64,000 nt of DNA from an uncultured Chloroflexia bacterium (GTDB taxonomy: Bacteria; Chloroflexota; Anaerolineae; JAAYZQ01): positions 896,001 through 960,000 of the forward strand of contig CAVOXA010000001.1 in NCBI GenBank assembly GCA_963700285.1, given 5' to 3'. The position numbers and the translations under genes were made by a program. Below, one piece after another: positions 1 to 64,000 of the stretch (position 1 is its first letter; each line of letters starts with the position of its first letter). The notes below the pieces were generated by a model that did not search any database, was not told where the DNA came from, and saw only the letters and a list, made by a program, of their open reading frames with translations.

Positions 1-105
1 CTAGGTGCCAACCGCGGTGAGGCGCTGGCTCGGGCCGAACAGGCTGCTGCGTGCATCCGCATACAGGTCCGGCTTCCTGTCAAAAGGGACCGTGATGATG
101 TTTGA
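1..105 (+). CDS. 3' end of an upstream gene, probably an ATP-grasp domain protein (C-terminal tail)
   Basis: Frame 1 is open from base 1 to TGA at 103-105 (LGANRGEALARAEQAAACIRIQV...). This resembles the 'A.ARA..A...I.I' tail of ATP-grasp/L-amino-acid-ligase proteins. Truncated by the window edge. Confidence 0.4.
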   Translation, partial: LGANRGEALARAEQAAACIRIQVRLPVKRDRDDV

Positions 106-563
106 GGACTTGCCACGATTTAGTTGCGATGCGCGATTCCCATTGGCGCGGAAACGCTTCCCTGTTGGAGGAAACTGAGCAGGATGCTAAACTCCGCTGC
201 CAGTTCTTTCCATGGATCGACCCTGGTACAGGGGCGCAGGATGACTTGATGTTTCTCGAAGCCCATTGCCCACGCATCTCTGGCATCAAATGGCACCCGT
301 TGCTTAGCTCAGTTCGTGTTGTCGATCCTGGCAATGCCCCGTTCCTCGACTGGGCCAGCCGTGAGCGGCTCCCTATTCTGGTTCACTGCGGACAGTGGCA
401 GGAGACGGTCAGCTACAGGTTCGTTCTGGAGTTGGCGGTGCGCTATCAGCGGACTAACCTTGTGATGGCCTACGGTGGAAGGCACAATGCTGCGCTGCGG
501 CTTCCGCCTGCCGACAAAGACCTGATTCTGGGTCAGAACCTGCTCCATCTGTTGGAGGGCTAG
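102..563 (+). pseudogene. Degenerate amidohydrolase_2 family protein (internally deleted)
   Basis: GIKWHP, ILVHCG, 'LELAVRY..TNLVMAYGG' and the C-terminal 'DKDLILGQNLLHLL' are amidohydrolase_2 hallmarks. The N-terminal HxH and the 'FGSD' segment are absent, and the ORF is only 153 aa. Confidence 0.55.
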
Positions 564-564
564 A

Positions 565-1524
565 GTGCGGATCCTGCACACTCCGGTCAATATCGCCGGG
601 CAGCCCTACGGCCTGGTGAAGGCTTTGCGTCGACAAGGTTTGGACGCGGAGCTGTTGGTATTCAAAGAGCGGCCTTTTGTGCAAGGTTTTGATCGCAGTC
701 TGCATCTGGAACAGCATCGAACCGGTGTCGCGAAATGGTTGGTGGCGCTCCGTGCTTTTATCCAGGCTGCGCAGGATTATGATCTATTCCACTACCATAC
801 CAGCGTGACGCTGCTCTATCCTATGCATTGGGATCTACCCATTCTCAGGGCACTGGGGAAGAAGATTGTCATCCAGTTCTGGGGCAGCGACGTGAGGGGC
901 AAACGTCCCGAGGAGTTGACCTACTTGCGCTATGCAGATGCGGTCATCGTGGGCAGTTATCACATGTTGGACTATGTGCCCACGGGGGCACACGTCGTGT
1001 TACCTGGCCTTGACCTTGCCCAATGGCCCAGGCCTCAAGGGAGGCAGAGCCAAGCCGGGCCAGTGCGCATTGTTCATGCCCCATCCAGTCGAAAGACCAA
1101 GGGTACCGCCCAGGTGCTTGTGGCTTTGGAGGTACTGCGGGATCGAGGGCTGCCTTTTGAGCTGGAGTTGATCGAAGGCGTTCCTCACGCGCAGGCTGTC
1201 AGGATCTATTCGACCTGTGACATCGCCATTGACCAACTGGTCACTGGCTGGTACGGGATTTTTGCACTGGAAACAATGGCTATGGGAAAGACGGTACTGG
1301 GCTACATTAGTGCGCAAAACGCTGATCGGCTAGAGGGGGCACGGGGAGTGCGTCCTCCTCTGGTGAGTGTTTCTCCAGATACGCTAGCCAGCGAGCTGGA
1401 GTCGCTCATCCTCGATCCAGAGCGACGTTCTGCCTTAGGGGTTCTGAGCCGCAGGTACGTCGAGCACATGCACGACATCGATCGCTCGGCCGAACTGATG
1501 ATCCAGATTTATCAACAGGTGTAA
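565..1524 (+). CDS. Glycosyltransferase family 4 (GT-B)
   Basis: MRILH start, HAPSSRKTKG, and 'DIAIDQL..GWYGIFALETMAMGK' EX7E-like region. Confidence 0.85.
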   Translation: MRILHTPVNIAGQPYGLVKALRRQGLDAELLVFKERPFVQGFDRSLHLEQHRTGVAKWLVALRAFIQAAQDYDLFHYHTSVTLLYPMHWDLPILRALGKKIVIQFWGSDVRGKRPEELTYLRYADAVIVGSYHMLDYVPTGAHVVLPGLDLAQWPRPQGRQSQAGPVRIVHAPSSRKTKGTAQVLVALEVLRDRGLPFELELIEGVPHAQAVRIYSTCDIAIDQLVTGWYGIFALETMAMGKTVLGYISAQNADRLEGARGVRPPLVSVSPDTLASELESLILDPERRSALGVLSRRYVEHMHDIDRSAELMIQIYQQV

Positions 1525-1531
1525 CGTTCAT

Positions 1532-3028
1532 TTGGACGACGACGGCCTTTCCACTCGTATTGTCGCCAGGCGGACCATTTCAAGTTCGGCCTTCCAGATC
1601 GGAGCCCAGGCGATCACTGTTGTCACCGGCTTGACCAGGTCGGTGATCTTGGCCCGTCTCCTGATGCCCCAGGACTTTGGCTTGGTTGCACTCGCCATCA
1701 TCTTTTCCAACTTGGTCTGGAACACGACAGCTCTGGGCATTGACTCGCGCCTTCTGCAGAAAAGGGGGACGGATCAACTGGGGCTGAGCACGCACCTAAC
1801 CCTCCGCATAGCCCTCTCGATCCTTGCTTTTCTGATCCTGCTGGCCATCACTCCTCTCCTTCGATTGGTCTATCCTGACCAGCCTGACCTACCCAGTGCC
1901 GTGATGGCCTATGCAGCCCTGAATGTCCTAAGTGCCTTCAACCTCACCCCCTTTGTGCTGCTCAAACGAAGACTTGCCTTTCGAAGGGTGGCCCTCATCG
2001 GCGTTGTGAGCAGTCTGGCCATGCTGGTCGTAGCGCCTCTGCTGGCCCGGGCTGGTTGGGGTTTCTGGAGCCTTGTTGTCGGCGAAAGCGTCACCGGCAC
2101 GCTAGTCTCTACAGTGGGGCTGTGGCTATTCCGACGACCCATGAGGTTTTCGCTCAGGCTGGACAGGGCCATGGCCAGGGATCTGATCAGCTTTGGCAAG
2201 TTTGTGATGGTGACTCACCAGCTTAGATTTGCTCTGGACCGTTTTGACGACTTCTGGGCGGGTACAGCACTCGGCCAGGTTTCCCTGGGCTACTATTCCA
2301 AGGCCTACGAGTTTGCCACCTACCCGCGGCGGATCATATCCAGACCCCTGCAAGATGTGTTTTTTGCGGCCTATGCCCGTTTGCAGGATGACCGGTTGAA
2401 TCTCTCCAAGATCTTTTTCCGGACGAACAGCTATGTTGTCCGCATGGGCTTCTTGCTTTCTCCTGTGTTGGTTCTCGTAGCCCCGGAGTTTGTCTTCTAC
2501 CTATTAGGCGAGAAGTGGCTGCCCATGGTCTTTACCTTTCAACTGATGATCGTTTACAGCCTCTTTGATCCGTTGCTGGTGACTGCCGGCAACCTTCTCA
2601 CTGCCTGTGAGGCTCCGCAAAAGATGACTCGCGTGCGGGTTGCCCAACTTGTGTTCTTTGTCCCGGCTGTAGTCGTAGGGGCTGCCCTGTGGCAGATCGA
2701 TGGCATAGCGCTCGCGGCAGATGGCATGTTGCTGGTGGGTCTATTGGGCGTCTTTCGGATGACCCGTGCCTTCGTAGACATCTCATTGCGCAGGTTGTTT
2801 CTGGCGCCAGCTCTGGGCCTGGCGGCAGGAGGCAGTGTCTTTCTCCTCGTCTCGCACTTTTTTCAGGCCCGAGGAGATCTCCTTTGGGCCGTTGTGAAGG
2901 GGCTGGCCTATGTCATTCCCTACCTGGTCGTACTACTACTGCTGGAGTGGCGGGACTACCGGACGACGCTTCAGTCTATCGACAGTCTATTCGGGCTCTC
3001 GCGCTTTGTGCGCCGGTCAGCGAAGTGA
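1532..3028 (+). CDS. wzx: Wzx-type oligosaccharide flippase (PST family)
   Basis: ILARLLMPQDFGLVA and LGYYSKAY motifs; about 12-14 hydrophobic segments; 498 aa. Confidence 0.9.
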   Translation: MDDDGLSTRIVARRTISSSAFQIGAQAITVVTGLTRSVILARLLMPQDFGLVALAIIFSNLVWNTTALGIDSRLLQKRGTDQLGLSTHLTLRIALSILAFLILLAITPLLRLVYPDQPDLPSAVMAYAALNVLSAFNLTPFVLLKRRLAFRRVALIGVVSSLAMLVVAPLLARAGWGFWSLVVGESVTGTLVSTVGLWLFRRPMRFSLRLDRAMARDLISFGKFVMVTHQLRFALDRFDDFWAGTALGQVSLGYYSKAYEFATYPRRIISRPLQDVFFAAYARLQDDRLNLSKIFFRTNSYVVRMGFLLSPVLVLVAPEFVFYLLGEKWLPMVFTFQLMIVYSLFDPLLVTAGNLLTACEAPQKMTRVRVAQLVFFVPAVVVGAALWQIDGIALAADGMLLVGLLGVFRMTRAFVDISLRRLFLAPALGLAAGGSVFLLVSHFFQARGDLLWAVVKGLAYVIPYLVVLLLLEWRDYRTTLQSIDSLFGLSRFVRRSAK

Positions 3029-3104
3029 TGGGACCGTTTCCAGGCAGGTCGGCACCCGGTTCACTCGATGGCAGAGCAGCCCGGACTAGCTGTTCCTGAG
3101 GTAG

Positions 3105-4316
3105 ATGGTTATGCGATTGGATTCCGAGATGCTGAGAGCTATTGACGGCCCGGCAGCCGTGGTCATTGGCGTTTCCTGGGCCAACGGCCTGGGACTGATC
3201 CGTAGCCTGGCTCAAGCCGGCGTGCCTGTTCTGGCGCTCGATCCCAACCCCAAGGCGATTGGACTTTGCTCGCGCTATCCCGCCGCGGCCTTGGTTTGCC
3301 CCGATGCAGGTGAGCAGGAGTCCGAATTCCTGGGCTTTATGGATCAGTTGGGAGAGTGCCTGAGGCAGCCCGGGGTGCTCTTTCTCACCCGTGACCAGGA
3401 CGTGTCGACAGCTAGCCGCAACCAGGCGCGCCTGGAACGCCAGTTCCTTTTCCCCTTTGCCCGCTGGGAAGTGCTGAGCCGTATTGTAGACAAACAGGGT
3501 CAGTATGCTGTGGCCACTGAGGTAGGCGTGCCCTTGCCTGTCACCCGCTTTCCAAGGAGTGAGGAGGATGCGGTTGATTGTGCGAGGAGCGTTCCGTACC
3601 CGGCGATCTTGAAACCGGCCTACCACGTAAAATTTTCGGAGCGATTTGGTGCCAAGGGCTTTGTCGCCAACGATGCCAGCGAGGTACTGGCCCACTACCG
3701 GCGTGGCGCGGCACACGGATACCAAATGATGATCCAAGAGATCGTCCCTGGCGAGGAGCACCGGTTGTATACCTATGGCTCCTACCTCAACCGGGAGCAC
3801 GTGCCCCTGGCCGAATTCACGGGGCGCAAGCTGCGGCAGTACCCCCGTATGTTCGGGACCTGTCGCCTGGGCGAAAGTTGTGCAGCCCCGGAGGTGGCAG
3901 AGCTGGGCCGGGGCTTGCTGCGCGCCCTCGGCTTCTGGGGTGTCTCTCACGTTGAGTTCAAGCATGATCCTCGTGATGGTCTGTTCAAGCTGATGGAGGT
4001 GAACGCCCGCAACTACCAGTGGCAGCACTTGGCCACGCTGTGTGGCGCCAATTTGGCCCATGTTGCTTACCAGGATGTCTTGGGCCAGACGCAGAGACCG
4101 GTCCAGGCTACGGTCTATGGCAAGCGCTGGGTGCTGGCCACGACAGATCTGATGGTAACCCCCCGTGAAATGCTGCGCGGTCAGATCTCGCTGAGGGATT
4201 GGCTCAGCGGTTGGCGGGGGGTCTCTGTGGATGGCATCCTCTCCTGGCACGATCCGCGTCCAGGTTGGCGCTATCTACTCGGCCAAATACGCCGTCGAGT
4301 GGGGCGTCCGTCGTGA
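3105..4316 (+). CDS. ATP-grasp carboxylate-amine ligase (D-aspartate-ligase-like)
   Basis: NGLGLIRSL, YPAILKP, MIQEIVPG, EFKHDPRDG.FKLMEVNAR. Confidence 0.85.
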   Translation: MVMRLDSEMLRAIDGPAAVVIGVSWANGLGLIRSLAQAGVPVLALDPNPKAIGLCSRYPAAALVCPDAGEQESEFLGFMDQLGECLRQPGVLFLTRDQDVSTASRNQARLERQFLFPFARWEVLSRIVDKQGQYAVATEVGVPLPVTRFPRSEEDAVDCARSVPYPAILKPAYHVKFSERFGAKGFVANDASEVLAHYRRGAAHGYQMMIQEIVPGEEHRLYTYGSYLNREHVPLAEFTGRKLRQYPRMFGTCRLGESCAAPEVAELGRGLLRALGFWGVSHVEFKHDPRDGLFKLMEVNARNYQWQHLATLCGANLAHVAYQDVLGQTQRPVQATVYGKRWVLATTDLMVTPREMLRGQISLRDWLSGWRGVSVDGILSWHDPRPGWRYLLGQIRRRVGRPS

Positions 4317-5989
4317 AGATCTGTGTTGCTATCCACGAGAACCGGGCGCGGGCCGAGTCAGCCTACGCTCTGGCGACGCTCCTGGATCGAGCGGGGCTGC
4401 CCTACCGGTTCGCGAATCATGGGGCCGAAGTGCAGTCCTCGTCATGCCTGTGGCTCCACTATGGCTCGACCGGGTCTGATGCGGCCAACGGCATCATCAT
4501 TCCCGCGGATCATCCGGTCCTGTGGCAAAAGACCGAGCCCAGATATGTGGCGCTGGACGGAGTTCCGATCCTGTATGCGGGCGAGGAGCCATCATCTCTG
4601 TTCCGCCGCCATCACAACCAGGTTCATCTGGCGTTTGACCTGGTTCGCGGGGCTTTCTGGCTGCTGTCGCGACAAGAGGAATTGGGTGAAGGCAATCGAG
4701 ATACGTTCGGGCGATTTGATTGCTCCGGAAGTTGGCTGGTGCGCCATGGACTGGCTGAGGTGCCGGTAGTGGACCTCTATGCGCGGCTGCTGGCCCGGGT
4801 GTTGGTAGAGGCTGCGGACAGTGCAGACCTGCCGCTGCTGCGCAAGCTGCCCTGGCCGCACGGGCAGCGCACCGCTGTTGTCCTCTCACACGATGTGGAT
4901 GATGCAGGACGATTCAGCCCGCGCCAGGGACTGGGCATGCTGCGCAAGGCCATTTCTCAGCGGTCACCGAGGGGCATGGCACGGGGTAGCTACTATACCC
5001 TGGCCGGCCTGGGGCATGCCCTCAGCCGGAAGCCTGATCCTTACTGGAACTTTGAGATGGTGATGGAGCTGGAGGCTGAAGCTGGCTTCCGCTCCACCTT
5101 CTTCTTTGTCCCCGAGATCAGCAGTGCGCGCCGTGACCCGCCCTATGAAGTAGACACACCCCGCTTGCGGGATCTGCTGAGCCGCCTGCGCGAGGGTGGG
5201 TGGGAAGTGGGCGTCCACGGCAGTTTTGACAGCTATCTGGATCCCGAGGCATTGAGAGCCCAGCGTGAAAAGCTGGAGCGGGTCTTGGGGGGTCCTGTAC
5301 GCGGCGTGCGACAGCACTATCTCCGGCTTCAGGTGCCCGATACCTATCGCGCCCAGGCCGATGCAGGGTTCGCATACGACGGCACGGCAGGCTATCGCGG
5401 TACGGTGGGCTTCCGAGCGGGGGCCGCGTTCCCTTTCCACCCCTTTGACTCGGTAACTGGCAGGCAGCTGCCTTTGCTTGAATTGCCGCTCACGGTGATG
5501 GACGGCCCCCTTTTCTGGCAGCTCAATCTCGCACCGGCTGAGGCGTCAGCTCGGTTGCTGGCACTCCTGGAGACGGTGCGATCGGTGGAGGGGCTGGCGG
5601 TGCTCCTCTGGCACCAGCGGGTGTGGCACGAAAAACGCTATCCCGGCTGGTGCCAAGTATACGGCCGGGCCGTGGACTATCTGCGCGAGGATGGCCTTGC
5701 CTGGGTGGCTACCGCGGGCCAGGTTGCTGATTGGTGGCTTGCGCGGGAAGCCGTACAGCTGGAAATGACCAGCGCCAGCGGCCGGGTGCGCCGGTGGTCT
5801 TACCGTGCGGGTGAAGCCGTGGTGGGATTGGTCTTCACTATTTACCATACGGGCGCTGGAAGGGTTACCGTCGCCGGAGCAGAAGCCGTTGTTCAGATGG
5901 TCGAGGATGAGGTCCGGCTTGAATTCCAGGCTCTGGCCGCCGGCCAGTCCTTCGAGATCGAATGGACCGCGGAGGTAGAGGCATCTTGA
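4313..5989 (+). CDS. Polysaccharide deacetylase family protein (DUF7033-type N-terminus)
   Basis: GTGA overlap with the upstream stop; FWLLSRQEE..RDTFGRF, LSHDVD, EVGVHGS, RQHYLR, LLWH. Confidence 0.85.
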   Translation: MKICVAIHENRARAESAYALATLLDRAGLPYRFANHGAEVQSSSCLWLHYGSTGSDAANGIIIPADHPVLWQKTEPRYVALDGVPILYAGEEPSSLFRRHHNQVHLAFDLVRGAFWLLSRQEELGEGNRDTFGRFDCSGSWLVRHGLAEVPVVDLYARLLARVLVEAADSADLPLLRKLPWPHGQRTAVVLSHDVDDAGRFSPRQGLGMLRKAISQRSPRGMARGSYYTLAGLGHALSRKPDPYWNFEMVMELEAEAGFRSTFFFVPEISSARRDPPYEVDTPRLRDLLSRLREGGWEVGVHGSFDSYLDPEALRAQREKLERVLGGPVRGVRQHYLRLQVPDTYRAQADAGFAYDGTAGYRGTVGFRAGAAFPFHPFDSVTGRQLPLLELPLTVMDGPLFWQLNLAPAEASARLLALLETVRSVEGLAVLLWHQRVWHEKRYPGWCQVYGRAVDYLREDGLAWVATAGQVADWWLAREAVQLEMTSASGRVRRWSYRAGEAVVGLVFTIYHTGAGRVTVAGAEAVVQMVEDEVRLEFQALAAGQSFEIEWTAEVEAS

Positions 5990-7128
5990 GCCGGCGCGTT
6001 GTTATGCTCGTCTCTAACGCTTGTGCTCCTGACCGCAGGGTGCTTCGTGAGGCTCGGGCCCTGGCAGAGCGCGGCCATCAGGTGCGGGTCATTGCCTGGG
6101 ACCGCCAGGGCCGCTACCCCACCCGGGAGACGTTCGACAGGGTAGAGATTGAGCGGATCGCAGTGAGATCGGCATACGGGACCGGGCTGCGCAGGCTGGC
6201 CCAGTGGCCTGCCTATGCCCGTCGCGCATTGGCCCGTCTGCACCAGGAAGACTGGCACGCCGTTCATTGCCACGACCTGGATACCTTGCCCATTGGCTAT
6301 GCCTATTGTCGTCGCCGCAGTATACCGCTCGTCTTTGATGCACACGAGAGCTACCCCGATCTGATCGCCCCTCAAGTGCCGGGCTGGGCCGTCGCGGTTG
6401 TCCGGTGGATGGAACGCTTTCTGGTTCGGCGTGTGGATGCATTGGTCACGGTTGGTGACTTGTTGGCGGACCATTACCGCCGCTGGGCCGCATGGGTGGT
6501 CGTGGTGCGAAACTGCCAGCCGTTTGCACCGGCACCATCGGAACCAGTCCCCCAGCGTTCTGAATGGGGCCTTCAGGATGCGGAATTGGTTGTGTGCTAT
6601 GTAGGGGGTTTCACCAGGGGACGTGTGATCCTGCCCCTGATCGAAGCGGTGGTGGCCGATCCTTCCGTGGGCCTGGTACTCGTGGGTGAGGGCCCGCAGG
6701 CACAGGCCCTGATGAACGCCATTGGAGATTCGAGCAGGGTCGCCTACTTGGGTCCACGGGTGCCAGCGGATCAGGTGGTGAATATCATGAAGGCCGCCGA
6801 TGTGGTATACTATGGCCTGCGATCCGATTTTCCCAACAACTGCTTCAGTTCACCCAACGCCCTCTACAGCGCTCTGGCTGCCGGGCGCCCGCTGCTGACG
6901 ACCGATGTGGGGGAAATCAGCCATATCGTGAGGGCAGAGGGCTGCGGTCTCATCCTGCCGGAGCCGACTGTGGAGGCCCTGGGCTCGGCCCTGGCAGAAC
7001 TGCGGGAACCTGAAGCGAGGGCAGCCATGGCACAAAGCGCGCTACGTGCCGGCGAAACCAAGTACAACTGGGCTGCCGCCGAGGCTGCCCTGCTAGAGCT
7101 TTACCGTGGCCTGTGGGGGAATGTATGA
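5986..7128 (+). CDS. Glycosyltransferase family 4
   Basis: TTGA overlap; DRRVLREARAL, HCHDLDTL, VFDAHE, SPNALYSALAAG. Confidence 0.85.
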   Translation: MSRRVVMLVSNACAPDRRVLREARALAERGHQVRVIAWDRQGRYPTRETFDRVEIERIAVRSAYGTGLRRLAQWPAYARRALARLHQEDWHAVHCHDLDTLPIGYAYCRRRSIPLVFDAHESYPDLIAPQVPGWAVAVVRWMERFLVRRVDALVTVGDLLADHYRRWAAWVVVVRNCQPFAPAPSEPVPQRSEWGLQDAELVVCYVGGFTRGRVILPLIEAVVADPSVGLVLVGEGPQAQALMNAIGDSSRVAYLGPRVPADQVVNIMKAADVVYYGLRSDFPNNCFSSPNALYSALAAGRPLLTTDVGEISHIVRAEGCGLILPEPTVEALGSALAELREPEARAAMAQSALRAGETKYNWAAAEAALLELYRGLWGNV

Positions 7129-8198
7129 AAACCGTGACCATTGTCGGGGCCCGTCCCCAGTTTATCAAGGCGGCACCTGTCACCAGGTTGTTGCGACGGG
7201 TGGTCAAGGAAGTATTGGTCCATACTGGACAGCATTACGACCAGCAGATGTCGGCCGTCTTTTTTGACGAGCTACAGATTCCGGAGCCTGACTACAATCT
7301 GGGCGTGGGTTCTGGTTCCCACGGTTGGCAGACCGGACAGATGCTGATCCGCATCGAGGAAGTGTTGCTGGCGGAACAGCCCGACTGGGTTCTCGTCTAT
7401 GGTGATACGAACTCGACGGTCGCCGGTGCGTTGGCAGCAGTCAAGCTTCACATCCCGGTGGCCCACGTCGAAGCCGGCCTGCGAAGCTACAACCGCCGCA
7501 TGCCTGAGGAGCACAACCGGGTACTGACCGACCATGCTTCCGATCTGCTCTTCTGCCCGACGGTGACGGCTGTGAACAATCTTGCGCGCGAGGGGATCGG
7601 GCAGGGCGTGCGCCTGGTTGGCGACGTGATGTACGATGCCCTACTCTTTAATGCTGAGCTGGCTGAAAGGCACACCACCGTGCTGGATCGCCTGGAACTG
7701 GAGCCTGGAGGATATGCCCTGGCCACCCTTCATCGTCCGCACAACACGGACGATCTGGAGCGTCTGCAAAGCATTGTCGCCGCATTCTCCGAGATCTGGT
7801 TGCCCGTGGTCTTTCCAGTCCATCCTCGTACCCGCCAGCGGCTGGTTGATGCCGGTCTGGAGTCTCGCCTGGCCCAAAGCCATCACCCCAGGCTCATTGA
7901 TCCTGTTGGCTACCTGGATATGCTGGCACTGGAAAAGAATGCCAGCTTGATCCTCACGGATTCAGGGGGCGTACAGAAAGAGGCATACTTTTTTGCTGTG
8001 CCCTGCTTGACCCTGCGCGAAGAGACCGAGTGGGTGGAGACTGTGGATGCCGGCTGGAACCTATTGGTCGGCGCAGATAGGAATGCTATCATCGGGGCGG
8101 CCCGCTGGTTCAAGCCTGAGGGCATTCCACCGCTCAGTTTTGGCGATGGCCATGCCGCTGGACAGATCGTTGAGGCTCTGGTGGGGAACAAGGCTTGA
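7125..8198 (+). CDS. wecB: UDP-N-acetylglucosamine 2-epimerase (non-hydrolysing)
   Basis: GARPQFIK, HTGQHYD, GDTNST, HVEAGLRS, PEEHNR, TDSGGVQKEA. Confidence 0.95.
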   Translation: MKTVTIVGARPQFIKAAPVTRLLRRVVKEVLVHTGQHYDQQMSAVFFDELQIPEPDYNLGVGSGSHGWQTGQMLIRIEEVLLAEQPDWVLVYGDTNSTVAGALAAVKLHIPVAHVEAGLRSYNRRMPEEHNRVLTDHASDLLFCPTVTAVNNLAREGIGQGVRLVGDVMYDALLFNAELAERHTTVLDRLELEPGGYALATLHRPHNTDDLERLQSIVAAFSEIWLPVVFPVHPRTRQRLVDAGLESRLAQSHHPRLIDPVGYLDMLALEKNASLILTDSGGVQKEAYFFAVPCLTLREETEWVETVDAGWNLLVGADRNAIIGAARWFKPEGIPPLSFGDGHAAGQIVEALVGNKA

Positions 8199-8236
8199 GG
8201 GTGGAGCCCCTCCAGTTTTCGATGAGGTGCTAAAGC

Positions 8237-9466
8237 GTGCGCATTCTTTATTTGAGCCAGTACTTCCCACCCGAGGTGGGCGCCACTCAGACGCGTGCCT
8301 ACGAAATGGCGCGCTACCTGGTGTCGGTTGGGCACCAGGTGACGATGCTGACCGAGGTACCGAACCACCCTTCCGGCATTATCCCGCCCGAGTACAGGGG
8401 CAAAGCCTATGAGCGGGCCTCTTTGGATGGAATCGACGTCATCCGTGTATGGGTCAAGGCGTCGCCTGTGAAGACTCTTTCCACGCGGATGATGTTCTAC
8501 ATAACATACATGATCAATGCTGCGCTGGCGGGTTTGCTTCTGGCACGGGGGCGCTATGATGTTGTCTATGCCACGTCGCCGCCACTTTTTGTCGGGGGGG
8601 CAGCCCTCGCGCTCAGCTATCTGCGGCGGATCCCCCTCTTTTTTGAGGTGCGCGATCTGTGGCCCGAGTCGGCGGTGGTCCTGGGGGAAATATCAAGTTC
8701 CCGAGCAGCGGCACTGGCTGGCAAACTGGAAGAAATGTGCTATAATAGGGCGCGTTGCGTCGTGGTTGTCACTGAGGGCATCCGCCGCCGGCTGGAGGAG
8801 CGAGGGTTCGGCGCTAAGCTGGCGCTCATTCCTAATGGGGCCAACACAGAGCTGTTCCGTCCGGATCCAGAGGCGGGCGCGGCGCTGCGGTCGGAACTAG
8901 AGCTGGGTAGCAGGTTTTTGGTCATTTATGCGGGTATACACGGCGTGGCCCAGGGGTTGGAAACTGTTCTCGAGGCCGCACGAGTGCTGCAGGACGAGCC
9001 CGATATTCATTTCCTTTTTGTTGGAGAGGGCCCTCAAAAAGGCGATCTGCTGAACCAGCGGGACGCTCTGGGATTGGCCAATGTTACGATGTTGGCTGAG
9101 CAACCTCGGGACTCTATGCCGGCCTATATGTCTGCGGCTGAGGTGGCCCTGGTGCCTTTGCGGAGACTGGAACTCTTCCGGGGAGCGCTGCCGTCCAAGA
9201 TGTTTGATGCTTGGGCCTGTAGCTGCCCGGTTCTCTTGAGCATCGATGGCGAGGCGCGCCAAGTTCTGGAGCGGGCTGATGGCGGAGTCTTTGTCGAACC
9301 GGAAGATCCCGAACAGATGGCCCGGGCCCTGATGCAGCTCAAAGGCGACCCCGGACAGCTGCGTCAGTTTGGGAAGAACGGGCGGTGTTTCGTCGAGGAA
9401 CACTACTCTCGCGAGCGGTTGGCGACCCAATTGGAAGCATTGCTGCGGGCGGCAGTCCAAGGTTGA
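8237..9466 (+). CDS. Glycosyltransferase family 4, WbuB-like
   Basis: SQYFPPEVGA, ATSPPLF, EVRDLWPES, LPSKMF. Confidence 0.9.
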   Translation: MRILYLSQYFPPEVGATQTRAYEMARYLVSVGHQVTMLTEVPNHPSGIIPPEYRGKAYERASLDGIDVIRVWVKASPVKTLSTRMMFYITYMINAALAGLLLARGRYDVVYATSPPLFVGGAALALSYLRRIPLFFEVRDLWPESAVVLGEISSSRAAALAGKLEEMCYNRARCVVVVTEGIRRRLEERGFGAKLALIPNGANTELFRPDPEAGAALRSELELGSRFLVIYAGIHGVAQGLETVLEAARVLQDEPDIHFLFVGEGPQKGDLLNQRDALGLANVTMLAEQPRDSMPAYMSAAEVALVPLRRLELFRGALPSKMFDAWACSCPVLLSIDGEARQVLERADGGVFVEPEDPEQMARALMQLKGDPGQLRQFGKNGRCFVEEHYSRERLATQLEALLRAAVQG

Positions 9467-9481
9467 TGGAGGCTGGGAGGT

Positions 9482-10507
9482 ATGAAGATTCTCGTAACCG
9501 GCGGGGCTGGCTACATCGGATCCAATCTGGCGGCCGCCTTGATTGCGGGGGATCATGACGTCTTTGTCATCGATAACCTGTCCACTGGCAAGATCGCGAA
9601 TATCCAGCACCTGCTGGACCACGAGCGGTTCCATTTTGTCAATGATACGATCCTGAATGATGCACTGATTGATCGCATCGTTGCCCAGGTTGACCAGATC
9701 TATCACCTGGCAGCAGTAGTCGGTGTCAAGTATGTGCTCGATGACCCCTTGCATGGCATCTATACCAACGTCAAAGGCACAGAAGTCGTGTTGGAGAAGG
9801 CCTACAAGTATTGGCGGCGCACCGTCATTGCTTCCAGCTCTGAAGTCTATGGCAAGAGTGCGGCTGTGCCGCTTTGCGAGGATTCTGATCGACTGCTGGG
9901 AGCGACGACCGTGGCTCGATGGTCCTATGCCATGGCCAAGGCCATCGACGAGCATTTTGCCTTTGCCTATGCCGACAAGGGTCTGCCTGTCTCGGTGGTG
10001 CGCTATTTCAACTCCTACGGCCCGCGCTTGGATCCCAAGGGCTATGGCAGTGTCATCGCCAAGTTTGTCACCCAGGCCCGTCTTGGTCAGCCGATCACGG
10101 TCTTTGATGACGGCCAACAGACGCGCTGTTTTACGTACGTGGATGATACGGTGCGCGGCACCATCCTGGCAGGTACTGTCTCCGCTGCAGCGGGGAAGGT
10201 GTTCAACATCGGTTCCAGCCGGGAGATCAAAGTCGTGGACCTTGCACGGATGATCCGGGAGTTGGTAGCTTCAGACTCTGAAATCATTCTGCAGCCCTAT
10301 CGAAACGTGTTCGGCGAGAATTTTGAGGAGACGAGACGCCGGGTGCCCGATGTCCGGCAGGCTGAGGCAACGCTAGGTTTTCGCGCAGAGACCCCCCTCG
10401 AGGAAGGGTTAAAGAAAACAATCTCCTGGTTTCGGGACGCTTGGCCCCACGAGAGGTTAGACCCTGGATGCTCTAACCTGGCAGGTTTTTTTGATCTCAG
10501 CAAATGA
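9482..10507 (+). CDS. NAD-dependent sugar epimerase/dehydratase
   Basis: GGAGYIG Rossmann motif, HLAAVVGV, SSSEVYGK, WSYAMAK (YxxxK), RYFNSYGPR. Confidence 0.9.
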   Translation: MKILVTGGAGYIGSNLAAALIAGDHDVFVIDNLSTGKIANIQHLLDHERFHFVNDTILNDALIDRIVAQVDQIYHLAAVVGVKYVLDDPLHGIYTNVKGTEVVLEKAYKYWRRTVIASSSEVYGKSAAVPLCEDSDRLLGATTVARWSYAMAKAIDEHFAFAYADKGLPVSVVRYFNSYGPRLDPKGYGSVIAKFVTQARLGQPITVFDDGQQTRCFTYVDDTVRGTILAGTVSAAAGKVFNIGSSREIKVVDLARMIRELVASDSEIILQPYRNVFGENFEETRRRVPDVRQAEATLGFRAETPLEEGLKKTISWFRDAWPHERLDPGCSNLAGFFDLSK

Positions 10508-10580
10508 CATTGGAGAGTGGCAGCGTCTTGCTCGTTGTCTTGGGGCGTCCAACCCAAGGCAGGAGTAAGACCAGGCGCTG

Positions 10581-13500
10581 ATGCGAACGAGACTGAGCGT
10601 CTTCTGTGACAAGATCATTGAGGCAGGTTGGCTGGCGGCTGTGATCGTTGTGCCGCTCTTTTTCAACATCTATTCCCAACGTGTTTTTGAGCCGGACAAG
10701 CTCTCCCTGCTTGCGCTCCATTGCTCTTGTCATGAGTGTCGCTTGGGTGATCCGCGAGATCGAGGACTGGCGCGCCAACCAGGGCGAGGGGGATGGCCAG
10801 GGCCCCCGGGTTCCCTTTTGGCAGCGGGTAGGTGAGACCCCCCTGGTGTTGCCCACGCTTTTCCTGGTTCTTGTCTACCTGATTAGTACGGCGACCTCCG
10901 TGGTTCCGTGGGTCAGCTTCTGGGGTTCGTACCAGCGCTTGCAGGGCACCTATACCACGTTGTCGTACATCGTCATATTTTTCCTGGTCCTGCAGGGACT
11001 GCGGACCAAGAGACAGCTCAACCGGCTCATCACGGTCATGGTCCTGGTCAGCTTTCCGATTGCCCTCTATGCCTTGATCCAGCACTTTGGCCTGGATCCA
11101 TTGCCTTGGGGGGAAACGTCACCACTCGCGTCGCGGCCAACATGGGCAACGCCATCTTTGTGGCCGCCTATCTGATCATGGTTGTACCCTTGACTCTTTC
11201 GAGGTTGCTTCGAGAATTGGAAGGAGACTGTGGGGTACTTGGATACTCGGGATGGCGTTCTGGGACTGGTGGCCTTTGTCCTTCTGGCGGGCGCCCTGCT
11301 GGTGGGGATGCTCTGGCCTGTTGAGGGAGGCGGCCCCTGGTTGCGCTGGGCAGCCTTGCTGATCGGGATCGGCCTGCAGGCGCCGATCTATCTTCTTAGC
11401 CCGGAAGAGCGGCGCCCTCGCGTGCTGGCCATCTCCCTTCCCCTGACCTTTGCTTTCCTGGTTGGCTTTTCCTGGATTCTCGAGATCTTTTTTCCCCCGG
11501 CCAGTCCCAACTTTTTCTGGCTGGGCCTGCTGGCTTCGGTCATTTTTGTGCTGGCCATGTTCGCCTTTGCCTTCTATCTGCGACAGGCCTGTCTCTCGGC
11601 TGCTGCTCTTGGCTGGCTATTCTGTGATCCTCATTGCCCAGATCGTTGCCATCTTTTACACGCAGAGCCGAGGCCCACTGCTAGGTCTTCTGGCTGGCCT
11701 GTTCTTTTACCTGGCCCTGTTGGGCTTGGTCAAGCGGACGTGTATGGCTTCCATGGCTGATGAGCGCTCTGGCTGTTGTGGTGCTTGTCTTCCTGGTGAT
11801 GTTCAACACCGTCGAATCTCCGGTCATGGAGATCCTGCGCGAAGTGCCCTACGTTGGGCGTCTGGGCAAGGTCCTGCAGACCGAGACCGGAACCGGCAAG
11901 GTCCGTGTACTGATCTGGGAGGGTGCCGTCGAAATGATCGGCTGGCACACCCCTCTGGAGTACCGTGGGGGAGGAAGGCGGTCCAGATCCCTTCAATCTG
12001 CTGCGCCCTATCATCGGCTACGGCCCTGAGTCGATGTACGTGGCCTACAACCGTTTCTATCCGCCTGACCTGGCTCACTTTGAGAGGCGCAACGCCTCTC
12101 CTGACCGGTCGCACAACGAGACCTTTGACGCGCTGGTCATTACCGGGGCATTGGGCTTTGTCGTCTATATGCTGGCTATTCATCAGCGTGTTCTACTATG
12201 GCCTCAAGTGGCTGGGGCTGATCCGGGAACGCTGGCAGCATCTAGGTTTCGTGGGGTTGTTGGTTGGGGGAGCCATCGCTGGGGGCTACTGGCCTGGACC
12301 TGGCGCGGTCCACCCTACGTGGGCCTGGGCATTGCCGCTAGGTACGGTCGGCGGGTTGGCCGTCTATGTCTTTATTGTCCTCGTCATCGCGACACTCGGT
12401 CCGCGGGGGAAACAAGATCGGTTGCAAGCGCCTTTGAGTGGAGCCTCTACCTTGGGAATGCTCGCATTGTTGTCGGCAGTACTCGCGCATTTCGTCGAGA
12501 TCAACTTTGGGATCGCCATCGCCGCGACCCGTACCTATTTCTGGGTCTTTGCGGCCTCGATGGTCGTCATCGGGACGCGCCTGGCAGTGGAGCCCGCGAC
12601 CCAAAAAGATGTGGAAAAGGCGACGGCAACTATTTCTGAGCTTTCTGGTCAGGTCAGCGAGCATTCCACGCAACGGGATCAGCGGGAGCGCCGGCGGCGC
12701 AAGGGAGCTGATCCCGAGCGGCAGGCACCGCGAGCAGGCAATCCAGACTGGCTCGGCGAGATCCTGGTACTGGGTGTGGTTTCCATTCTGATCCTCGGCA
12801 CGATGATCTTTGACTATGTCACGGTTCAGGCCGGGAATCCGGGGACGCTGGTCACCATCTGGGACTCTCTTACGCGGGCCGCGGGAGAATCATCGCCTGC
12901 CATCCTGGTGTTAATGCTCGTCACTTGGGCCATGATCGCCCTGATTGGCCTGAGCGAGCTGGCCACACGGCCAGAGTCGGAAGGCAGAAAGCCGGCTGCT
13001 TGGCTGGCTGCGGCAGGTATCCTGGGCTTCGTCTCCCTTGGATGCGTGTTCATCTTTGCCCTATTGCACGCGCTGCAACTCAAGCCGGTGACCATCACGG
13101 CTATTGATGAGCCCAACCCTTTGGCCAATACCATCACCTTCTACTACTTCTTTGTGATGCTGGCGATCCTGGCTCTCGCTTTGGTGCTCACCAGCCTTTT
13201 CCAGCGTCGAATCAGAGCGTGGCGTTGGACCCGGTCGCCTGGGGATGTGGCTGTCATCGCCACAGCTGTGGCGCTGCCCCTGCTGGTTGTGGCTCTGATT
13301 TTGACTACCAACGTCAATGTTGTCCGCGCTGATGTCCTGCACAAGCAGGGACTAAGCTCCGAAAGGGCCAAGTTGTGGGACGGGGCGATCTTTTTTTACG
13401 ATCAGTCCCTCGCCCTGGCCGAGAAGCAAGATCACTACTATCTTTTTCTGGGCAAAGCGTACATGGAAAAGGGCCAAGCCGCCCAGGGGGCAGAGCAGCA

Positions 13501-15205
13501 GGCATTGCTGCAGGAGAGCGAGCGTGCCCTGCTCAAGGCGCGTGAGATAGCTCCTCTCAATACCGATCACTCGGCCAACCTGGCCAGATTACATAGCGCC
13601 TGGGCGCGGTTGACCCAGGGCGAGGAGCGAGCTGACCATCTCAGCAAGGCTGTTGGCTACTACGCCGATGCCACCAGGCTTAGTCCAAATAGCGCCCAGC
13701 TCTTTAACGAATGGGCGCAAACCTACCATGTTCTGGGGGATCTGGACCGGGCTGAAGAGATATACGGCAGATCCTTGATCCTGGACGATGAGTTTGAGAA
13801 AACCTACGTGTATTTGGCCGACCTATACGAGGCGCAGGGGAAAGAAGACGAGGCCATCAATGCCTATGAGCGAGCCATAGAAATCAAACCAGAGTCGCTG
13901 CAGGCCTATCTGCTTTTGGCTCAATTATATATAAAGTCAGAAATGTGGAACGAGGCGGCGCAGATTTACCAGCGTGCCATCGAAGTCAATCCCGGGGCAG
14001 CGGATGCCTACAGTGGACTGGGCTATGTCTATTCTCAGGTGGGAGACCTGGAGCCGGCGCTGGCAGCCTATCTGGCTGCTGTGGAACTCCGTCCCAGGAG
14101 TTTCAACGAGCGGAAGAACCTGGCCATTCTCTATCAACAGATGGGGCGGACGGACGATGCTGTCCGCGAAGGGACTCGAGCCCTGGACCTGGCACCTGCC
14201 GATCAAATACCCGCCATAGAGGGTTTTCTAGCCCAACTGGGAGCCCTGAATTTCAAGGCTTCAGCAGAGGACAGCAAAGAGGTCCAGCAGCTCATTGCGC
14301 AGGGCAGTATCCAGATGGGCGCCGAAGATTGGGACTCCGCCGAAGAGACTTTTGAGGCGGTTTTGGATCTTGCCCCAGATAGCTCCTATGGTCATAGCGC
14401 GCTGGCATACGTATATGCCAAGCAGGGCCGGCTGGATGAGGCAATCGCTGAGAACGAGGTGGTCGCCGGGCTCATGCCTGACGACTACAATAGCTTCAAG
14501 AATTTGGCACTTCTCTACGAACAGAGAGGGGATGTGGAGAGCGCGATTGGGGCAACCGAAAGGGCACTGCTGCTCGCCCCGGAAAACGAAGTGCAGGCCC
14601 TCCAGATCTTTTTGCAGCAGCTCAGACAGCAGAAAAGTCCACTGCCAGCAAGGGAGGAGGATCGACGTGCTGGCGATATGCTGCCGGTTGAGCGTAATTT
14701 CATGTATGCTTCACCGCCGCCGGTGATCATCGAGCCCAACAAATCGTACCAGGCAACCATTGTGACTGAAAAGGGCGACATCGTGCTGGAACTGTATGCC
14801 AGCCGGGTGCCTAAGACCGTCAACAACTTTGTCTTTCTGGCCCGCGAGGGATTCTACGATGGCACAACCTTTCACCGGGTCATTCCTGGCTTTATGGCCC
14901 AGGCGGGTGACCCGACGGGAACCGGCACAGGGGGACCTGGGTACGCCTTTGCCGACGAGTTTGATGCTACGCTGCGCCACGATGGGCCGGGTGTGGTCTC
15001 GATGGCCAATGCCGGTCCTGACACCAATGGTAGCCAGTTCTTTGTTACCTTTGCGGATGCACCATGGCTGGACGATATACACGCGGTGTTTGGGCGGGTG
15101 ATCGAAGGCCTGGACGTGCTGGAATCCTTGACCCCGCGCGATCCCCAGCAGAACCCTGCTTTCGCGGGCGACAGGATCAGGACGATCATTATTCAGGAGG
15201 AGTAA
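10581..15205 (+). CDS. O-antigen-ligase (Wzy_C)-like polytopic membrane protein + multiple TPRs + C-terminal cyclophilin PPIase; several frameshifts in the 5' third
   Basis: Consecutive in-register pieces (10581, 10648, 10908, 11230, 11450, 11760, 11965) give [35 protein letters not shown] and RSHNETFD. From about 12320 there is one continuous frame with TM helices, about 12 TPR-like repeats and [15 protein letters not shown]...[15 protein letters not shown]...VFGRV. Confidence 0.8.
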
Positions 15206-15346
15206 CGATCTGGTCTATTCTCTGTTTGGTGCGCAAAGCTGTCCTCTTTTTCCGCCAGGGCGGTCGCTACGTATCATCTCCGTCCAAGGCCGCATCGGAA
15301 GGATGGCGAGTCTGGCTGTGACACAGGGGAATGGCCGGGAAAGATC

Positions 15347-16372
15347 ATGACCACCACTTTCATGCTTATCTTTGCCAGCGCGCTGGTGTTGGCCATCGGC
15401 GGTACGCCGGTGGTCCGCCGGGTCGCGCTGCGCCTGGGTGTCATCGACCGAGCCCAATGCGCGCAAAATCCACGTCGATCCCATCCCTCTGCTGGGTGGG
15501 GTGGCCATCTATGGCGCTCTTTATCGCGCTACTGCTATTTGGCAACCGATTTCGTCTGAACGAATTGATCGGCATCCTGGTCGGCGCCAGCCTGATGTCG
15601 TTCCTGGGCGTGTGGGATGACCGGCGCAGTCTGAGCCCGCTCCTCAAGCTGGCTGGGCAGTTCCTGGCGGCCTCGATCCTGGTGCTCACCGGGGTGCGCA
15701 TCGGCACCTTCCCCTGGGAGACCGTGAACATCATCGTCACCCTGGGCTGGGTGGTGGTCATCACCAACGCCATGAACCTGCTGGACAATATGGATGGCCT
15801 GTCGGGCGGCGTCGGTGCCGTGGCCGCCATCTTTTTCCTGCTGCTGGCAGCCATGAACGGCCAGTACCTGGTCGGCGCGCTGTCGGCCGCACTGGTGGGC
15901 GCTTGCCTGGGTTTTCTGGTCTACAACTTTAATCCGGCCAGCATCTTTATGGGCGACGCCGGCAGCCTGTTTCTGGGATTCATGCTGGCTGCGGTGGGCA
16001 TCAAGCTCCGCTTTCCGGAGGGCGTCGAGATCGTGACCTGGATGGTGCCGGTTCTGATCCTGGGCTTGCCCCTGTTCGATACCACACTGGTGATCCTCTC
16101 CCGCCTGCGGCGCGGCCTGAACCCCCTGACCACGCCGGGCAAGGACCACGTCTCGCACCGGCTGGTGGCCATGGGCTACACCCGCCGCGAGGCGGTGCTC
16201 ATCTGCTATCTCATCTGTGCCGGCCTGGGCGTGATCGCCCTCTTTGTCACCCAGGCCAGCATCGTCGAAGGCTATGTCGTCGGTGGCGTCGTGGCCCTGG
16301 CTGCCCTGTGGGGTCTGTGGCGACTGGAGCGAGTGGACTTCCCGGGCAAGGAGGTGCGAGGCAACTTTCTGA
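15347..16372 (+). CDS. Undecaprenyl-phosphate GlcNAc-1-phosphate transferase (WecA/TagO, MraY-like); frameshifted near the 5' end, 3' end approximate
   Basis: [51 protein letters not shown]. Confidence 0.85.
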
Positions 16373-16396
16373 ACGGGAGAAAGGTCACACTGATGG

Positions 16397-17750
16397 ATGA
16401 CACTGGCCACCAAAATCGCCGAGAAATCGGCCCGGGTGGCCGTCATCGGCCTGGGCTACGTGGGCCTGCCGCTGGCCGTCGGCTTTGCCAAGGCCGGGTA
16501 TCCGGTCGTTGGGCCTGGATGTGGACGAGCGCAAGCTGGCCGCCCTGAACGAGGGTACGCAGCTACATCCAGGACGTGGAGACCGCCGACGTGGCGGCCG
16601 TGGTCCACGCCGGCCGGTTCTCTGCCAGCAACGACTATGACCTGCTGCGCGACGCCGACGCCATCTTTATCTGCGTGCCGACGCCCTTCGACGCCATGAA
16701 GGCGCCCGACCTGGTCTTATGTCGAGCAGGCGGCGCGGGGCATCGCCCCCCGCTTGCAGCCCGGCCAGTTGATCATCCTGCAGAGCACCACCTATCCCGG
16801 CACGACCGAGGAGTTTGTGCTGCCCATCCTCGAGGAATCGGGCTTGCAGGCGGGCGAGGACTTTTACCTGGCCTTCTCGCCAGAGCGGATCAACCCCGGC
16901 GACCAGCAGTTCACCGTCGAGAACACGCCCAAGGTCGTGGGCGGCCTGACGCCGCGCTGCACCGAGCTGGCCCGTCTTCTGCTGGCCCAACTCTTTGCCC
17001 ACGTCCACGTCGTCTCCTCGCCCGCGCGCCGCCGAGATGTCCAAGCTGCTGGAGAACATCTTTCGCAGCGTCAACATTGCCCTGGTCAACGAGCTGGCCC
17101 TGCTCTCCGAGCGGATGGACATCGACCTGTGGGAGGTGATCGAGGCGGCCAAGACCAAGCCCTTTGGCTTCATGCCCTTCTACCCGGGTCCTGGCGTGGG
17201 CGGCCACTGCATCCCCGTGGATCCCTACTATCTGAGCTGGAAGGCCCGCGAGTACGACTTTTATACCAAGTTCATCGAGCTGGCCGCCGAGGTGAACCAG
17301 GCCATGCCCTACCACGTCGTCGACCTGGTGGCCCAGGCGCTGAGCCAGCAGGGCAAACCGCTGGATGGAGCGCGGGTGCTGATCCTGGGCGTGGCCTTCA
17401 AGCGCGACATCGACGATGCCCGCAACTCGCCGGCGGAGCGGATCATCGAGCTGCTGCTCAAGCGCGGGGCCGAGGTCAGCTACAGCGACCCCTACGTGCC
17501 GCGCTATCGCGTCGGCCGGGACGTCTTTTACCGCGGAGGAGCGCTGGCTGGAGAGCGTGGATCTGACGGACGAGGTTCTCGTGGCCTGCCGACTGCGTCG
17601 TCATCGTCGCCGGGCACCAGGTCATGGACTATGCCCGGGTGCTCCGCCACGCCTCCGTGGTCGTGGACACGTGCAACGCCACCACGGGGCCTGGGCGGCG
17701 CCGCGCGTGTGGTCCGCGTCGGCGCTCCCTTGCCAGAACGCACGAACTGA
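16397..17750 (+). CDS. Nucleotide-sugar dehydrogenase (UDP-GlcNAc/ManNAc 6-dehydrogenase family), frameshifted
   Basis: [69 protein letters not shown], spread over several frames. Confidence 0.9.
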
Positions 17751-18338
17751 TGACCGAAACCCAGCCGCCCGAATCCTCACCCAAGACCTCATCCTTCTGG
17801 ACGGCGACAGTTCTTTCGCGTCCTGGTCATCCTCGCTGGTGCTGGGTATCAGCGTCGCCATTTTTGCCTTCCGCGACCGCTTTGCCGAACTGGCAGCCAT
17901 CGGCTATCCGGGCATCTTTCTGGTGAGCCTGCTGGGCAACGCCACCATCATCCTGCCTGCACCCAGCCTGGCTCTTGGTCTTTGCCATGGGCAGCGCCCT
18001 GCCGCCGCTGCTGGTCGGCCTGGCGGCCGGCGTCGGCGAGGCACTGGGCGAACTGACCGGCTACGCTGCAGGCTTTGGCGGGCGGGCCGTCATCGAGGAC
18101 TATCAAGATGTACCAGCGCCTGGTGGCCTGGATGGAGCGGCGGGGGGGCATCACGATCTTCGTGCTGTCCGTGATCCCCAACCCCTTCTTTGACCTGGCC
18201 GGCATCGCTGCCGGGACGCTGCGCTATCCCCTGTGGCGGTTTCTGCTCTTCTGCTGGCTGGGCAAGACGCTCAAGACGACGCTGGTGGCCTGGGCCGGCG
18301 CCAGTCCGTGTTCCCTCATCGAACAGTTGCTCCACTGA
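17750..18338 (+). CDS. VTT/DedA (SNARE-associated) membrane protein, frameshifted
   Basis: TGATG overlap with the upstream gene; LGNATIILPAP, GEALGELTGYAAG, IPNPFFDLAGIAAG. Confidence 0.8.
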
Positions 18339-18428
18339 GCCTGGCCCGTCATCGAGTCAGCCTTTGCCTCCTGGGCAGACCTGATCCATGGACCCCGGAA
18401 GCCCCGCGGGGTCTGTGACGCTTTCGAC

Positions 18429-19144
18429 CTAGATTTCGACGGTCTCCAGGGGACGCGTGGTGCCGACCAGCGATGCCCAGCTCCGCCTTGTGGATCGCCT
18501 GCGACAGCTTGCGCGGCGTGCCTCCGAAGGTCATCAGCGGCCCGAGCGTCATGCCGCTGTAGTGGGTCGGCACGACGACGCGCGGCTCGCCCAGGAGCCA
18601 GAGCGCCTGTGGCGCCTTTTGCGGGCCAATGTGGCCGAAGGGCATGCCCAGCGCTGTGCAGGTCGCCAATGGGCAGCAGCACGGCGTCCAGGTCCCAGCG
18701 CTGGCCAATCGTGCGAAAGAGGTTCGCGGTCCAGGGAGGTATCGCCGGCAAAATAGACGGTCCGGTCGCCCTCGACGACCAGGCCCAGCTCGCCGCCGGT
18801 GTGTTTGGCCGGCACGGCCGTCAGGCGAAGCCCTCTGAACTCGGCCGATTCCCAGGCCTCGCACGCCACGCAGCGCCTTCAAGCCCCAGCCGGGAGCCTT
18901 GTGCACCTTCTCGGCAGGCATCCACACCGGGGTGTCGGGCGGCAGCCGCTTCAGGACTGACGGCGCAAAGTGATCGACGTGGGTGTGGGAGATGAATACC
19001 AGGTCAGGCCGGGGCATCCGTTCGAAGGTGTAGGACTTGGGCGCCTGGTGGATGCCCAGCATACGAAAGACCGGGTCGGTGATGATCGTCAAGCCCCTGC
19101 GTCTCGATGATGGTCATCGACCAGCGGATGTAGGTCAGTTTCAT
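18429..19144 (-). CDS. MBL-fold metallo-hydrolase (UlaG/RomA-like), frameshifted
   Basis: [22 protein letters not shown] (HxHxDH), AVPAKH, YFAGDT, VPTHY; ends PLETVEI*. Confidence 0.8.
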
Positions 19145-19224
19145 AACTTTTCCTCCCCAGGAAGGACAGAAGATCCGAGCGATTCGGGTGGGCCTTGACC
19201 CACAGTTCCTGCCTGTCCGCCGTC

Positions 19225-20622
<1,398 letters not shown>

Positions 20623-20974
20623 TCACCTGCAAGAGTTGAGCAGCTCCACCGAGGCGGGGCCACTGCGGCATTATACTACAGGGTGGACGAAAACCGAAAG
20701 TGCCGGCCAGTCGCTGGATGCTGGTGCGTGTGCTGTGTCTTCTACAACCTACGTCGCCTCCACCTGGCCGCTGGCCCCAGCCTCACCTGAGTTTGACCGA
20801 ACCACTGCCCTCTATCTGGTGGTGCCACTCCCTGGTCGGTGCTGGTGGGCAAATACACCAAGTTGGTGTATACTACAGATGTAGCACGAGAAAAGGTCCA
20901 TGTTGATTTGCTGCCCTTTTTTGAGACTGGAGGTTCTTCCTCTCCACCAAGGGCGGATGCGAGGGTAACGAAAG

Positions 20975-22249
20975 ATGAACAATCAAGAGCATATCAGTGA
21001 AGCAGAGCATACACCCACTCAGGAAGGTGAGGACCGTCGTGTATGGGTCGTCATTGGTGTGCTGGCGGTTTTCCTGATCGCGTGTATCTGCGTCCTTGGC
21101 CTGGTCATATCCTACTTTTTATTCTCTGGTCAGGACAGTGCGACCCAGCCAGGGCCAGTTGAGCCGGCGCAGGTTTCTCTTGAACAGATCCAGAACATCA
21201 ACTGGCAGTGGGTTGAATTGACTGAAACCGAGCCCGCGGGCCAATCCCTTGTGCCCGAACCCTATGACTATACCCTGGTGTTCCTGCCCGGCGGTCAGTT
21301 TACTTTTAGGGCAGATTGCAACGTCGGCAGTGGCGTGTTCACCGTGGATGGCAGCACTATGGCCCTGCAGTTGGGGCCGGTCACCATGGCCGAGTGTGGG
21401 CCAGCGTCCATGTCCAACCAGTTCATGGGCCTGCTGGGTAGCGTGGCTACCTACGGAGTGGAGGGCGGCCGCCTGGCGCTTGGGCTGAAAGAGAACGTGG
21501 GCTTCATGATCTTTGACAACGGCGGCCCGGCCCAATCTGTTGGATCACCAGGGGCGGCAACCCCGACCCCCCAACTGGCGCAACCAACGGCGACGATGGG
21601 CGTTCTGCCACTGGCCATTCCTAGATTTCCCCCTGAAGCAGGGCTGGGTATGGAAGCGATGTTCGACGGCAGCCAGTCCCAGCCCGGCAGCAGTCCCATT
21701 GTTCGCTACTTGTGGGAGTTCGGCGACGGGACCAGTGTTGAGGGGGCGACAGTGACCCATGCTTACGCAGTGTCTGGTGTCTATGCGGTGACCCTGGCAG
21801 TGACGGCTGAAGATGGCCTTGGCAGCAGTGCGACGGGGCAGATTGTGATCACTGAGGGCCAGCCGCCGGTACCCACGCAGGCACCGGAAGCCGCACCGAC
21901 GACGGAACCTGCGAGTGGGCTGGTGGGTCTGACGTGGCGGTGGTCTGAACTCATCGAAGAGGGGGAGCCTTCCACCGTGGCAAACCCTCAGAATTATACG
22001 TTAAGGTTCGAGCCGGATCTCACCCTGCAGATCACAGCTGACTGCAATACTGGGGTTGGCACATACGCAGTGGATGGGGAACGCATCAGACTGGACTTGG
22101 GGGGCGTCTCGCAGGCTGAGTGCGGGCCAGATTCTCTTTCTGGACAGTACCTGGAGCTGCTGCAGACGGTCGACGAGTATGAATTGGATGAGGGATTGCT
22201 CCTTCTGTATCCTACGGAGGTCGCCGACCGCATGGTCTTTGCCCCCTAG
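20975..22249 (+). CDS. Membrane-anchored META-PKD-META domain protein
   Basis: N-terminal TM helix; two META repeats (ADCN.G.G...T.AECGP.S); central PKD (YLWEFGDG...HAY..SGVYAVTLAV); P/T/A-rich linkers. Confidence 0.8.
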   Translation: MNNQEHISEAEHTPTQEGEDRRVWVVIGVLAVFLIACICVLGLVISYFLFSGQDSATQPGPVEPAQVSLEQIQNINWQWVELTETEPAGQSLVPEPYDYTLVFLPGGQFTFRADCNVGSGVFTVDGSTMALQLGPVTMAECGPASMSNQFMGLLGSVATYGVEGGRLALGLKENVGFMIFDNGGPAQSVGSPGAATPTPQLAQPTATMGVLPLAIPRFPPEAGLGMEAMFDGSQSQPGSSPIVRYLWEFGDGTSVEGATVTHAYAVSGVYAVTLAVTAEDGLGSSATGQIVITEGQPPVPTQAPEAAPTTEPASGLVGLTWRWSELIEEGEPSTVANPQNYTLRFEPDLTLQITADCNTGVGTYAVDGERIRLDLGGVSQAECGPDSLSGQYLELLQTVDEYELDEGLLLLYPTEVADRMVFAP

Positions 22250-22374
22250 TTGCGCCACAGTGCCTTGACCGAGACTGACAGCCCGAGCCACCCGTCAAGG
22301 TGACAATGAGTTTGGATAGATTGCAGCCCAGGCGCGCGTACGTGAGATGGCTAGAGACTGCCGGCCCTCCCCAT

Positions 22375-23304
22375 TCACTCTCCGCCCAGCAGGCGGCAAT
22401 AGCTCTCATAGCGATCTGGATGGATGTCCCCGGCCTGGACTGCGGCCTTGACAGCGCACTCGGGCTCGTGCGTATGGGTACAGCTTGAGAAATGACAGTC
22501 GCTCAGGAGGGGCCGCATCTCTACATAGTGCCAGGCCAGCTCCTCGGGCTCGATGTCCCAAAGCCCAGCTTCGCGCAGGCCTGGGCTATCAGCCACGAAA
22601 CCACCGCCGGTCAACGGCCACAACCGAACGCCAACCGTTGTGTGGCGCCCTTTGCCGGTCGCGTCGCTGATCTCGCGCACCGCGAGGCCCAAGTTGGGTT
22701 GAACAGCATTGAGAAGGCTGCTTTTCCCGACGCCGGAGGGCCCACACAACACGCTCAACTGGCCGAACAACCGGTTGCGCAAGGCGGTTACGCCCTGGCC
22801 GGTGTGGGCGCTGGTATAGATCACCGGGTAGCCAATCTCCTCGTACACCCCGAACAGTGCTCGAGCTTGCTCTAATTCCTTGCAGGCCCCGTCACCGGCA
22901 TTGCAAAGCAGATCGATTTTGTTGGCGCAGATGATGGCCGGCAGATCGTTGTTCTCGGCGAGGACGAGAAGACGGTCCAGCATGCGTAGGTGGGGTTCCG
23001 GGTCTCGCACGGAAAAAATGTATACCGCCTGGTCCGGGTTGGCAACGATGACCTGTTCGGCCTCGACGTGGCCAGGCCGGCGGCGGCTCAATTGCGTCTC
23101 TCGCGGCAGGACCTCTTCGATCACACCCCTGCCCGGCCTGGTTGCCCTCCAAAGGACCCAGTCCCCGGCAGTGATGAGATCGGTGGCCAGCTTCTCCTTC
23201 TTGAGCTTTCCACGCACATGGCACAGGGCAATACTCTCCCCGTCTTGGACCTTGTGCCGCCCGCTACGGGCCTGGAGAACGGTTCCGCTCTTAAGCTCAG
23301 CCAA
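22375..23304 (-). CDS. rsgA: Ribosome small subunit-dependent GTPase A
   Basis: NKID, GPSGVGKSS, GKGRHTT, DSPG, zinc finger CHFSSCTHTHEPEC. Confidence 0.95.
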   Translation of the reverse strand: MAELKSGTVLQARSGRHKVQDGESIALCHVRGKLKKEKLATDLITAGDWVLWRATRPGRGVIEEVLPRETQLSRRRPGHVEAEQVIVANPDQAVYIFSVRDPEPHLRMLDRLLVLAENNDLPAIICANKIDLLCNAGDGACKELEQARALFGVYEEIGYPVIYTSAHTGQGVTALRNRLFGQLSVLCGPSGVGKSSLLNAVQPNLGLAVREISDATGKGRHTTVGVRLWPLTGGGFVADSPGLREAGLWDIEPEELAWHYVEMRPLLSDCHFSSCTHTHEPECAVKAAVQAGDIHPDRYESYCRLLGGE

Positions 23305-23472
23305 TACCTACCCTCATCTGCATCACTCACCGAGGACATCTGTCCGAGTCGTGTTCACAGATTATACCCCAGGCAGTCAGCCAGGTCAAATGAGCGGACA
23401 TAAGGGCAAACGGACGACTGCGGTTTCCTATGTTAACTTGAGGCGTTGGTGCGTGCACGCAGTCTGTCAAAG

Positions 23473-23501
23473 TTGCCAAACTCGCAAAGAACTGGTATAA
23501 T
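23473..23501 (+). promoter_or_regulatory. Sigma70-type promoter for polX
   Basis: TTGCCA-17-TATAAT with an extended -10 TG. Confidence 0.6.
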
Positions 23502-23538
23502 CATCGTGAATCGTGAGATATGTACTGAGCCTTGATGT

Positions 23539-25302
23539 ATGACCAACTATGAAATAGCCGAGCTTTTCAAGCGCATCGGGGATATGATGGACATCCTGGG
23601 CGAGAACCGCTTCAAGGTACTCGCCTATCGGCGTGCCTCCGAAAATATCGAGGCTTTGGGCCAGGACATCCGTGTTTATTGGCAGGAGGGCACGCTTGAG
23701 GAGATTCCCGGTATCGGGAAGGCCATCGCCGAAAAGATTGATGAGCTTCTGAGAACGGGCCATCTGGCGTTCTATGAGCGCTTGCAGGACCAGGTACCAA
23801 CCGGCGTCGTCTCGCTGCTGGAGGTTCCTGACGTGGGTCCGAAGACGGCCAAGCTAATGTGGGAGCAGCTGGGGTTACAAAGTGTAGCCGAGGTGGAGAC
23901 GGCAGCACGGGCCGGCCAATTGCGGGCTCTGCCCGGGCTGGGCGCCAAGTCCGAGGCCAAGATCTTGGCTGGCATCGAGGCCTTGTACCGGCGCAGTGAC
24001 CGCATTCCTTTGGGCACGGCCTGGCCGGTTGGCATCGAGCTGGTGGAGGCTCTGAGGAAATCTTGCCCGGCTGTCCGGCAGGCCACAGTGGCGGGCAGCT
24101 TGCGGCGCATGCAAGCCACCATCGGTGACATAGACCTGCTGGCAGGGTCGGAGGTTCCATCTGAGGTGATGCGGGCCTTTGTCAATCTACCACAGGTGGC
24201 CGAAGTAGTACTCAGCGGCTTGACCAAGACCACGGTGCGGCTGCACAATGGCTTGCAAGTGGACCTGCGGGTTCTTGAGCCAGAGCGCTGGGGGGCTGCG
24301 CTGCAGTACTTTACCGGCAGTCAAGCACACAATGTCCGCCTCCGAGAGATGGCCCGCAAAGCGGAACTGAGCCTGAGTGAGTATGGCTTCAAGCGGGAAG
24401 ATGGCAGCGAGATCTTGTGTGCTCGAGAGGAAGAGGTGTACGGGACGCTGGGCTTGCCCTGGATCCCGCCCGAGATGCGCGAGGATCGGGGCGAGTTCCA
24501 ATCGGCGCTGGCCGGTGATCTACCCCGGCTGGTAGAATGGGCCGATATTCGTGGCGACCTGCATGCTCACACCGACTGGAGCGATGGGGCCGGTACCCTG
24601 GCAGAGATGGCCGATGCGGCGCAAGAGCGGGGCTATCGCTATTTGGTTATCTCCGACCACACCCAGAGCCTGGGCGTCGCCAATGGCCTGACGGTCGAGC
24701 GGCTGCGCGCCCAGCGGGCCGAGATCGATGCCCTGAACAGCGGACGGAATGGGGTTCTCCTGCTTCAGGGTTGCGAACTGGAGATCAAGGCCGACGGCAG
24801 CCTGGATTATCCTGACGAGGTCCTGGCTCAACTGGACTTTGTCGTGGCCTCGGTGCATACTTCGCTGCGCCAGGATCGGGCGCAGATCACCGGGCGTGTC
24901 TTGAACGCCTTGCACAACCCCTACGTTGACGTCATTGGCCACCCGTCAGGCCGCATTCTTGGCCAGCGTGAGGCAAGCGCCGTGGACCTGGATGCCGTGA
25001 TCAAGGTCGCCGCCGAGACCGGCACGGCTCTGGAGGTAAACAGTATCCCTGCCCGCCTCGATTTGGACGATATTCACGTACGCCATGCTTTGGAAATGGG
25101 CGTCAGGGTGGCCATCAACAGTGATGCCCACCATCCCGGCGGCCTGGATAGCCTGCCCTTTGGTCTGGCCACTGCGCGACGTGGCTGGGCCACGAGTCTC
25201 GATGTACTCAACACGATGACGATAGAGGATCTTTTTGTCTGGCGCCAAGCCAGAATCGCACGACAACAAAGTACAGAGGAGGGGAATCATGTCGCAGTAT
25301 GA
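23539..25302 (+). CDS. polX: DNA polymerase X with PHP (3'-5' exonuclease) domain
   Basis: HhH repeats (IPGIGK, GPKT, PGLGAKS), GSLRR..GDIDLL, QVDLR, YFTGSQAHN; PHP motifs HAHT..SDG, SDH, GHP, NSDAH. Confidence 0.95.
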   Translation: MTNYEIAELFKRIGDMMDILGENRFKVLAYRRASENIEALGQDIRVYWQEGTLEEIPGIGKAIAEKIDELLRTGHLAFYERLQDQVPTGVVSLLEVPDVGPKTAKLMWEQLGLQSVAEVETAARAGQLRALPGLGAKSEAKILAGIEALYRRSDRIPLGTAWPVGIELVEALRKSCPAVRQATVAGSLRRMQATIGDIDLLAGSEVPSEVMRAFVNLPQVAEVVLSGLTKTTVRLHNGLQVDLRVLEPERWGAALQYFTGSQAHNVRLREMARKAELSLSEYGFKREDGSEILCAREEEVYGTLGLPWIPPEMREDRGEFQSALAGDLPRLVEWADIRGDLHAHTDWSDGAGTLAEMADAAQERGYRYLVISDHTQSLGVANGLTVERLRAQRAEIDALNSGRNGVLLLQGCELEIKADGSLDYPDEVLAQLDFVVASVHTSLRQDRAQITGRVLNALHNPYVDVIGHPSGRILGQREASAVDLDAVIKVAAETGTALEVNSIPARLDLDDIHVRHALEMGVRVAINSDAHHPGGLDSLPFGLATARRGWATSLDVLNTMTIEDLFVWRQARIARQQSTEEGNHVAV

Positions 25303-25876
25303 TGCGGGTCCAGGGGACTATAGTGATCGTGAGTGGGAGGCGCCTGACTGGGAGCAGGAGCCTCAAGCCACTCGGCAGCGGCTGGCCTTGCCTCCGTGGG
25401 CATTGCTGGCCATTGTCGTTGCAGCCGTGATCTTGCTGTGTGTGGGGTTATTCCTTATCGTTCGGGCCATCCGCGAAGGGAGTGCCACAGAGGCCCCAAT
25501 CCCCACCGCCACGGCAACACGCCGGGCTTTGCCCACCGCAACTCTGACGCTCCCGGTGCCAACGGCCACTATCGCCCTGCCCACGGCAACCCTCGAGCTG
25601 CCCACGCTTGAGCCGACGGAGCTGCCGCCGGCCGATACCGGTGGTATTGCGCCCGGAGTCAATGTCGCGGTTGTTGGAACCAACCCAGACGGGCTGAACA
25701 TCCGCGCGGAGCCCAGTACCAGCGCCAAGTTGCTAAAAAACGTGAGGGACAAGACTACTTTGGAAGTACTCGATGGCCCCGTACAGGCTGAATCGTACGT
25801 GTGGTGGAAGGTCAGACCTGTCAGAGACAAAACGGTCGAGGGCTGGGCTGTCGGCCAGTATCTGGAACTCAAGTAG
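25289..25876 (+). CDS. Membrane-anchored SH3 (SH3_3) domain protein with a PTAT-rich linker
   Basis: One TM helix; PTATAT/PTATL repeats; GLNIRAEPS...LDGP...YVWWKV...GWAVGQYL. Confidence 0.8.
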   Translation: MSQYDAGPGDYSDREWEAPDWEQEPQATRQRLALPPWALLAIVVAAVILLCVGLFLIVRAIREGSATEAPIPTATATRRALPTATLTLPVPTATIALPTATLELPTLEPTELPPADTGGIAPGVNVAVVGTNPDGLNIRAEPSTSAKLLKNVRDKTTLEVLDGPVQAESYVWWKVRPVRDKTVEGWAVGQYLELK

Positions 25877-25928
25877 AAGAGTGCCTGGACGGGACTGTTT
25901 CCAAACTGTGCTCCGGCTCATGCCCGGA

Positions 25929-25959
25929 TGTTTGGACCTGCATTCTACGGGTCCAAACA
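25929..25959. other. Stem-loop between the SH3 gene and pspC
   Basis: TGTTTGGACCTG / CGGGTCCAAACA arms, 12 bp with one G-U pair. Confidence 0.4.
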
Positions 25960-26051
25960 GATTCCGCTGGCCTTTGATGGATGTGTGCAACCTCCATGCC
26001 GGTTCTGCGTAGATAGGTGAAAAGAGCTATCGCACACTGGGAGGTCTGACA

Positions 26052-26252
26052 ATGAGTGACGGGAAGAAGCTTCGGCGTTCGAGGAGCAATCGCTGGATCG
26101 GAGGCATCTGTGGTGGTCTGGGTGAGTTCTTTGGGCTGAGTGCTTTTTGGTTCCGCCTGCTGTTTTTTATCCTGGTGTTGCCGGGTGGCCTTCCCGGCAT
26201 CTTGCCCTACCTTGTCCTCTGGCTCATCATCCCTATGGAAGAGCGTCAGTAG
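26052..26252 (+). CDS. pspC: PspC domain protein
   Basis: KKLRRSRSNRWIGGICGGLGEFF...YLVLWLIIP; GGAGG RBS. Confidence 0.9.
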   Translation: MSDGKKLRRSRSNRWIGGICGGLGEFFGLSAFWFRLLFFILVLPGGLPGILPYLVLWLIIPMEERQ

Positions 26253-26289
26253 GTTGCCCAGAAGCGTGAGCCACTGTTCTCTCGCCAGT

Positions 26290-26321
26290 AAAAGCCCCCG
26301 GAGTCTCCGGGGGCTTTTTTT
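26290..26321 (+). terminator. Intrinsic terminator (potentially bidirectional)
   Basis: AAAAGCCCCCGGA-GTC-TCCGGGGGCTTTTTTT. Confidence 0.9.
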
Positions 26322-26402
26322 CCTGCAGCCCCCAATGTGACAACGTAGATCAACGAAATTGGCTTGCTTGAGCGGCTCACGCTTGCGCGGTGCGTGGGCA
26401 CT

Positions 26403-26430
26403 TTGATAGCGTCGAGGAGTATGGTATAAT
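26403..26430 (+). promoter_or_regulatory. Sigma70-type promoter for the AKR operon
   Basis: TTGATA-16-TATAAT with an extended TG. Confidence 0.55.
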
Positions 26431-26475
26431 CCTCGGTGGGCATATACTCGGTGCGATTCAGGAGCGAACGACACG

Positions 26476-27444
26476 ATGGAATACCGAAAGATGGGGCGTT
26501 CAGGGCTGGAGGTCTCGGAACTGGCACTGGGTACGATGCAGTTTGGTTGGACGGCGGACGAAGCGATTGCCTTTGACATCATGGATGCCTATGTCGAGGC
26601 GGGCGGCAACATGATCGACACGGCCAACGTCTATTCCAACTGGGCGGAAGGCAATCCCGGTGGCGTATCGGAAGCGATTGTGGGTCGCTGGCTAAAGAAT
26701 CGCGTCAACCGAAAGGACATTGTCCTCGCTACCAAAGTCCGGGGTCGCATGTGGGAAGGGCCTAACGGCGAGGGACTGGGCCGCGCCCACATTGCGCGCG
26801 CGGTCGAGGATAGCCTGCGGCGTCTGCAGACAGATTACATAGACCTGTATCAGACCCACTGGTTCGATGCCAGCACGTCTGTCGAGGAGACGATGCGCGT
26901 TTTCGATGACCTGGTTAGGCAGGGCAAAGTGCGTTACGTGGGCTGCTCCAATCATCCTGCCTGGCGGCTGGTCGAAGCGTTGTGGGCAAGTGACAAGCTG
27001 GGATTGGTGAGCTATGCGTCACTGCAGCCCCACTACAACCTTGTACATCGAGCTGAGTTTGAGCAAGAGATGGCTGCGGTCGTCAGGGCCTATGGACTGG
27101 GCCTGTTTCCCTACAGCCCGCTGGCAGGTGGATTTCTGACGGGCAAGTACCGCCAGGGGGCGCCGTCACCAGACAGCGCCCGTGCCGGCCGCATTCAGGA
27201 GCGCTACTTTTGCGAACGCAATTTCAAGCTTCTGGCCAGGATGGAAACGATTGGGCTCAAGTGGGGTCAAGGGGCAGCGCAAGTGGCGCTGGCCTGGCTG
27301 TTGGCCAATCCGCTCGTAACCGCCCCGATTGTCGGCGCCAACAGCGTGGCGCAACTGCGGGCAAGCCTGGCTGCCGTGGGGTTCCGCCTGGAAAACGATG
27401 AGCTGGCGGAGCTGGACAAGCTTGGCGACTGGCAAGCACCATGA
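26476..27444 (+). CDS. Aldo/keto reductase
   Basis: [48 protein letters not shown]. Confidence 0.95.
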
Positions 27445-28592
27445 TCACGCTCGAACTACCCGCATCCCTGAATGGCCCGCTGGCTCAGGGGCATCCCTGG
27501 ATCTACCGCAACCATGTTCCTCAGGCGCCGGACCTGGCTTCGGGTACGTGGGTCAGGGTGCGCTGCGGTGGGTTTTCTGGCTTTGGATTGTGGGACGCCC
27601 AGAGTGCTATTGCCGTGCGCCTTTTCTCGCGAACGGCCGAGCCCGATGCTGGCTGGGTAGCGGATCGGGTAGCCGACGCTTGGGATCTGCGGGCACCGGT
27701 GCGTGCCGGCGCCACCTCTGGCTACCGTTGGGTATATGGCGAGAGCGATGGACTGCCCGCCATCGTTGTGGATCTCTATGGCGAGTTTGCCGCCATCCGG
27801 ACCTTTGTCGAGAGCGTTGAGAGTTTGGTCCCATGGGTGGCTGACGCCCTGCACGCGCATACGTCGCTGCAAGGTATCGTCTGGCGTCGAGCCAGGGGGC
27901 AGGCGGAATCACTGTGGGGCCGGCTCCCGCCCAACGATCATACCATTGAAGAGCATGGATTGCTTTTCCGGGTCGATCTCTTTTCTGGGCAAAAGACAGG
28001 CTTGTTCTTTGATCAACGTGAGAACCGTCTGATCTTGTCGCCCTGGTGCCAGGGCAAGGCTGTGCTCGATTGCTTCTGCTATACCGGAGCCTTTGCGCTC
28101 TATGCACTCCGCGGAGGCGCAGGCTCGGTTACGGCCTGTGACGCCTCTGCCGGGGCTGTAGACGCAGCGCGAGAGAACCTGTACCTCAACGGTTTTGAAC
28201 CTGGCCGGAATGCCCTTCTGGTCCAGGACTGTTTTGCCCTGCTGGACAGGTTTGCCGCGGAAAAGCGCCAGTTCGATGTGGTCATTCTCGATCCGCCGAG
28301 TTTTGCCCGCGACCGGCAAAGCCGCCATGCAGCAGAGCGGGCCTATGTGCGGCTGAATCGACAGGCGCTGCGCTGTGTCAGAGAGGGAGGACTACTTGCC
28401 TCGGCCAGTTGCACGAGCCAGGTATCACCTTCTGCGTTCCACCAGGCCCTGGCCGAGGCGGCGCGTCAGGCTGGACGGCGCCTGCAGATTGTGCACGATG
28501 CCGGCCAGGCCGTGGATCATCCCGTACCGGCCCATTTTCCCGAGGCCCGCTATCTCAAGTTCATGCTCTGCCGGGTTCTGCCCATATCCTAG
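27441..28592 (+). CDS. Class I SAM-dependent rRNA methyltransferase (RlmI-like)
   Basis: [52 protein letters not shown]. Confidence 0.9.
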
Positions 28593-28684
28593 AAGCGGTA
28601 TGGACGGGAGCGAACCTTCTTGAGCACGGGGCAGGGCATGGGAATGGGAACTGGGCATTCTGACTTTTCGAGGGTGACTGCCAC

Positions 28685-28719
28685 AAAAAAGGCACCCCCG
28701 GCGCCAGGCCGGGAGTGCC
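28685..28719 (-). terminator. Intrinsic terminator on the minus strand
   Basis: Minus strand GGCACTCCCGGC-CTGGC-GCCGGGGGTGCC followed by TTTTTT. Confidence 0.8.
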
Positions 28720-28892
28720 CCATACTTGAAAGCGCTTGTTATTCCTTTCGCCTCGCGCAACATCCAGCTCGTCGTTCACCGCGTCTACCTCGGCCCTAGC
28801 GACGTTGAGATCCGCCTCCACCTGTACTCAAGGCCGAACGATACCAATATCATACGATGCCTTCAAGCAGAAATCGAATGGGCAAATCGGGA

Positions 28893-29861
28893 TCAGCCTT
28901 CGTACAAGGCCTCTATCTGGCGGGCAAAGTCCCGGATGCTTTGGCGCAGGACCGCCGGTTCGAGTACTTGTATCGCTCCGCCGCAGCCAAGGATTCGTTG
29001 GCGGGCATCCTCAAGGGTATCGAACGAGATGGTCAGCTCGATCCACCCACTGTCACCTGCCGGACCGGCTTCCCTGACCTTATCGCTGATATCCTCGCCA
29101 AAGTGGTGGGTGAGATAGGGGACAAGTTGCGGAGCGACGCATAGGGTAACGGGATAGTGTGGACGGTTGGCTTCAGCCTCCGCGCACCATGCCTGCCAAA
29201 AGTTTACCAGATCAAAGTCTGCCGGGCGAGTGAACTGCTCGTTTGTAAGGCTGGCTTCAACCAACTGGGCGACGCGGTGGACGCGAATGTGCTGGCCCTG
29301 GCCACAAACCAGGTACCAGGCGATGCCCTTGGCGACGAGTCCGTAGGGCTCGACGATCCGTTGAACTTGAGTCTCGAACGGCAGGCGATAGGTCAGTCTC
29401 AGCCTGCGATCGTCCCAGAGCGCCCGTTGAATTGTTGCCAGGAGAGGCACTGGCCTGCGGACTTGGAACCATCCTGTTGGGTCCAGGTGGACGCGCTGGC
29501 GCGCCCGCTCTTGGTCCTGACGGCGGCCCGCGGGCAGGGAGGCGGAGAGCTTGAGCAAAGCGGATCTGACCTCCTGGTCGACTCCCAGCTCCGCCAAGGG
29601 GGCGGGAATGCCGAGCATGAACAGGGCCCGTACCTCCTCCTCAGTCAAGCCCGTGAGCGTTGTACGGTAGCTGTCCATCAGTGCGCAACCGCCCCCAGGC
29701 CCTCGTTCGGCGTACACAGGGACACCGGCCGCACAGAGGGCGTCCATGTCCCGATAGATCGTCCGTACCGAGACCTCCATCTCTTGGGCCAGTTCCCGTG
29801 CCGTCAGGCGCCCGCGGGCTTGCAGGAGCAAGAGTATCGACAGTAGCCGGTCAGCACGCAT
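28893..29861 (-). CDS. YafY-family HTH-WYL transcriptional regulator
   Basis: MRADRLLSILLLL, ELAQEMEVSVRTIYRD HTH, RGPGGG, VEPYGLVAKGIAWYLV. Confidence 0.95.
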   Translation of the reverse strand: MRADRLLSILLLLQARGRLTARELAQEMEVSVRTIYRDMDALCAAGVPVYAERGPGGGCALMDSYRTTLTGLTEEEVRALFMLGIPAPLAELGVDQEVRSALLKLSASLPAGRRQDQERARQRVHLDPTGWFQVRRPVPLLATIQRALWDDRRLRLTYRLPFETQVQRIVEPYGLVAKGIAWYLVCGQGQHIRVHRVAQLVEASLTNEQFTRPADFDLVNFWQAWCAEAEANRPHYPVTLCVAPQLVPYLTHHFGEDISDKVREAGPAGDSGWIELTISFDTLEDARQRILGCGGAIQVLEPAVLRQSIRDFARQIEALYEG

Positions 29862-29907
29862 TGGCATGGCCCCCCAGATCCAGATTCTCTACCATTATAC
29901 CATAAAT

Positions 29908-29926
29908 CCTGACAGGAGATGTCAGG
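29908..29926. promoter_or_regulatory. Palindromic operator between the divergent WYL regulator and GyrI-like gene
   Basis: CCTGACA-GGAGA-TGTCAGG, flanked by the symmetric ATACCATA/TATGGTAT and a minus-strand TATAAT (29894-29899). Confidence 0.7.
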
Positions 29927-30046
29927 TAAGGTATGGTATGGTAGGCTGACAGTGGCGCCTGGTTGCATCACGGGGCAGATAGAGCACTCGACCGCTGTAC
30001 TTGACCCGGGCGAACACAATCCTGAAAAAGGGAGGGAAACTGAACG

Positions 30047-30517
30047 ATGAAAGCATTGGATGTGCGGATCGTACGTTTGAAGCCGATGCGCGTTGCCTCG
30101 GCCCATGGCTTTGGTCAGAGTCCGGAAGAGATAGCCTGGAACAAGATCCTGGCTTTTGGAGATGCAAATAGCCTGCTAGACACGCCCGAAGGACTGCGTT
30201 TCTTCGGCTTCAACAATCCAAACCCCGCCCCTGGCAGCCCGAACTATGGCTATGAACAGTGGATGACCGTGGGCCCCGCTGTTGAAGGGGAGGGCGACGT
30301 GACCATCAAAGAGATACCCTCCAGGCTTTATGCTGTGGCGCGCTGCGAGGGACTCGATACCATCGGTGAGGTGTGGAAACAACTGGTCATCTGGTTTGAA
30401 GACAGTCACTACAAGAAGCCATCTCATTTCTACGAGGGTCTTGAAGAGCTGCTTGTGCCCCCGGACAGTTCCTACGAAGACTATGTTTTTGATCTCTATC
30501 TGCCCATAGCAGAGTGA
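30047..30517 (+). CDS. GyrI-like small-molecule-binding (effector-binding) protein
   Basis: VRIVRLKPMRVAS, FFGFNNPNP...YGYEQW, YAVARC, FDLYLPI. Confidence 0.85.
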   Translation: MKALDVRIVRLKPMRVASAHGFGQSPEEIAWNKILAFGDANSLLDTPEGLRFFGFNNPNPAPGSPNYGYEQWMTVGPAVEGEGDVTIKEIPSRLYAVARCEGLDTIGEVWKQLVIWFEDSHYKKPSHFYEGLEELLVPPDSSYEDYVFDLYLPIAE

Positions 30518-30539
30518 CGCAGCCAGAGTCGAACAGTAT

Positions 30540-30571
30540 GCGCCCTGCCCAGTACCGTCTGGGCAGGGCGC
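30540..30571 (+). terminator. GC-rich stem-loop after the GyrI-like gene
   Basis: GCGCCCTGCCCAG-TACCGT-CTGGGCAGGGCGC, a perfect 13-bp stem; no clear U tract. Confidence 0.6.
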
Positions 30572-30582
30572 TGTCTATCAGC

Positions 30583-30611
30583 TTGACGGTCTGCCAAGGT
30601 CATGCTATACT
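30583..30611 (+). promoter_or_regulatory. Sigma70-type promoter upstream of a long structured leader/ncRNA
   Basis: TTGACG-17-TATACT with an extended TGn. Confidence 0.65.
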
Positions 30612-30617
30612 GCCCCT

Positions 30618-30865
30618 AGTAGTTGAAAGCCCTGTAACCCCTAGTCCTTGTGTGCCGTAGGGAAACGGACGCAGGGGTCTACTCCCGGAAACCGAGGATC
30701 GAGCCCCGATCGTATCCCCAGCTTTGCTCTTGGGAGCGACGCTCGATGGTGCCGCAAAGGGACTGGCTCTCGATGCTCTTCGCTCACTGATACTGCTTCC
30801 CGCTGGCAGCACATACTGCCCAGGTGGCAGCCCGAGAGTGCAGAGCAACCGGTCCACCGGTCCGG
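30618..30865 (+). ncRNA. Candidate structured RNA (family not recognised)
   Basis: Follows a good promoter; long-range stem 30641-30658/30746-30766 with inner hairpins; second domain 30774-30847 with twin hairpins; about 350 nt with no credible ORF. Confidence 0.35.
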
Positions 30866-30969
30866 GCGACAGTGTCCATTGCACAAGCCAGTGGCCAGTT
30901 GGATGCCATCGGTTGCAGGCTGAGCAGTCATGTCCAAGGCTACATCAGGCAATAGCTGGAATATCAGCC

Positions 30970-31695
30970 ATGATCGGTAGACTCTTCAGGTTGGGCCTGC
31001 TGGTCCTGTTGGCTCCGCTTCTGTACTCCTTCCTACGCCAGGCATACTTGTTCGTACGCGCGGAGATCACCTTTGAGCGCATCGTCTGGTTCCTGGTTGG
31101 CATGGCTTGTTATCTTCTGGTCTACGCGCTCTTTTTCCACGGCAACCAAGAATATGAGTTTCTCGAGACTTTTTCCCACGAGCTCGCGCATGCCATCGTC
31201 TCCATAGCTCTATTCCAGATGCCCCAGAGCTTCACTGTGGATCCCAAGAGCAGGAAAGCAGTCGTAGTGACGCACAGCGGCAGTCCCTTCATGTTCCTGG
31301 CACCCTATTACCTACCCCTCTTCACGATCCCATTTCTGTTGCTCAAGCCCATTGTGCTCCCACAATTTCACGGCCTCGTCGATTTCTGCATAGGCTTCAC
31401 CCTTTGCTTCCACTATGTTGTCTTTCTGAAGGACTTTCGTCTACGGCAAAGCGACATCACGAAAACTGGCATTGTTTTTTCTTTCGTGGTTACCCTTTTC
31501 CTCAACATCCTGTTTCTTGTGGTCATCCTCTGTGTGGTTATCAATTGCTACTCCTGCATACTGGATTATTTTAGGGCATCTTTCGTTGGGGCGGTCGATG
31601 CCTACAAAGCTGCGTTGCAGTGGCTGAGTACCGAATTGCTGCCAAAGCTGAAGGATCTGATCGGCCAACTAGTCCAACGTATTCGAGGCGGCTGA
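30970..31695 (+). CDS. Polytopic membrane protein with HExxH (M50B-like metallopeptidase)
   Basis: ETFSHELAHA, LAPYYLP, QSDI; several TM helices. Confidence 0.7.
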   Translation: MIGRLFRLGLLVLLAPLLYSFLRQAYLFVRAEITFERIVWFLVGMACYLLVYALFFHGNQEYEFLETFSHELAHAIVSIALFQMPQSFTVDPKSRKAVVVTHSGSPFMFLAPYYLPLFTIPFLLLKPIVLPQFHGLVDFCIGFTLCFHYVVFLKDFRLRQSDITKTGIVFSFVVTLFLNILFLVVILCVVINCYSCILDYFRASFVGAVDAYKAALQWLSTELLPKLKDLIGQLVQRIRGG

Positions 31696-31762
31696 GTACT
31701 GATAGAAATACTGTAACTGCTGGGGTAAGCCCAGATCATCCTGCCTGACGTTCGCAGTTGAG

Positions 31763-31791
31763 TTGACTGCCTATCTCTCTCGTGCTACACT
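31763..31791 (+). promoter_or_regulatory. Sigma70-type promoter for the B12-protein operon
   Basis: TTGACT-17-TACACT with TG upstream of the -10. Confidence 0.55.
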
Positions 31792-31917
31792 TTGTCCTGC
31801 ATGGAGGTATCGACAGGAGTTTGATTGGGTGATTCGCAGGTTGCGTAGCGCTGGCGCTGTTGGAGGCCCAGCACGGAGCCCGAGTTTGCTCGCAAGGCGC
31901 AGAGGAGATGCTACAAC

Positions 31918-33686
31918 ATGCCACAACTAGACCGAGCCAGGATCCTTCCCGAGCCGGAACTACCTCCGGTAGCCGAACTACTGTCTGAAGGGCGGCGGCT
32001 AGCCGCGTCGGTGACTGTTGGGTCGTGCCCATTCCTGAGCACCTACGGTGTCCGCTCAGAGAGCGAGTACAAGCGCAGGCAAGCTGCTGAGGGAATACTC
32101 ATGTTCCACGCGCAGTTCGGCTATCGCAGCCTGACCAAGAGCCGCCGGGCCTACGCCGAGATCTATGAGCGGCTGGCGCAGGCAGGCTACCGTGTGGACC
32201 GCTACGGCATCTGCCTGGACTGGAGCATGGGCTACCCGGCCGGCCAGCGGGCAGATATGCCGCGCGGAACCGGCATGATTCTCCGCGGGCCCGAGGATTT
32301 TGCCTCGCTGACCCAGTGGGCGCCGGTGGCCCCTCACTTTGGCGATTTCGTCATAGGCACCCCTGCTTCCGTCGAGAACACGGTGGCCGCGTTGGGCGCG
32401 GGTGCAACCAGCATCGGCAACCTGGGCCAGTACTTTACCTTTCGCCTGCCCAGGTGGGATGATGACGTCAGGACGACCGCCGAGACGGTGAAGGCATTGG
32501 CCCTGTGCGCTACCCAGCCGGTCGAGATCCTGGTCCATTCCAACCTGGATGACGGCTTTGCTGCCCTGTTTTGCGATCTGGCCTGTGGGATTGGCGCGGT
32601 ATTGCTCGAACGCCACATCGTCAACGAACTTGTCGGAGGCAGCGTTTCTCACTGCTACGGCCATACCTTTTCCGAACCGCTGACCCGTCTTGCCTTTCAG
32701 ATATCCCTGGCCCGGGTGACGGACATCCCTGGCAGCATGGTCTATGGCAACACGACCATCTATTGTGGCAGTGAAGTGGAAGACTATGCCAACTTGGCCA
32801 GCTACCTGTTGGTGGATATCGTTGCCCAGCGCAGGAACCCGACCGGCCATGGATTGAACCCAGTACCGGTGACTGAGGCGCTGCGGATTCCCGAGATCGA
32901 CGAGATCGTCGATGCTCACCTCTTTGCCAACCGCTTGGCTCTGCGGGCCGGCGGTTTTAATGACCTGTTTGACTGGGAAGCGGCCGAGGAGATCGCGGAT
33001 CGATTGGTCGAAGGCGGCCAGCGATTTAAGGACCGTGTCCTGAATGGGCTGGCAGGAGCTGGCGTTGATGTCAGGAATCCTTTCGAACTGCTGCTGGCCC
33101 TGCGCCGAGTCGGGGCAAAACGTCTCGAAGAGCTTTATGGGCCCGGCCAGCGCCGGGAAGAGATGCTGCGCCATCGCCTGCCGGTTGTGCGGGCGACGAC
33201 AGTCGCTGCGCTCGAGGCCCAGGGAGACGGGGTGGTGAGCCGTCTGAGCCATTCGGACCGGAACGCTATCCGCGAGGCCGGGTTTACGGCCTGCGTCACC
33301 AGCACCGACGTACACGAGTACGGCAAGATCCTTGTCGAGACCGTGCTGGAACAGCTGGGTGTCAAGGTGATTGACGCTGGAATCAGCGCTGATCCCGATA
33401 GGGTCGCCACCTGCGCGCAGAGGCAGGAGCCGATTTCATCGCCGTCAGTACCTACAACGGCGTAGCCCTGCACTATCTCCAGTCGCTGCGGGAAGAGATG
33501 CCCCGGGTTGAACTGGATGCCCCGGTCTTTGTCGGCGGCAAGCTGAACCAGATCCCAGACGATAGCGCATCGAGTCTGCCGGTTGACGTGTCGGCCGAGC
33601 TCGGTGATCTCGGGGCCATTGTCTGTCTCCGCGTCGAGGACATGTTGGAGGAATTGGTTGTGATAGCACGGGAGCAGGGCCATTGA
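31918..33686 (+). CDS. Uncharacterised cobalamin-dependent enzyme (large N-terminal domain + C-terminal B12-binding domain); one frameshift near 33420
   Basis: TDVHEYGK is a DxHxxG base-off motif. After a 1-nt shift it reads ADFIAVSTYNG...VFVGG, completing the B12 Rossmann domain. GAGGAG RBS. Confidence 0.8.
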
Positions 33687-34493
33687 CCGAGCCATTCGTA
33701 GGACCGGCGCTGCTGACGGAGCTAGCAATGCTTGCGTCGGCGTCATTGGCGTGGGCCATTTGGCTAGCTACCTGGTTGAGGGTCTGAGACGCGCCAGTCC
33801 CGAGACGGAGATCATCCTCTCACCCCGCAATCTCGCGACCTCTGCACGATTGGCTGCGCGTTACGGCGCGACCGTGGCCGCCAACAACCAGGCTGTCGCT
33901 GATGCGGCGGACCTGGTCATCGTGGCCACTCGCCCGGCGGATGCTGTGCCGCGTGTCAGGCCATCGCCTTTCGGCCCGGCCAGACGGTCGTCTCGGTAGC
34001 GGCGGGTCTCGCCCTGCAGGTCCTTGTCCCGGCTGTAGCGCCGGCCAGGGTGGCCCGCGCGCTGCCCATCTCCTGCGCTGCTCTTGACGAGAGCCCGACC
34101 CTGCTTTACCCTGACTTGCCACAGGCCCATGCGCTCTTTGCCCTCCTGGGCCACGTGCACGTGCTGTCCGATGAAACCTGTTTCACCGCGGCCAGTGTGC
34201 TCTCGGCCTTCTACGGTTGGGTCTATGCCCTGCTGGATGAGACGGTTGCCTGGACTGTCCAGGCCGGCGTTCCACGGCAGACGGCCCGCAGCCTCGTTCT
34301 GGAAACAGTCCGGGGAGCAGTGAACATGGCGCTGGCCCAGCCAGAGGAAGATCTGGCGGCCATGTTGGATAGCCTGGCCACGCCCGGCGGCATCACGGCG
34401 TACGGTCTCAAAGTTCTGCGCCAAAAGGATGCGCTGGCCGCCTGGACCGAGGCGCTCGATGCGGTGCTTGAGCGTCTGGGCAGCCCGGGGTGA
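33683..34493 (+). CDS. Pyrroline-5-carboxylate reductase-like protein, frameshifted
   Basis: TTGA overlap with the upstream stop; VGVIGVGHLA Rossmann motif, LSPRN, NQAVADAAD, VARALP, ATPGGITAYGL dimerisation motif. Confidence 0.8.
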
Positions 34494-34635
34494 AGCTCAA
34501 CTTGATGGGGGTGCCGGCGCATGTTATTGCGAGGCGCCGGGGCAGGGTTTTCGCAGGCAAAGGCCTGCCAGCGGCAGCACGAGGCGTCCCGCTGGCCGCT
34601 GGGGCTTGAACCAGGGGTGGACCCGGGATCCCGGG

Positions 34636-36899
34636 CTAATCCGATATCATGAGATTGGTCAGCGCGGCCCATAGGCGTTGCCCCAGGTTTGGCTGCAAGT
34701 CGTCGTGGATGGACAGGTCGTACTCATTATACGACACCGTCTGGCCATCGTGGCTCAGCCTGCAGGTCAGGCGCCAACTGCCTCCAGCAGGTAGCTGCCA
34801 GTCAAGATTATCTACGATCCTGGCAGAATTGGACTCGACATCTATGGTCAGTTCGGTACGACTCGCTGGCTGCCCGTCTCTATCCCACAGGCTTATCCCA
34901 AGGCGGCAATTGGCCAGTACGGCGGCCCTGTCATTGACGATCCACACGCTGGCATGAAACCGGTCACCGGATTGATAGGGCCGCAGCGGGTACTCGACGC
35001 TGACCAGTACGGGCTTGAACAGCCGCCTTACCGTTTCGTAGGCTGGCTTGGGTTGCCGGTGAAAGTCCAGGAGGGACCAGGAGATGGCAGGCCACGGCTC
35101 GTTGAGTTGCCAGATCAGGACACCGCCGCAGCCCTGGGCCTTGCGTCGCCGGTAGTGTTCGATGGCGATCTGCAGGCCTTGGGACTGGGCGCGTTGGCTG
35201 GCCTGAACAAAGCTTTCCAGCGAAGGTTTGCCCTGAGTGAGGTAAGGTTGGGCATAGCGTTTCAGTTTCTGCCAATCCAGCCCCGTGATAGGCCCACGAG
35301 GGCCCTGGCGGCCAGAGGTCCTCGTCGGGTATGAACTGCCGCAGGGCACTCACCTCAGGTGGGGCTTGCAGGCCCAACTCACTGGCAAAGGCAGCTTGGT
35401 CGCGGCAAAAGTGTGAGGGCGGGTACATGTCGTGCCAAACCTGCCAGTTATGGCTGTCGCCATCGCTCGGTGAGGCAAGCAGGAAAGGCCGGGTGGGATC
35501 CGCGTCCTGCAGGACCTGTCTCAGGGCCACCACAAGTTCCTCGTTGCGCTTTGGGCTGAATTCGTTGCCCCCACACCAGATGGCCAGGCAGGCGTGGTTG
35601 CGCAGATCACGGACGACGGCTCGGGCTTCGGACCGGACAAGCTGGAGGTAGCCCGGTGAGCGCGGAAATTGTGTCAAAAAGGCACAGGCAAAAGGGAACT
35701 CTTGCCACACCAGGATGCCAAGCCGATCACAGAGATCGTAGAAAGCACGCTTCTCTCGCAGCCCGCCGCCCCATACGCGCAGCAGGTTCATGTTGGCCCG
35801 GCGGGCGAGTGTCAGTAGGGCGCCATAGTCTGCGCCGGTGACGCGCCCAGGCAGGATATCTGCCGGAACCCAGTTGGCGCCCCGGGCGTAGACATGACGC
35901 CCGTTGATCTTTAGCGTCCAGCCATCCAGTTCTACTTTGCGAAGGCCCACCGTCAGGCTGGATGCATCCATCTGCCGGTCGCCGTCCCACACCTCCACGG
36001 TCAGCCGGTAGAGATGGGGATGGCCGTGATCCCAAGGCCACCATAGCTTAGGCTCTGGTATCACCAGCCTGAGCTTGTGCCGGCTTGAACCTGGCGGCAG
36101 TTCTACGGGCTGTTCAACAACCAAGGGATCTGATTCAAAAGTCTCCCCGGCCAGCGCGAGGCGCAGTCGCGCACGGCCGCCCCAGAGGCTATCAAGCTGT
36201 ATCTCGGCGGTGATACTAGCAGATGATTGAGCCACGTGCTGTTCAATGGCAATGTCCTCGATAAAGACCTCTTGGCTGGCGATCAGGTACACATCGTCCC
36301 AAATACCCATGGTCCGCAGGGGCGGGGCGAAATCCCAGCCAAAACTCATCTGGCACTTTAGCGTGTCGCGCCGGTGGGGGAAGCGGCCCGGCATGTTTCC
36401 CAGTGTGGCCTCTATCCGATTCCAGAGCTTCTCCCAAGGGCTGCTCCGGTCGCACGGCAGCCACCTGGAGCCCAGCAGCCGAACAGCCAGCTGGTTCTGG
36501 CTGCCAAGCAGCGTAGTGACGTCCCGAACTTGGGGCGAGAACATCCCTTCGTGGCGACCCAGATAATGCCCATTGAGAAACAGGTCCGCCGATATAGTCG
36601 ACACCGCGCAGGACGAGGTGCACTCGGCCACCGGCACTGGCAGGATGGGGGAAATCCCGGACCAGCCACCAGCAATGGTTGTCTACCCATTGGGCAGCCT
36701 CAGGACCAGTGGCATAGGCAAGTTCAGGCAGGCGGCCGGCGCGAACTAGGTCTGCCCGGACGTTGCCGGGGACTTGGGCGGGCAGCCACTCGACCACCCC
36801 TTCCATCTCCTGCCACGCGGCGCGCTCAGGCGCGGCATTGGCTGGCGCCTGGCCCAGGCGCCAGTCGTTGCCGTTTAACTCGACGATTCGACGGGGCAT
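34636..36899 (-). CDS. Glycoside hydrolase family 2, beta-mannosidase-like, frameshifted
   Basis: VPGNVRADL, GVDY, FGWDFAP, LWWPWDHGHPHLY, RGANWVP, NLLRVWGGG, IWCGGNE, ASELG, WQLNEPWP. Confidence 0.9.
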
Positions 36900-37023
36900 T
36901 CTTGCTCCACAATGGCTGAAACGGTTCAGGGCGTCGCCATCTCGAGGAACGGGCAGGCTTTGGCCGCGCCCATGCCTGGAGAGCTGCCTGGCCTGTTGAT
37001 CTCTACCAGGAATCACACAGCCC

Positions 37024-37060
37024 AAACCAAAACCACCGGACCCAGTCGGATCCGGTGGTC
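37024..37060 (-). terminator. Intrinsic terminator of the 6S RNA
   Basis: Minus strand ACCACCGGA...TCCGGTGGT followed by TTTGGTTT. Confidence 0.75.
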
Positions 37061-37069
37061 TTGTGGGCT

Positions 37070-37250
37070 AAACCCCCGCTGTGCCGTGTGTCTTGTTGGT
37101 GTTGAACCTGTTTTAACAGGTGGGTGTCTACCCATCGGTTACTGCCTTGCCCTCGATGGGGCTATCGCATCCCCTCTGGCGCCCGACTCCCTTTGTTCGG
37201 GTGTTGGCTCAACCCTCTCTACAGACATCACGTACACAGCAGGGTACTTT
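37070..37250 (-). ncRNA. ssrS: 6S RNA
   Basis: About 180 nt. The 5' CCCTGCTGTGTACGTG..TGTCT pairs with the 3' AGACACACGGCACAGCGGGG. Conserved-looking CCCGAAC..GGGAG and CACCCACCTG..AGGTTCAA segments. Has its own promoter and terminator and lies downstream of aspS. Confidence 0.85.
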
Positions 37251-37258
37251 CTTTGTCC

Positions 37259-37287
37259 ATGATACCATAGATCCCAGAAATGCGCAA
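37259..37287 (-). promoter_or_regulatory. Promoter of the 6S RNA
   Basis: Minus strand TTGCGC-17-TATCAT with an extended TG. Confidence 0.65.
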
Positions 37288-37393
37288 GTTACCAAAACCT
37301 CACGCAAAAGTCACCGTAAGTACCCATCAGCAAATGCTCTAGCCCTCTTCTCGAGGGGCGGTGCATGCCCCGCGAAAGGTCCAAGGCTATGAG

Positions 37394-39163
37394 TCACTCG
37401 ACCAGGCGGATGTGCAGGTCCTGGAGCTGCGTTGTCCGCTACCGGCGAGGGTGCGCCCACCATCGGATCGGCGGCATTCTGGGTCTTGGGGAAGGCCATC
37501 ACCTCACGGATGTTGGGCTCGCCGGCCAGGAGCATCACCAGGCGGTCGATGCCAGGGGCGATGCCGCCGTGGGGCGGCGTGCCATATTCAAAAGCCTCCA
37601 GCATGTGACCAAACTGCTGCTTGGGCATCCTCCACGTCCAGGCCGATGAGTTCAAAGACTTTCTCCTGGATCTCCCGTTGGTGGATTCGGATGCTGCCAC
37701 CGCCGATCTCATAGTCGTTGCAGACCAGGTCGTACTGCTGCCCGCGAACCGCCCCGGGATCCGTGTCCAGCAGGGGCACGTCTTCGGGCATGGGCGCGGT
37801 AAAGAGGTGGTGGCTGGGATCCCAGCGTTGCTTCCTCGTCGTTCCAGCTCAAAGAGCGGAAAGTCGATGATCCAGACCAGGGCCAGTACGCGGTCGTCGC
37901 GCAAGCCCAGGCGGTCGCCCAGTTCGACCCGGAGGCGGCCGAGCGCCTCGGCGACGATGGCTCGGCTGGTCGGCGACAAACAGCAGCAGGTCTCCAGGCC
38001 GCCCTCCATCCGCTCGACGATGGCTGCCACCGTCTCCTCATCCAGGAACTTGGCAAAGGAGGAACGCACACCGTCTTCTTCGACCGCCAGCCAGGCCAAG
38101 CCCTTGGCCCCGTGTGTCTTGGACAAAGTCGGCCAGCTCGTCAATCTGCTTGCGGCTGTAGCTCGCCAAGCCCCTCGGCGCGGATGCCCTTGACCTGCCC
38201 CCCGCCGGCGACGGCCCGGCTGAACACGCCAAAGCCACTCGTCTGCTACCAGGTCGCCGATCGTCTACCAGCTCCATGCCAAAGCGCAGATCGGGATTGT
38301 CCTTGCCAAATCGCTCAATTGCCTCCCGATAGGTGAGTCGCGGGAAGGGTTTGAAGAGCAGTTTCTTGTCGCTTACCTCCTCAACCAGGCGGGTGTACAT
38401 CTCTTCGATGAGCTGCATGACATCTTCCCGCTCGACAAAACTCATCTCCAGGTCGAGTTGGGTGAACTCGGGTTGCCGGTCGCCGCGCAGGTCTTCGTCG
38501 CGAAAGCAGCGGGCGATCTGGAAATAGCGCTCAAACCCGGCAACCATGAGCAGCTGCTTGAGCTGCTGGGGTGATTGGGGCAGGGCATAGAAGCTGCCGG
38601 GATGGACGCGGCTGGGCACCAGATAGTCGCGGGCCCCCTCGGGAGTGCTCTTGGTCAGGATCGGGGTCTCGATCTCGATAAAGCCCTCTCTCATCCAGAA
38701 AATCGCGTATGAACTTGATGACGCGATGGCGCAGGATGCCATGTTGCGCTGCATGCGCTCGCGGCGCAGGTCCAGGTAGCGGTATTTGAGGCGTAGCGCT
38801 TCGGCCTCGCCCGCTTCGCGGTCGATGTAGAAGGGGGGCGTCTTGGACTGGTTGAGCACGGTCACCGCTCGGGCCGCAACCTCCACGCTGCCCGTGGGCA
38901 TATCAAGGTTCTCCGTGCCCGCCGGGCGTTGCTGGACGGTGCCCTGGATCTGAAGGACCCATTCGGCGCGGGCCTGTTCGGCGACGGCAAAGGCTTCGGG
39001 CGCGCTTCCTGGTCGAAGGTCACCTGGACAATGCCAGAGCGGTCGCGCAGGTTGACAAAGAGCACGCCGCCGTGGCTCCGGTAGCGGTGTACCCATCCGG
39101 CAAGAAGGACAGTCTGGCCGATATGCTCGTGTTCAGCTCGCCGCAGTTGTGGGTCTTGAGCAT
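37394..39163 (-). CDS. aspS: Aspartate--tRNA ligase, multiple frameshifts (probable sequencing errors)
   Basis: [83 protein letters not shown]. Confidence 0.95.
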
Positions 39164-39288
39164 GGTGTTGCCTCCGGTTCGCCAGATGCACTGGTCTGGA
39201 CAAGTTGTTCTCCTTCATCACGACCGTGGCCTGGCAGCTTGCCTGTGGACCAGTGGCGGCAGCCCGTGACCGGCCAAGATTGGGACGT

Positions 39289-39317
39289 ATGATACAATGG
39301 GCCAGGGAAAAAGTCAA
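39289..39317 (-). promoter_or_regulatory. Promoter of aspS
   Basis: Minus strand TTGACT-17-TATCAT. Confidence 0.65.
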
Positions 39318-39516
39318 GCCCTTGTGTTCCTGGCCCATCATGCGTCCCCGGTGAAACAATGACCGAAAGTACACTTGTTGGGTTGCCCATGGATCAGACC
39401 CCCGGGATGGAGAATCCTTAGAAAGCGGCGCAAGGAGATCGGGGTTGCCCGGCACTGGAACGGGCATTCAGAACCTTCGAGGGTATGCCTGTTGAATAGG
39501 GTTGATGCCAGCCCCG

Positions 39517-40311
39517 CTAGTACCTGAAATAGTCTACCAGCCTGCCCTGCGTATCGCGCAGGTATGCCGAGTCGCCGTCGTTATTCCACACGGCGTCTTC
39601 GGTCAGGCCCCAGTACAATGTTCCACTGCCATCACGCCCCATGCCACTGTGTAATTTCAGCAGATCGCCGGGTGCCAGGTTTACGGATGGGAAAGTATAG
39701 ATGTGGTTGGCCCCGTCCTTCAGCGAAAAGCCAGCGAGGTCGATGGGCTCCGAGCCCTCATTTTCAAATACGATCCACTCGCCATTGGGATTCTGGTGGT
39801 CCGGGCCCGGGGCGTCGTAAGAGATCTCGCGGATTTTAACAGGGACATCGGCCAATGCCCAAAGCCCCACCTCGTCCTTCCGGGCTCTCTGCTCGGCAGC
39901 CAGGATCTCTTTGCTGTACCGCACGTTGGGTGGCTCTGTGTAGGCATTGGCATAGCCCTGGCCGACCAGTTCCAGGTTGACAAAGTGACCCCCGACCCAC
40001 AAGTAGGCCAGTGTCCGGCCGAAGCGGTCGGTAGGCTGGCTGTCCAGGACCATCCACGCCGACTGGCCCTCGGTCAGACGGCGGTTCGCCGCAGTTGCCT
40101 CTTCGTAGAAGGGCTGGCCGCGTTCTGGTGTGTTGATGCCCAGGTAGCGAACCCGGCGCCCATCGGCCAGTTCCACGGTATCGCCGTCCAGCACATGGGC
40201 GATCTTGACTTGCTGGCCGTCGCTCGGTGTGGGAGATGCGGGCGCACCGTCGCAGCCCAGGCTCAGGGAGACAAGGATGCACAGGGCCGCGATGCCGCGC
40301 AGGCTTCCCAT
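39517..40311 (-). CDS. Lipoprotein thermonuclease (SNase) + lamin-tail domain
   Basis: Lipobox LSLGC; VLDGDT, VRYLGINTPE, DRFGRTLAY; LTD NGEWI..N...IDLAGFSLKD...VWNNDGD. Confidence 0.9.
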   Translation of the reverse strand: MGSLRGIAALCILVSLSLGCDGAPASPTPSDGQQVKIAHVLDGDTVELADGRRVRYLGINTPERGQPFYEEATAANRRLTEGQSAWMVLDSQPTDRFGRTLAYLWVGGHFVNLELVGQGYANAYTEPPNVRYSKEILAAEQRARKDEVGLWALADVPVKIREISYDAPGPDHQNPNGEWIVFENEGSEPIDLAGFSLKDGANHIYTFPSVNLAPGDLLKLHSGMGRDGSGTLYWGLTEDAVWNNDGDSAYLRDTQGRLVDYFRY

Positions 40312-40319
40312 CAGAATGA

Positions 40320-41312
40320 CTAAATCTCTATGGGTGCTGCCAGGACAGCCAGCAGCAACTTGGCCGCATTCTCGACGTCATCCATGTCGACCATCTCGGA
40401 TTGGGTGTGGACGTGGCGGCAGGCGATAGACACGCAGGTGGATGGCACGCCGCTACGGGCCAGTTGCATGGCCGCCGCGTCCGTGGTACCTCCGACGAGG
40501 ACTTCTAACTGGTAAGGAATGTCCTGCGCTTCGGCAATCTCAATCAGGCGGTCATTGAGTTCAGGATGGGACAGCATGCCCGAATCCATGATCTTGATGC
40601 AAGGTCCATCGCCCAGTCTCATGGCCAGTTTGGCCGCCTCGGGGGTATCTGCGGCGATGGTGACGTCCAGGGCGATGCCGAGGTCCGGGTCGAGTTCGTA
40701 GGCACTGGTACGGGCTCCCCGCAGGCCCACTTCTTCCTGCACGCTGAAAACAAAAAAGATGTCGTGGGGCGAATCGCCTATCTGCCGCAGTACCTCTACC
40801 AGCACAGCGCAACCAATGCGGTCGTCAAGGGCCTTGGCCACGATCCTTTTGCCCAGATCGGCGAAAGGGCGCACAAAGCCCACCGCCTGGCCCAGGCGTG
40901 CCTGAACCTCCTCGCGGTGGGTGGCGCCCATGTCCAAAAAAAGCTTGGCCAACTCTGGCTTGTCGCTGAATTCGCGCCGGCTCTCGGGGGCAATCACGCC
41001 CTGCGCCCCGTCGGAAAACTGTACGCGACCGCCGACCAAAGTCATGGGATTGATGCCACCGACGGGTTGGAAGCGCAGAAACCCCTTTTCATCCACGTAG
41101 CTGATGATCAGACCGATTTCGTCCATGTGGGCGGCGAGCATAATCTTCTTGCCCTGGCCGTTGCCCTTCTTGAACGCGATCAGGTTACCCAGAGTGTCCA
41201 CGCGCAGTTCGTCGGCATGGGGTTGCACTTCGCCGCGGATGATCTCGCGGATCTGTTCTTCATTGCCGGAAGGTCCGTAGGCCTCGGTCAAGCGCTTAAT
41301 CAGCTCTTTCAT
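40320..41312 (-). CDS. M42 family (TET) metallo-aminopeptidase
   Basis: GPSGNE, AAHMDE, KALDDR, QEEVGLRG, GGTTD, RHVH. Confidence 0.9.
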   Translation of the reverse strand: MKELIKRLTEAYGPSGNEEQIREIIRGEVQPHADELRVDTLGNLIAFKKGNGQGKKIMLAAHMDEIGLIISYVDEKGFLRFQPVGGINPMTLVGGRVQFSDGAQGVIAPESRREFSDKPELAKLFLDMGATHREEVQARLGQAVGFVRPFADLGKRIVAKALDDRIGCAVLVEVLRQIGDSPHDIFFVFSVQEEVGLRGARTSAYELDPDLGIALDVTIAADTPEAAKLAMRLGDGPCIKIMDSGMLSHPELNDRLIEIAEAQDIPYQLEVLVGGTTDAAAMQLARSGVPSTCVSIACRHVHTQSEMVDMDDVENAAKLLLAVLAAPIEI

Positions 41313-41330
41313 GTTCATCTCCTCACAGCA

Positions 41331-42380
41331 TCATCCATCGCTCGCCAATACCCATCTCTCAGGCAAGGCGTGCAGGGTGGCTTTCATCAGGCTCACCAGA
41401 TTGTCATAATCGTTCAAGCTCAGAATGCCCACCGGGGTATGGATGTAGCGGCACGGGACCGCCACGGTCACCGAGGGCACGCCGGATTTGGTCAAGTGAA
41501 TGGCGCCGGCATCGGTGGCACCAACGCCGGGTTGCTTGAACTGGTACGGGATCCCCTTCGCCTCGGCCGTATCGACCAGAAGACGGACCAGCCGCTTGTC
41601 AGCAAAGAAGGACCGATCCATCATGGTAATCGCCGGTCCCTTGCCCAGCTCCGTAGTAGGGCTGGTGTCCCCTTTCTTTGGTGTGTCGTCGCAGACTGTC
41701 CCCTCCAAGGCAAAAGCTACGTCCGGATCGATGCGGTAGGCGGCCACCCGTGCGCCGCGCAGCCCAACTTCCTCCTGGACACTGAAGGCGAGGTAGAGGT
41801 CAACTTCGTAGGCATCGTCGGCAAGGGCCGCGGCCACGGCGCATCCTGCGCGATCATCGAAGGCTTTGCCCTTGACCGCGCGCAGACCGTCCTCGGCGAG
41901 TACCTGGAACCGCGTGTCAAACGCCACATAGTCGCCCAACTTGACCAGCTTTTTCGCCTCGTCCTCGCTGGGCGCGCCGATGTCTATGGTCAGTTGATCG
42001 ATGTCGATCACCTGCTCGAGCTGGCTGGCTTTCGTCAGATGGATGGGCGGTGCCGTGATGACGCCGGGCAGTCGTTTCTCGCCGACGACCACGCCCTTGG
42101 CCAGCAGAAGCCGGGCGCCAATGCCGCCCACTGGTTGAAAGCCCAACAGTCCGTTCTTGTCGATACGCGTGATCATGAGGCCGACTTCGTCGGTGTGGGC
42201 ATCGACCATGACCTTCAGGCGGGGCGTGGCGCCGCTGCCCTTTTTGAAGGCAATCAGGTTGCCCAGGGCATCGGTACTGAGTTCATCGACTTTGTCCTTC
42301 AGGGTGCGGGCCAGTATGCGGCGCACCTCGTCTTCGTTTCCGGAAGGACCAAAGGCATTGGACAGTTCTTCTAGCAGCAA
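41331..42380 (-). CDS. M42 family (TET) metallo-aminopeptidase
   Basis: GPSGNE, DAHTDE, KAFDDR, QEEVGLRG, ALEGT, RYIH. Confidence 0.9.
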   Translation of the reverse strand: MLLEELSNAFGPSGNEDEVRRILARTLKDKVDELSTDALGNLIAFKKGSGATPRLKVMVDAHTDEVGLMITRIDKNGLLGFQPVGGIGARLLLAKGVVVGEKRLPGVITAPPIHLTKASQLEQVIDIDQLTIDIGAPSEDEAKKLVKLGDYVAFDTRFQVLAEDGLRAVKGKAFDDRAGCAVAAALADDAYEVDLYLAFSVQEEVGLRGARVAAYRIDPDVAFALEGTVCDDTPKKGDTSPTTELGKGPAITMMDRSFFADKRLVRLLVDTAEAKGIPYQFKQPGVGATDAGAIHLTKSGVPSVTVAVPCRYIHTPVGILSLNDYDNLVSLMKATLHALPERWVLASDG

Positions 42381-42389
42381 AGTGGCCTC

Positions 42390-43466
42390 CTACGATTTCT
42401 CGTCATCCAACCCCAGATCCCAGGTGAGACTATCCAGAAATCCCCCGTCCAGGCGAGCAATAAACGCGGCCAGCAGCCTGCCTGTGCGCTCTACATCTTT
42501 GATTGATACCGTCTCAACCGGTGTATGCATGTTGCGCTGGGGGATACCCAGCAGTGCGGTGGGGATGCCCTCTCGAGCGATCTGGATGGCGTAGGCGTCG
42601 GTACCGCCCGGACGGGTGGAAGGTTCGATGTGGTAATTCATCTCCAGGGCCTGGGCCGTTTCAACCAGGGCCTGCTGGAGTTTGGGGTGAAAATTGGGCC
42701 CGCAAGGAATGGTCGGCCCCTTGCCTAGCTCAAAGGTATACTCGTCGGCAGTTCCGGGCTGTTTGGCCCATGTCACGTCGATGGCGATACCCACGTCCGG
42801 CTTAAGCCCGTAAGTGCTGGTGATGGCACCCTGGTAGCCTACCTCTTCCTGTACGGTGGCAACAGCATAGACGTCCCACTCGTGGCGCATCCGGACGAGT
42901 TCCTCCAGGCAGACTGCGGCGGCGGCGACGGATACCCGGTTGTCCAGGGCCTTGCCCGACACGAGCCCGCCCTGCAGTTCGACCAATTGCCGATTCATCG
43001 TGATCAGATCGCCGACGCGCACGAGACTGGGCAACTCCTCCGGCATCCGACCCACGTCAATGAGCAGCTTGTCAGAGGGAACGGGCTTGTCCTGCTCGCT
43101 TCTCGGCAGGACGTGGGGAGGGCGCGCGCCAATGACACCGGGCAGGTCCTGGCGCCCATGTACCACAACTTCCTGGCCCAGGAGTACCCGGTCATCGTAG
43201 CCGCCTACCTGTTGAAAGTGGATGAAGCCTTTCTCGATCTGGGACACGATGAGACCGATTTCGTCCATGTGGGTGGCCAGCATGATGGTCTGTCGTGGCT
43301 GCGGCCCGGTGCCATCTTTCCGGGCGATGACGTTGCCAAGGCGGTCTATCCGCACCATGTCGGAATGGCAGCCAAATACCTCCTTGACAACCTGTCGAAC
43401 CTCATGTTCGTAGCCCGATACACCGCGGGCCTCCGACAGGCGCTTCAACAACGGCACAATGTCCAC
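42390..43466 (-). CDS. M42 family (TET) metallo-aminopeptidase
   Basis: GVSGYE, THMDE, KALDNR, QEEVG, AIDVT, GTDA, RNMH. Confidence 0.9.
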   Translation of the reverse strand: MDIVPLLKRLSEARGVSGYEHEVRQVVKEVFGCHSDMVRIDRLGNVIARKDGTGPQPRQTIMLATHMDEIGLIVSQIEKGFIHFQQVGGYDDRVLLGQEVVVHGRQDLPGVIGARPPHVLPRSEQDKPVPSDKLLIDVGRMPEELPSLVRVGDLITMNRQLVELQGGLVSGKALDNRVSVAAAAVCLEELVRMRHEWDVYAVATVQEEVGYQGAITSTYGLKPDVGIAIDVTWAKQPGTADEYTFELGKGPTIPCGPNFHPKLQQALVETAQALEMNYHIEPSTRPGGTDAYAIQIAREGIPTALLGIPQRNMHTPVETVSIKDVERTGRLLAAFIARLDGGFLDSLTWDLGLDDEKS

Positions 43467-43512
43467 GAGGTCTTCCTCACTCTCTTTGCACGGGATGGTG
43501 TAGAGCGGAGCG

Positions 43513-43541
43513 ATTATAGCGGCGAATCAAGGCCTTGTCAA
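43513..43541 (-). promoter_or_regulatory. Consensus sigma70 promoter of the M42 operon
   Basis: Minus strand TTGACA-17-TATAAT, a perfect consensus. Confidence 0.8.
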
Positions 43542-43645
43542 ACGCATCCACGCTCAATGGCCGGGCAATCGCTTTCGAGTCAAAGTGTACAACTCGTCGC
43601 TCCGGTCCCCGACGTGATAGCCCCAGAGCCCCGCAACTGTACCCC

Positions 43646-43674
43646 TTGACTTTTGGCGCCTTTCCCAGTAGAAT
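43646..43674 (+). promoter_or_regulatory. Promoter of the tgpA-like gene
   Basis: TTGACT-17-TAGAAT. Confidence 0.65.
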
Positions 43675-43856
43675 GAACCCGACACGCACGTTGGGCGTTA
43701 TTCGTATGTACTCTGGATGGTCACCAAAAAGGCCAGTTTGGGCTGGTCCTCCGGTTGACCTTCCTACGGTGGAGGACCAATAGTCCCGCGTACAACTCGC
43801 CATGGCGAGATCCGGGCGACGGCTCTATCCTGCCCTCGTCCCTAGAAAGCAAAGAT

Positions 43857-46205
43857 ATGTTTCCTGAACTGGAACTGAAGGAAGGTTGGGCAACCGTTGC
43901 CCTATTGTTGATCATCCTGTTCTTCGTTGCCTGGTCGATCCAGACAGCGGGCTGGACGGGAGGGCTCTCTATTCTGCAAGCCATCGTGTTGGTCGGTGGT
44001 GTGATCGGCATCGTGCTGGCCAAGAGTCGAGTACCGAGCATCACGGCCCACCTGTTGTCCATCCTGGCGGCCTTTACCTGGACCGCCTTTCTGGCTAGCA
44101 GGGTTTTGGGCAATGCTTTGGATCTGCCGGTAGAGGCTGCTGTCATCGAACTGGATCGGCTGCTTGTGGCTTGGATCACGGACGTGTTCAATGGCGGAAC
44201 GAGTCCCGGGAACTACCCATTTCTTTTGCTCCTTGGGATTCTCCTATGGTTTGTTGCCTATGTCAGTGCCTGGGCGATATTCCGGTGGCAGCGCGTTTGG
44301 TTGGCCGTGATCCTGTGTGGCGTGGCCTTGATGGTGAATATCACATACGCACCCAAGAACCTGACCGGTTACCTCATCGCCTTTGTCATGTTTGCCCTGC
44401 TTCTGGTAGTGCGCACGAGCCTCGCCCTTTACCAGCATGAGTGGCGTGTGGCCAAGGTTGGCTATAGTCCAGAATTGGTCTATGCTTTCTTTCGTGCCGG
44501 TTTGACCGTCACTGTGGTGGCGATTCTCCTCGCCTGGGTGGCTCCCGCTGCCCTGGCCAGCCGTCCCATGCAGGAGGTCTGGGACAAAGTCACGCAGCCC
44601 TGGCAGCAGTTGAAGGACGAGTCCACCCGCCTGTTTCAGGATCTTAACTACCAAAACAAACCTGCCACAGTCTATTTTGCCCGGGCAATGAAGTTTGGTG
44701 GAGCGGTAGAATTGACGGACGCGCCGGTGCTGGACATAAGGGCCAGTACGGGACGGTACTGGCGGGTCATGGCCTTCCACGAGTACATGGGTGATGGCTG
44801 GAACAATACAGACTATAGCACGATTCTGATCGAAGAGAACGATCCGAGGCTCGTCGGTCCCGAGTTCGAGTTGCGGCGAGAGGTGACACAAACCATTACT
44901 CTGCACCAGAACTTTGGGACTCAGGGCCCCATCGCCGCTGCCAGTCAGCCCTTGCGATCGGGACTCCCATTGCAGGCCGTGGTGAGCTATGTGGCGCTGG
45001 AGGAAGAAGCGGATGAAGCAGCGGATGAAGCAGCCGGCCTGGTGCCCCCGTCTCCTGTCCCCAGTGACGCCTCTGTGCTCTATTCGCGCATCCCGCTCAA
45101 CGCGGGCGATTCTTACCAGGTGGTTTCCTCCCTTTCCCGGGCCGATATGGAATCTCTGGGAGAAGCTGAAGTAGAGTATCCGGACTGGGTGGTGCCCCGC
45201 TACCTGCAGTTACCCGCTTCGATGCCTGAGCGCATTGTAGACCTGGCGGAAGAGGTCACGGCCGGGAGCGAGACACCCTACGAAAAGGCCCAGGCCATCG
45301 AAGCTTATCTGCGCAAGATCCCGTACAATGAGCAGATCGAGGGACCGGCAGAAGACCAGGATGGTGTTGATTACTTTCTCTTTGAGGCCCGGGAGGGATA
45401 CTGCGACTACTATGCTTCGTCCATGGTTGTCATGCTCCGGTCGGTGGGCGTCCCGGCGCGCTACGTTCGGGGCTATAGTCAGGGGACAAAGCAGGACGGC
45501 GTCTATCACGTCCTGGAATTGGATGGCCATGCCTGGCCCGAGGTCTTTTTCCCTGGCTATGGCTGGGTCGAATTTGAGCCTACCGCCGGGGAGCCGGTTC
45601 TCGTTCGCCCCAGATCACAGGATTCCGCGGCCGGTAGTCAGAATGCTGCGAACAGTCCTGGGCCTGACCGCGATGAACGAATGGAAGCCATGTTCGAGGA
45701 CGAGGGCTTTGCGCCGATGTCCGGACCCGCGCCTGCGACTTTGCTCCAGAAGGTCACACGCTGGGGAGGTTTGGTGCTGGTGGTGCTTGGTCTGAGCCTG
45801 CTGGCAGCGGCCTTGCTCACGGCTCGTCGCCGTCGCCGTGTCGGTGGGCTCAGCGCAGCGGAGCGTGTTTACCTGGATCTCGTCGACTGGGTTGCCCGTT
45901 TGCTCAAGTTGAGCCCGCGGGCTCACCAGACTCCTCACGAGTATGGTTCGGCTGTTGTCGCGCTTGTGCCCGCGGGCCAGCGACCAGTGCGGCGCATCGT
46001 CGATACCTACGTAGGTTACCGGTTTGGGGGCCGGCCTGGAGATGGCGAGCAGGTTGAGCAAGCCTGGAGGGATACCCAGAAAGTCCTGTGGCGCGGCTGG
46101 CTGGAACGAAAGACCGCCAAACTTCTGGCTCTTCCGCGCCGCCTGTTTTCGACTCGATCATCCGAGGCTATGTGGCAGGAGCCGGCTGCCCCCAAGAGGG
46201 AGTGA
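43857..46205 (+). CDS. TgpA-like transglutaminase domain membrane protein (DUF3488/DUF4129)
   Basis: N-terminal TM bundle; YWRV, GYCDYYAS (catalytic Cys), HAWPEV..GWVEFEPT; C-terminal QTPHEY. Confidence 0.9.
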   Translation: MFPELELKEGWATVALLLIILFFVAWSIQTAGWTGGLSILQAIVLVGGVIGIVLAKSRVPSITAHLLSILAAFTWTAFLASRVLGNALDLPVEAAVIELDRLLVAWITDVFNGGTSPGNYPFLLLLGILLWFVAYVSAWAIFRWQRVWLAVILCGVALMVNITYAPKNLTGYLIAFVMFALLLVVRTSLALYQHEWRVAKVGYSPELVYAFFRAGLTVTVVAILLAWVAPAALASRPMQEVWDKVTQPWQQLKDESTRLFQDLNYQNKPATVYFARAMKFGGAVELTDAPVLDIRASTGRYWRVMAFHEYMGDGWNNTDYSTILIEENDPRLVGPEFELRREVTQTITLHQNFGTQGPIAAASQPLRSGLPLQAVVSYVALEEEADEAADEAAGLVPPSPVPSDASVLYSRIPLNAGDSYQVVSSLSRADMESLGEAEVEYPDWVVPRYLQLPASMPERIVDLAEEVTAGSETPYEKAQAIEAYLRKIPYNEQIEGPAEDQDGVDYFLFEAREGYCDYYASSMVVMLRSVGVPARYVRGYSQGTKQDGVYHVLELDGHAWPEVFFPGYGWVEFEPTAGEPVLVRPRSQDSAAGSQNAANSPGPDRDERMEAMFEDEGFAPMSGPAPATLLQKVTRWGGLVLVVLGLSLLAAALLTARRRRRVGGLSAAERVYLDLVDWVARLLKLSPRAHQTPHEYGSAVVALVPAGQRPVRRIVDTYVGYRFGGRPGDGEQVEQAWRDTQKVLWRGWLERKTAKLLALPRRLFSTRSSEAMWQEPAAPKRE

Positions 46206-46223
46206 CGCTGTCCGATCAGAAGG

Positions 46224-46505
46224 TCAGAAGGTTTGCGACAAAAGACCGACAAGGATCCGGCGTACAATCTCCAGGATGATGAGCGCGACGATGGGGCTGA
46301 TATCGACCGTGCCGCCCACCGGAGGGATCAACCGCTGGAGGGGTTTCAGCACCGGGTCGGTGACCCGGTACAGGAGCTGGATAACAGGATGAGCGATCCT
46401 GGGCTGGTAGGGATTCGTATTCACCCAGGAAAGCAGTACGCGGATCAGGATCAGAAAAACGTACAACTGAAAGATGAATGAGACGATAGAAGCCAGGCTC
46501 GGCAT
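46224..46505 (-). CDS. yggT: YggT family membrane protein
   Basis: RVLLSW...TDPVLKPLQRLIPP...DISPIVA. Confidence 0.9.
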   Translation of the reverse strand: MPSLASIVSFIFQLYVFLILIRVLLSWVNTNPYQPRIAHPVIQLLYRVTDPVLKPLQRLIPPVGGTVDISPIVALIILEIVRRILVGLLSQTF

Positions 46506-46536
46506 ATTCGGGTGAACCCTCCTCGCAGAGTCGTTC

Positions 46537-47271
46537 TCAGCCCTTGCGCCATGGCGTTACCTGAGGCGCAAAGATGGCGCGCCCCACGCGGACAAGGGTA
46601 GCACCCTCTTCGACGGCAACTTCAAAATCGTCGGTCATGCCCATCGACAGGTGGCGCCAGGCCAGATGTGGAAAAGCGGCTCGCAGAGCATCGCGCAGCT
46701 TCCGGAGACGGATGAAAACAGGTCGCGCCTCTTCTTCGCTGGAGATGATGGGCGCCATAGTCATGAGGCCGTCAACCTGGAGGTGGGGCAGGGCGACGAT
46801 TTCCTCCATCTCGGCCATCAGCGTCTCTGGGACTGGATCCCCCTCGGCCCAGCGGTCAGCGGCAAAACCATACTTGCTGGCCTCACCGGAGACGTTGAAT
46901 TCTAGCAGCACTGGCAGGGGCGCTGGCAGGTCTACACACAGCCTGTCCAGTCGACGGGCCAACGTGACGCTGTCCATCGAGTGGATGAGATCAAAGCGGG
47001 GTACAACCCGCCTGGCTTTACGGCCCTGTACGTGGCCGATCATGTGCCATACGATCTCAGCCGGGAGACCTTCCATTTTTTCTTCAGCTTCCTCGATCCG
47101 ATTCTCGCCAAAATGACGCAATCCCAGGTTATAGGCCGCGCGTATCACCTCGGGCGGTTGGGTCTTGGTCACGGCCACGAGGGTGATCTCGGCGGGATCG
47201 CGTCCGGCTCGTGCTGCGGCCGCGACGATCCGGGCCTGGACGGCCAGCAGGTTGGCCTCCAGTTGGGTCAT
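46537..47271 (-). CDS. yggS: YggS/PLPBP pyridoxal phosphate homeostasis protein
   Basis: VAVTK, FGEN, WHMIGHVQ, GLMTMAP, LSMGMTDD, VRVGRAIF. Confidence 0.95.
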   Translation of the reverse strand: MTQLEANLLAVQARIVAAAARAGRDPAEITLVAVTKTQPPEVIRAAYNLGLRHFGENRIEEAEEKMEGLPAEIVWHMIGHVQGRKARRVVPRFDLIHSMDSVTLARRLDRLCVDLPAPLPVLLEFNVSGEASKYGFAADRWAEGDPVPETLMAEMEEIVALPHLQVDGLMTMAPIISSEEEARPVFIRLRKLRDALRAAFPHLAWRHLSMGMTDDFEVAVEEGATLVRVGRAIFAPQVTPWRKG

Positions 47272-48179
47272 GGGTTGTCTCCTGAAAACTCCTGGAAGGA
47301 AGGAAGCCCTGGTGGGTGGAGCGATTTGGGCTGTGTCGTATCCTCTGGTTCCAATCCTGCTTTGGATACCTGGCTGCTCCCACTAGCCTCGTCAGAAAGG
47401 CGCACCCTTAGATAGGCTACGACGGCAAATCGCCCGGTCCGGCCTGCGTCGGCGCGGTGTGAAAAAAAGATGTCGTTGTGACAGGCTGTGCACAGATGGG
47501 CCTGCTCTATCTTGGGAACGCCGGCCGCAGCAAGCTGTTGGGCATTGGCCGCGGATAGGTCGAGGTGCCATCCATCCTCTTCCTGGCGCATTGCCTGGTG
47601 CCAATCGGGCAGCACATAGCCCATCGCCGAGGCAACGTTGTGTCCAACGGTATAACAACAGGGACCGATGGCCGGACCCAGGCCGGCGATCAGGTCCTGT
47701 GGACGCGATCCAAAGGTCTCCTGCATCGTCTCGACCGCGCGGCGGGCGATGGCCTGAGCCACCCCGCGCCAGCCGGCGTGGATGAGCCCCAGGGCGTGCA
47801 CCACCGGATCGTAGAGAAGGATGGGCTGGCAGTCGGCAAAGCGGAGCAAGAGCGCGACGCCGGGAATGTTGGTGACGAGCCCGTCGGTATTGGGCAGTTC
47901 CGTACCCACATCCTCCACAGTGACTGCTGCCACCCGGCTGCTGTGGACCTGGACTGGCGTAGCCACCTGGTCCGCGCCCAGCGACAGATGGGCGTAGATG
48001 CGGGCGTGGTTCGTGGCCACTGCTCCCGGCTCGTCGCCTACGCCATGCCCAACGTTCAGCGTGTCGAAAGGCGGAGAACTGATACCCCCCAGCCTGGTGA
48101 ATACCGCGTGAACCAGGCCGTCTAGGGCCAGAGTCTCAAAATGATAGGTTGTGAGACTTGTACCATTCTGACGTAGCAA
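47268..48179 (-). CDS. pgeF: PgeF/YfiH peptidoglycan editing factor (purine nucleoside phosphorylase-like)
   Basis: FTRLGG.S, QVHS, ADCQPILL, HAGWRG, GPAIGPCCY, CTAC..FFSHR. Confidence 0.9.
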   Translation of the reverse strand: MLRQNGTSLTTYHFETLALDGLVHAVFTRLGGISSPPFDTLNVGHGVGDEPGAVATNHARIYAHLSLGADQVATPVQVHSSRVAAVTVEDVGTELPNTDGLVTNIPGVALLLRFADCQPILLYDPVVHALGLIHAGWRGVAQAIARRAVETMQETFGSRPQDLIAGLGPAIGPCCYTVGHNVASAMGYVLPDWHQAMRQEEDGWHLDLSAANAQQLAAAGVPKIEQAHLCTACHNDIFFSHRADAGRTGRFAVVAYLRVRLSDEASGSSQVSKAGLEPEDTTQPKSLHPPGLPSFQEFSGDNP

Positions 48180-48519
48180 AGCCCTAGTCCTCTCTACAGG
48201 GGGCCAGTTTCGCAGGTGGTCTGCCAGCAGGCAATCCCTTACTCTACCCTGACCCCCTGGATTATACTATAGAAGCTGGCGGATCCCAAAAAGGGGAGGC
48301 AGGCGTGTGGTGTGAGATACCCTGTCCCCGTGAGCCCTCCTTCCGCTGGGGACACTTGACTGCGCAGAGCCCAAAAGCCGAGCAAAAAAGGGCAGCCCAG
48401 GACCAGGAGCATCTGCTCAAGATCCTGGCTGGACGAACGAGATCACCCTACCGACGGAGTCGGAGGGACGTTGATAGGGCTGCTGCATTGTCCCTTGACA
48501 TGCACTGCCAGTCAGATCT

Positions 48520-48599
48520 GTCATTGCGAGGCGCGCTGTTTGCGTCGTGGCAATCCCCAGGGCACAAGTGGAGATCGCTTCGCTGACTCTCGCGATGAC
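48520..48599. repeat. REP/RPE-like palindromic element (GTCATTGCGAG...CTCGCGATGAC type)
   Basis: GTCATTGCGAG...GTGGCAATC...GAGATCGCTTCG...CTCGCGATGAC with terminal inverted arms. Confidence 0.7.
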
Positions 48600-48636
48600 G
48601 ACTTTGCAACAGCCGTAGGGACGTTGACGGGCAACC

Positions 48637-48688
48637 TTGACAAACTACAGCGATCGTAGTACAATAGAAATGAAATACGTATTTCATT
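48637..48688 (+). promoter_or_regulatory. Promoter of the MFS pair with an overlapping IclR-type operator
   Basis: TTGACA-17-TACAAT, then the perfect 20-bp palindrome AATGAAATACGTATTTCATT (48669-48688). Confidence 0.8.
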
Positions 48689-48718
48689 AAGCAAAACACC
48701 TTATGCTCTTGCCGTGGA

Positions 48719-48729
48719 AGGTCTGACCA
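48719..48729. promoter_or_regulatory. FadR/GntR-type operator
   Basis: AGGTCTGACCA, matching TGGTCNGACCA and the box at 52452. Confidence 0.55.
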
Positions 48730-48907
48730 TCTGATCATTTCCCTCCATCGGGCCTCAAGAGATCGGGATAGACGCTCGCAGGGCGCAGGTAGAGATGTTT
48801 CCGTGACCGGCATTCTGGCTAGCCTGAGACTTGATCGCGCAGTAGATAACCACTAGGTGGCGATGGCTGCAAGCATCGAGGATGGCGCTTGCGAAAGAGG
48901 GCCCAAG

Positions 48908-50141
48908 ATGAGACTCAGCCTGACAGACAGGGCATCCGGCGCCGCAAGAGAGAATCAAGGGATACTCAGCTATGGGCTGTTCGTCATGGCCCTGACGCAC
49001 ATGCTCACAGACGTATTTACCCGCATCCACACGACGCTATTCCCCGTTCTTCAGACCGAATTCAGCCTGTCCCTCCAACAATTGGGCCTCATCGCTGCCA
49101 TTCCTGCTCTCTGCCAGGCACTCTTCTCTATCCCCACAGGTCTGCTGGCCGATAGGTTGGGTTCCAGGCTGATGATCATCATCGCGCTTGTGGTCGCCAC
49201 CAGTGGTACCCTTCTTGGCCAGCCAGGCTCTCACCCCCGTCATGTTGATCGTCGCCGTTAGCCTCGTATACATCAATACCACCGTGTACCACCCTGCGGC
49301 CTATAGCTTTGTCACCAGGCTCTTTGAACCCAGGACCAGGGTCAAGGCGTTGGGCATCCATGGTGCAGGCGGGTCTTTGGGGGTGGCGCTTGGCCCCATT
49401 TCCATCACCATCTTGATGGGGGTTTTTGCCTTCGGTTGGCGGCAGGTGTACCTCTTTTGGAGCCTGCCCCTCCTCCTGGGTATCGTCGCCGTGCTGTTCC
49501 TCCGATCCGCGCCAGGAGATGACGTGGGGGTGAGCCCAGCTGCTGTCGTTGATGACGGGCGTAGGCCGGGAATCTCCTCGCTGCTTACCCATAGCATGAT
49601 CATGTTCCTGGTCTATGTCGCCGTGCAGTCGATGGCCAACTCGATGAGCCAGTCGTTCATGGCCCTGTACCTCGTTGATAACAGGGGGTTCTCCGGACCT
49701 GCGACCAGTACGCTCATTGGGCTCCATACATTGATGGGAATCGCTGGCGCTGTGTGGGGCGGCTTTCTCGCCGTCCGGTATGGAGAGAAAAGATGGCTAC
49801 TCACCATCCTGTCACTGTCCTACGTCTGCTATGGTCTGGCCATCCTTATCCCCAGCAACACCGCTTTTGTAGTTCTGTACCTGAGCTATGGCTTCTTGAC
49901 CTTCTTGGGCATGGCGGCCACTGCGGCCATTCTGGCCAAGCTATCACCGGGCCGACAGCGGGGGCTGGCCTTCGCCCTGTTCTTCCTGCCGGTCAGTATC
50001 ATGGGTGCCGTGGCGCCCCTCGCGGCGGCATCCATTGGCAACGCCTTGGGGTTGGTCTCTATCTTTTACGCAGCTACATTCTTTTTCTTCCTGAGCCTGG
50101 GTGTGCTGAAGTTTGGCGTCAGACTGAGGCCGTCAGACTGA
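48908..50141 (+). CDS. MFS transporter (copy 1), one frameshift near 49210
   Basis: GLLADRLGSR motif A, YHPAA, ALGIHGAGGSLG; about 12 TM helices; close paralog of the next gene. Confidence 0.85.
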
Positions 50142-50175
50142 GCATCGTGAACGACGGTCGCAGAGGAGACCCGGG

Positions 50176-51399
50176 ATGAAGCTCGACGTGGCAGACAGGA
50201 CAGTAGGCACTGTGAAGACGAATCGGTCGATATTCAACTATGGCCTGTACGTCATGACCTTCACGAACATGCTCACCAATGTGTTTGCCTACGTGCATAC
50301 GACCCTATTCCCTGTCCTTCAGGACGAGTTCAGCCTGTCCCTCCAACAGTTGGGCCTCATCGCTGCTATCCCCGCCCTCTGCCAGGCACTCCTGTCTATC
50401 CCAGCGGGGTTGCTGTCCGATCGGTTGGGTTCCAGGCTGATGATCGTGTTCGCACTCGCGGTCGCCACCGGCGGCGCCCTTCTGGCCAGCCAAGTTCTCA
50501 GCCCGGTCATGTTGATTGTCGCCGTCAGTCTCATCTACGTCAACACAACCGTGTACCGCCCCGCCTCTTATAGCTTTGTTACGAGGCTCTTTGAACCCAG
50601 GACCAGGCTCAAGGCATTGGGCATCTTTGGCGCCGGTGGGACCTTGGGCATGGCGCTTGGTCCGATTTCCATCACCATCTTGATGGGGGTCTTTGCTGTC
50701 GGTTGGCGGCAGGTGTACCTCTACTGGTGTCTGCCCCTCCTACTGGGCATTGTCTCTGTGCTGTTCCTGCGCTCGGCGCCAAAGGATGATGTGGTGGTGG
50801 GATCCGCTGCGGGTGGGTATGGGGCAGCAGCCACCACACTGCTCACCTCCAACATGCTCCTGTTCCTGGTCTACCGGGCTATGCGGCTGATGGCGTACTC
50901 GATGAGCCGGACCTTCATGGCTCTGTATCTGGTCGACAGCAGGGGATTTTCCGAATCTGCGACCAGTACTTTGATTGGGCTCAGTACCCTGGTGGGCATC
51001 GCCGGGGCTGTGTTGGGCGGCTTTTTTGCCGTCCGGTACGGAGAGAAGCGGTGGCTTTTCAGCACGCTGTCGCTGGCCTACGTGTGCTTCAGCCTGGCTA
51101 TTCTCGTCCCCAACAAGACGGCCTTTGCCCTCTTTTATCTGGGCTACGGCTTGCTGAGAACTTTGGGCATGGCGGCCAATGCGGCCATCATGGCCCAGCT
51201 GTCACCGGGCAAACAGCGGGGCATGGCCTATGCCCTGTTCTTCCTGCCGGGCAGCATCATGGGCGCCGTGGCGCCCAACATCGCAGCATCCATTGGGGAT
51301 GCTTTTGGGCTGGTAGCCGTCTTTTACGCGACCATCGTCCTGTCCTTCCTGACCCTGGGTGTGCTACAATTCGGTGTCAGGCTCCAGCCATCCGCCTGA
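50176..51399 (+). CDS. MFS transporter (copy 2)
   Basis: GLLSDRLGSR motif A; about 12 TM helices. Confidence 0.9.
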   Translation: MKLDVADRTVGTVKTNRSIFNYGLYVMTFTNMLTNVFAYVHTTLFPVLQDEFSLSLQQLGLIAAIPALCQALLSIPAGLLSDRLGSRLMIVFALAVATGGALLASQVLSPVMLIVAVSLIYVNTTVYRPASYSFVTRLFEPRTRLKALGIFGAGGTLGMALGPISITILMGVFAVGWRQVYLYWCLPLLLGIVSVLFLRSAPKDDVVVGSAAGGYGAAATTLLTSNMLLFLVYRAMRLMAYSMSRTFMALYLVDSRGFSESATSTLIGLSTLVGIAGAVLGGFFAVRYGEKRWLFSTLSLAYVCFSLAILVPNKTAFALFYLGYGLLRTLGMAANAAIMAQLSPGKQRGMAYALFFLPGSIMGAVAPNIAASIGDAFGLVAVFYATIVLSFLTLGVLQFGVRLQPSA

Positions 51400-51553
51400 G
51401 TACCAGGATCTGAAGACCTGACAGGGCGGAAGCTGCGCTCCCATCTCAGATCGTCGGCGTGACGCGGGTGTATCATCCTTGGATGGTACACGTCCCACAG
51501 GGAAGCCAAAACTCGTCACGTCTGAAAGATTGAAAATTGGCCAAATTGGGGTC

Positions 51554-51605
51554 TTGACAAGTTCAAGCAAATGTGGTATAGTGGAAATGAAACAGTTGTT
51601 TCATT
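51554..51605 (+). promoter_or_regulatory. Promoter of iclR with an overlapping operator (autoregulation)
   Basis: TTGACA-17-TATAGT, then the palindrome AATGAAACAGTTGTTTCATT (51586-51605). Confidence 0.8.
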
Positions 51606-51629
51606 AGATGAGCCACCACAAGGGATACG

Positions 51630-52406
51630 ATGTCAAAGCAGGACTATCGAATAGCCGCGGTGGATAAAACGCTCGACATTCTCGAGTTCCTAGCACAGCA
51701 GCGAAAAAAGATGGCGCTGCCAGAACTCAGCGTGGCCTTGGGCATGCCCAAGGCCACGCTGTTTCGTTATATGGTCACCCTCGAGGGCCGGGGCTACGTC
51801 CGAAAAGGCCCCGATGATGACAACTATGCCCTGGGCTTCAAGGTGCTGGAACTTGGCAGCAATATTCTCGCGAATCTGACCCTGCACGAACTCGCCTTGC
51901 CTTACATGAAAGAGCTCCAGACAGAGTTCCACGAGACGGTGAACCTGGGCGTTCTGGATGGGTGTGAGATCGTCTACATCGAGATCCTCGAGAGCCGCAG
52001 AACCTTCAAGATGTCCTCCCGTGTCGGTGGACGGGATATGCCCCACGCCACTTCCCTGGGCAAAGCCATGCTGGCTTTCCTGCCCGAAGAGGAGGTGGAG
52101 AGAATCGCCCTGGCCTGCAACCTGCCAAAGCGTACTGCCAAGACGATCACTTCCCTATCTCAGCTCAAGCACGAGTTGGAGACAATACGGCAGCGTGGCT
52201 TTGCCATAGACGATGGAGAGAACGAGGAAGGGGCCCGCTGCATCGGCGCCCCCATCTTTGAGCGCCGGGGCAACGTGGTCGCCGCGCTTAGCATAGCTGG
52301 TCCCGCCTTCCGTTCACCCGCTACGGGGATCGACGACATGGGAACCGCGCTGATGGCTGCCGCACTGCAGATCTCGCGGGAAATGGGCTATGAGCGTGAG
52401 CCTTGA
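51630..52406 (+). CDS. IclR family transcriptional regulator
   Basis: AVDKTLDILE HTH, ETVNLG, ATSLGKA, RGFAIDDGE, CIGAPI. Confidence 0.95.
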   Translation: MSKQDYRIAAVDKTLDILEFLAQQRKKMALPELSVALGMPKATLFRYMVTLEGRGYVRKGPDDDNYALGFKVLELGSNILANLTLHELALPYMKELQTEFHETVNLGVLDGCEIVYIEILESRRTFKMSSRVGGRDMPHATSLGKAMLAFLPEEEVERIALACNLPKRTAKTITSLSQLKHELETIRQRGFAIDDGENEEGARCIGAPIFERRGNVVAALSIAGPAFRSPATGIDDMGTALMAAALQISREMGYEREP

Positions 52407-52451
52407 GCCTTTGGCCCTTTGCACGCCAAATCTCTTTTTTTGTGTTGGGAA

Positions 52452-52462
52452 TGGTCTGACCA
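52452..52462. promoter_or_regulatory. FadR/GntR-type operator upstream of the fadR-like gene
   Basis: TGGTCTGACCA, followed by a half-site TTGACCA. Confidence 0.7.
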
Positions 52463-52511
52463 ATTGACCATTTCTGCCCCTGGGGCGCCAGGAGACCGGG
52501 AGGGAAATAGA

Positions 52512-53279
52512 ATGGCTGACAGAACTCCGGTAGACTTTGGTATGTTCGAGAGAAGCGCCCTCGCCGAGCAGATCTGTGCCAGGGTTCTTTCGCTCATAGA
52601 AGAGGGGCATCTACGCCCCGGGGACAAGCTGCCCCCCGAGCGGGAGTTGGCCGCAACCATGCAGGTCAGCCGTCCTTCCCTGCGTGAGGCCCTGCGCGCG
52701 CTGTCGGTAATCAACGTCGTCGAGATGCGCCAGGGGGATGGTACCTACGTGACCTCCCTGGAGCCCTCCCTGCTGGTAGAGCACCTGGATTTTGTGTTTT
52801 CGTTGGACGATTCGACTTTTCTTCAATTGCTGGAAGCGCGAAAGGCCCTGGAGCCGGGCATTGCCGCGGCGGCTGCCCGGCGGATTTCTGATAACGAGAT
52901 TGCTGAGCTGGAGGCCTGCCTGGAACGGACCCTGGCCAGTATGGAGGAACCGGTAGCCTTTTTGCAAGCAGACGTGGAGTTGCATTCCAGGATCGCCGCT
53001 GCGGCGCAGAACCCGATCCTGAGCAGGTTCATGGCTACCCTCAGCAGGCTTGGCGAAGCCAGCCGGCAGCGGACGGTAGAGATAGCCGGTATCCGCCAAC
53101 AAACGGTCGCCGATCACCAGGCTGTTGTCTCGGCGCTCAAGGCGCGCGATCCTGCCGGCGCGCACTTGGCCATGTTGCAGCACCTGGACCACGTTCAGCA
53201 GCAGCTCGCAGTAGTATCTGCGGGAACAGATAGGCAACCTGGCCTGATCGGCGAGCGGAGCGGCAACGACAGCGGATAG
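52512..53279 (+). CDS. FadR/GntR family transcriptional regulator
   Basis: PGDKLPPERELA..VSRPSLREAL, GDGTYV; FCD domain with D.ELH and NPIL. Confidence 0.95.
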   Translation: MADRTPVDFGMFERSALAEQICARVLSLIEEGHLRPGDKLPPERELAATMQVSRPSLREALRALSVINVVEMRQGDGTYVTSLEPSLLVEHLDFVFSLDDSTFLQLLEARKALEPGIAAAAARRISDNEIAELEACLERTLASMEEPVAFLQADVELHSRIAAAAQNPILSRFMATLSRLGEASRQRTVEIAGIRQQTVADHQAVVSALKARDPAGAHLAMLQHLDHVQQQLAVVSAGTDRQPGLIGERSGNDSG

Positions 53280-53483
53280 GAGCCGCTGACGGGCGATGGG
53301 ATTGAATGAGGGAGACTGGCTTGAAGGGTTTCCAGGTTTGGGGAAGGGGGTGAGGCTAGCGCAAGTGAGACAGGATGTGGATGGGGGGGAGAAGTGCAAG
53401 GCTACGCAGATCCCAGGCCCAAACGTGGACCCCAGGTCATGTAGCCTAATTGAGAGTCAGTCTTATGAAAGGAGCACAAAGAA

Positions 53484-55223
53484 ATGCGAAGGAAGATAGG
53501 GATTCTGTTGTTGCTCGTTGCCATGGTTGCCAGTTCTCTGCTCATGGCCTGTGGTGCCGCGGAGCCAGAAGTTGTCGAAGTGGAGAAGGAAGTGACCTCC
53601 ATCGTCAAAGAGATGGTCAAGGAAACCGTGATCGTCGAGGGTACGCCTCAGATTGTGGAGAAAGAGGTAACCAAGATTGTCGAGGGTACGCCCCAGGTTG
53701 TGGAGAAAGAGGTGACCAAGGTCGTCTTTGTCACCGCGGAGGCACCCTCAAGCGGCGAGCCCAAGCGCGGGGGGACGCTCTACATCGGCCAGGACTTTGG
53801 TCCCCAGCACTTTGACCCGCACAAGACCACGGCCTGGGCTTCGCAGAACATCTATGAGCACATCTACGAAGGCCTGATCCAGTGGAACGAAGACGAGACC
53901 GAGATCATGCCCAATCTGGCCGAAAGCTGGGAGATCTCGGACGACGGGCTGGTCTACACCTTCAAGATCCGCGAAGGGGTCAAGTTCCACAACGGTCGAG
54001 AAATGACCCCGGAGGACGTCAAGTTCTCCCTGGATCGCATACGCGACCCCGATTCGGGCAGCCTCCAGGCCTCCACGCTCGACCTGGTCGAATCGGTGGA
54101 GGTCACGGACGACGGAATGGTTCAGGTTACCCTGAGCGCGCCCTCGGCCACCTTTTTGATCTCTCTGAATGATGAGCTGGGGATCGTGCCCCCGGAGGCG
54201 GTCGATGAGTTGGAGACCAAGCCGGTCGGCACCGGCCCGTTCATGCTGGACGAGTATGTGCTGGATCAGTACGTCAGACTGGTGCGCAACCCCTTCTACT
54301 ACGAGGAGGGCCTGCCCTATCTCGACCGGGTGGAGTTCAAGATCCTGGGCGACGAGGCCTCGAAAGAGGCCGCCATGCGCTCCGGGAGCGTGGATATGAC
54401 CTGGTTCCGCGACCCCCGCCAGGCGACGGCCTTGGCCGAGAACGTGGAGGGCCTGATCTCTGCGCCCGGCATTCCCAGCCGCTACATTCCCATCCGATTC
54501 AGCCTCTGCGATGAGCCGTTTAACGACGTGCGAGTCCGGCGGGCATTCAGCCTGGCCATGGATCGGGAGCAACTGGTAGATGTGGTGATCCCCTCCAAGT
54601 ATGGCGGTGGTGTCAGCGGAGTCCTGGCGCCATCCAGCCCCTACTTCTGGCAGGGGGATCCCATGGACATGCCCTACTACAGGCGCGACGTTGAGAAGGC
54701 TAAAGAACTGCTGGCTGAGGCCGGGTACCCCGACGGGATCACCATCGACGAGTACAAGGTCGTGGCTGCCAACCAGCTTGATGTGGACGGCGCACAGGTG
54801 TTGAAGGAGCAGTGGGCCGAGGCGGGCATCGATGTCAACATCGTGCCCATGGAAGTGGGCCAGATCCTCGATGACTTTACCAAGGGGAACGGCAACATGA
54901 TCCAGGTTGGGTATGTGTGGTCTCCTGACCCTGACCTACGGCTCTATCAATACTTCCACCCCTCCGCCGATCCGGCCAAGGCCTACTGTATCGACGATCC
55001 GATACTGGGTGATCTGCTCGACCGGGGCCGCACATCGGTCGAGCCCGCGGAGCGCCAGGAGATCTACCAGGAAGTCCAAAGGCACATCGCGGACGAGGCG
55101 TACTGGCTCGTCAACTATGGCTACCCGCTGCGCTGGGAGATGTGGCAGGACTATGTAAAGGGCTACCAGAACCGTCCTTCCAACAGCCGCTGGGCGCTGC
55201 GGACGACCTGGTTGGACAAATAG
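53484..55223 (+). CDS. ABC transporter substrate-binding lipoprotein (family 5, DppA-like)
   Basis: Lipobox LMAC; VEKEVT repeats; LAESWEISDDG..YTFKIREGVKFHNG, PVGTGPF. Confidence 0.95.
   Translation: MRRKIGILLLLVAMVASSLLMACGAAEPEVVEVEKEVTSIVKEMVKETVIVEGTPQIVEKEVTKIVEGTPQVVEKEVTKVVFVTAEAPSSGEPKRGGTLYIGQDFGPQHFDPHKTTAWASQNIYEHIYEGLIQWNEDETEIMPNLAESWEISDDGLVYTFKIREGVKFHNGREMTPEDVKFSLDRIRDPDSGSLQASTLDLVESVEVTDDGMVQVTLSAPSATFLISLNDELGIVPPEAVDELETKPVGTGPFMLDEYVLDQYVRLVRNPFYYEEGLPYLDRVEFKILGDEASKEAAMRSGSVDMTWFRDPRQATALAENVEGLISAPGIPSRYIPIRFSLCDEPFNDVRVRRAFSLAMDREQLVDVVIPSKYGGGVSGVLAPSSPYFWQGDPMDMPYYRRDVEKAKELLAEAGYPDGITIDEYKVVAANQLDVDGAQVLKEQWAEAGIDVNIVPMEVGQILDDFTKGNGNMIQVGYVWSPDPDLRLYQYFHPSADPAKAYCIDDPILGDLLDRGRTSVEPAERQEIYQEVQRHIADEAYWLVNYGYPLRWEMWQDYVKGYQNRPSNSRWALRTTWLDK
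53634..53723 (+). repeat. Two tandem 45-bp repeats (VEGTPQ[IV]VEKEVTK) in the SBP stalk
   Basis: GTCGAGGGTACGCC.CAG.TTGTGGAGAAAGAGGT.ACCAAG occurs twice. Confidence 0.8.
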
Positions 55224-55241
55224 GACAGGGAGCATAACCTC

Positions 55242-55275
55242 GGCCGGCGGGCCGAGATCCAACAGCCCGCCGGCC
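55242..55275 (+). other. Intercistronic stem-loop after the SBP gene
   Basis: GGCCGGCGGGC / GCCCGCCGGCC perfect 11-bp arms; typical mRNA stabiliser position. Confidence 0.6.
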
Positions 55276-55295
55276 TTGCACTTGAAGGAGATCAC

Positions 55296-56249
55296 TTGAG
55301 CCAATACATCCTTCGCCGGCTGTTCCTGCTAGTGCCTGTGATTATTGGGATTACTCTACTCAGTTTCATCGTGATCAAGATACTGCCCGGCGACTTGGCC
55401 GTGGCCATGATGGGGCAAGAGGCCCTAGACCGGATGTCTCCCGAGCTGTTGGCCCAGATCCGGGCCGACCTGGGCCTGGACCGTCCCCTCCACATACAGT
55501 ACCTTTCTTGGCTCTGGGATGTGCTACGGGGGGATTTGGGTACGTCTCTCGTCCTCAAGATCGAGGTTCTGCCCGAGATCCTCCGCCGTGTGGCCGTGAC
55601 GGGGGAGTTGGCGATCCTTTCCGTGGCCTTTGGGCTAATCTTTGGAGCGCCCATCGGCATCCTGGCCGCAACGCAAGGAGGGGTCTGGGATTGGGTCAGT
55701 CGTTTCCTGACCTCGGTGGGCGTTGCCATACCCAGCTTTTTCGTTGCCACACTGCTGCTGCTCTTCGTGGCGCCTGTGACGCCCTGGATCCCGGTCTTTA
55801 CCTATGTACCCTTCCGAGAAGATCCCATAACCAACCTGCTGATCATGATCTTCCCGGTGATCGCCCTGGGCAGCGGCATGGCCATGGTCATCGCCGAGAA
55901 CACGCGCTCCGCCGTGCTGGATGTGCTGGCCCAGGACTATGTCATCGTCGCCCGGGCAAAGGGGCTCCAGGAAAAGGCCGTCATCTGGGGGCACGTGCTC
56001 AAGAACGCCTCCATCCCCATCATCTCCGTCCTGGGCCTGCAGACCAGTTTTCTCTTTAGCGGGACGATCATCATCGAGACAATCTTTAGCCTGCCGGGCA
56101 TGGGCAAACTGGTGATCAACGGCATCTACCTGCGCGACTATGTTGTCGTCCAGGGTGTGCTGCTGTTCACAGCCGTCGCAGTCGTGCTGATCAATCTGAT
56201 CACCGATATCCTCTATGCCTACGTCGATCCTCGCATCCGGTACGACTAG
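55296..56249 (+). CDS. ABC transporter permease (DppB-like)
   Basis: LPGD, LGLDRP..QY..W....GDLG.S, DYVIVARAKG, IETIFSLPGMG, DPRIRY. Confidence 0.95.
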   Translation: MSQYILRRLFLLVPVIIGITLLSFIVIKILPGDLAVAMMGQEALDRMSPELLAQIRADLGLDRPLHIQYLSWLWDVLRGDLGTSLVLKIEVLPEILRRVAVTGELAILSVAFGLIFGAPIGILAATQGGVWDWVSRFLTSVGVAIPSFFVATLLLLFVAPVTPWIPVFTYVPFREDPITNLLIMIFPVIALGSGMAMVIAENTRSAVLDVLAQDYVIVARAKGLQEKAVIWGHVLKNASIPIISVLGLQTSFLFSGTIIIETIFSLPGMGKLVINGIYLRDYVVVQGVLLFTAVAVVLINLITDILYAYVDPRIRYD

Positions 56250-56269
56250 GAGAACCGAAGGGGTCAAGC

Positions 56270-57172
56270 ATGACGAACGTGTCCTCGTTGCGCAGTACAA
56301 ACTCACTTGAGGAACAGGATGCAAAAGCCGGGCGATCCGCCTATCACATGCGGTCCATTCGAGCCCTGTTCCGGAACAAGATGCTGATGGTCGGCGCGAC
56401 CATGGTCAGCGTGCTGTTCTTGCTGGCCATCCTGGCCCCTGTGGTGGCGCCCTACAGCCCCTATGCGATTGGGGTTGGGGAATCGATGGCCGGTCCCTCC
56501 GCAGAGCACATCATGGGCACCGACAAGCTGGGACGAGATCTCTTTTCTCGCATCATCTATGGCTCCCGCACCACGCTGCTGGTGGCCATCCCGTCCATCG
56601 CCCTGGCACTGGTCCTCGGGCTGGCCCTGGGTCTGACCTCCGGCTATCTGGGCGGGAGAACGGACCAGTTCATCATGCGCATCCTGGACATCTTTATGGC
56701 TTTTCCCGGGCTGCTGCTAGCCATTGCCATCGTGGCCATACTTGGCCCTAGCATCCGTAACCTGCTGATCACCATCGGCCTGCTCTACACCCCCAGCCTG
56801 GCGCGTGTCGTGCGCGCGCCCGTTCTTTCGGTCAAAGAGCAAGAGTTCGTGGAGGCGGCCCGGCTCTGCGGGGCCAAAAGCGAGCGCATTGTGCGGCGGC
56901 ACATCTTTCCCAACGTCACTTCGCCCGTCATTGTCCTCGTTACGCTGGCCGTTGCCCAGGCCATTCTGACGGAAGCCGCCCTGTCCTACTTGGGCCTGGG
57001 CGCGCCGCCGCCCAGTCCGAGCTGGGGCGAGATGCTCAGCACAAGCCGCTGGTTCCTGACCTCGGCGCCCTGGTACGCCATCTTTCCGGGCTTGGCCATT
57101 GTCTTTGCCGCATCGGCTTTCATCATCATGGGCAACGGGCTGCGCGACTGGATCGATCCGCGACGGCGGTAG
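56270..57172 (+). CDS. ABC transporter permease (DppC-like)
   Basis: GTDKLGRDLFSRIIYGSR, EFVEAAR, LSYLGLG..PP.PSWG, GLRDWIDP. Confidence 0.95.
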   Translation: MTNVSSLRSTNSLEEQDAKAGRSAYHMRSIRALFRNKMLMVGATMVSVLFLLAILAPVVAPYSPYAIGVGESMAGPSAEHIMGTDKLGRDLFSRIIYGSRTTLLVAIPSIALALVLGLALGLTSGYLGGRTDQFIMRILDIFMAFPGLLLAIAIVAILGPSIRNLLITIGLLYTPSLARVVRAPVLSVKEQEFVEAARLCGAKSERIVRRHIFPNVTSPVIVLVTLAVAQAILTEAALSYLGLGAPPPSPSWGEMLSTSRWFLTSAPWYAIFPGLAIVFAASAFIIMGNGLRDWIDPRRR

Positions 57173-57279
57173 TCTATCCGGTGGGCATATGCCCCTGTGC
57201 CAGCATCCGTGTGGAGAACGAACAACAGGTTGGTGGCTGACAAGCTTCACCACTGTACCATCTTTGATGAGGAAAAACC

Positions 57280-58833
57280 ATGAAGAGGATCGCAGTTATC
57301 GGTCTTATGCATGAGGCCAATACTTTCGCTCTAGAAATAAACGACAAGCCCGATGCCCCTGTTCTCCTGGGGGATGATGTACTGACCGACGAGCATCCCA
57401 TGAGTTGGCCGCAATTCATCTGGATCCGCGGCTTTGTGGACGCGTCCGCCAGACGGCCCGATGTAGAGCTGGTTCCCATCGCCGCCGTGAACTTTGTGCT
57501 GCACAACAGGGGTATTGTCTATGCGTCCGTGTATGAGCATTACCAGGACATCATCCTCTGCAAGCTCCGGGAGGCAGGACCAGTGGATGGGATCTACTTT
57601 GCCCTGCACGGGGCGCTGGCCGTAGAAGCACCCTATACCGACGCGGAGGACTGTCTCGTCCGGGCCGTCCGGGATCTACTGGGTTACGACATGCCCATGG
57701 TCGGCACCTATGACTATCACGGCATCTATACCGACTGGGAGGTGGAGGAGGGGCTGGTGCCTTTCCCCATGGACACCAACCCGCATATCGACGGTTACGA
57801 GAGGGGAGTAGAAGCGGCCGAGTGCCTGTTTGCCATGCTGGACGGTAAGGTTAATCCGGTGACAAAGCGCATCTTTGTACCCATCATCGGTCCCAACATC
57901 GGCCAGAGCACCTGGTCGCAGATCCCGGAGGACGAGGAGAAGCTTCCTGTCTACCAGTTGAACCTGCTGCGCGAGGAACTGGAAAAGACTCCCGGCGTCA
58001 TCAACCTGACCATCCAGGGTGGCTATGGCTACGCCGACACGCCCGACACCGGCATGTGCGTGATGGCTACCACCGATGGCGACCCAGAGCTGGCCAACAG
58101 GCTGGCCAAACAGCTAGCCCAAGCGCTGTGGGATCGCCGGGAAGAGATCCTGACGGTCCGGCCGATACTGCATGTTGACGAAGGGGTCAAGAAAGCCATG
58201 GCCATGGAGGGCCTGGTCAACCTGGTGGACCTGGGCGATGATCCGGGCAGCTCCACCCCGGGCGACAGCCCGGTGGTTCTGGAAAGCCTGATCCGCAACG
58301 GAGCCCGGGACTGTGCCCTAAGTATTCGCGACCCGGAGGTGGTGCGCGCCGGACTGGAAGCGGGGGTTGGTGCGACACTGACCATGAAAGTCGGGGCCAA
58401 GATCGACCAGCGCTTCTACAAACCCATCGAGATCACCGGCAAGGTCAAGCGCATCGACGACGGCAATTACGTCATCACCGGCCCGACCCATGCCGGTACC
58501 GGGAGGACCATCACCAGGGACTCTTTCCAAGAGCGAAATGTTGGCCCCCGTGTGGTACTGCGCATCGGCGACAAGATCGACGTCATCTTTAGCGAGCGCC
58601 ACACCGGCTCAGAACGTGACTTTTTCAAGAGCGCGGGCATCGTCTTTGAGGAGAAAAAGATCGTGGTCGTCAAGTCAAACCAGGCGCATCGTGCTTCCTT
58701 CGACCCTATCGTCGACGCGACCATCGATCTGCGTTCGCCAGGCATCAGCACGGTGGATTACGAGAGCCTGCCCTTCAAGCTCATTCCCAGACCCATCTAT
58801 CCGATAGACATGGATATGGAGTGGAGTCCCTAA
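57280..58833 (+). CDS. M81 family (MlrC-like) metallohydrolase, copy 1
   Basis: HEANTF, ALHGA, YDYHG, NPHID, DDPG, VVKS..HRASF. Confidence 0.9.
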   Translation: MKRIAVIGLMHEANTFALEINDKPDAPVLLGDDVLTDEHPMSWPQFIWIRGFVDASARRPDVELVPIAAVNFVLHNRGIVYASVYEHYQDIILCKLREAGPVDGIYFALHGALAVEAPYTDAEDCLVRAVRDLLGYDMPMVGTYDYHGIYTDWEVEEGLVPFPMDTNPHIDGYERGVEAAECLFAMLDGKVNPVTKRIFVPIIGPNIGQSTWSQIPEDEEKLPVYQLNLLREELEKTPGVINLTIQGGYGYADTPDTGMCVMATTDGDPELANRLAKQLAQALWDRREEILTVRPILHVDEGVKKAMAMEGLVNLVDLGDDPGSSTPGDSPVVLESLIRNGARDCALSIRDPEVVRAGLEAGVGATLTMKVGAKIDQRFYKPIEITGKVKRIDDGNYVITGPTHAGTGRTITRDSFQERNVGPRVVLRIGDKIDVIFSERHTGSERDFFKSAGIVFEEKKIVVVKSNQAHRASFDPIVDATIDLRSPGISTVDYESLPFKLIPRPIYPIDMDMEWSP

Positions 58834-58906
58834 TCTACTTGACCACTGTGACGCAGAGAATTTTGGCGCATCAAAGAAAACTATCAATATATTGGAGGCG
58901 ACAGTC

Positions 58907-60448
58907 ATGAGAATCGCAGTCGTAGGCATGTACCACGAGACCAACACGTTCGCCCTCGAAGAACACGACAAGCCCGACGCGCCGACTCATTACGGTGAAG
59001 AGGTGCTGGCCCATGCGCACCCCAGGAGCTACATCGGCGGCTTCATGGAAGCCAGCGCAAGGCGTCCCGAGGTCGAGCTGGTACCCACGCTGGAGGTAAG
59101 CTTTTTCCAGAGCGCGGGCGGCATGGTACACGCGGGGGTCTTTGAGCACTATCGAGACGATATCCTGAAGAGCCTGGAGGAAGCGGGGCCGCTGGATGGG
59201 GTGTACTTTGCCTTGCACGGGGCGATGGCGGTGGAGGCGCCTTACACCGACGCGGAGGACTGCCTCATCCGGTCCGTCCGCGACCTGCTGGGCTACGACA
59301 TGCCCATGGTCGGCACCTACGACTTTCACGGCATCTACACCGACTGGGAGGTGGAGGAGGGGTTGGTCGCGTTTCCGCTCAACACGAATCCCCACATCGA
59401 TGCCTATGAGCGGGGCATCGAGGCGGCCGAGTGCCTGTTTGCCATGCTGGACGGCAAGGTCAATCCGGTGACAAAACGGGTCTACGTACCCATCATGGGT
59501 CCCAACATCGGCCAGAGCACCTGGTCGCACATTCCCGAGCAAGAGGAAAAGCTACCGCTCTACCAGTTGAACCTGCTGCGTGAAGAGTTGGAAAAGGTCC
59601 CCGGGGTGATGAACATCACCATCCAGGGTGGGTATGGCTACGCGGACACGCCGGACACCGGCATGTGCGTGATGGCCACGACCGACGGCGACCCGGAGTT
59701 GGCCGACGAGATGGCGGAGCGGATGGCCGGAGAGCTGTGGGCGAAACGGGAGGAGATCCGGATGGTACGCCCCATCCTGGAGATCGACGAAGGGGTAAAG
59801 AAGGCCATGGAGATGGAAGGCCTGATCTGCCTGGTCGACCTGGGCGATGATCCGGGCAGCTCCTGTCCGGCCGACAGCCCGGCGGTGCTGGAGAGCCTGA
59901 TCCGGAACGGGGCGCGGGACTGCGCGGTGACGATCCGAGACCCGGAGGCGGTGCGTGCCGGCTTTGAGGCGGGAGTGGGCGCCACATTGACGCTGAAAGT
60001 GGGGGCCAAGATCGACGATCGGTTCTACAAGCCGATCGAGGTGACGGGCAAGGTCCGGTCGCTCGACGATGGGAACTATATGATCGTGGGTCCGACGCAC
60101 GGCGGTTGGAGCCGGGACGTAGCCAAGGAGTCGTTCCGCGAGGCAGAGGTAGGTCCGCGGGTAGTGCTGCGCATCGGGGACAAGATCGATGTCATCTTTA
60201 GCAACGACAAGACGGGGAAGGACCGCGACTTTTTCAAGAGCGCGGGCATCGTCTTTGAGGAGAAAAAGATCGTGGTGGTGAAATCAAACCAGGCGCACCG
60301 CGCTTCGTTCGACCCCATCGTGGATGCGACCATCGACTTGAACACACCGGGGCTGAGCACGGTGGACTATGGGAGTCTGCCCTTCAAGCTGCTGCCTCGG
60401 CCCATCTATCCCATCGATCTGGACATGGAGTGGAGTCCGTCAGACTAA
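58907..60448 (+). CDS. M81 family (MlrC-like) metallohydrolase, copy 2
   Basis: HETNTF, ALHGAM, YDFHG, NPHID, DDPG, VVKS..HRASF; close paralog of copy 1. Confidence 0.9.
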   Translation: MRIAVVGMYHETNTFALEEHDKPDAPTHYGEEVLAHAHPRSYIGGFMEASARRPEVELVPTLEVSFFQSAGGMVHAGVFEHYRDDILKSLEEAGPLDGVYFALHGAMAVEAPYTDAEDCLIRSVRDLLGYDMPMVGTYDFHGIYTDWEVEEGLVAFPLNTNPHIDAYERGIEAAECLFAMLDGKVNPVTKRVYVPIMGPNIGQSTWSHIPEQEEKLPLYQLNLLREELEKVPGVMNITIQGGYGYADTPDTGMCVMATTDGDPELADEMAERMAGELWAKREEIRMVRPILEIDEGVKKAMEMEGLICLVDLGDDPGSSCPADSPAVLESLIRNGARDCAVTIRDPEAVRAGFEAGVGATLTLKVGAKIDDRFYKPIEVTGKVRSLDDGNYMIVGPTHGGWSRDVAKESFREAEVGPRVVLRIGDKIDVIFSNDKTGKDRDFFKSAGIVFEEKKIVVVKSNQAHRASFDPIVDATIDLNTPGLSTVDYGSLPFKLLPRPIYPIDLDMEWSPSD

Positions 60449-60542
60449 CATCGATCCCAGGCCATCCTTGCGACGGTCAGGCAGTGCGCACCACTGCCAC
60501 CTTCGCAAGGAGCGGCGCAGGAGGGAAGAGGAGGAATCTTCC

Positions 60543-61844
60543 GTGAATAGTAGAACGCAATCCGAAAAGCTGTACGCTAGGTCATGCCAGTCCCTGGCCG
60601 GTGGTGTGAGCAGTAACGTACGTGCCGGGAAACTACCGCCGCCCATGTTCTTTGAGCGCGGCGCCGGTTCGCAGATCTATGACGCTGATGGCAACCAATA
60701 CGTCGATTATGTTCTGGGACAGGGCCCCCTGATCCTGGGCCATTCGCCAGCGCCCGTCCTGCAGGCTGTGGCTCAGGCCTCGGAGCAGGGGCAACTATTC
60801 GCCGGCCAGCTCGAGATGGAAATCACCCTCTCGGAAAAGCTGGTGGAGTTGATCCCCTGCGCGGAACTGGTCCGCTTTAGCAACTCTGGTTCCGAGATCG
60901 TGCAGGCCGCGCTGCGCCTTGCCCGGGCCTATACCGGCAGGGAGAAGGTGATCAAGTTCGAAGGGCAGTATCACGGCTGGTTCGACAACGTGCTCATCAG
61001 CGTGGCCCCTCCGCTGGATCTGGCCGGGCCTCGCGAAGTACCCAACGCAGTCCCGACGACCGCCGGCCAGGCCGCCAGCGCCCTGGAGGATGTGATCGTC
61101 CTACCCTGGAATGACCTGGATCTACTGGAGGCAACCGTGCGGCGGAGGGCCGATGAAATTGCCGCCGTGATCATGGAGCCCATTATGTGCAACACCGGCT
61201 GCATCCTGCCCAAGGAAGGATACCTGGCCGGTGTCCAACGGGTCTGCCAGAAGTATGGCATCGTGTTCATCCTGGACGAAATCATCACCGGCTTTCGGGT
61301 TGGCTTGTCCGGCGCCCAAGGCTACTTTGGCGTCACGCCCGACTTGGCCACTTTTGGCAAGGCCATGGCTGGAGGTTTTCCGGTAAGCTGCCTGGCCGGG
61401 AAGCGTGAGCTGATGAACCTGATCGCGGACGGGACCGTCAATCACTCCGGTACTTTCAATAGCAACGTGATGGCCATGGCGGCGTCACTGGCCACGCTGT
61501 CGGCCCTGGAAGGCGATGGCGTCTATGAGCGCCTGACCACCCACGGCGAGCGCCTGAAGGCGGGCCTGAAGCAGGCGGCGGATGACTTGGGCGTCCCGGT
61601 CCAAGTTAGTGGTCCGGGCCCCATGGTACACCTGGCCTTTGCCGGCCCTGAGCCGATCTATGACTACCGCTCCTTCGTGCAGAACAACGATATGGGCCGC
61701 TGCCAGCGCTTTGCCGATCTCCTCTTGGATCAGGGCGTTCGCTATATCCCGCGGGGCATGTGGTACCTGTCTACGGCGCATAGCGACGAGGATGTCGATG
61801 TCGCGCTGGAGGCGGCCAAGCTGGCTTTCTCAAAGATGGACTAG
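60543..61844 (+). CDS. Class III aminotransferase (glutamate-1-semialdehyde aminomutase-like)
   Basis: GGVSSNVR, DADGNQYVDY, NSGSE, KFEGQYHG, DEIITGFR, TFGKAMAGG, HSGTFN. Confidence 0.85.
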   Translation: MNSRTQSEKLYARSCQSLAGGVSSNVRAGKLPPPMFFERGAGSQIYDADGNQYVDYVLGQGPLILGHSPAPVLQAVAQASEQGQLFAGQLEMEITLSEKLVELIPCAELVRFSNSGSEIVQAALRLARAYTGREKVIKFEGQYHGWFDNVLISVAPPLDLAGPREVPNAVPTTAGQAASALEDVIVLPWNDLDLLEATVRRRADEIAAVIMEPIMCNTGCILPKEGYLAGVQRVCQKYGIVFILDEIITGFRVGLSGAQGYFGVTPDLATFGKAMAGGFPVSCLAGKRELMNLIADGTVNHSGTFNSNVMAMAASLATLSALEGDGVYERLTTHGERLKAGLKQAADDLGVPVQVSGPGPMVHLAFAGPEPIYDYRSFVQNNDMGRCQRFADLLLDQGVRYIPRGMWYLSTAHSDEDVDVALEAAKLAFSKMD

Positions 61845-61856
61845 GCCCAGCAGGCT

Positions 61857-61888
61857 AGTCGGGCGCGGACACGCATCCGCGCCCGATT
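61857..61888 (+). other. Intercistronic stem-loop
   Basis: AGTCGGGCGCGGA-CACGCA-TCCGCGCCCGATT. Confidence 0.6.
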
Positions 61889-61917
61889 AGAGGCAACAGC
61901 AAAGGAACCGATCAACT

Positions 61918-63039
61918 GTGGACATCTATGAGCAACTAGGGGTCAAAAAACTGATCAACGCCGGCGGGCCGCAGACCATCTATGGTGGCTCGTTGATGCC
62001 GCCCGAAGTGATCGAAGCCATGGCCGAGGCCAACCGGGCCTTTGTCAATATGAACGAACTCCAGGCCAGGGCCGGAGCTCGGATCGCCCAACTCCTGGGC
62101 GTGGAGGCGGCCCTGGTCAGCGCCGGTGCCGCGGCCGGGATGACGGTCTCCGCCGCGGCCTGTATTGCCGGCACGGATCCGAGCCTGGCAAAGCAGCTTC
62201 CCGACACCCGGGGACTGAAGGACGAGGTCGTCATTCTGCGCCGCCACCGCATCCACTACGATCAGGCGATCCGCCTCTCGGGCGCGCGCCTGGTCGATGC
62301 TGGATTCAGTGATGGGTCGTCGGCTATCGAGGATGTGGCGCCATGCATCAACCAGCAGACGGCGGCCATCCTGTACGTGGCCAAGTTTGAAAAGGCCGCC
62401 GGTTCGGTGCCCCTGGCCGAGATCGTCGCCCTGGGCCGGGACAGGGGGGTGCCGGTCCTGGTCGACGCGGCCGACGAACTGCCGCCACTGTCCAACGCGC
62501 GGCACTTTCTCAAGGTGGGCGCCGATCTGGTCCTCTTTAGCGGGGGAAAGGACATCTGCGGCCCACAGGCTTCGGGACTCATTCTGGGAAAGAAGGAGCT
62601 GATTGAGGCCTGCGTCGTCAACAACTGCCCCAACTATGGGATCGGCCGGCCCATGAAGGTCTCCAAAGAGACCATCGCCGGCTTGACCAAGGCGGTAGAG
62701 TTGTACGTCGAGCAGGATTTTGAGGCGGAGTGGAAGGCATGGGAATCGCAGAGGGACTATGTAGTTGAGCAGCTTGCAAGCGTGCCCGGGGTGCGGGCAC
62801 GCAAGAAAAGGCCGCTCTACCCAGGCCTGCCGCGCTCCTGCTACCTGCCGGCCGTCTATATCGATCTGGACGAGGAGGTGCTTGGTCTGACGGCGGACGA
62901 GATCGTCCGGAGACTGCAAGAGGGTGAGCCGAGCATCGTCGTAGGTCGGTATCCATCGGGCCTGGCCCTGCGCATGCACATGGTTCAGGAAGGGGAAGAG
63001 AAGCTACTGGCTGCCCGGCTTGTGGAGATCCTTGGGTAG
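61918..63039 (+). CDS. SelA-like PLP-dependent enzyme (DgaE/D-glucosaminate-6-phosphate ammonia-lyase family)
   Basis: INAGG..T.YGGS, VDAADE, FSGGK (PLP lysine), GIGRPMKVSKE. Confidence 0.85.
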   Translation: MDIYEQLGVKKLINAGGPQTIYGGSLMPPEVIEAMAEANRAFVNMNELQARAGARIAQLLGVEAALVSAGAAAGMTVSAAACIAGTDPSLAKQLPDTRGLKDEVVILRRHRIHYDQAIRLSGARLVDAGFSDGSSAIEDVAPCINQQTAAILYVAKFEKAAGSVPLAEIVALGRDRGVPVLVDAADELPPLSNARHFLKVGADLVLFSGGKDICGPQASGLILGKKELIEACVVNNCPNYGIGRPMKVSKETIAGLTKAVELYVEQDFEAEWKAWESQRDYVVEQLASVPGVRARKKRPLYPGLPRSCYLPAVYIDLDEEVLGLTADEIVRRLQEGEPSIVVGRYPSGLALRMHMVQEGEEKLLAARLVEILG

Positions 63040-63207
63040 CAGATTGAGCGGTCCTGGAGCTACTGGCGGGGTGTCAAGAATGCAATGAGACGGAAGAATG
63101 ACATAAAAATGCTCTCGTTGCAGATCCGTCCGACGCTCGAGGTGCGGGAGCTGTGAATCGTACATGAATGGCTAGGGTAGCAACCGAGGAAAGTGGGGCA
63201 GGTAGAC

Positions 63208-63816
63208 ATGAGGATCCTAATCATTGGTGGCAAAGGTACCATTGGCAGCAGGGTCAGCAAGCACTTTTCCAGGAAACACGAGGTCCTGATTGGCGGCAGG
63301 AATTCTGGCGATGTGCACGTGGATATTGCCCATACCGGATCCATTGAAGCCATGTTCAAATCGATTGGCAAAGTTGATGCGGTCATCTGCATCGCCGGCG
63401 AAGCCAAATGGGAAGCCTTTGATTCCATGACCGAGGAGGACTTTTACATTGGGTTGCGAAGCAAGCTGATGGGTCAGGTAAACCTGGTGAGGATCGGGCA
63501 GGCCTATGTGAAACCAGGAGGCTCCTTTACGCTGACTACCGGCATCCTCGCCGATCACCCTGTGATGCACACCACAAGCCCGGCGATGGTCAATGGCGGG
63601 ATCCACAGTTTTGTCCAGTCGGCAGCCTTGGAGATGAGAAACGGGATCCGGATCAATGTCGTGTCATCGGATCTTGTTGAGGACGCCGTGGATCGGTATG
63701 GGGCATATTTCCCGGGGCACAATCCCATACCCATGAAGAAGGTGATAAACGGGTACGTCAGAAGCGTGGAAGGATGGGGAACTGGTGAGATCATCAGGAT
63801 TTATGAGAGTTGTTAG
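63208..63816 (+). CDS. Short-chain dehydrogenase (small atypical SDR)
   Basis: IIGGKGTIG, SKLMGQVNLV, SFTLTTG, RINVVS. Confidence 0.85.
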   Translation: MRILIIGGKGTIGSRVSKHFSRKHEVLIGGRNSGDVHVDIAHTGSIEAMFKSIGKVDAVICIAGEAKWEAFDSMTEEDFYIGLRSKLMGQVNLVRIGQAYVKPGGSFTLTTGILADHPVMHTTSPAMVNGGIHSFVQSAALEMRNGIRINVVSSDLVEDAVDRYGAYFPGHNPIPMKKVINGYVRSVEGWGTGEIIRIYESC

Positions 63817-63915
63817 GCACGCGGGAGTCGGCGCAACGGGGTACCGTCTGAGGAAGTCAGTGTAACGATGGCTGTGGGTACTTTTGGTGGAGAACGCTCG
63901 GGCCCTTGCCAAAGT

Positions 63916-63985
63916 GTCATGCCCGCGCAGGTGGGCATCCATTTCAGCCAAGGTTAGATAGATTCCCGCCCCTCGCCGGAATGAC
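63916..63985. repeat. REP/RPE-like palindromic element (GTCAT.CCCGCG...GGAATGAC type)
   Basis: GTCATGCCCGCGCAGGTGGGCATCCA...GATTCCCGCC...CCGGAATGAC. Confidence 0.7.
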
Positions 63986-64000
63986 GGGCAGGCCAGGCTG

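Follow-up and report, generated by a model that had tools for sequence, protein, structure and literature searches.

Introduction

WsfB of Paenibacillus alvei, a predicted S-layer O-oligosaccharyltransferase, is described as a Wzy_C domain with C-terminal TPRs (PMC2943079, section 3.2.3). O-ligases of this clan use two Arg and a His, whereas most polymerases of the clan have Asp or Glu there (PMC10920833), and PglS uses H324 and E379 (PMC12800693). In Chloroflexota, densities at Thr66 and Thr145 of the L. aerophila archaellin have been read as likely O-glycans (PMC12488501), and the available portions of the literature name no enzyme behind the likely O-glycans on this surface filament.

Here we analyzed a window of 64,000 nucleotides from an uncultured Chloroflexia bacterium. 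It contains a gene that had been predicted to encode a protein O-oligosaccharyltransferase with TPRs and a fused cyclophilin, the latter preparing Pro-Thr-rich acceptors for glycosylation. The architecture was thought to be undescribed, and we likewise found no description of a ligase-TPR-cyclophilin protein in the literature. The features of the locus are collected in Table 1.

Table 1. Features of the ligase-TPR-cyclophilin locus (window positions; residue numbers follow the intact G001 copy).
Feature	Position	Strand	Remarks
Wzx-type flippase, upstream glycan cluster	1532..3028	+	PF13440, 187.5 bits
GT4-type glycosyltransferases and UDP-GlcNAc 2-epimerase, variable cluster part	5962..9466	+	
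NAD-dependent sugar epimerase/dehydratase	9482..10507	+	usual upstream neighbour
Whole gene: WaaL-fold ligase, extra membrane helices, TPR array, cyclophilin	10581..15205	+	~1,540 aa; 9 single-base indels as assembled
WaaL-like membrane core (residues 1-669)	10581..12592	+	18 TM helices predicted, four of them forming an insertion; match to 7tpj_B
Invariant Arg363 (SRG)	11669..11671	+	putative pyrophosphate-binding residue; 106/106 aligned sequences
Invariant Arg441 (KVRVLIW)	11904..11906	+	putative second pyrophosphate-binding residue; 106/106
Invariant His510 (RSHN)	12112..12114	+	putative acceptor-activating base; 106/106
Invariant Glu638	12497..12499	+	short predicted outside loop; 106/106
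Five extra TM helices after a basic cytoplasmic loop	12755..13303	+	5 helices in 68/68 family-f1 sequences
TPR block A, 8 helix pairs and cap	13310..14239	+	related to the TPR tail seen in unfused relatives
TPR block B, 3 helix pairs and cap	14273..14632	+	with the cyclophilin, matches a free TPR-cyclophilin lipoprotein paralogue
Cyclophilin with N-terminal extension	14663..15202	+	domain itself 14711-15202; catalytic Arg codon at 14876
WecA/MraY-family Und-P sugar-1-phosphate transferase	15346..16400	+	PF00953; frameshifted in window, ends approximate
Nucleotide-sugar dehydrogenase	16397..17750	+	frameshifted in window
DedA/VTT-domain membrane protein	17740..18338	+	PF09335 in orthologues; frameshifted in window, start approximate

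Results

The ligase-TPR-cyclophilin fusion is real. A same-genus genome (G001) has an intact copy, a single open reading frame of 1,537 aa. The nine single-base indels of the window copy all lie between 10710 and 12332, in the 5' part. Because these indels break the gene, the 1,251-aa ORF starting at 11450 is a chimera of frames. Between 12333 and the stop codon (15205) no indel changes the frame, so the TPR-to-cyclophilin junction lies in a continuous frame as originally predicted; the single gene of roughly 1,500 aa holds for G001 but not for the window as assembled. The motifs on which the prediction was built (SRG, RSHN and others) are all in their places.

The nine frame-changing indels could also indicate a pseudogene in decay, or a fusion created by assembly, and the best public run contains at most 14% of sampled words of this strain. 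All nine are however missing from the independent contigs of close relatives and are therefore probably assembly errors. Differences between the window and G001 in the broken part fall on codon positions 1/2/3 as 29/13/103, the genes adjoining the fusion gene show similar patchy indels, and ligase, TPRs and cyclophilin share a single frame in 13 of the 15 family loci fetched. Decay or artefact is thus extremely improbable. In one RNA run, two 151-base contigs touched the 3' end of the gene only, too little to speak for expression.

PF04932 was found as two frameshifted halves in the window and scored 52.6 bits in the intact G001 copy (cut-off 31.7). In a Pfam scan of residues 1-910 it was the sole domain found, with no match to PF11846 (Wzy_C_2). 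The membrane core, modelled with pLDDT 91.5 and pTM 0.93, is predicted to have the GT-C fold of WaaL: 7tpj_B aligned to model residues 6-669 over 384 of its 403 residues with rmsd 4.5 and Z 13.5, a Z close to chance level for helical bundles, though almost the whole of WaaL is aligned. The ligase loop, used as a single-sequence query against solved structures, gave no match, and Foldseek returned TPR proteins only among the matches listed. By order and spacing, R363, R441 and H510, which sit in predicted outside loops, appear equivalent to R191, R265 and H313 of WaaL.

A total of 23 TM helices is predicted. The number of helices between the core and the TPRs, constant in family f1, is 5 or 7 in 20 of the 22 unfused sequences; in a second clade 9 of 16 sequences have nine such helices, and 6 of 16 have an even number when the main threshold is applied. 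Since five is an odd number, the C-terminus is expected outside, and Lys+Arg sums of 48.7 over 12 inside loops vs. 13.1 over 10 short outside loops show a charge bias. Helix parity and charge bias therefore predict that the TPRs and the cyclophilin are extracytoplasmic, on the same side as the transfer site.

The AlphaFold model has 11 TPR-like helix pairs and 2 capping helices in two blocks, close to the dozen repeats first counted. The first TPRs are predicted to pack rigidly against the membrane domain and carry invariant residues (D913, K917, D946, N989 and D991); the packing and these polar residues make them a likely client-binding surface. The cyclophilin is intact, as claimed, with a PF00160 score of 159.6 bits (cut-off 21.7) and, in the window copy, canonical residues at 13/13 active-site and pocket positions checked (human CypA numbering). 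The catalytic Arg, Phe and Gln among them are retained in all fused cyclophilins aligned, and a cyclophilin-type isomerase activity is predicted from this motif. A model of residues 338-1537 had a pTM of 0.67, a drop that may partly reflect the cutting of N-terminal helices, and the cyclophilin lies behind two low-confidence hinges (1219-1224 and 1349-1356). No fixed docking is therefore predicted, and the model suggests a flexible tether. Residues 109-419 of the free lipoprotein paralogue align to 1226-1536 of the fusion with 58% identity, and three proteins carry this cyclophilin subtype as an insertion in the outside P1 domain of SecDF; fusion of the subtype to SecDF and to TPR lipoproteins indicates that it is mobile between anchors.

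An internal start had been considered, as GGAGGAGG at 14653-14660 precedes an ATG at 14678. Both features are present, but a start-type codon occupies the equivalent position in only 3 of 12 intact homologues, and in none of these three does the examined stretch of 35 codons contain GGAGG or AGGAG. The Shine-Dalgarno-like run codes for Arg-Glu-Glu-Asp; both this run and the Met lack conservation, and the internal start was therefore rejected.

A search for the architecture across genomes showed that it is conserved, with ligase, TPRs and cyclophilin in one chain in at least 101 of the 120 homologue clusters listed. The named clusters are Chloroflexota, mostly Anaerolineae, and the fusion is present in two families of this class (f1 and f98). 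Ligase-TPR-type proteins gave 3,788 matches at E≤1e-30, with a cyclophilin in 0/120 among the matches listed, and in one bacterial family fused and unfused genes coexist. An N-terminus query for shorter proteins returned mostly partial records. A cyclophilin is found near 21 of the 74 unfused Anaerolineae loci examined, a lower bound as many contigs end early (several long loci clearly have none), and near none of 7 loci from other classes. In 18 of the 21 loci the downstream cyclophilin gene encodes a lipobox or an N-terminal anchor, in 2 of 21 the adjacent cyclophilin is without signal, and in two loci it follows directly after the ligase stop codon.

The fused cyclophilins are of two subtypes, which have been exchanged while the fusion was retained. 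In the ligase tree a single clade of all fused ligases was rejected (AU 1.8e-52); in a fairer test, f1 and all of f98 as sisters were not (AU 0.28), and independent origin is consequently not demonstrated by this tree alone. A single clade was also rejected for the fused cyclophilins (AU 0.005). Separate fusions are favoured by gene order, by differences in anchor, TPR number and helix number, and by the cyclophilin tree, and an exported, co-operonic cyclophilin was probably captured by the ligase twice. Among further candidates, ligase-TPR-WecA fusions at two loci (L154 and L105) were rejected as their junctions are runs of N, and a 2,177-aa 'open frame' in genome G443 turned out to be several distinct genes.

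The most constant downstream neighbour of the ligase is the WecA-like gene, and the upstream glycosyltransferase sets vary widely between loci while the ligase is conserved. No Wzz was found in the locus (the nearest PF02706 match is ~95 kb off on the contig), no LCP gene near it, and no separate polymerase among the cluster ORFs scanned. The genome holds ~11 Wzy_C genes and 16 PMT-family matches, so protein glycosylation is possible via other enzymes; the PMT-family proteins offer a rival route to glycosylated Pro-Thr linkers. To our knowledge Chloroflexota lack LPS, and in agreement with the original prediction LpxC was found in 0/23 family genomes (71-95% complete; controls positive in 4/14).

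Discussion

Our results make a protein the likeliest acceptor class, and we tentatively prefer the reading that exported proteins receive a lipid-linked oligosaccharide from the WaaL-fold enzyme, with the TPRs binding the client and the tethered cyclophilin acting as a general foldase on these proteins rather than a required step. Judged by gene families, a short Und-PP-linked glycan would be assembled by the WecA-like neighbour together with the upstream glycosyltransferases and then flipped by Wzx. By analogy with WaaL and PglS, Arg363 and Arg441 may hold the pyrophosphate while His510 activates a Ser, Thr or Tyr hydroxyl of a client presumably bound by the first TPRs on the membrane domain. 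DedA proteins recycle Und-P, and the one encoded here may do the same. The cyclophilin would already have been exported, membrane-anchored and encoded in the same operon, and fusion would have swapped its own anchor for the ligase. Architecture, conservation, outside position and a protein as likeliest acceptor thus agree with the original prediction; a required isomerase step is unsupported, because most of the ligase-TPR family is without a cyclophilin and the model has a flexible tether.

It is also conceivable, if on balance unlikely, that the glycan goes to a glycolipid or wall polymer and that the cyclophilin, fused as an operon neighbour, merely uses the ligase as outer-face anchor. The acceptor of WaaL itself is a glycolipid, GT121 members occur in Gram-positive bacteria, with a proposed role in joining capsule to peptidoglycan (PMC10920833), MraY is present in 21/23 family genomes, and both the free movement of the cyclophilin subtype between anchors and its position directly after two ligase stop codons fit an anchoring role. 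The large outside TPR array with its invariant residues is, on the other hand, a better fit to a protein client, the five LCP genes of the genome could attach polymers to the wall, and the fusion was retained in about 100 clusters and through the exchange of subtypes. The tightly coupled machine of the original prediction, in which the cyclophilin sets X-Pro geometry of Pro-Thr-rich acceptors at the transfer site or immediately beside it, much as PPIB acts alongside P3H1 in collagen processing, we regard as doubtful. Both sites are predicted on the same side of the membrane, the active site is intact in every fused copy, fusion was probably repeated, and by crude ORF calls in this genome 29 of 92 lipobox ORFs have Pro/Thr-rich segments vs. 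100 of 4,222 without export signs; PglL is moreover described as favouring disordered Ala/Pro-rich sites (PMC12645811), and the P3H1/CRTAP/PPIB sites as facing each other ~20 Å apart (PMC11381544). Against this stand the thousands of ligase-TPR-type matches, those listed being free of cyclophilin, the coexistence of fused and unfused sisters, and the modest pTM and hinges of the model. In a bolder version, held with similar doubt, exported proteins rich in Pro/Thr would be threaded between isomerase and WaaL-type site by the TPR arm, proline geometry would gate O-glycosylation, and the ligase-TPR core would be the general protein O-glycosylation enzyme of Chloroflexota.

PF04932 takes in some polymerases too, and with Wzx but no recognised polymerase in the cluster the membrane domain might polymerise the repeat units of a surface polysaccharide in the manner of Wzy. 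This is very unlikely given His510 rather than Asp/Glu at the putative base position (after PMC10920833), the absence of Wzz nearby and an enzyme conserved next to varying glycosyltransferases, which fits a donor-tolerant ligase. That the cyclophilin, tethered in cis to a very large membrane protein with numerous conserved prolines in its outside loops, mainly chaperones this protein or partner envelope enzymes is highly improbable, as unfused relatives of similar size manage without one. A link between TMTC3 and cyclophilin B was also considered but dropped, as the literature searched offered nothing in its favour.

If a protein is the acceptor, the pair of ligase-TPR and WecA-like genes, spread across Anaerolineae and other classes, is a testable candidate for Chloroflexota O-glycosylation. 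The cyclophilin moved onto the ligase probably more than once, and genomes of fused and unfused sisters provide a natural control for whether prolyl isomerisation affects bacterial O-glycosylation. A Thr-directed or TPR-guided oligosaccharyltransferase would be useful for glycoconjugate engineering.

Among known systems, our best reading is a protein O-oligosaccharyltransferase like WsfB, compared here by description. WsfB, and the likewise predicted S-layer enzyme WsaB with the adjacent TPR gene wsaA in Geobacillus stearothermophilus, share with the fusion the Wzy_C-TPR association, a monoderm host and clustering with an initiating sugar-1-phosphate transferase (PMC2943079). The fusion enzyme differs in its 23 predicted TM helices, 11 TPR pairs and cyclophilin, and its cluster has Wzx instead of Wzm/Wzt. 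WaaL (GT121, PDB 7TPJ) shares the fold, a large outside Wzy_C loop and an identical order of the two invariant Arg and the His, but the host family here is without a lipid A pathway, and the fusion enzyme adds the 4-helix insertion, five C-terminal helices, TPRs and cyclophilin. PglL and PglS have a similar WaaL-like core, a His with a downstream acidic residue and, following the membrane part, a C-terminal domain on the outside; they differ in that the fusion enzyme has no Wzy_C_2 match, a monoderm host and a tethered isomerase. Human P3H1/CRTAP/PPIB is an analogy only, in that a modifying enzyme, TPR scaffolds and a cyclophilin meet on the export side of a membrane (PMC11381544). The enzyme there is unrelated, the chains are separate and the active sites are face to face, an arrangement that is not predicted for the fusion. 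A coupled machine, if nevertheless true, would represent an independently evolved equivalent, in one polypeptide, of these eukaryotic modify-and-isomerise complexes.

Reading frame of the window gene

The motifs and coordinates of the original prediction were correct when rechecked on the window sequence. In the assembly, nine single-base indels, all between 10710 and 12332, disrupt the ligase-TPR-cyclophilin gene. Beyond them, from 12333 as far as its stop codon at 15205, the gene runs without a break through the final membrane helices, the TPR array and the cyclophilin, so that the TPR-cyclophilin junction indeed lies in uninterrupted frame. The internal start suggested at 14678 is not conserved. 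In G001, a genome of the same genus used here for residue numbers, the gene is a single 1,537-aa ORF with 89% DNA identity to the window gene. Substitutions relative to G001 in the broken part fall 29/13/103 at codon positions 1/2/3, and similar indel patches occur in the adjoining genes. Furthermore, all nine indels are absent from contigs of three public DNA runs from close relatives, and one of these contigs, with 1 differing letter in 205, lacks those at 12282 and 12331. The codon-position bias, the neighbours' indel patches and the intact contigs lead us to read the nine indels as assembly errors; since the runs cover close relatives and the best shares only 0.14 with the window strain, this is a strong inference short of proof.

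Predicted fold, topology and invariant residues

In an AlphaFold2 model of G001 residues 1-1100 (pLDDT 91.5, pTM 0.93), 7tpj_B (WaaL) superposes on residues 6-669 (384/403 aligned, Z 13.5, rmsd 4.5), and the remaining structural matches listed belong to TPR or helical-repeat proteins. By averaged hydropathy the protein is predicted to have 23 helices. With the N-terminus inside, summed Lys+Arg is 48.7 over 12 inside loops vs 13.1 over 10 short outside loops, and in this orientation the outer face has the SRG-bearing loop, the Wzy_C loop of 109 residues and all C-terminal domains. On which side the TPRs and PPIase lie had been left to a topology prediction, and hydropathy, charge bias and helix parity predict them to be extracytoplasmic. 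Between core and first TPR there are five helices in 68/68 sequences of f1, the family of the window genome; 22 unfused sequences (ligase-TPR without cyclophilin) have five in 19, seven in 1 and an even number in 2, and 16 second-clade sequences have nine in 9, seven in 1 and eight in 6, or nine in 12/16 at a lower threshold. Core insertions are mostly helix pairs.

A second model (residues 338-1537, pTM 0.67) has eight plus three TPR pairs, with low-confidence hinges at 1219-1224 and 1349-1356 flanking the second TPR block. The cyclophilin is predicted to be well folded and to sit on a flexible tether, its position not being predicted as fixed. Catalytic Arg, Phe and Gln are kept in all fused cyclophilins aligned, the active-site positions being named by human CypA numbering. 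R363, R441, H510 and E638 of the ligase and D913, K917, D946, N989 and D991 of the first TPRs are invariant in 106/106 sequences. By order and spacing, these ligase positions can be compared with WaaL R191 and R265 (phosphate binding) and H313 (proposed base), the latter replaced by Asp or Glu in most polymerases of the clan (passages of PMC10920833), and with H324 and E379 of PglS (an excerpt of PMC12800693).

Distribution and gene neighbourhood

Loci were obtained from 15/22 other f1 genomes, and 13/15 have ligase, TPR and cyclophilin in one frame; of the remaining two, one breaks off at a contig edge upstream of its cyclophilin and the other carries a frameshift. The C-terminal 338 residues, used as a protein query, matched 317 long proteins, and among the 120 listed, 101 combine the SRG and RSHN motifs with a C-terminal cyclophilin. 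The fusion is real, and across genomes, where the original prediction had proposed to look for it, the architecture recurs in at least 101 listed proteins. The few named proteins among the matches listed are from Anaerolineae or Chloroflexota, and 66/66 loci of a locus set were assigned to Chloroflexota or its subgroups, mainly Anaerolineae. Ligase-TPR genes that lack the cyclophilin are much commoner (3,788 matches at E<=1e-30 out of 7,999 candidates), with a cyclophilin in none of the best 120 of the 3,788. The N-terminal part of the ligase was matched in 50/201 genomes sampled phylum-wide, and similar Wzy_C+TPR clusters in the ESM Atlas are from Chloroflexota, other phyla being leads only.

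The recurring gene order runs from variable glycosyltransferase (GT) and sugar-modifying genes, several of these clusters including Wzx, through an epimerase, the ligase, an initiator (WecA/MraY-family transferase), a nucleotide-sugar dehydrogenase, the cyclophilin (if unfused) and DedA to, often, a last gene that we take from its sequence to be valS. The DedA/VTT protein may be an Und-P recycling flippase. The ligase-initiator pair is kept in 5/7 loci of other classes. Besides about 11 Wzy_C genes and 16 PMT-family matches, the window's own genome has 6 Wzz matches, the nearest about 95 kb from the ligase gene, and 5 LCP genes, none at the ligase locus. Its second locus L061 is a further link of a cyclophilin with lipid-linked glycosyltransferases. 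Two kinds of gene within the upstream glycan cluster, ATP-grasp-like and deacetylase-like, suggest an amino-acid-modified sugar, their family guesses being made partly by sequence inspection. MraY was found in 21/23 f1 genomes. LpxC was found in 0/23, which agrees with the earlier statement that Chloroflexota lack LPS and with the classical description of the phylum (part of PMC3971608).

Locations of features (L-numbers, fetched homologous loci in their own coordinates; G000, own genome)
Feature	Location	Remark
Dense single-base indel patches vs G001	window 10500-12340; 15300-20600	gene calls unreliable
Almost free of indels vs G001	window 1500-9000; 12340-15300	
ATP-grasp-like and polysaccharide-deacetylase-like (DUF7033) genes	window 3105-5989	within the glycan cluster
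DedA/VTT gene	window 17740-18338	with orthologues, operon's last gene in most loci
META-PKD-META membrane-anchored protein	window 20975-22249	Pro/Thr-rich linkers; nearby candidate acceptor
Free TPR-cyclophilin paralogue	L063:9507-10559	G000 C1:131509-132450
Free TPR-cyclophilin paralogue	L059:9870-11132	lipobox
Free TPR-cyclophilin paralogue	L060:5821-7665	
Long lipoprotein 3' of ligase operon	L037:11686-13674	three cyclophilin domains on Pro/Thr-rich linkers; one without catalytic Arg
Long lipoprotein 3' of ligase operon	L038:12810-14159	at least two such domains; one without catalytic Arg
Long lipoprotein 3' of ligase operon	L153:7343-9223	at least two such domains
Long lipoprotein 3' of ligase operon	L131:13919-15322	
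Tandem pair of ligase-TPR genes	L128:7992-14000	
Second locus of own genome	L061:5857-14965 (G000 C5)	two Wzy_C genes and a GT
Lipoprotein cyclophilin	L061:12706-13305	
PMT-family gene	L061:13397-14965	

Origin of the fusion

In fetched DNA, 21/74 unfused Anaerolineae loci have a downstream cyclophilin gene (8/23 + 6/42 + 7/9 in a hand-picked set, the 42 remaining after removal of 16 duplicates and 8 cut genes); many contigs end early, yet several long loci lack a cyclophilin. An anchor, either a lipobox or a basic N-terminus with one membrane helix, is present on 18/21, the others being unclear (1) or without signal (2). In f98, a second family with fusions, 6/9 genomes have the ligase-TPR gene followed by the initiator gene and a separate anchored cyclophilin, and 3/9 have the fusion, making this family a natural experiment on fused versus separate states. 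Fused and separate f98 cyclophilins form one clade (support 0.93) set apart from those of f1, where the appended piece comprises TPR block B and the cyclophilin and shows 58% identity to a free-standing TPR-cyclophilin lipoprotein paralogue. The fusion probably arose two or more times, but the ligase tree alone is compatible with f1 and f98 as sisters (AU 0.28). Two cyclophilin subtypes, with subtype B in 25/112 proteins, alternate along the f1 ligase tree, which indicates that the domain was swapped while the fusion stayed. In G016 the paralogue's cyclophilin pairs with the fused copy of the same genome (support 0.99), suggesting recent gene conversion.

The same cyclophilin type, 66-68% identical to the window cyclophilin, is inserted within the outside P1 domain of three SecDF proteins of about 990 aa (listed proteins P0100-P0102), between PF21760 and PF22599; our literature search found no description of this fusion. 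Its presence there suggests a general export foldase whose anchors are easily changed.

Acceptor and mechanism

We propose that the ligase would transfer a glycan from an Und-PP-oligosaccharide to a protein, with the TPRs as putative client binder and clients that may be shared with the cyclophilin. Lack of lipid A, the predicted outside TPR arm with its invariant residues, and the precedent of WsfB, for which a knockout result is reportedly available, argue for a protein acceptor, which we favour somewhat when both variants of coupling are taken together. WsfB is a predicted O-OTase (section 3.2.3 of PMC2943079), and the archaellin of L. aerophila, which probably has O-glycans on Thr (part of PMC12488501), offers further support by analogy. 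In the window's genome, Pro/Thr-rich segments are overrepresented among lipoproteins (29/92 vs 100/4,222 ORFs without export signs, by crude ORF calls). However, linkers of this kind are modified by PMT-type enzymes in Actinobacteria, and PMT-family matches are numerous in this genome.

How closely the two activities are joined is a separate matter. The recurring one-frame fusion can be set beside tight coupling, as in the original idea of a PPIase preparing Pro-Thr-rich acceptors, and the predicted tether and the separate f98 cyclophilins beside a looser arrangement. We regard tight coupling as improbable, and give a protein acceptor with a loosely attached cyclophilin foldase a little under an even chance.

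Comparison with known systems

For the cyclophilin fusion no description was found in the literature searched, mostly at the level of listings and abstracts, and source databases give the fused proteins domain-based labels only. The Wzy_C plus TPR design is already known. The closest functional analogy is the human P3H1/CRTAP/PPIB complex, as described in part of PMC11381544.
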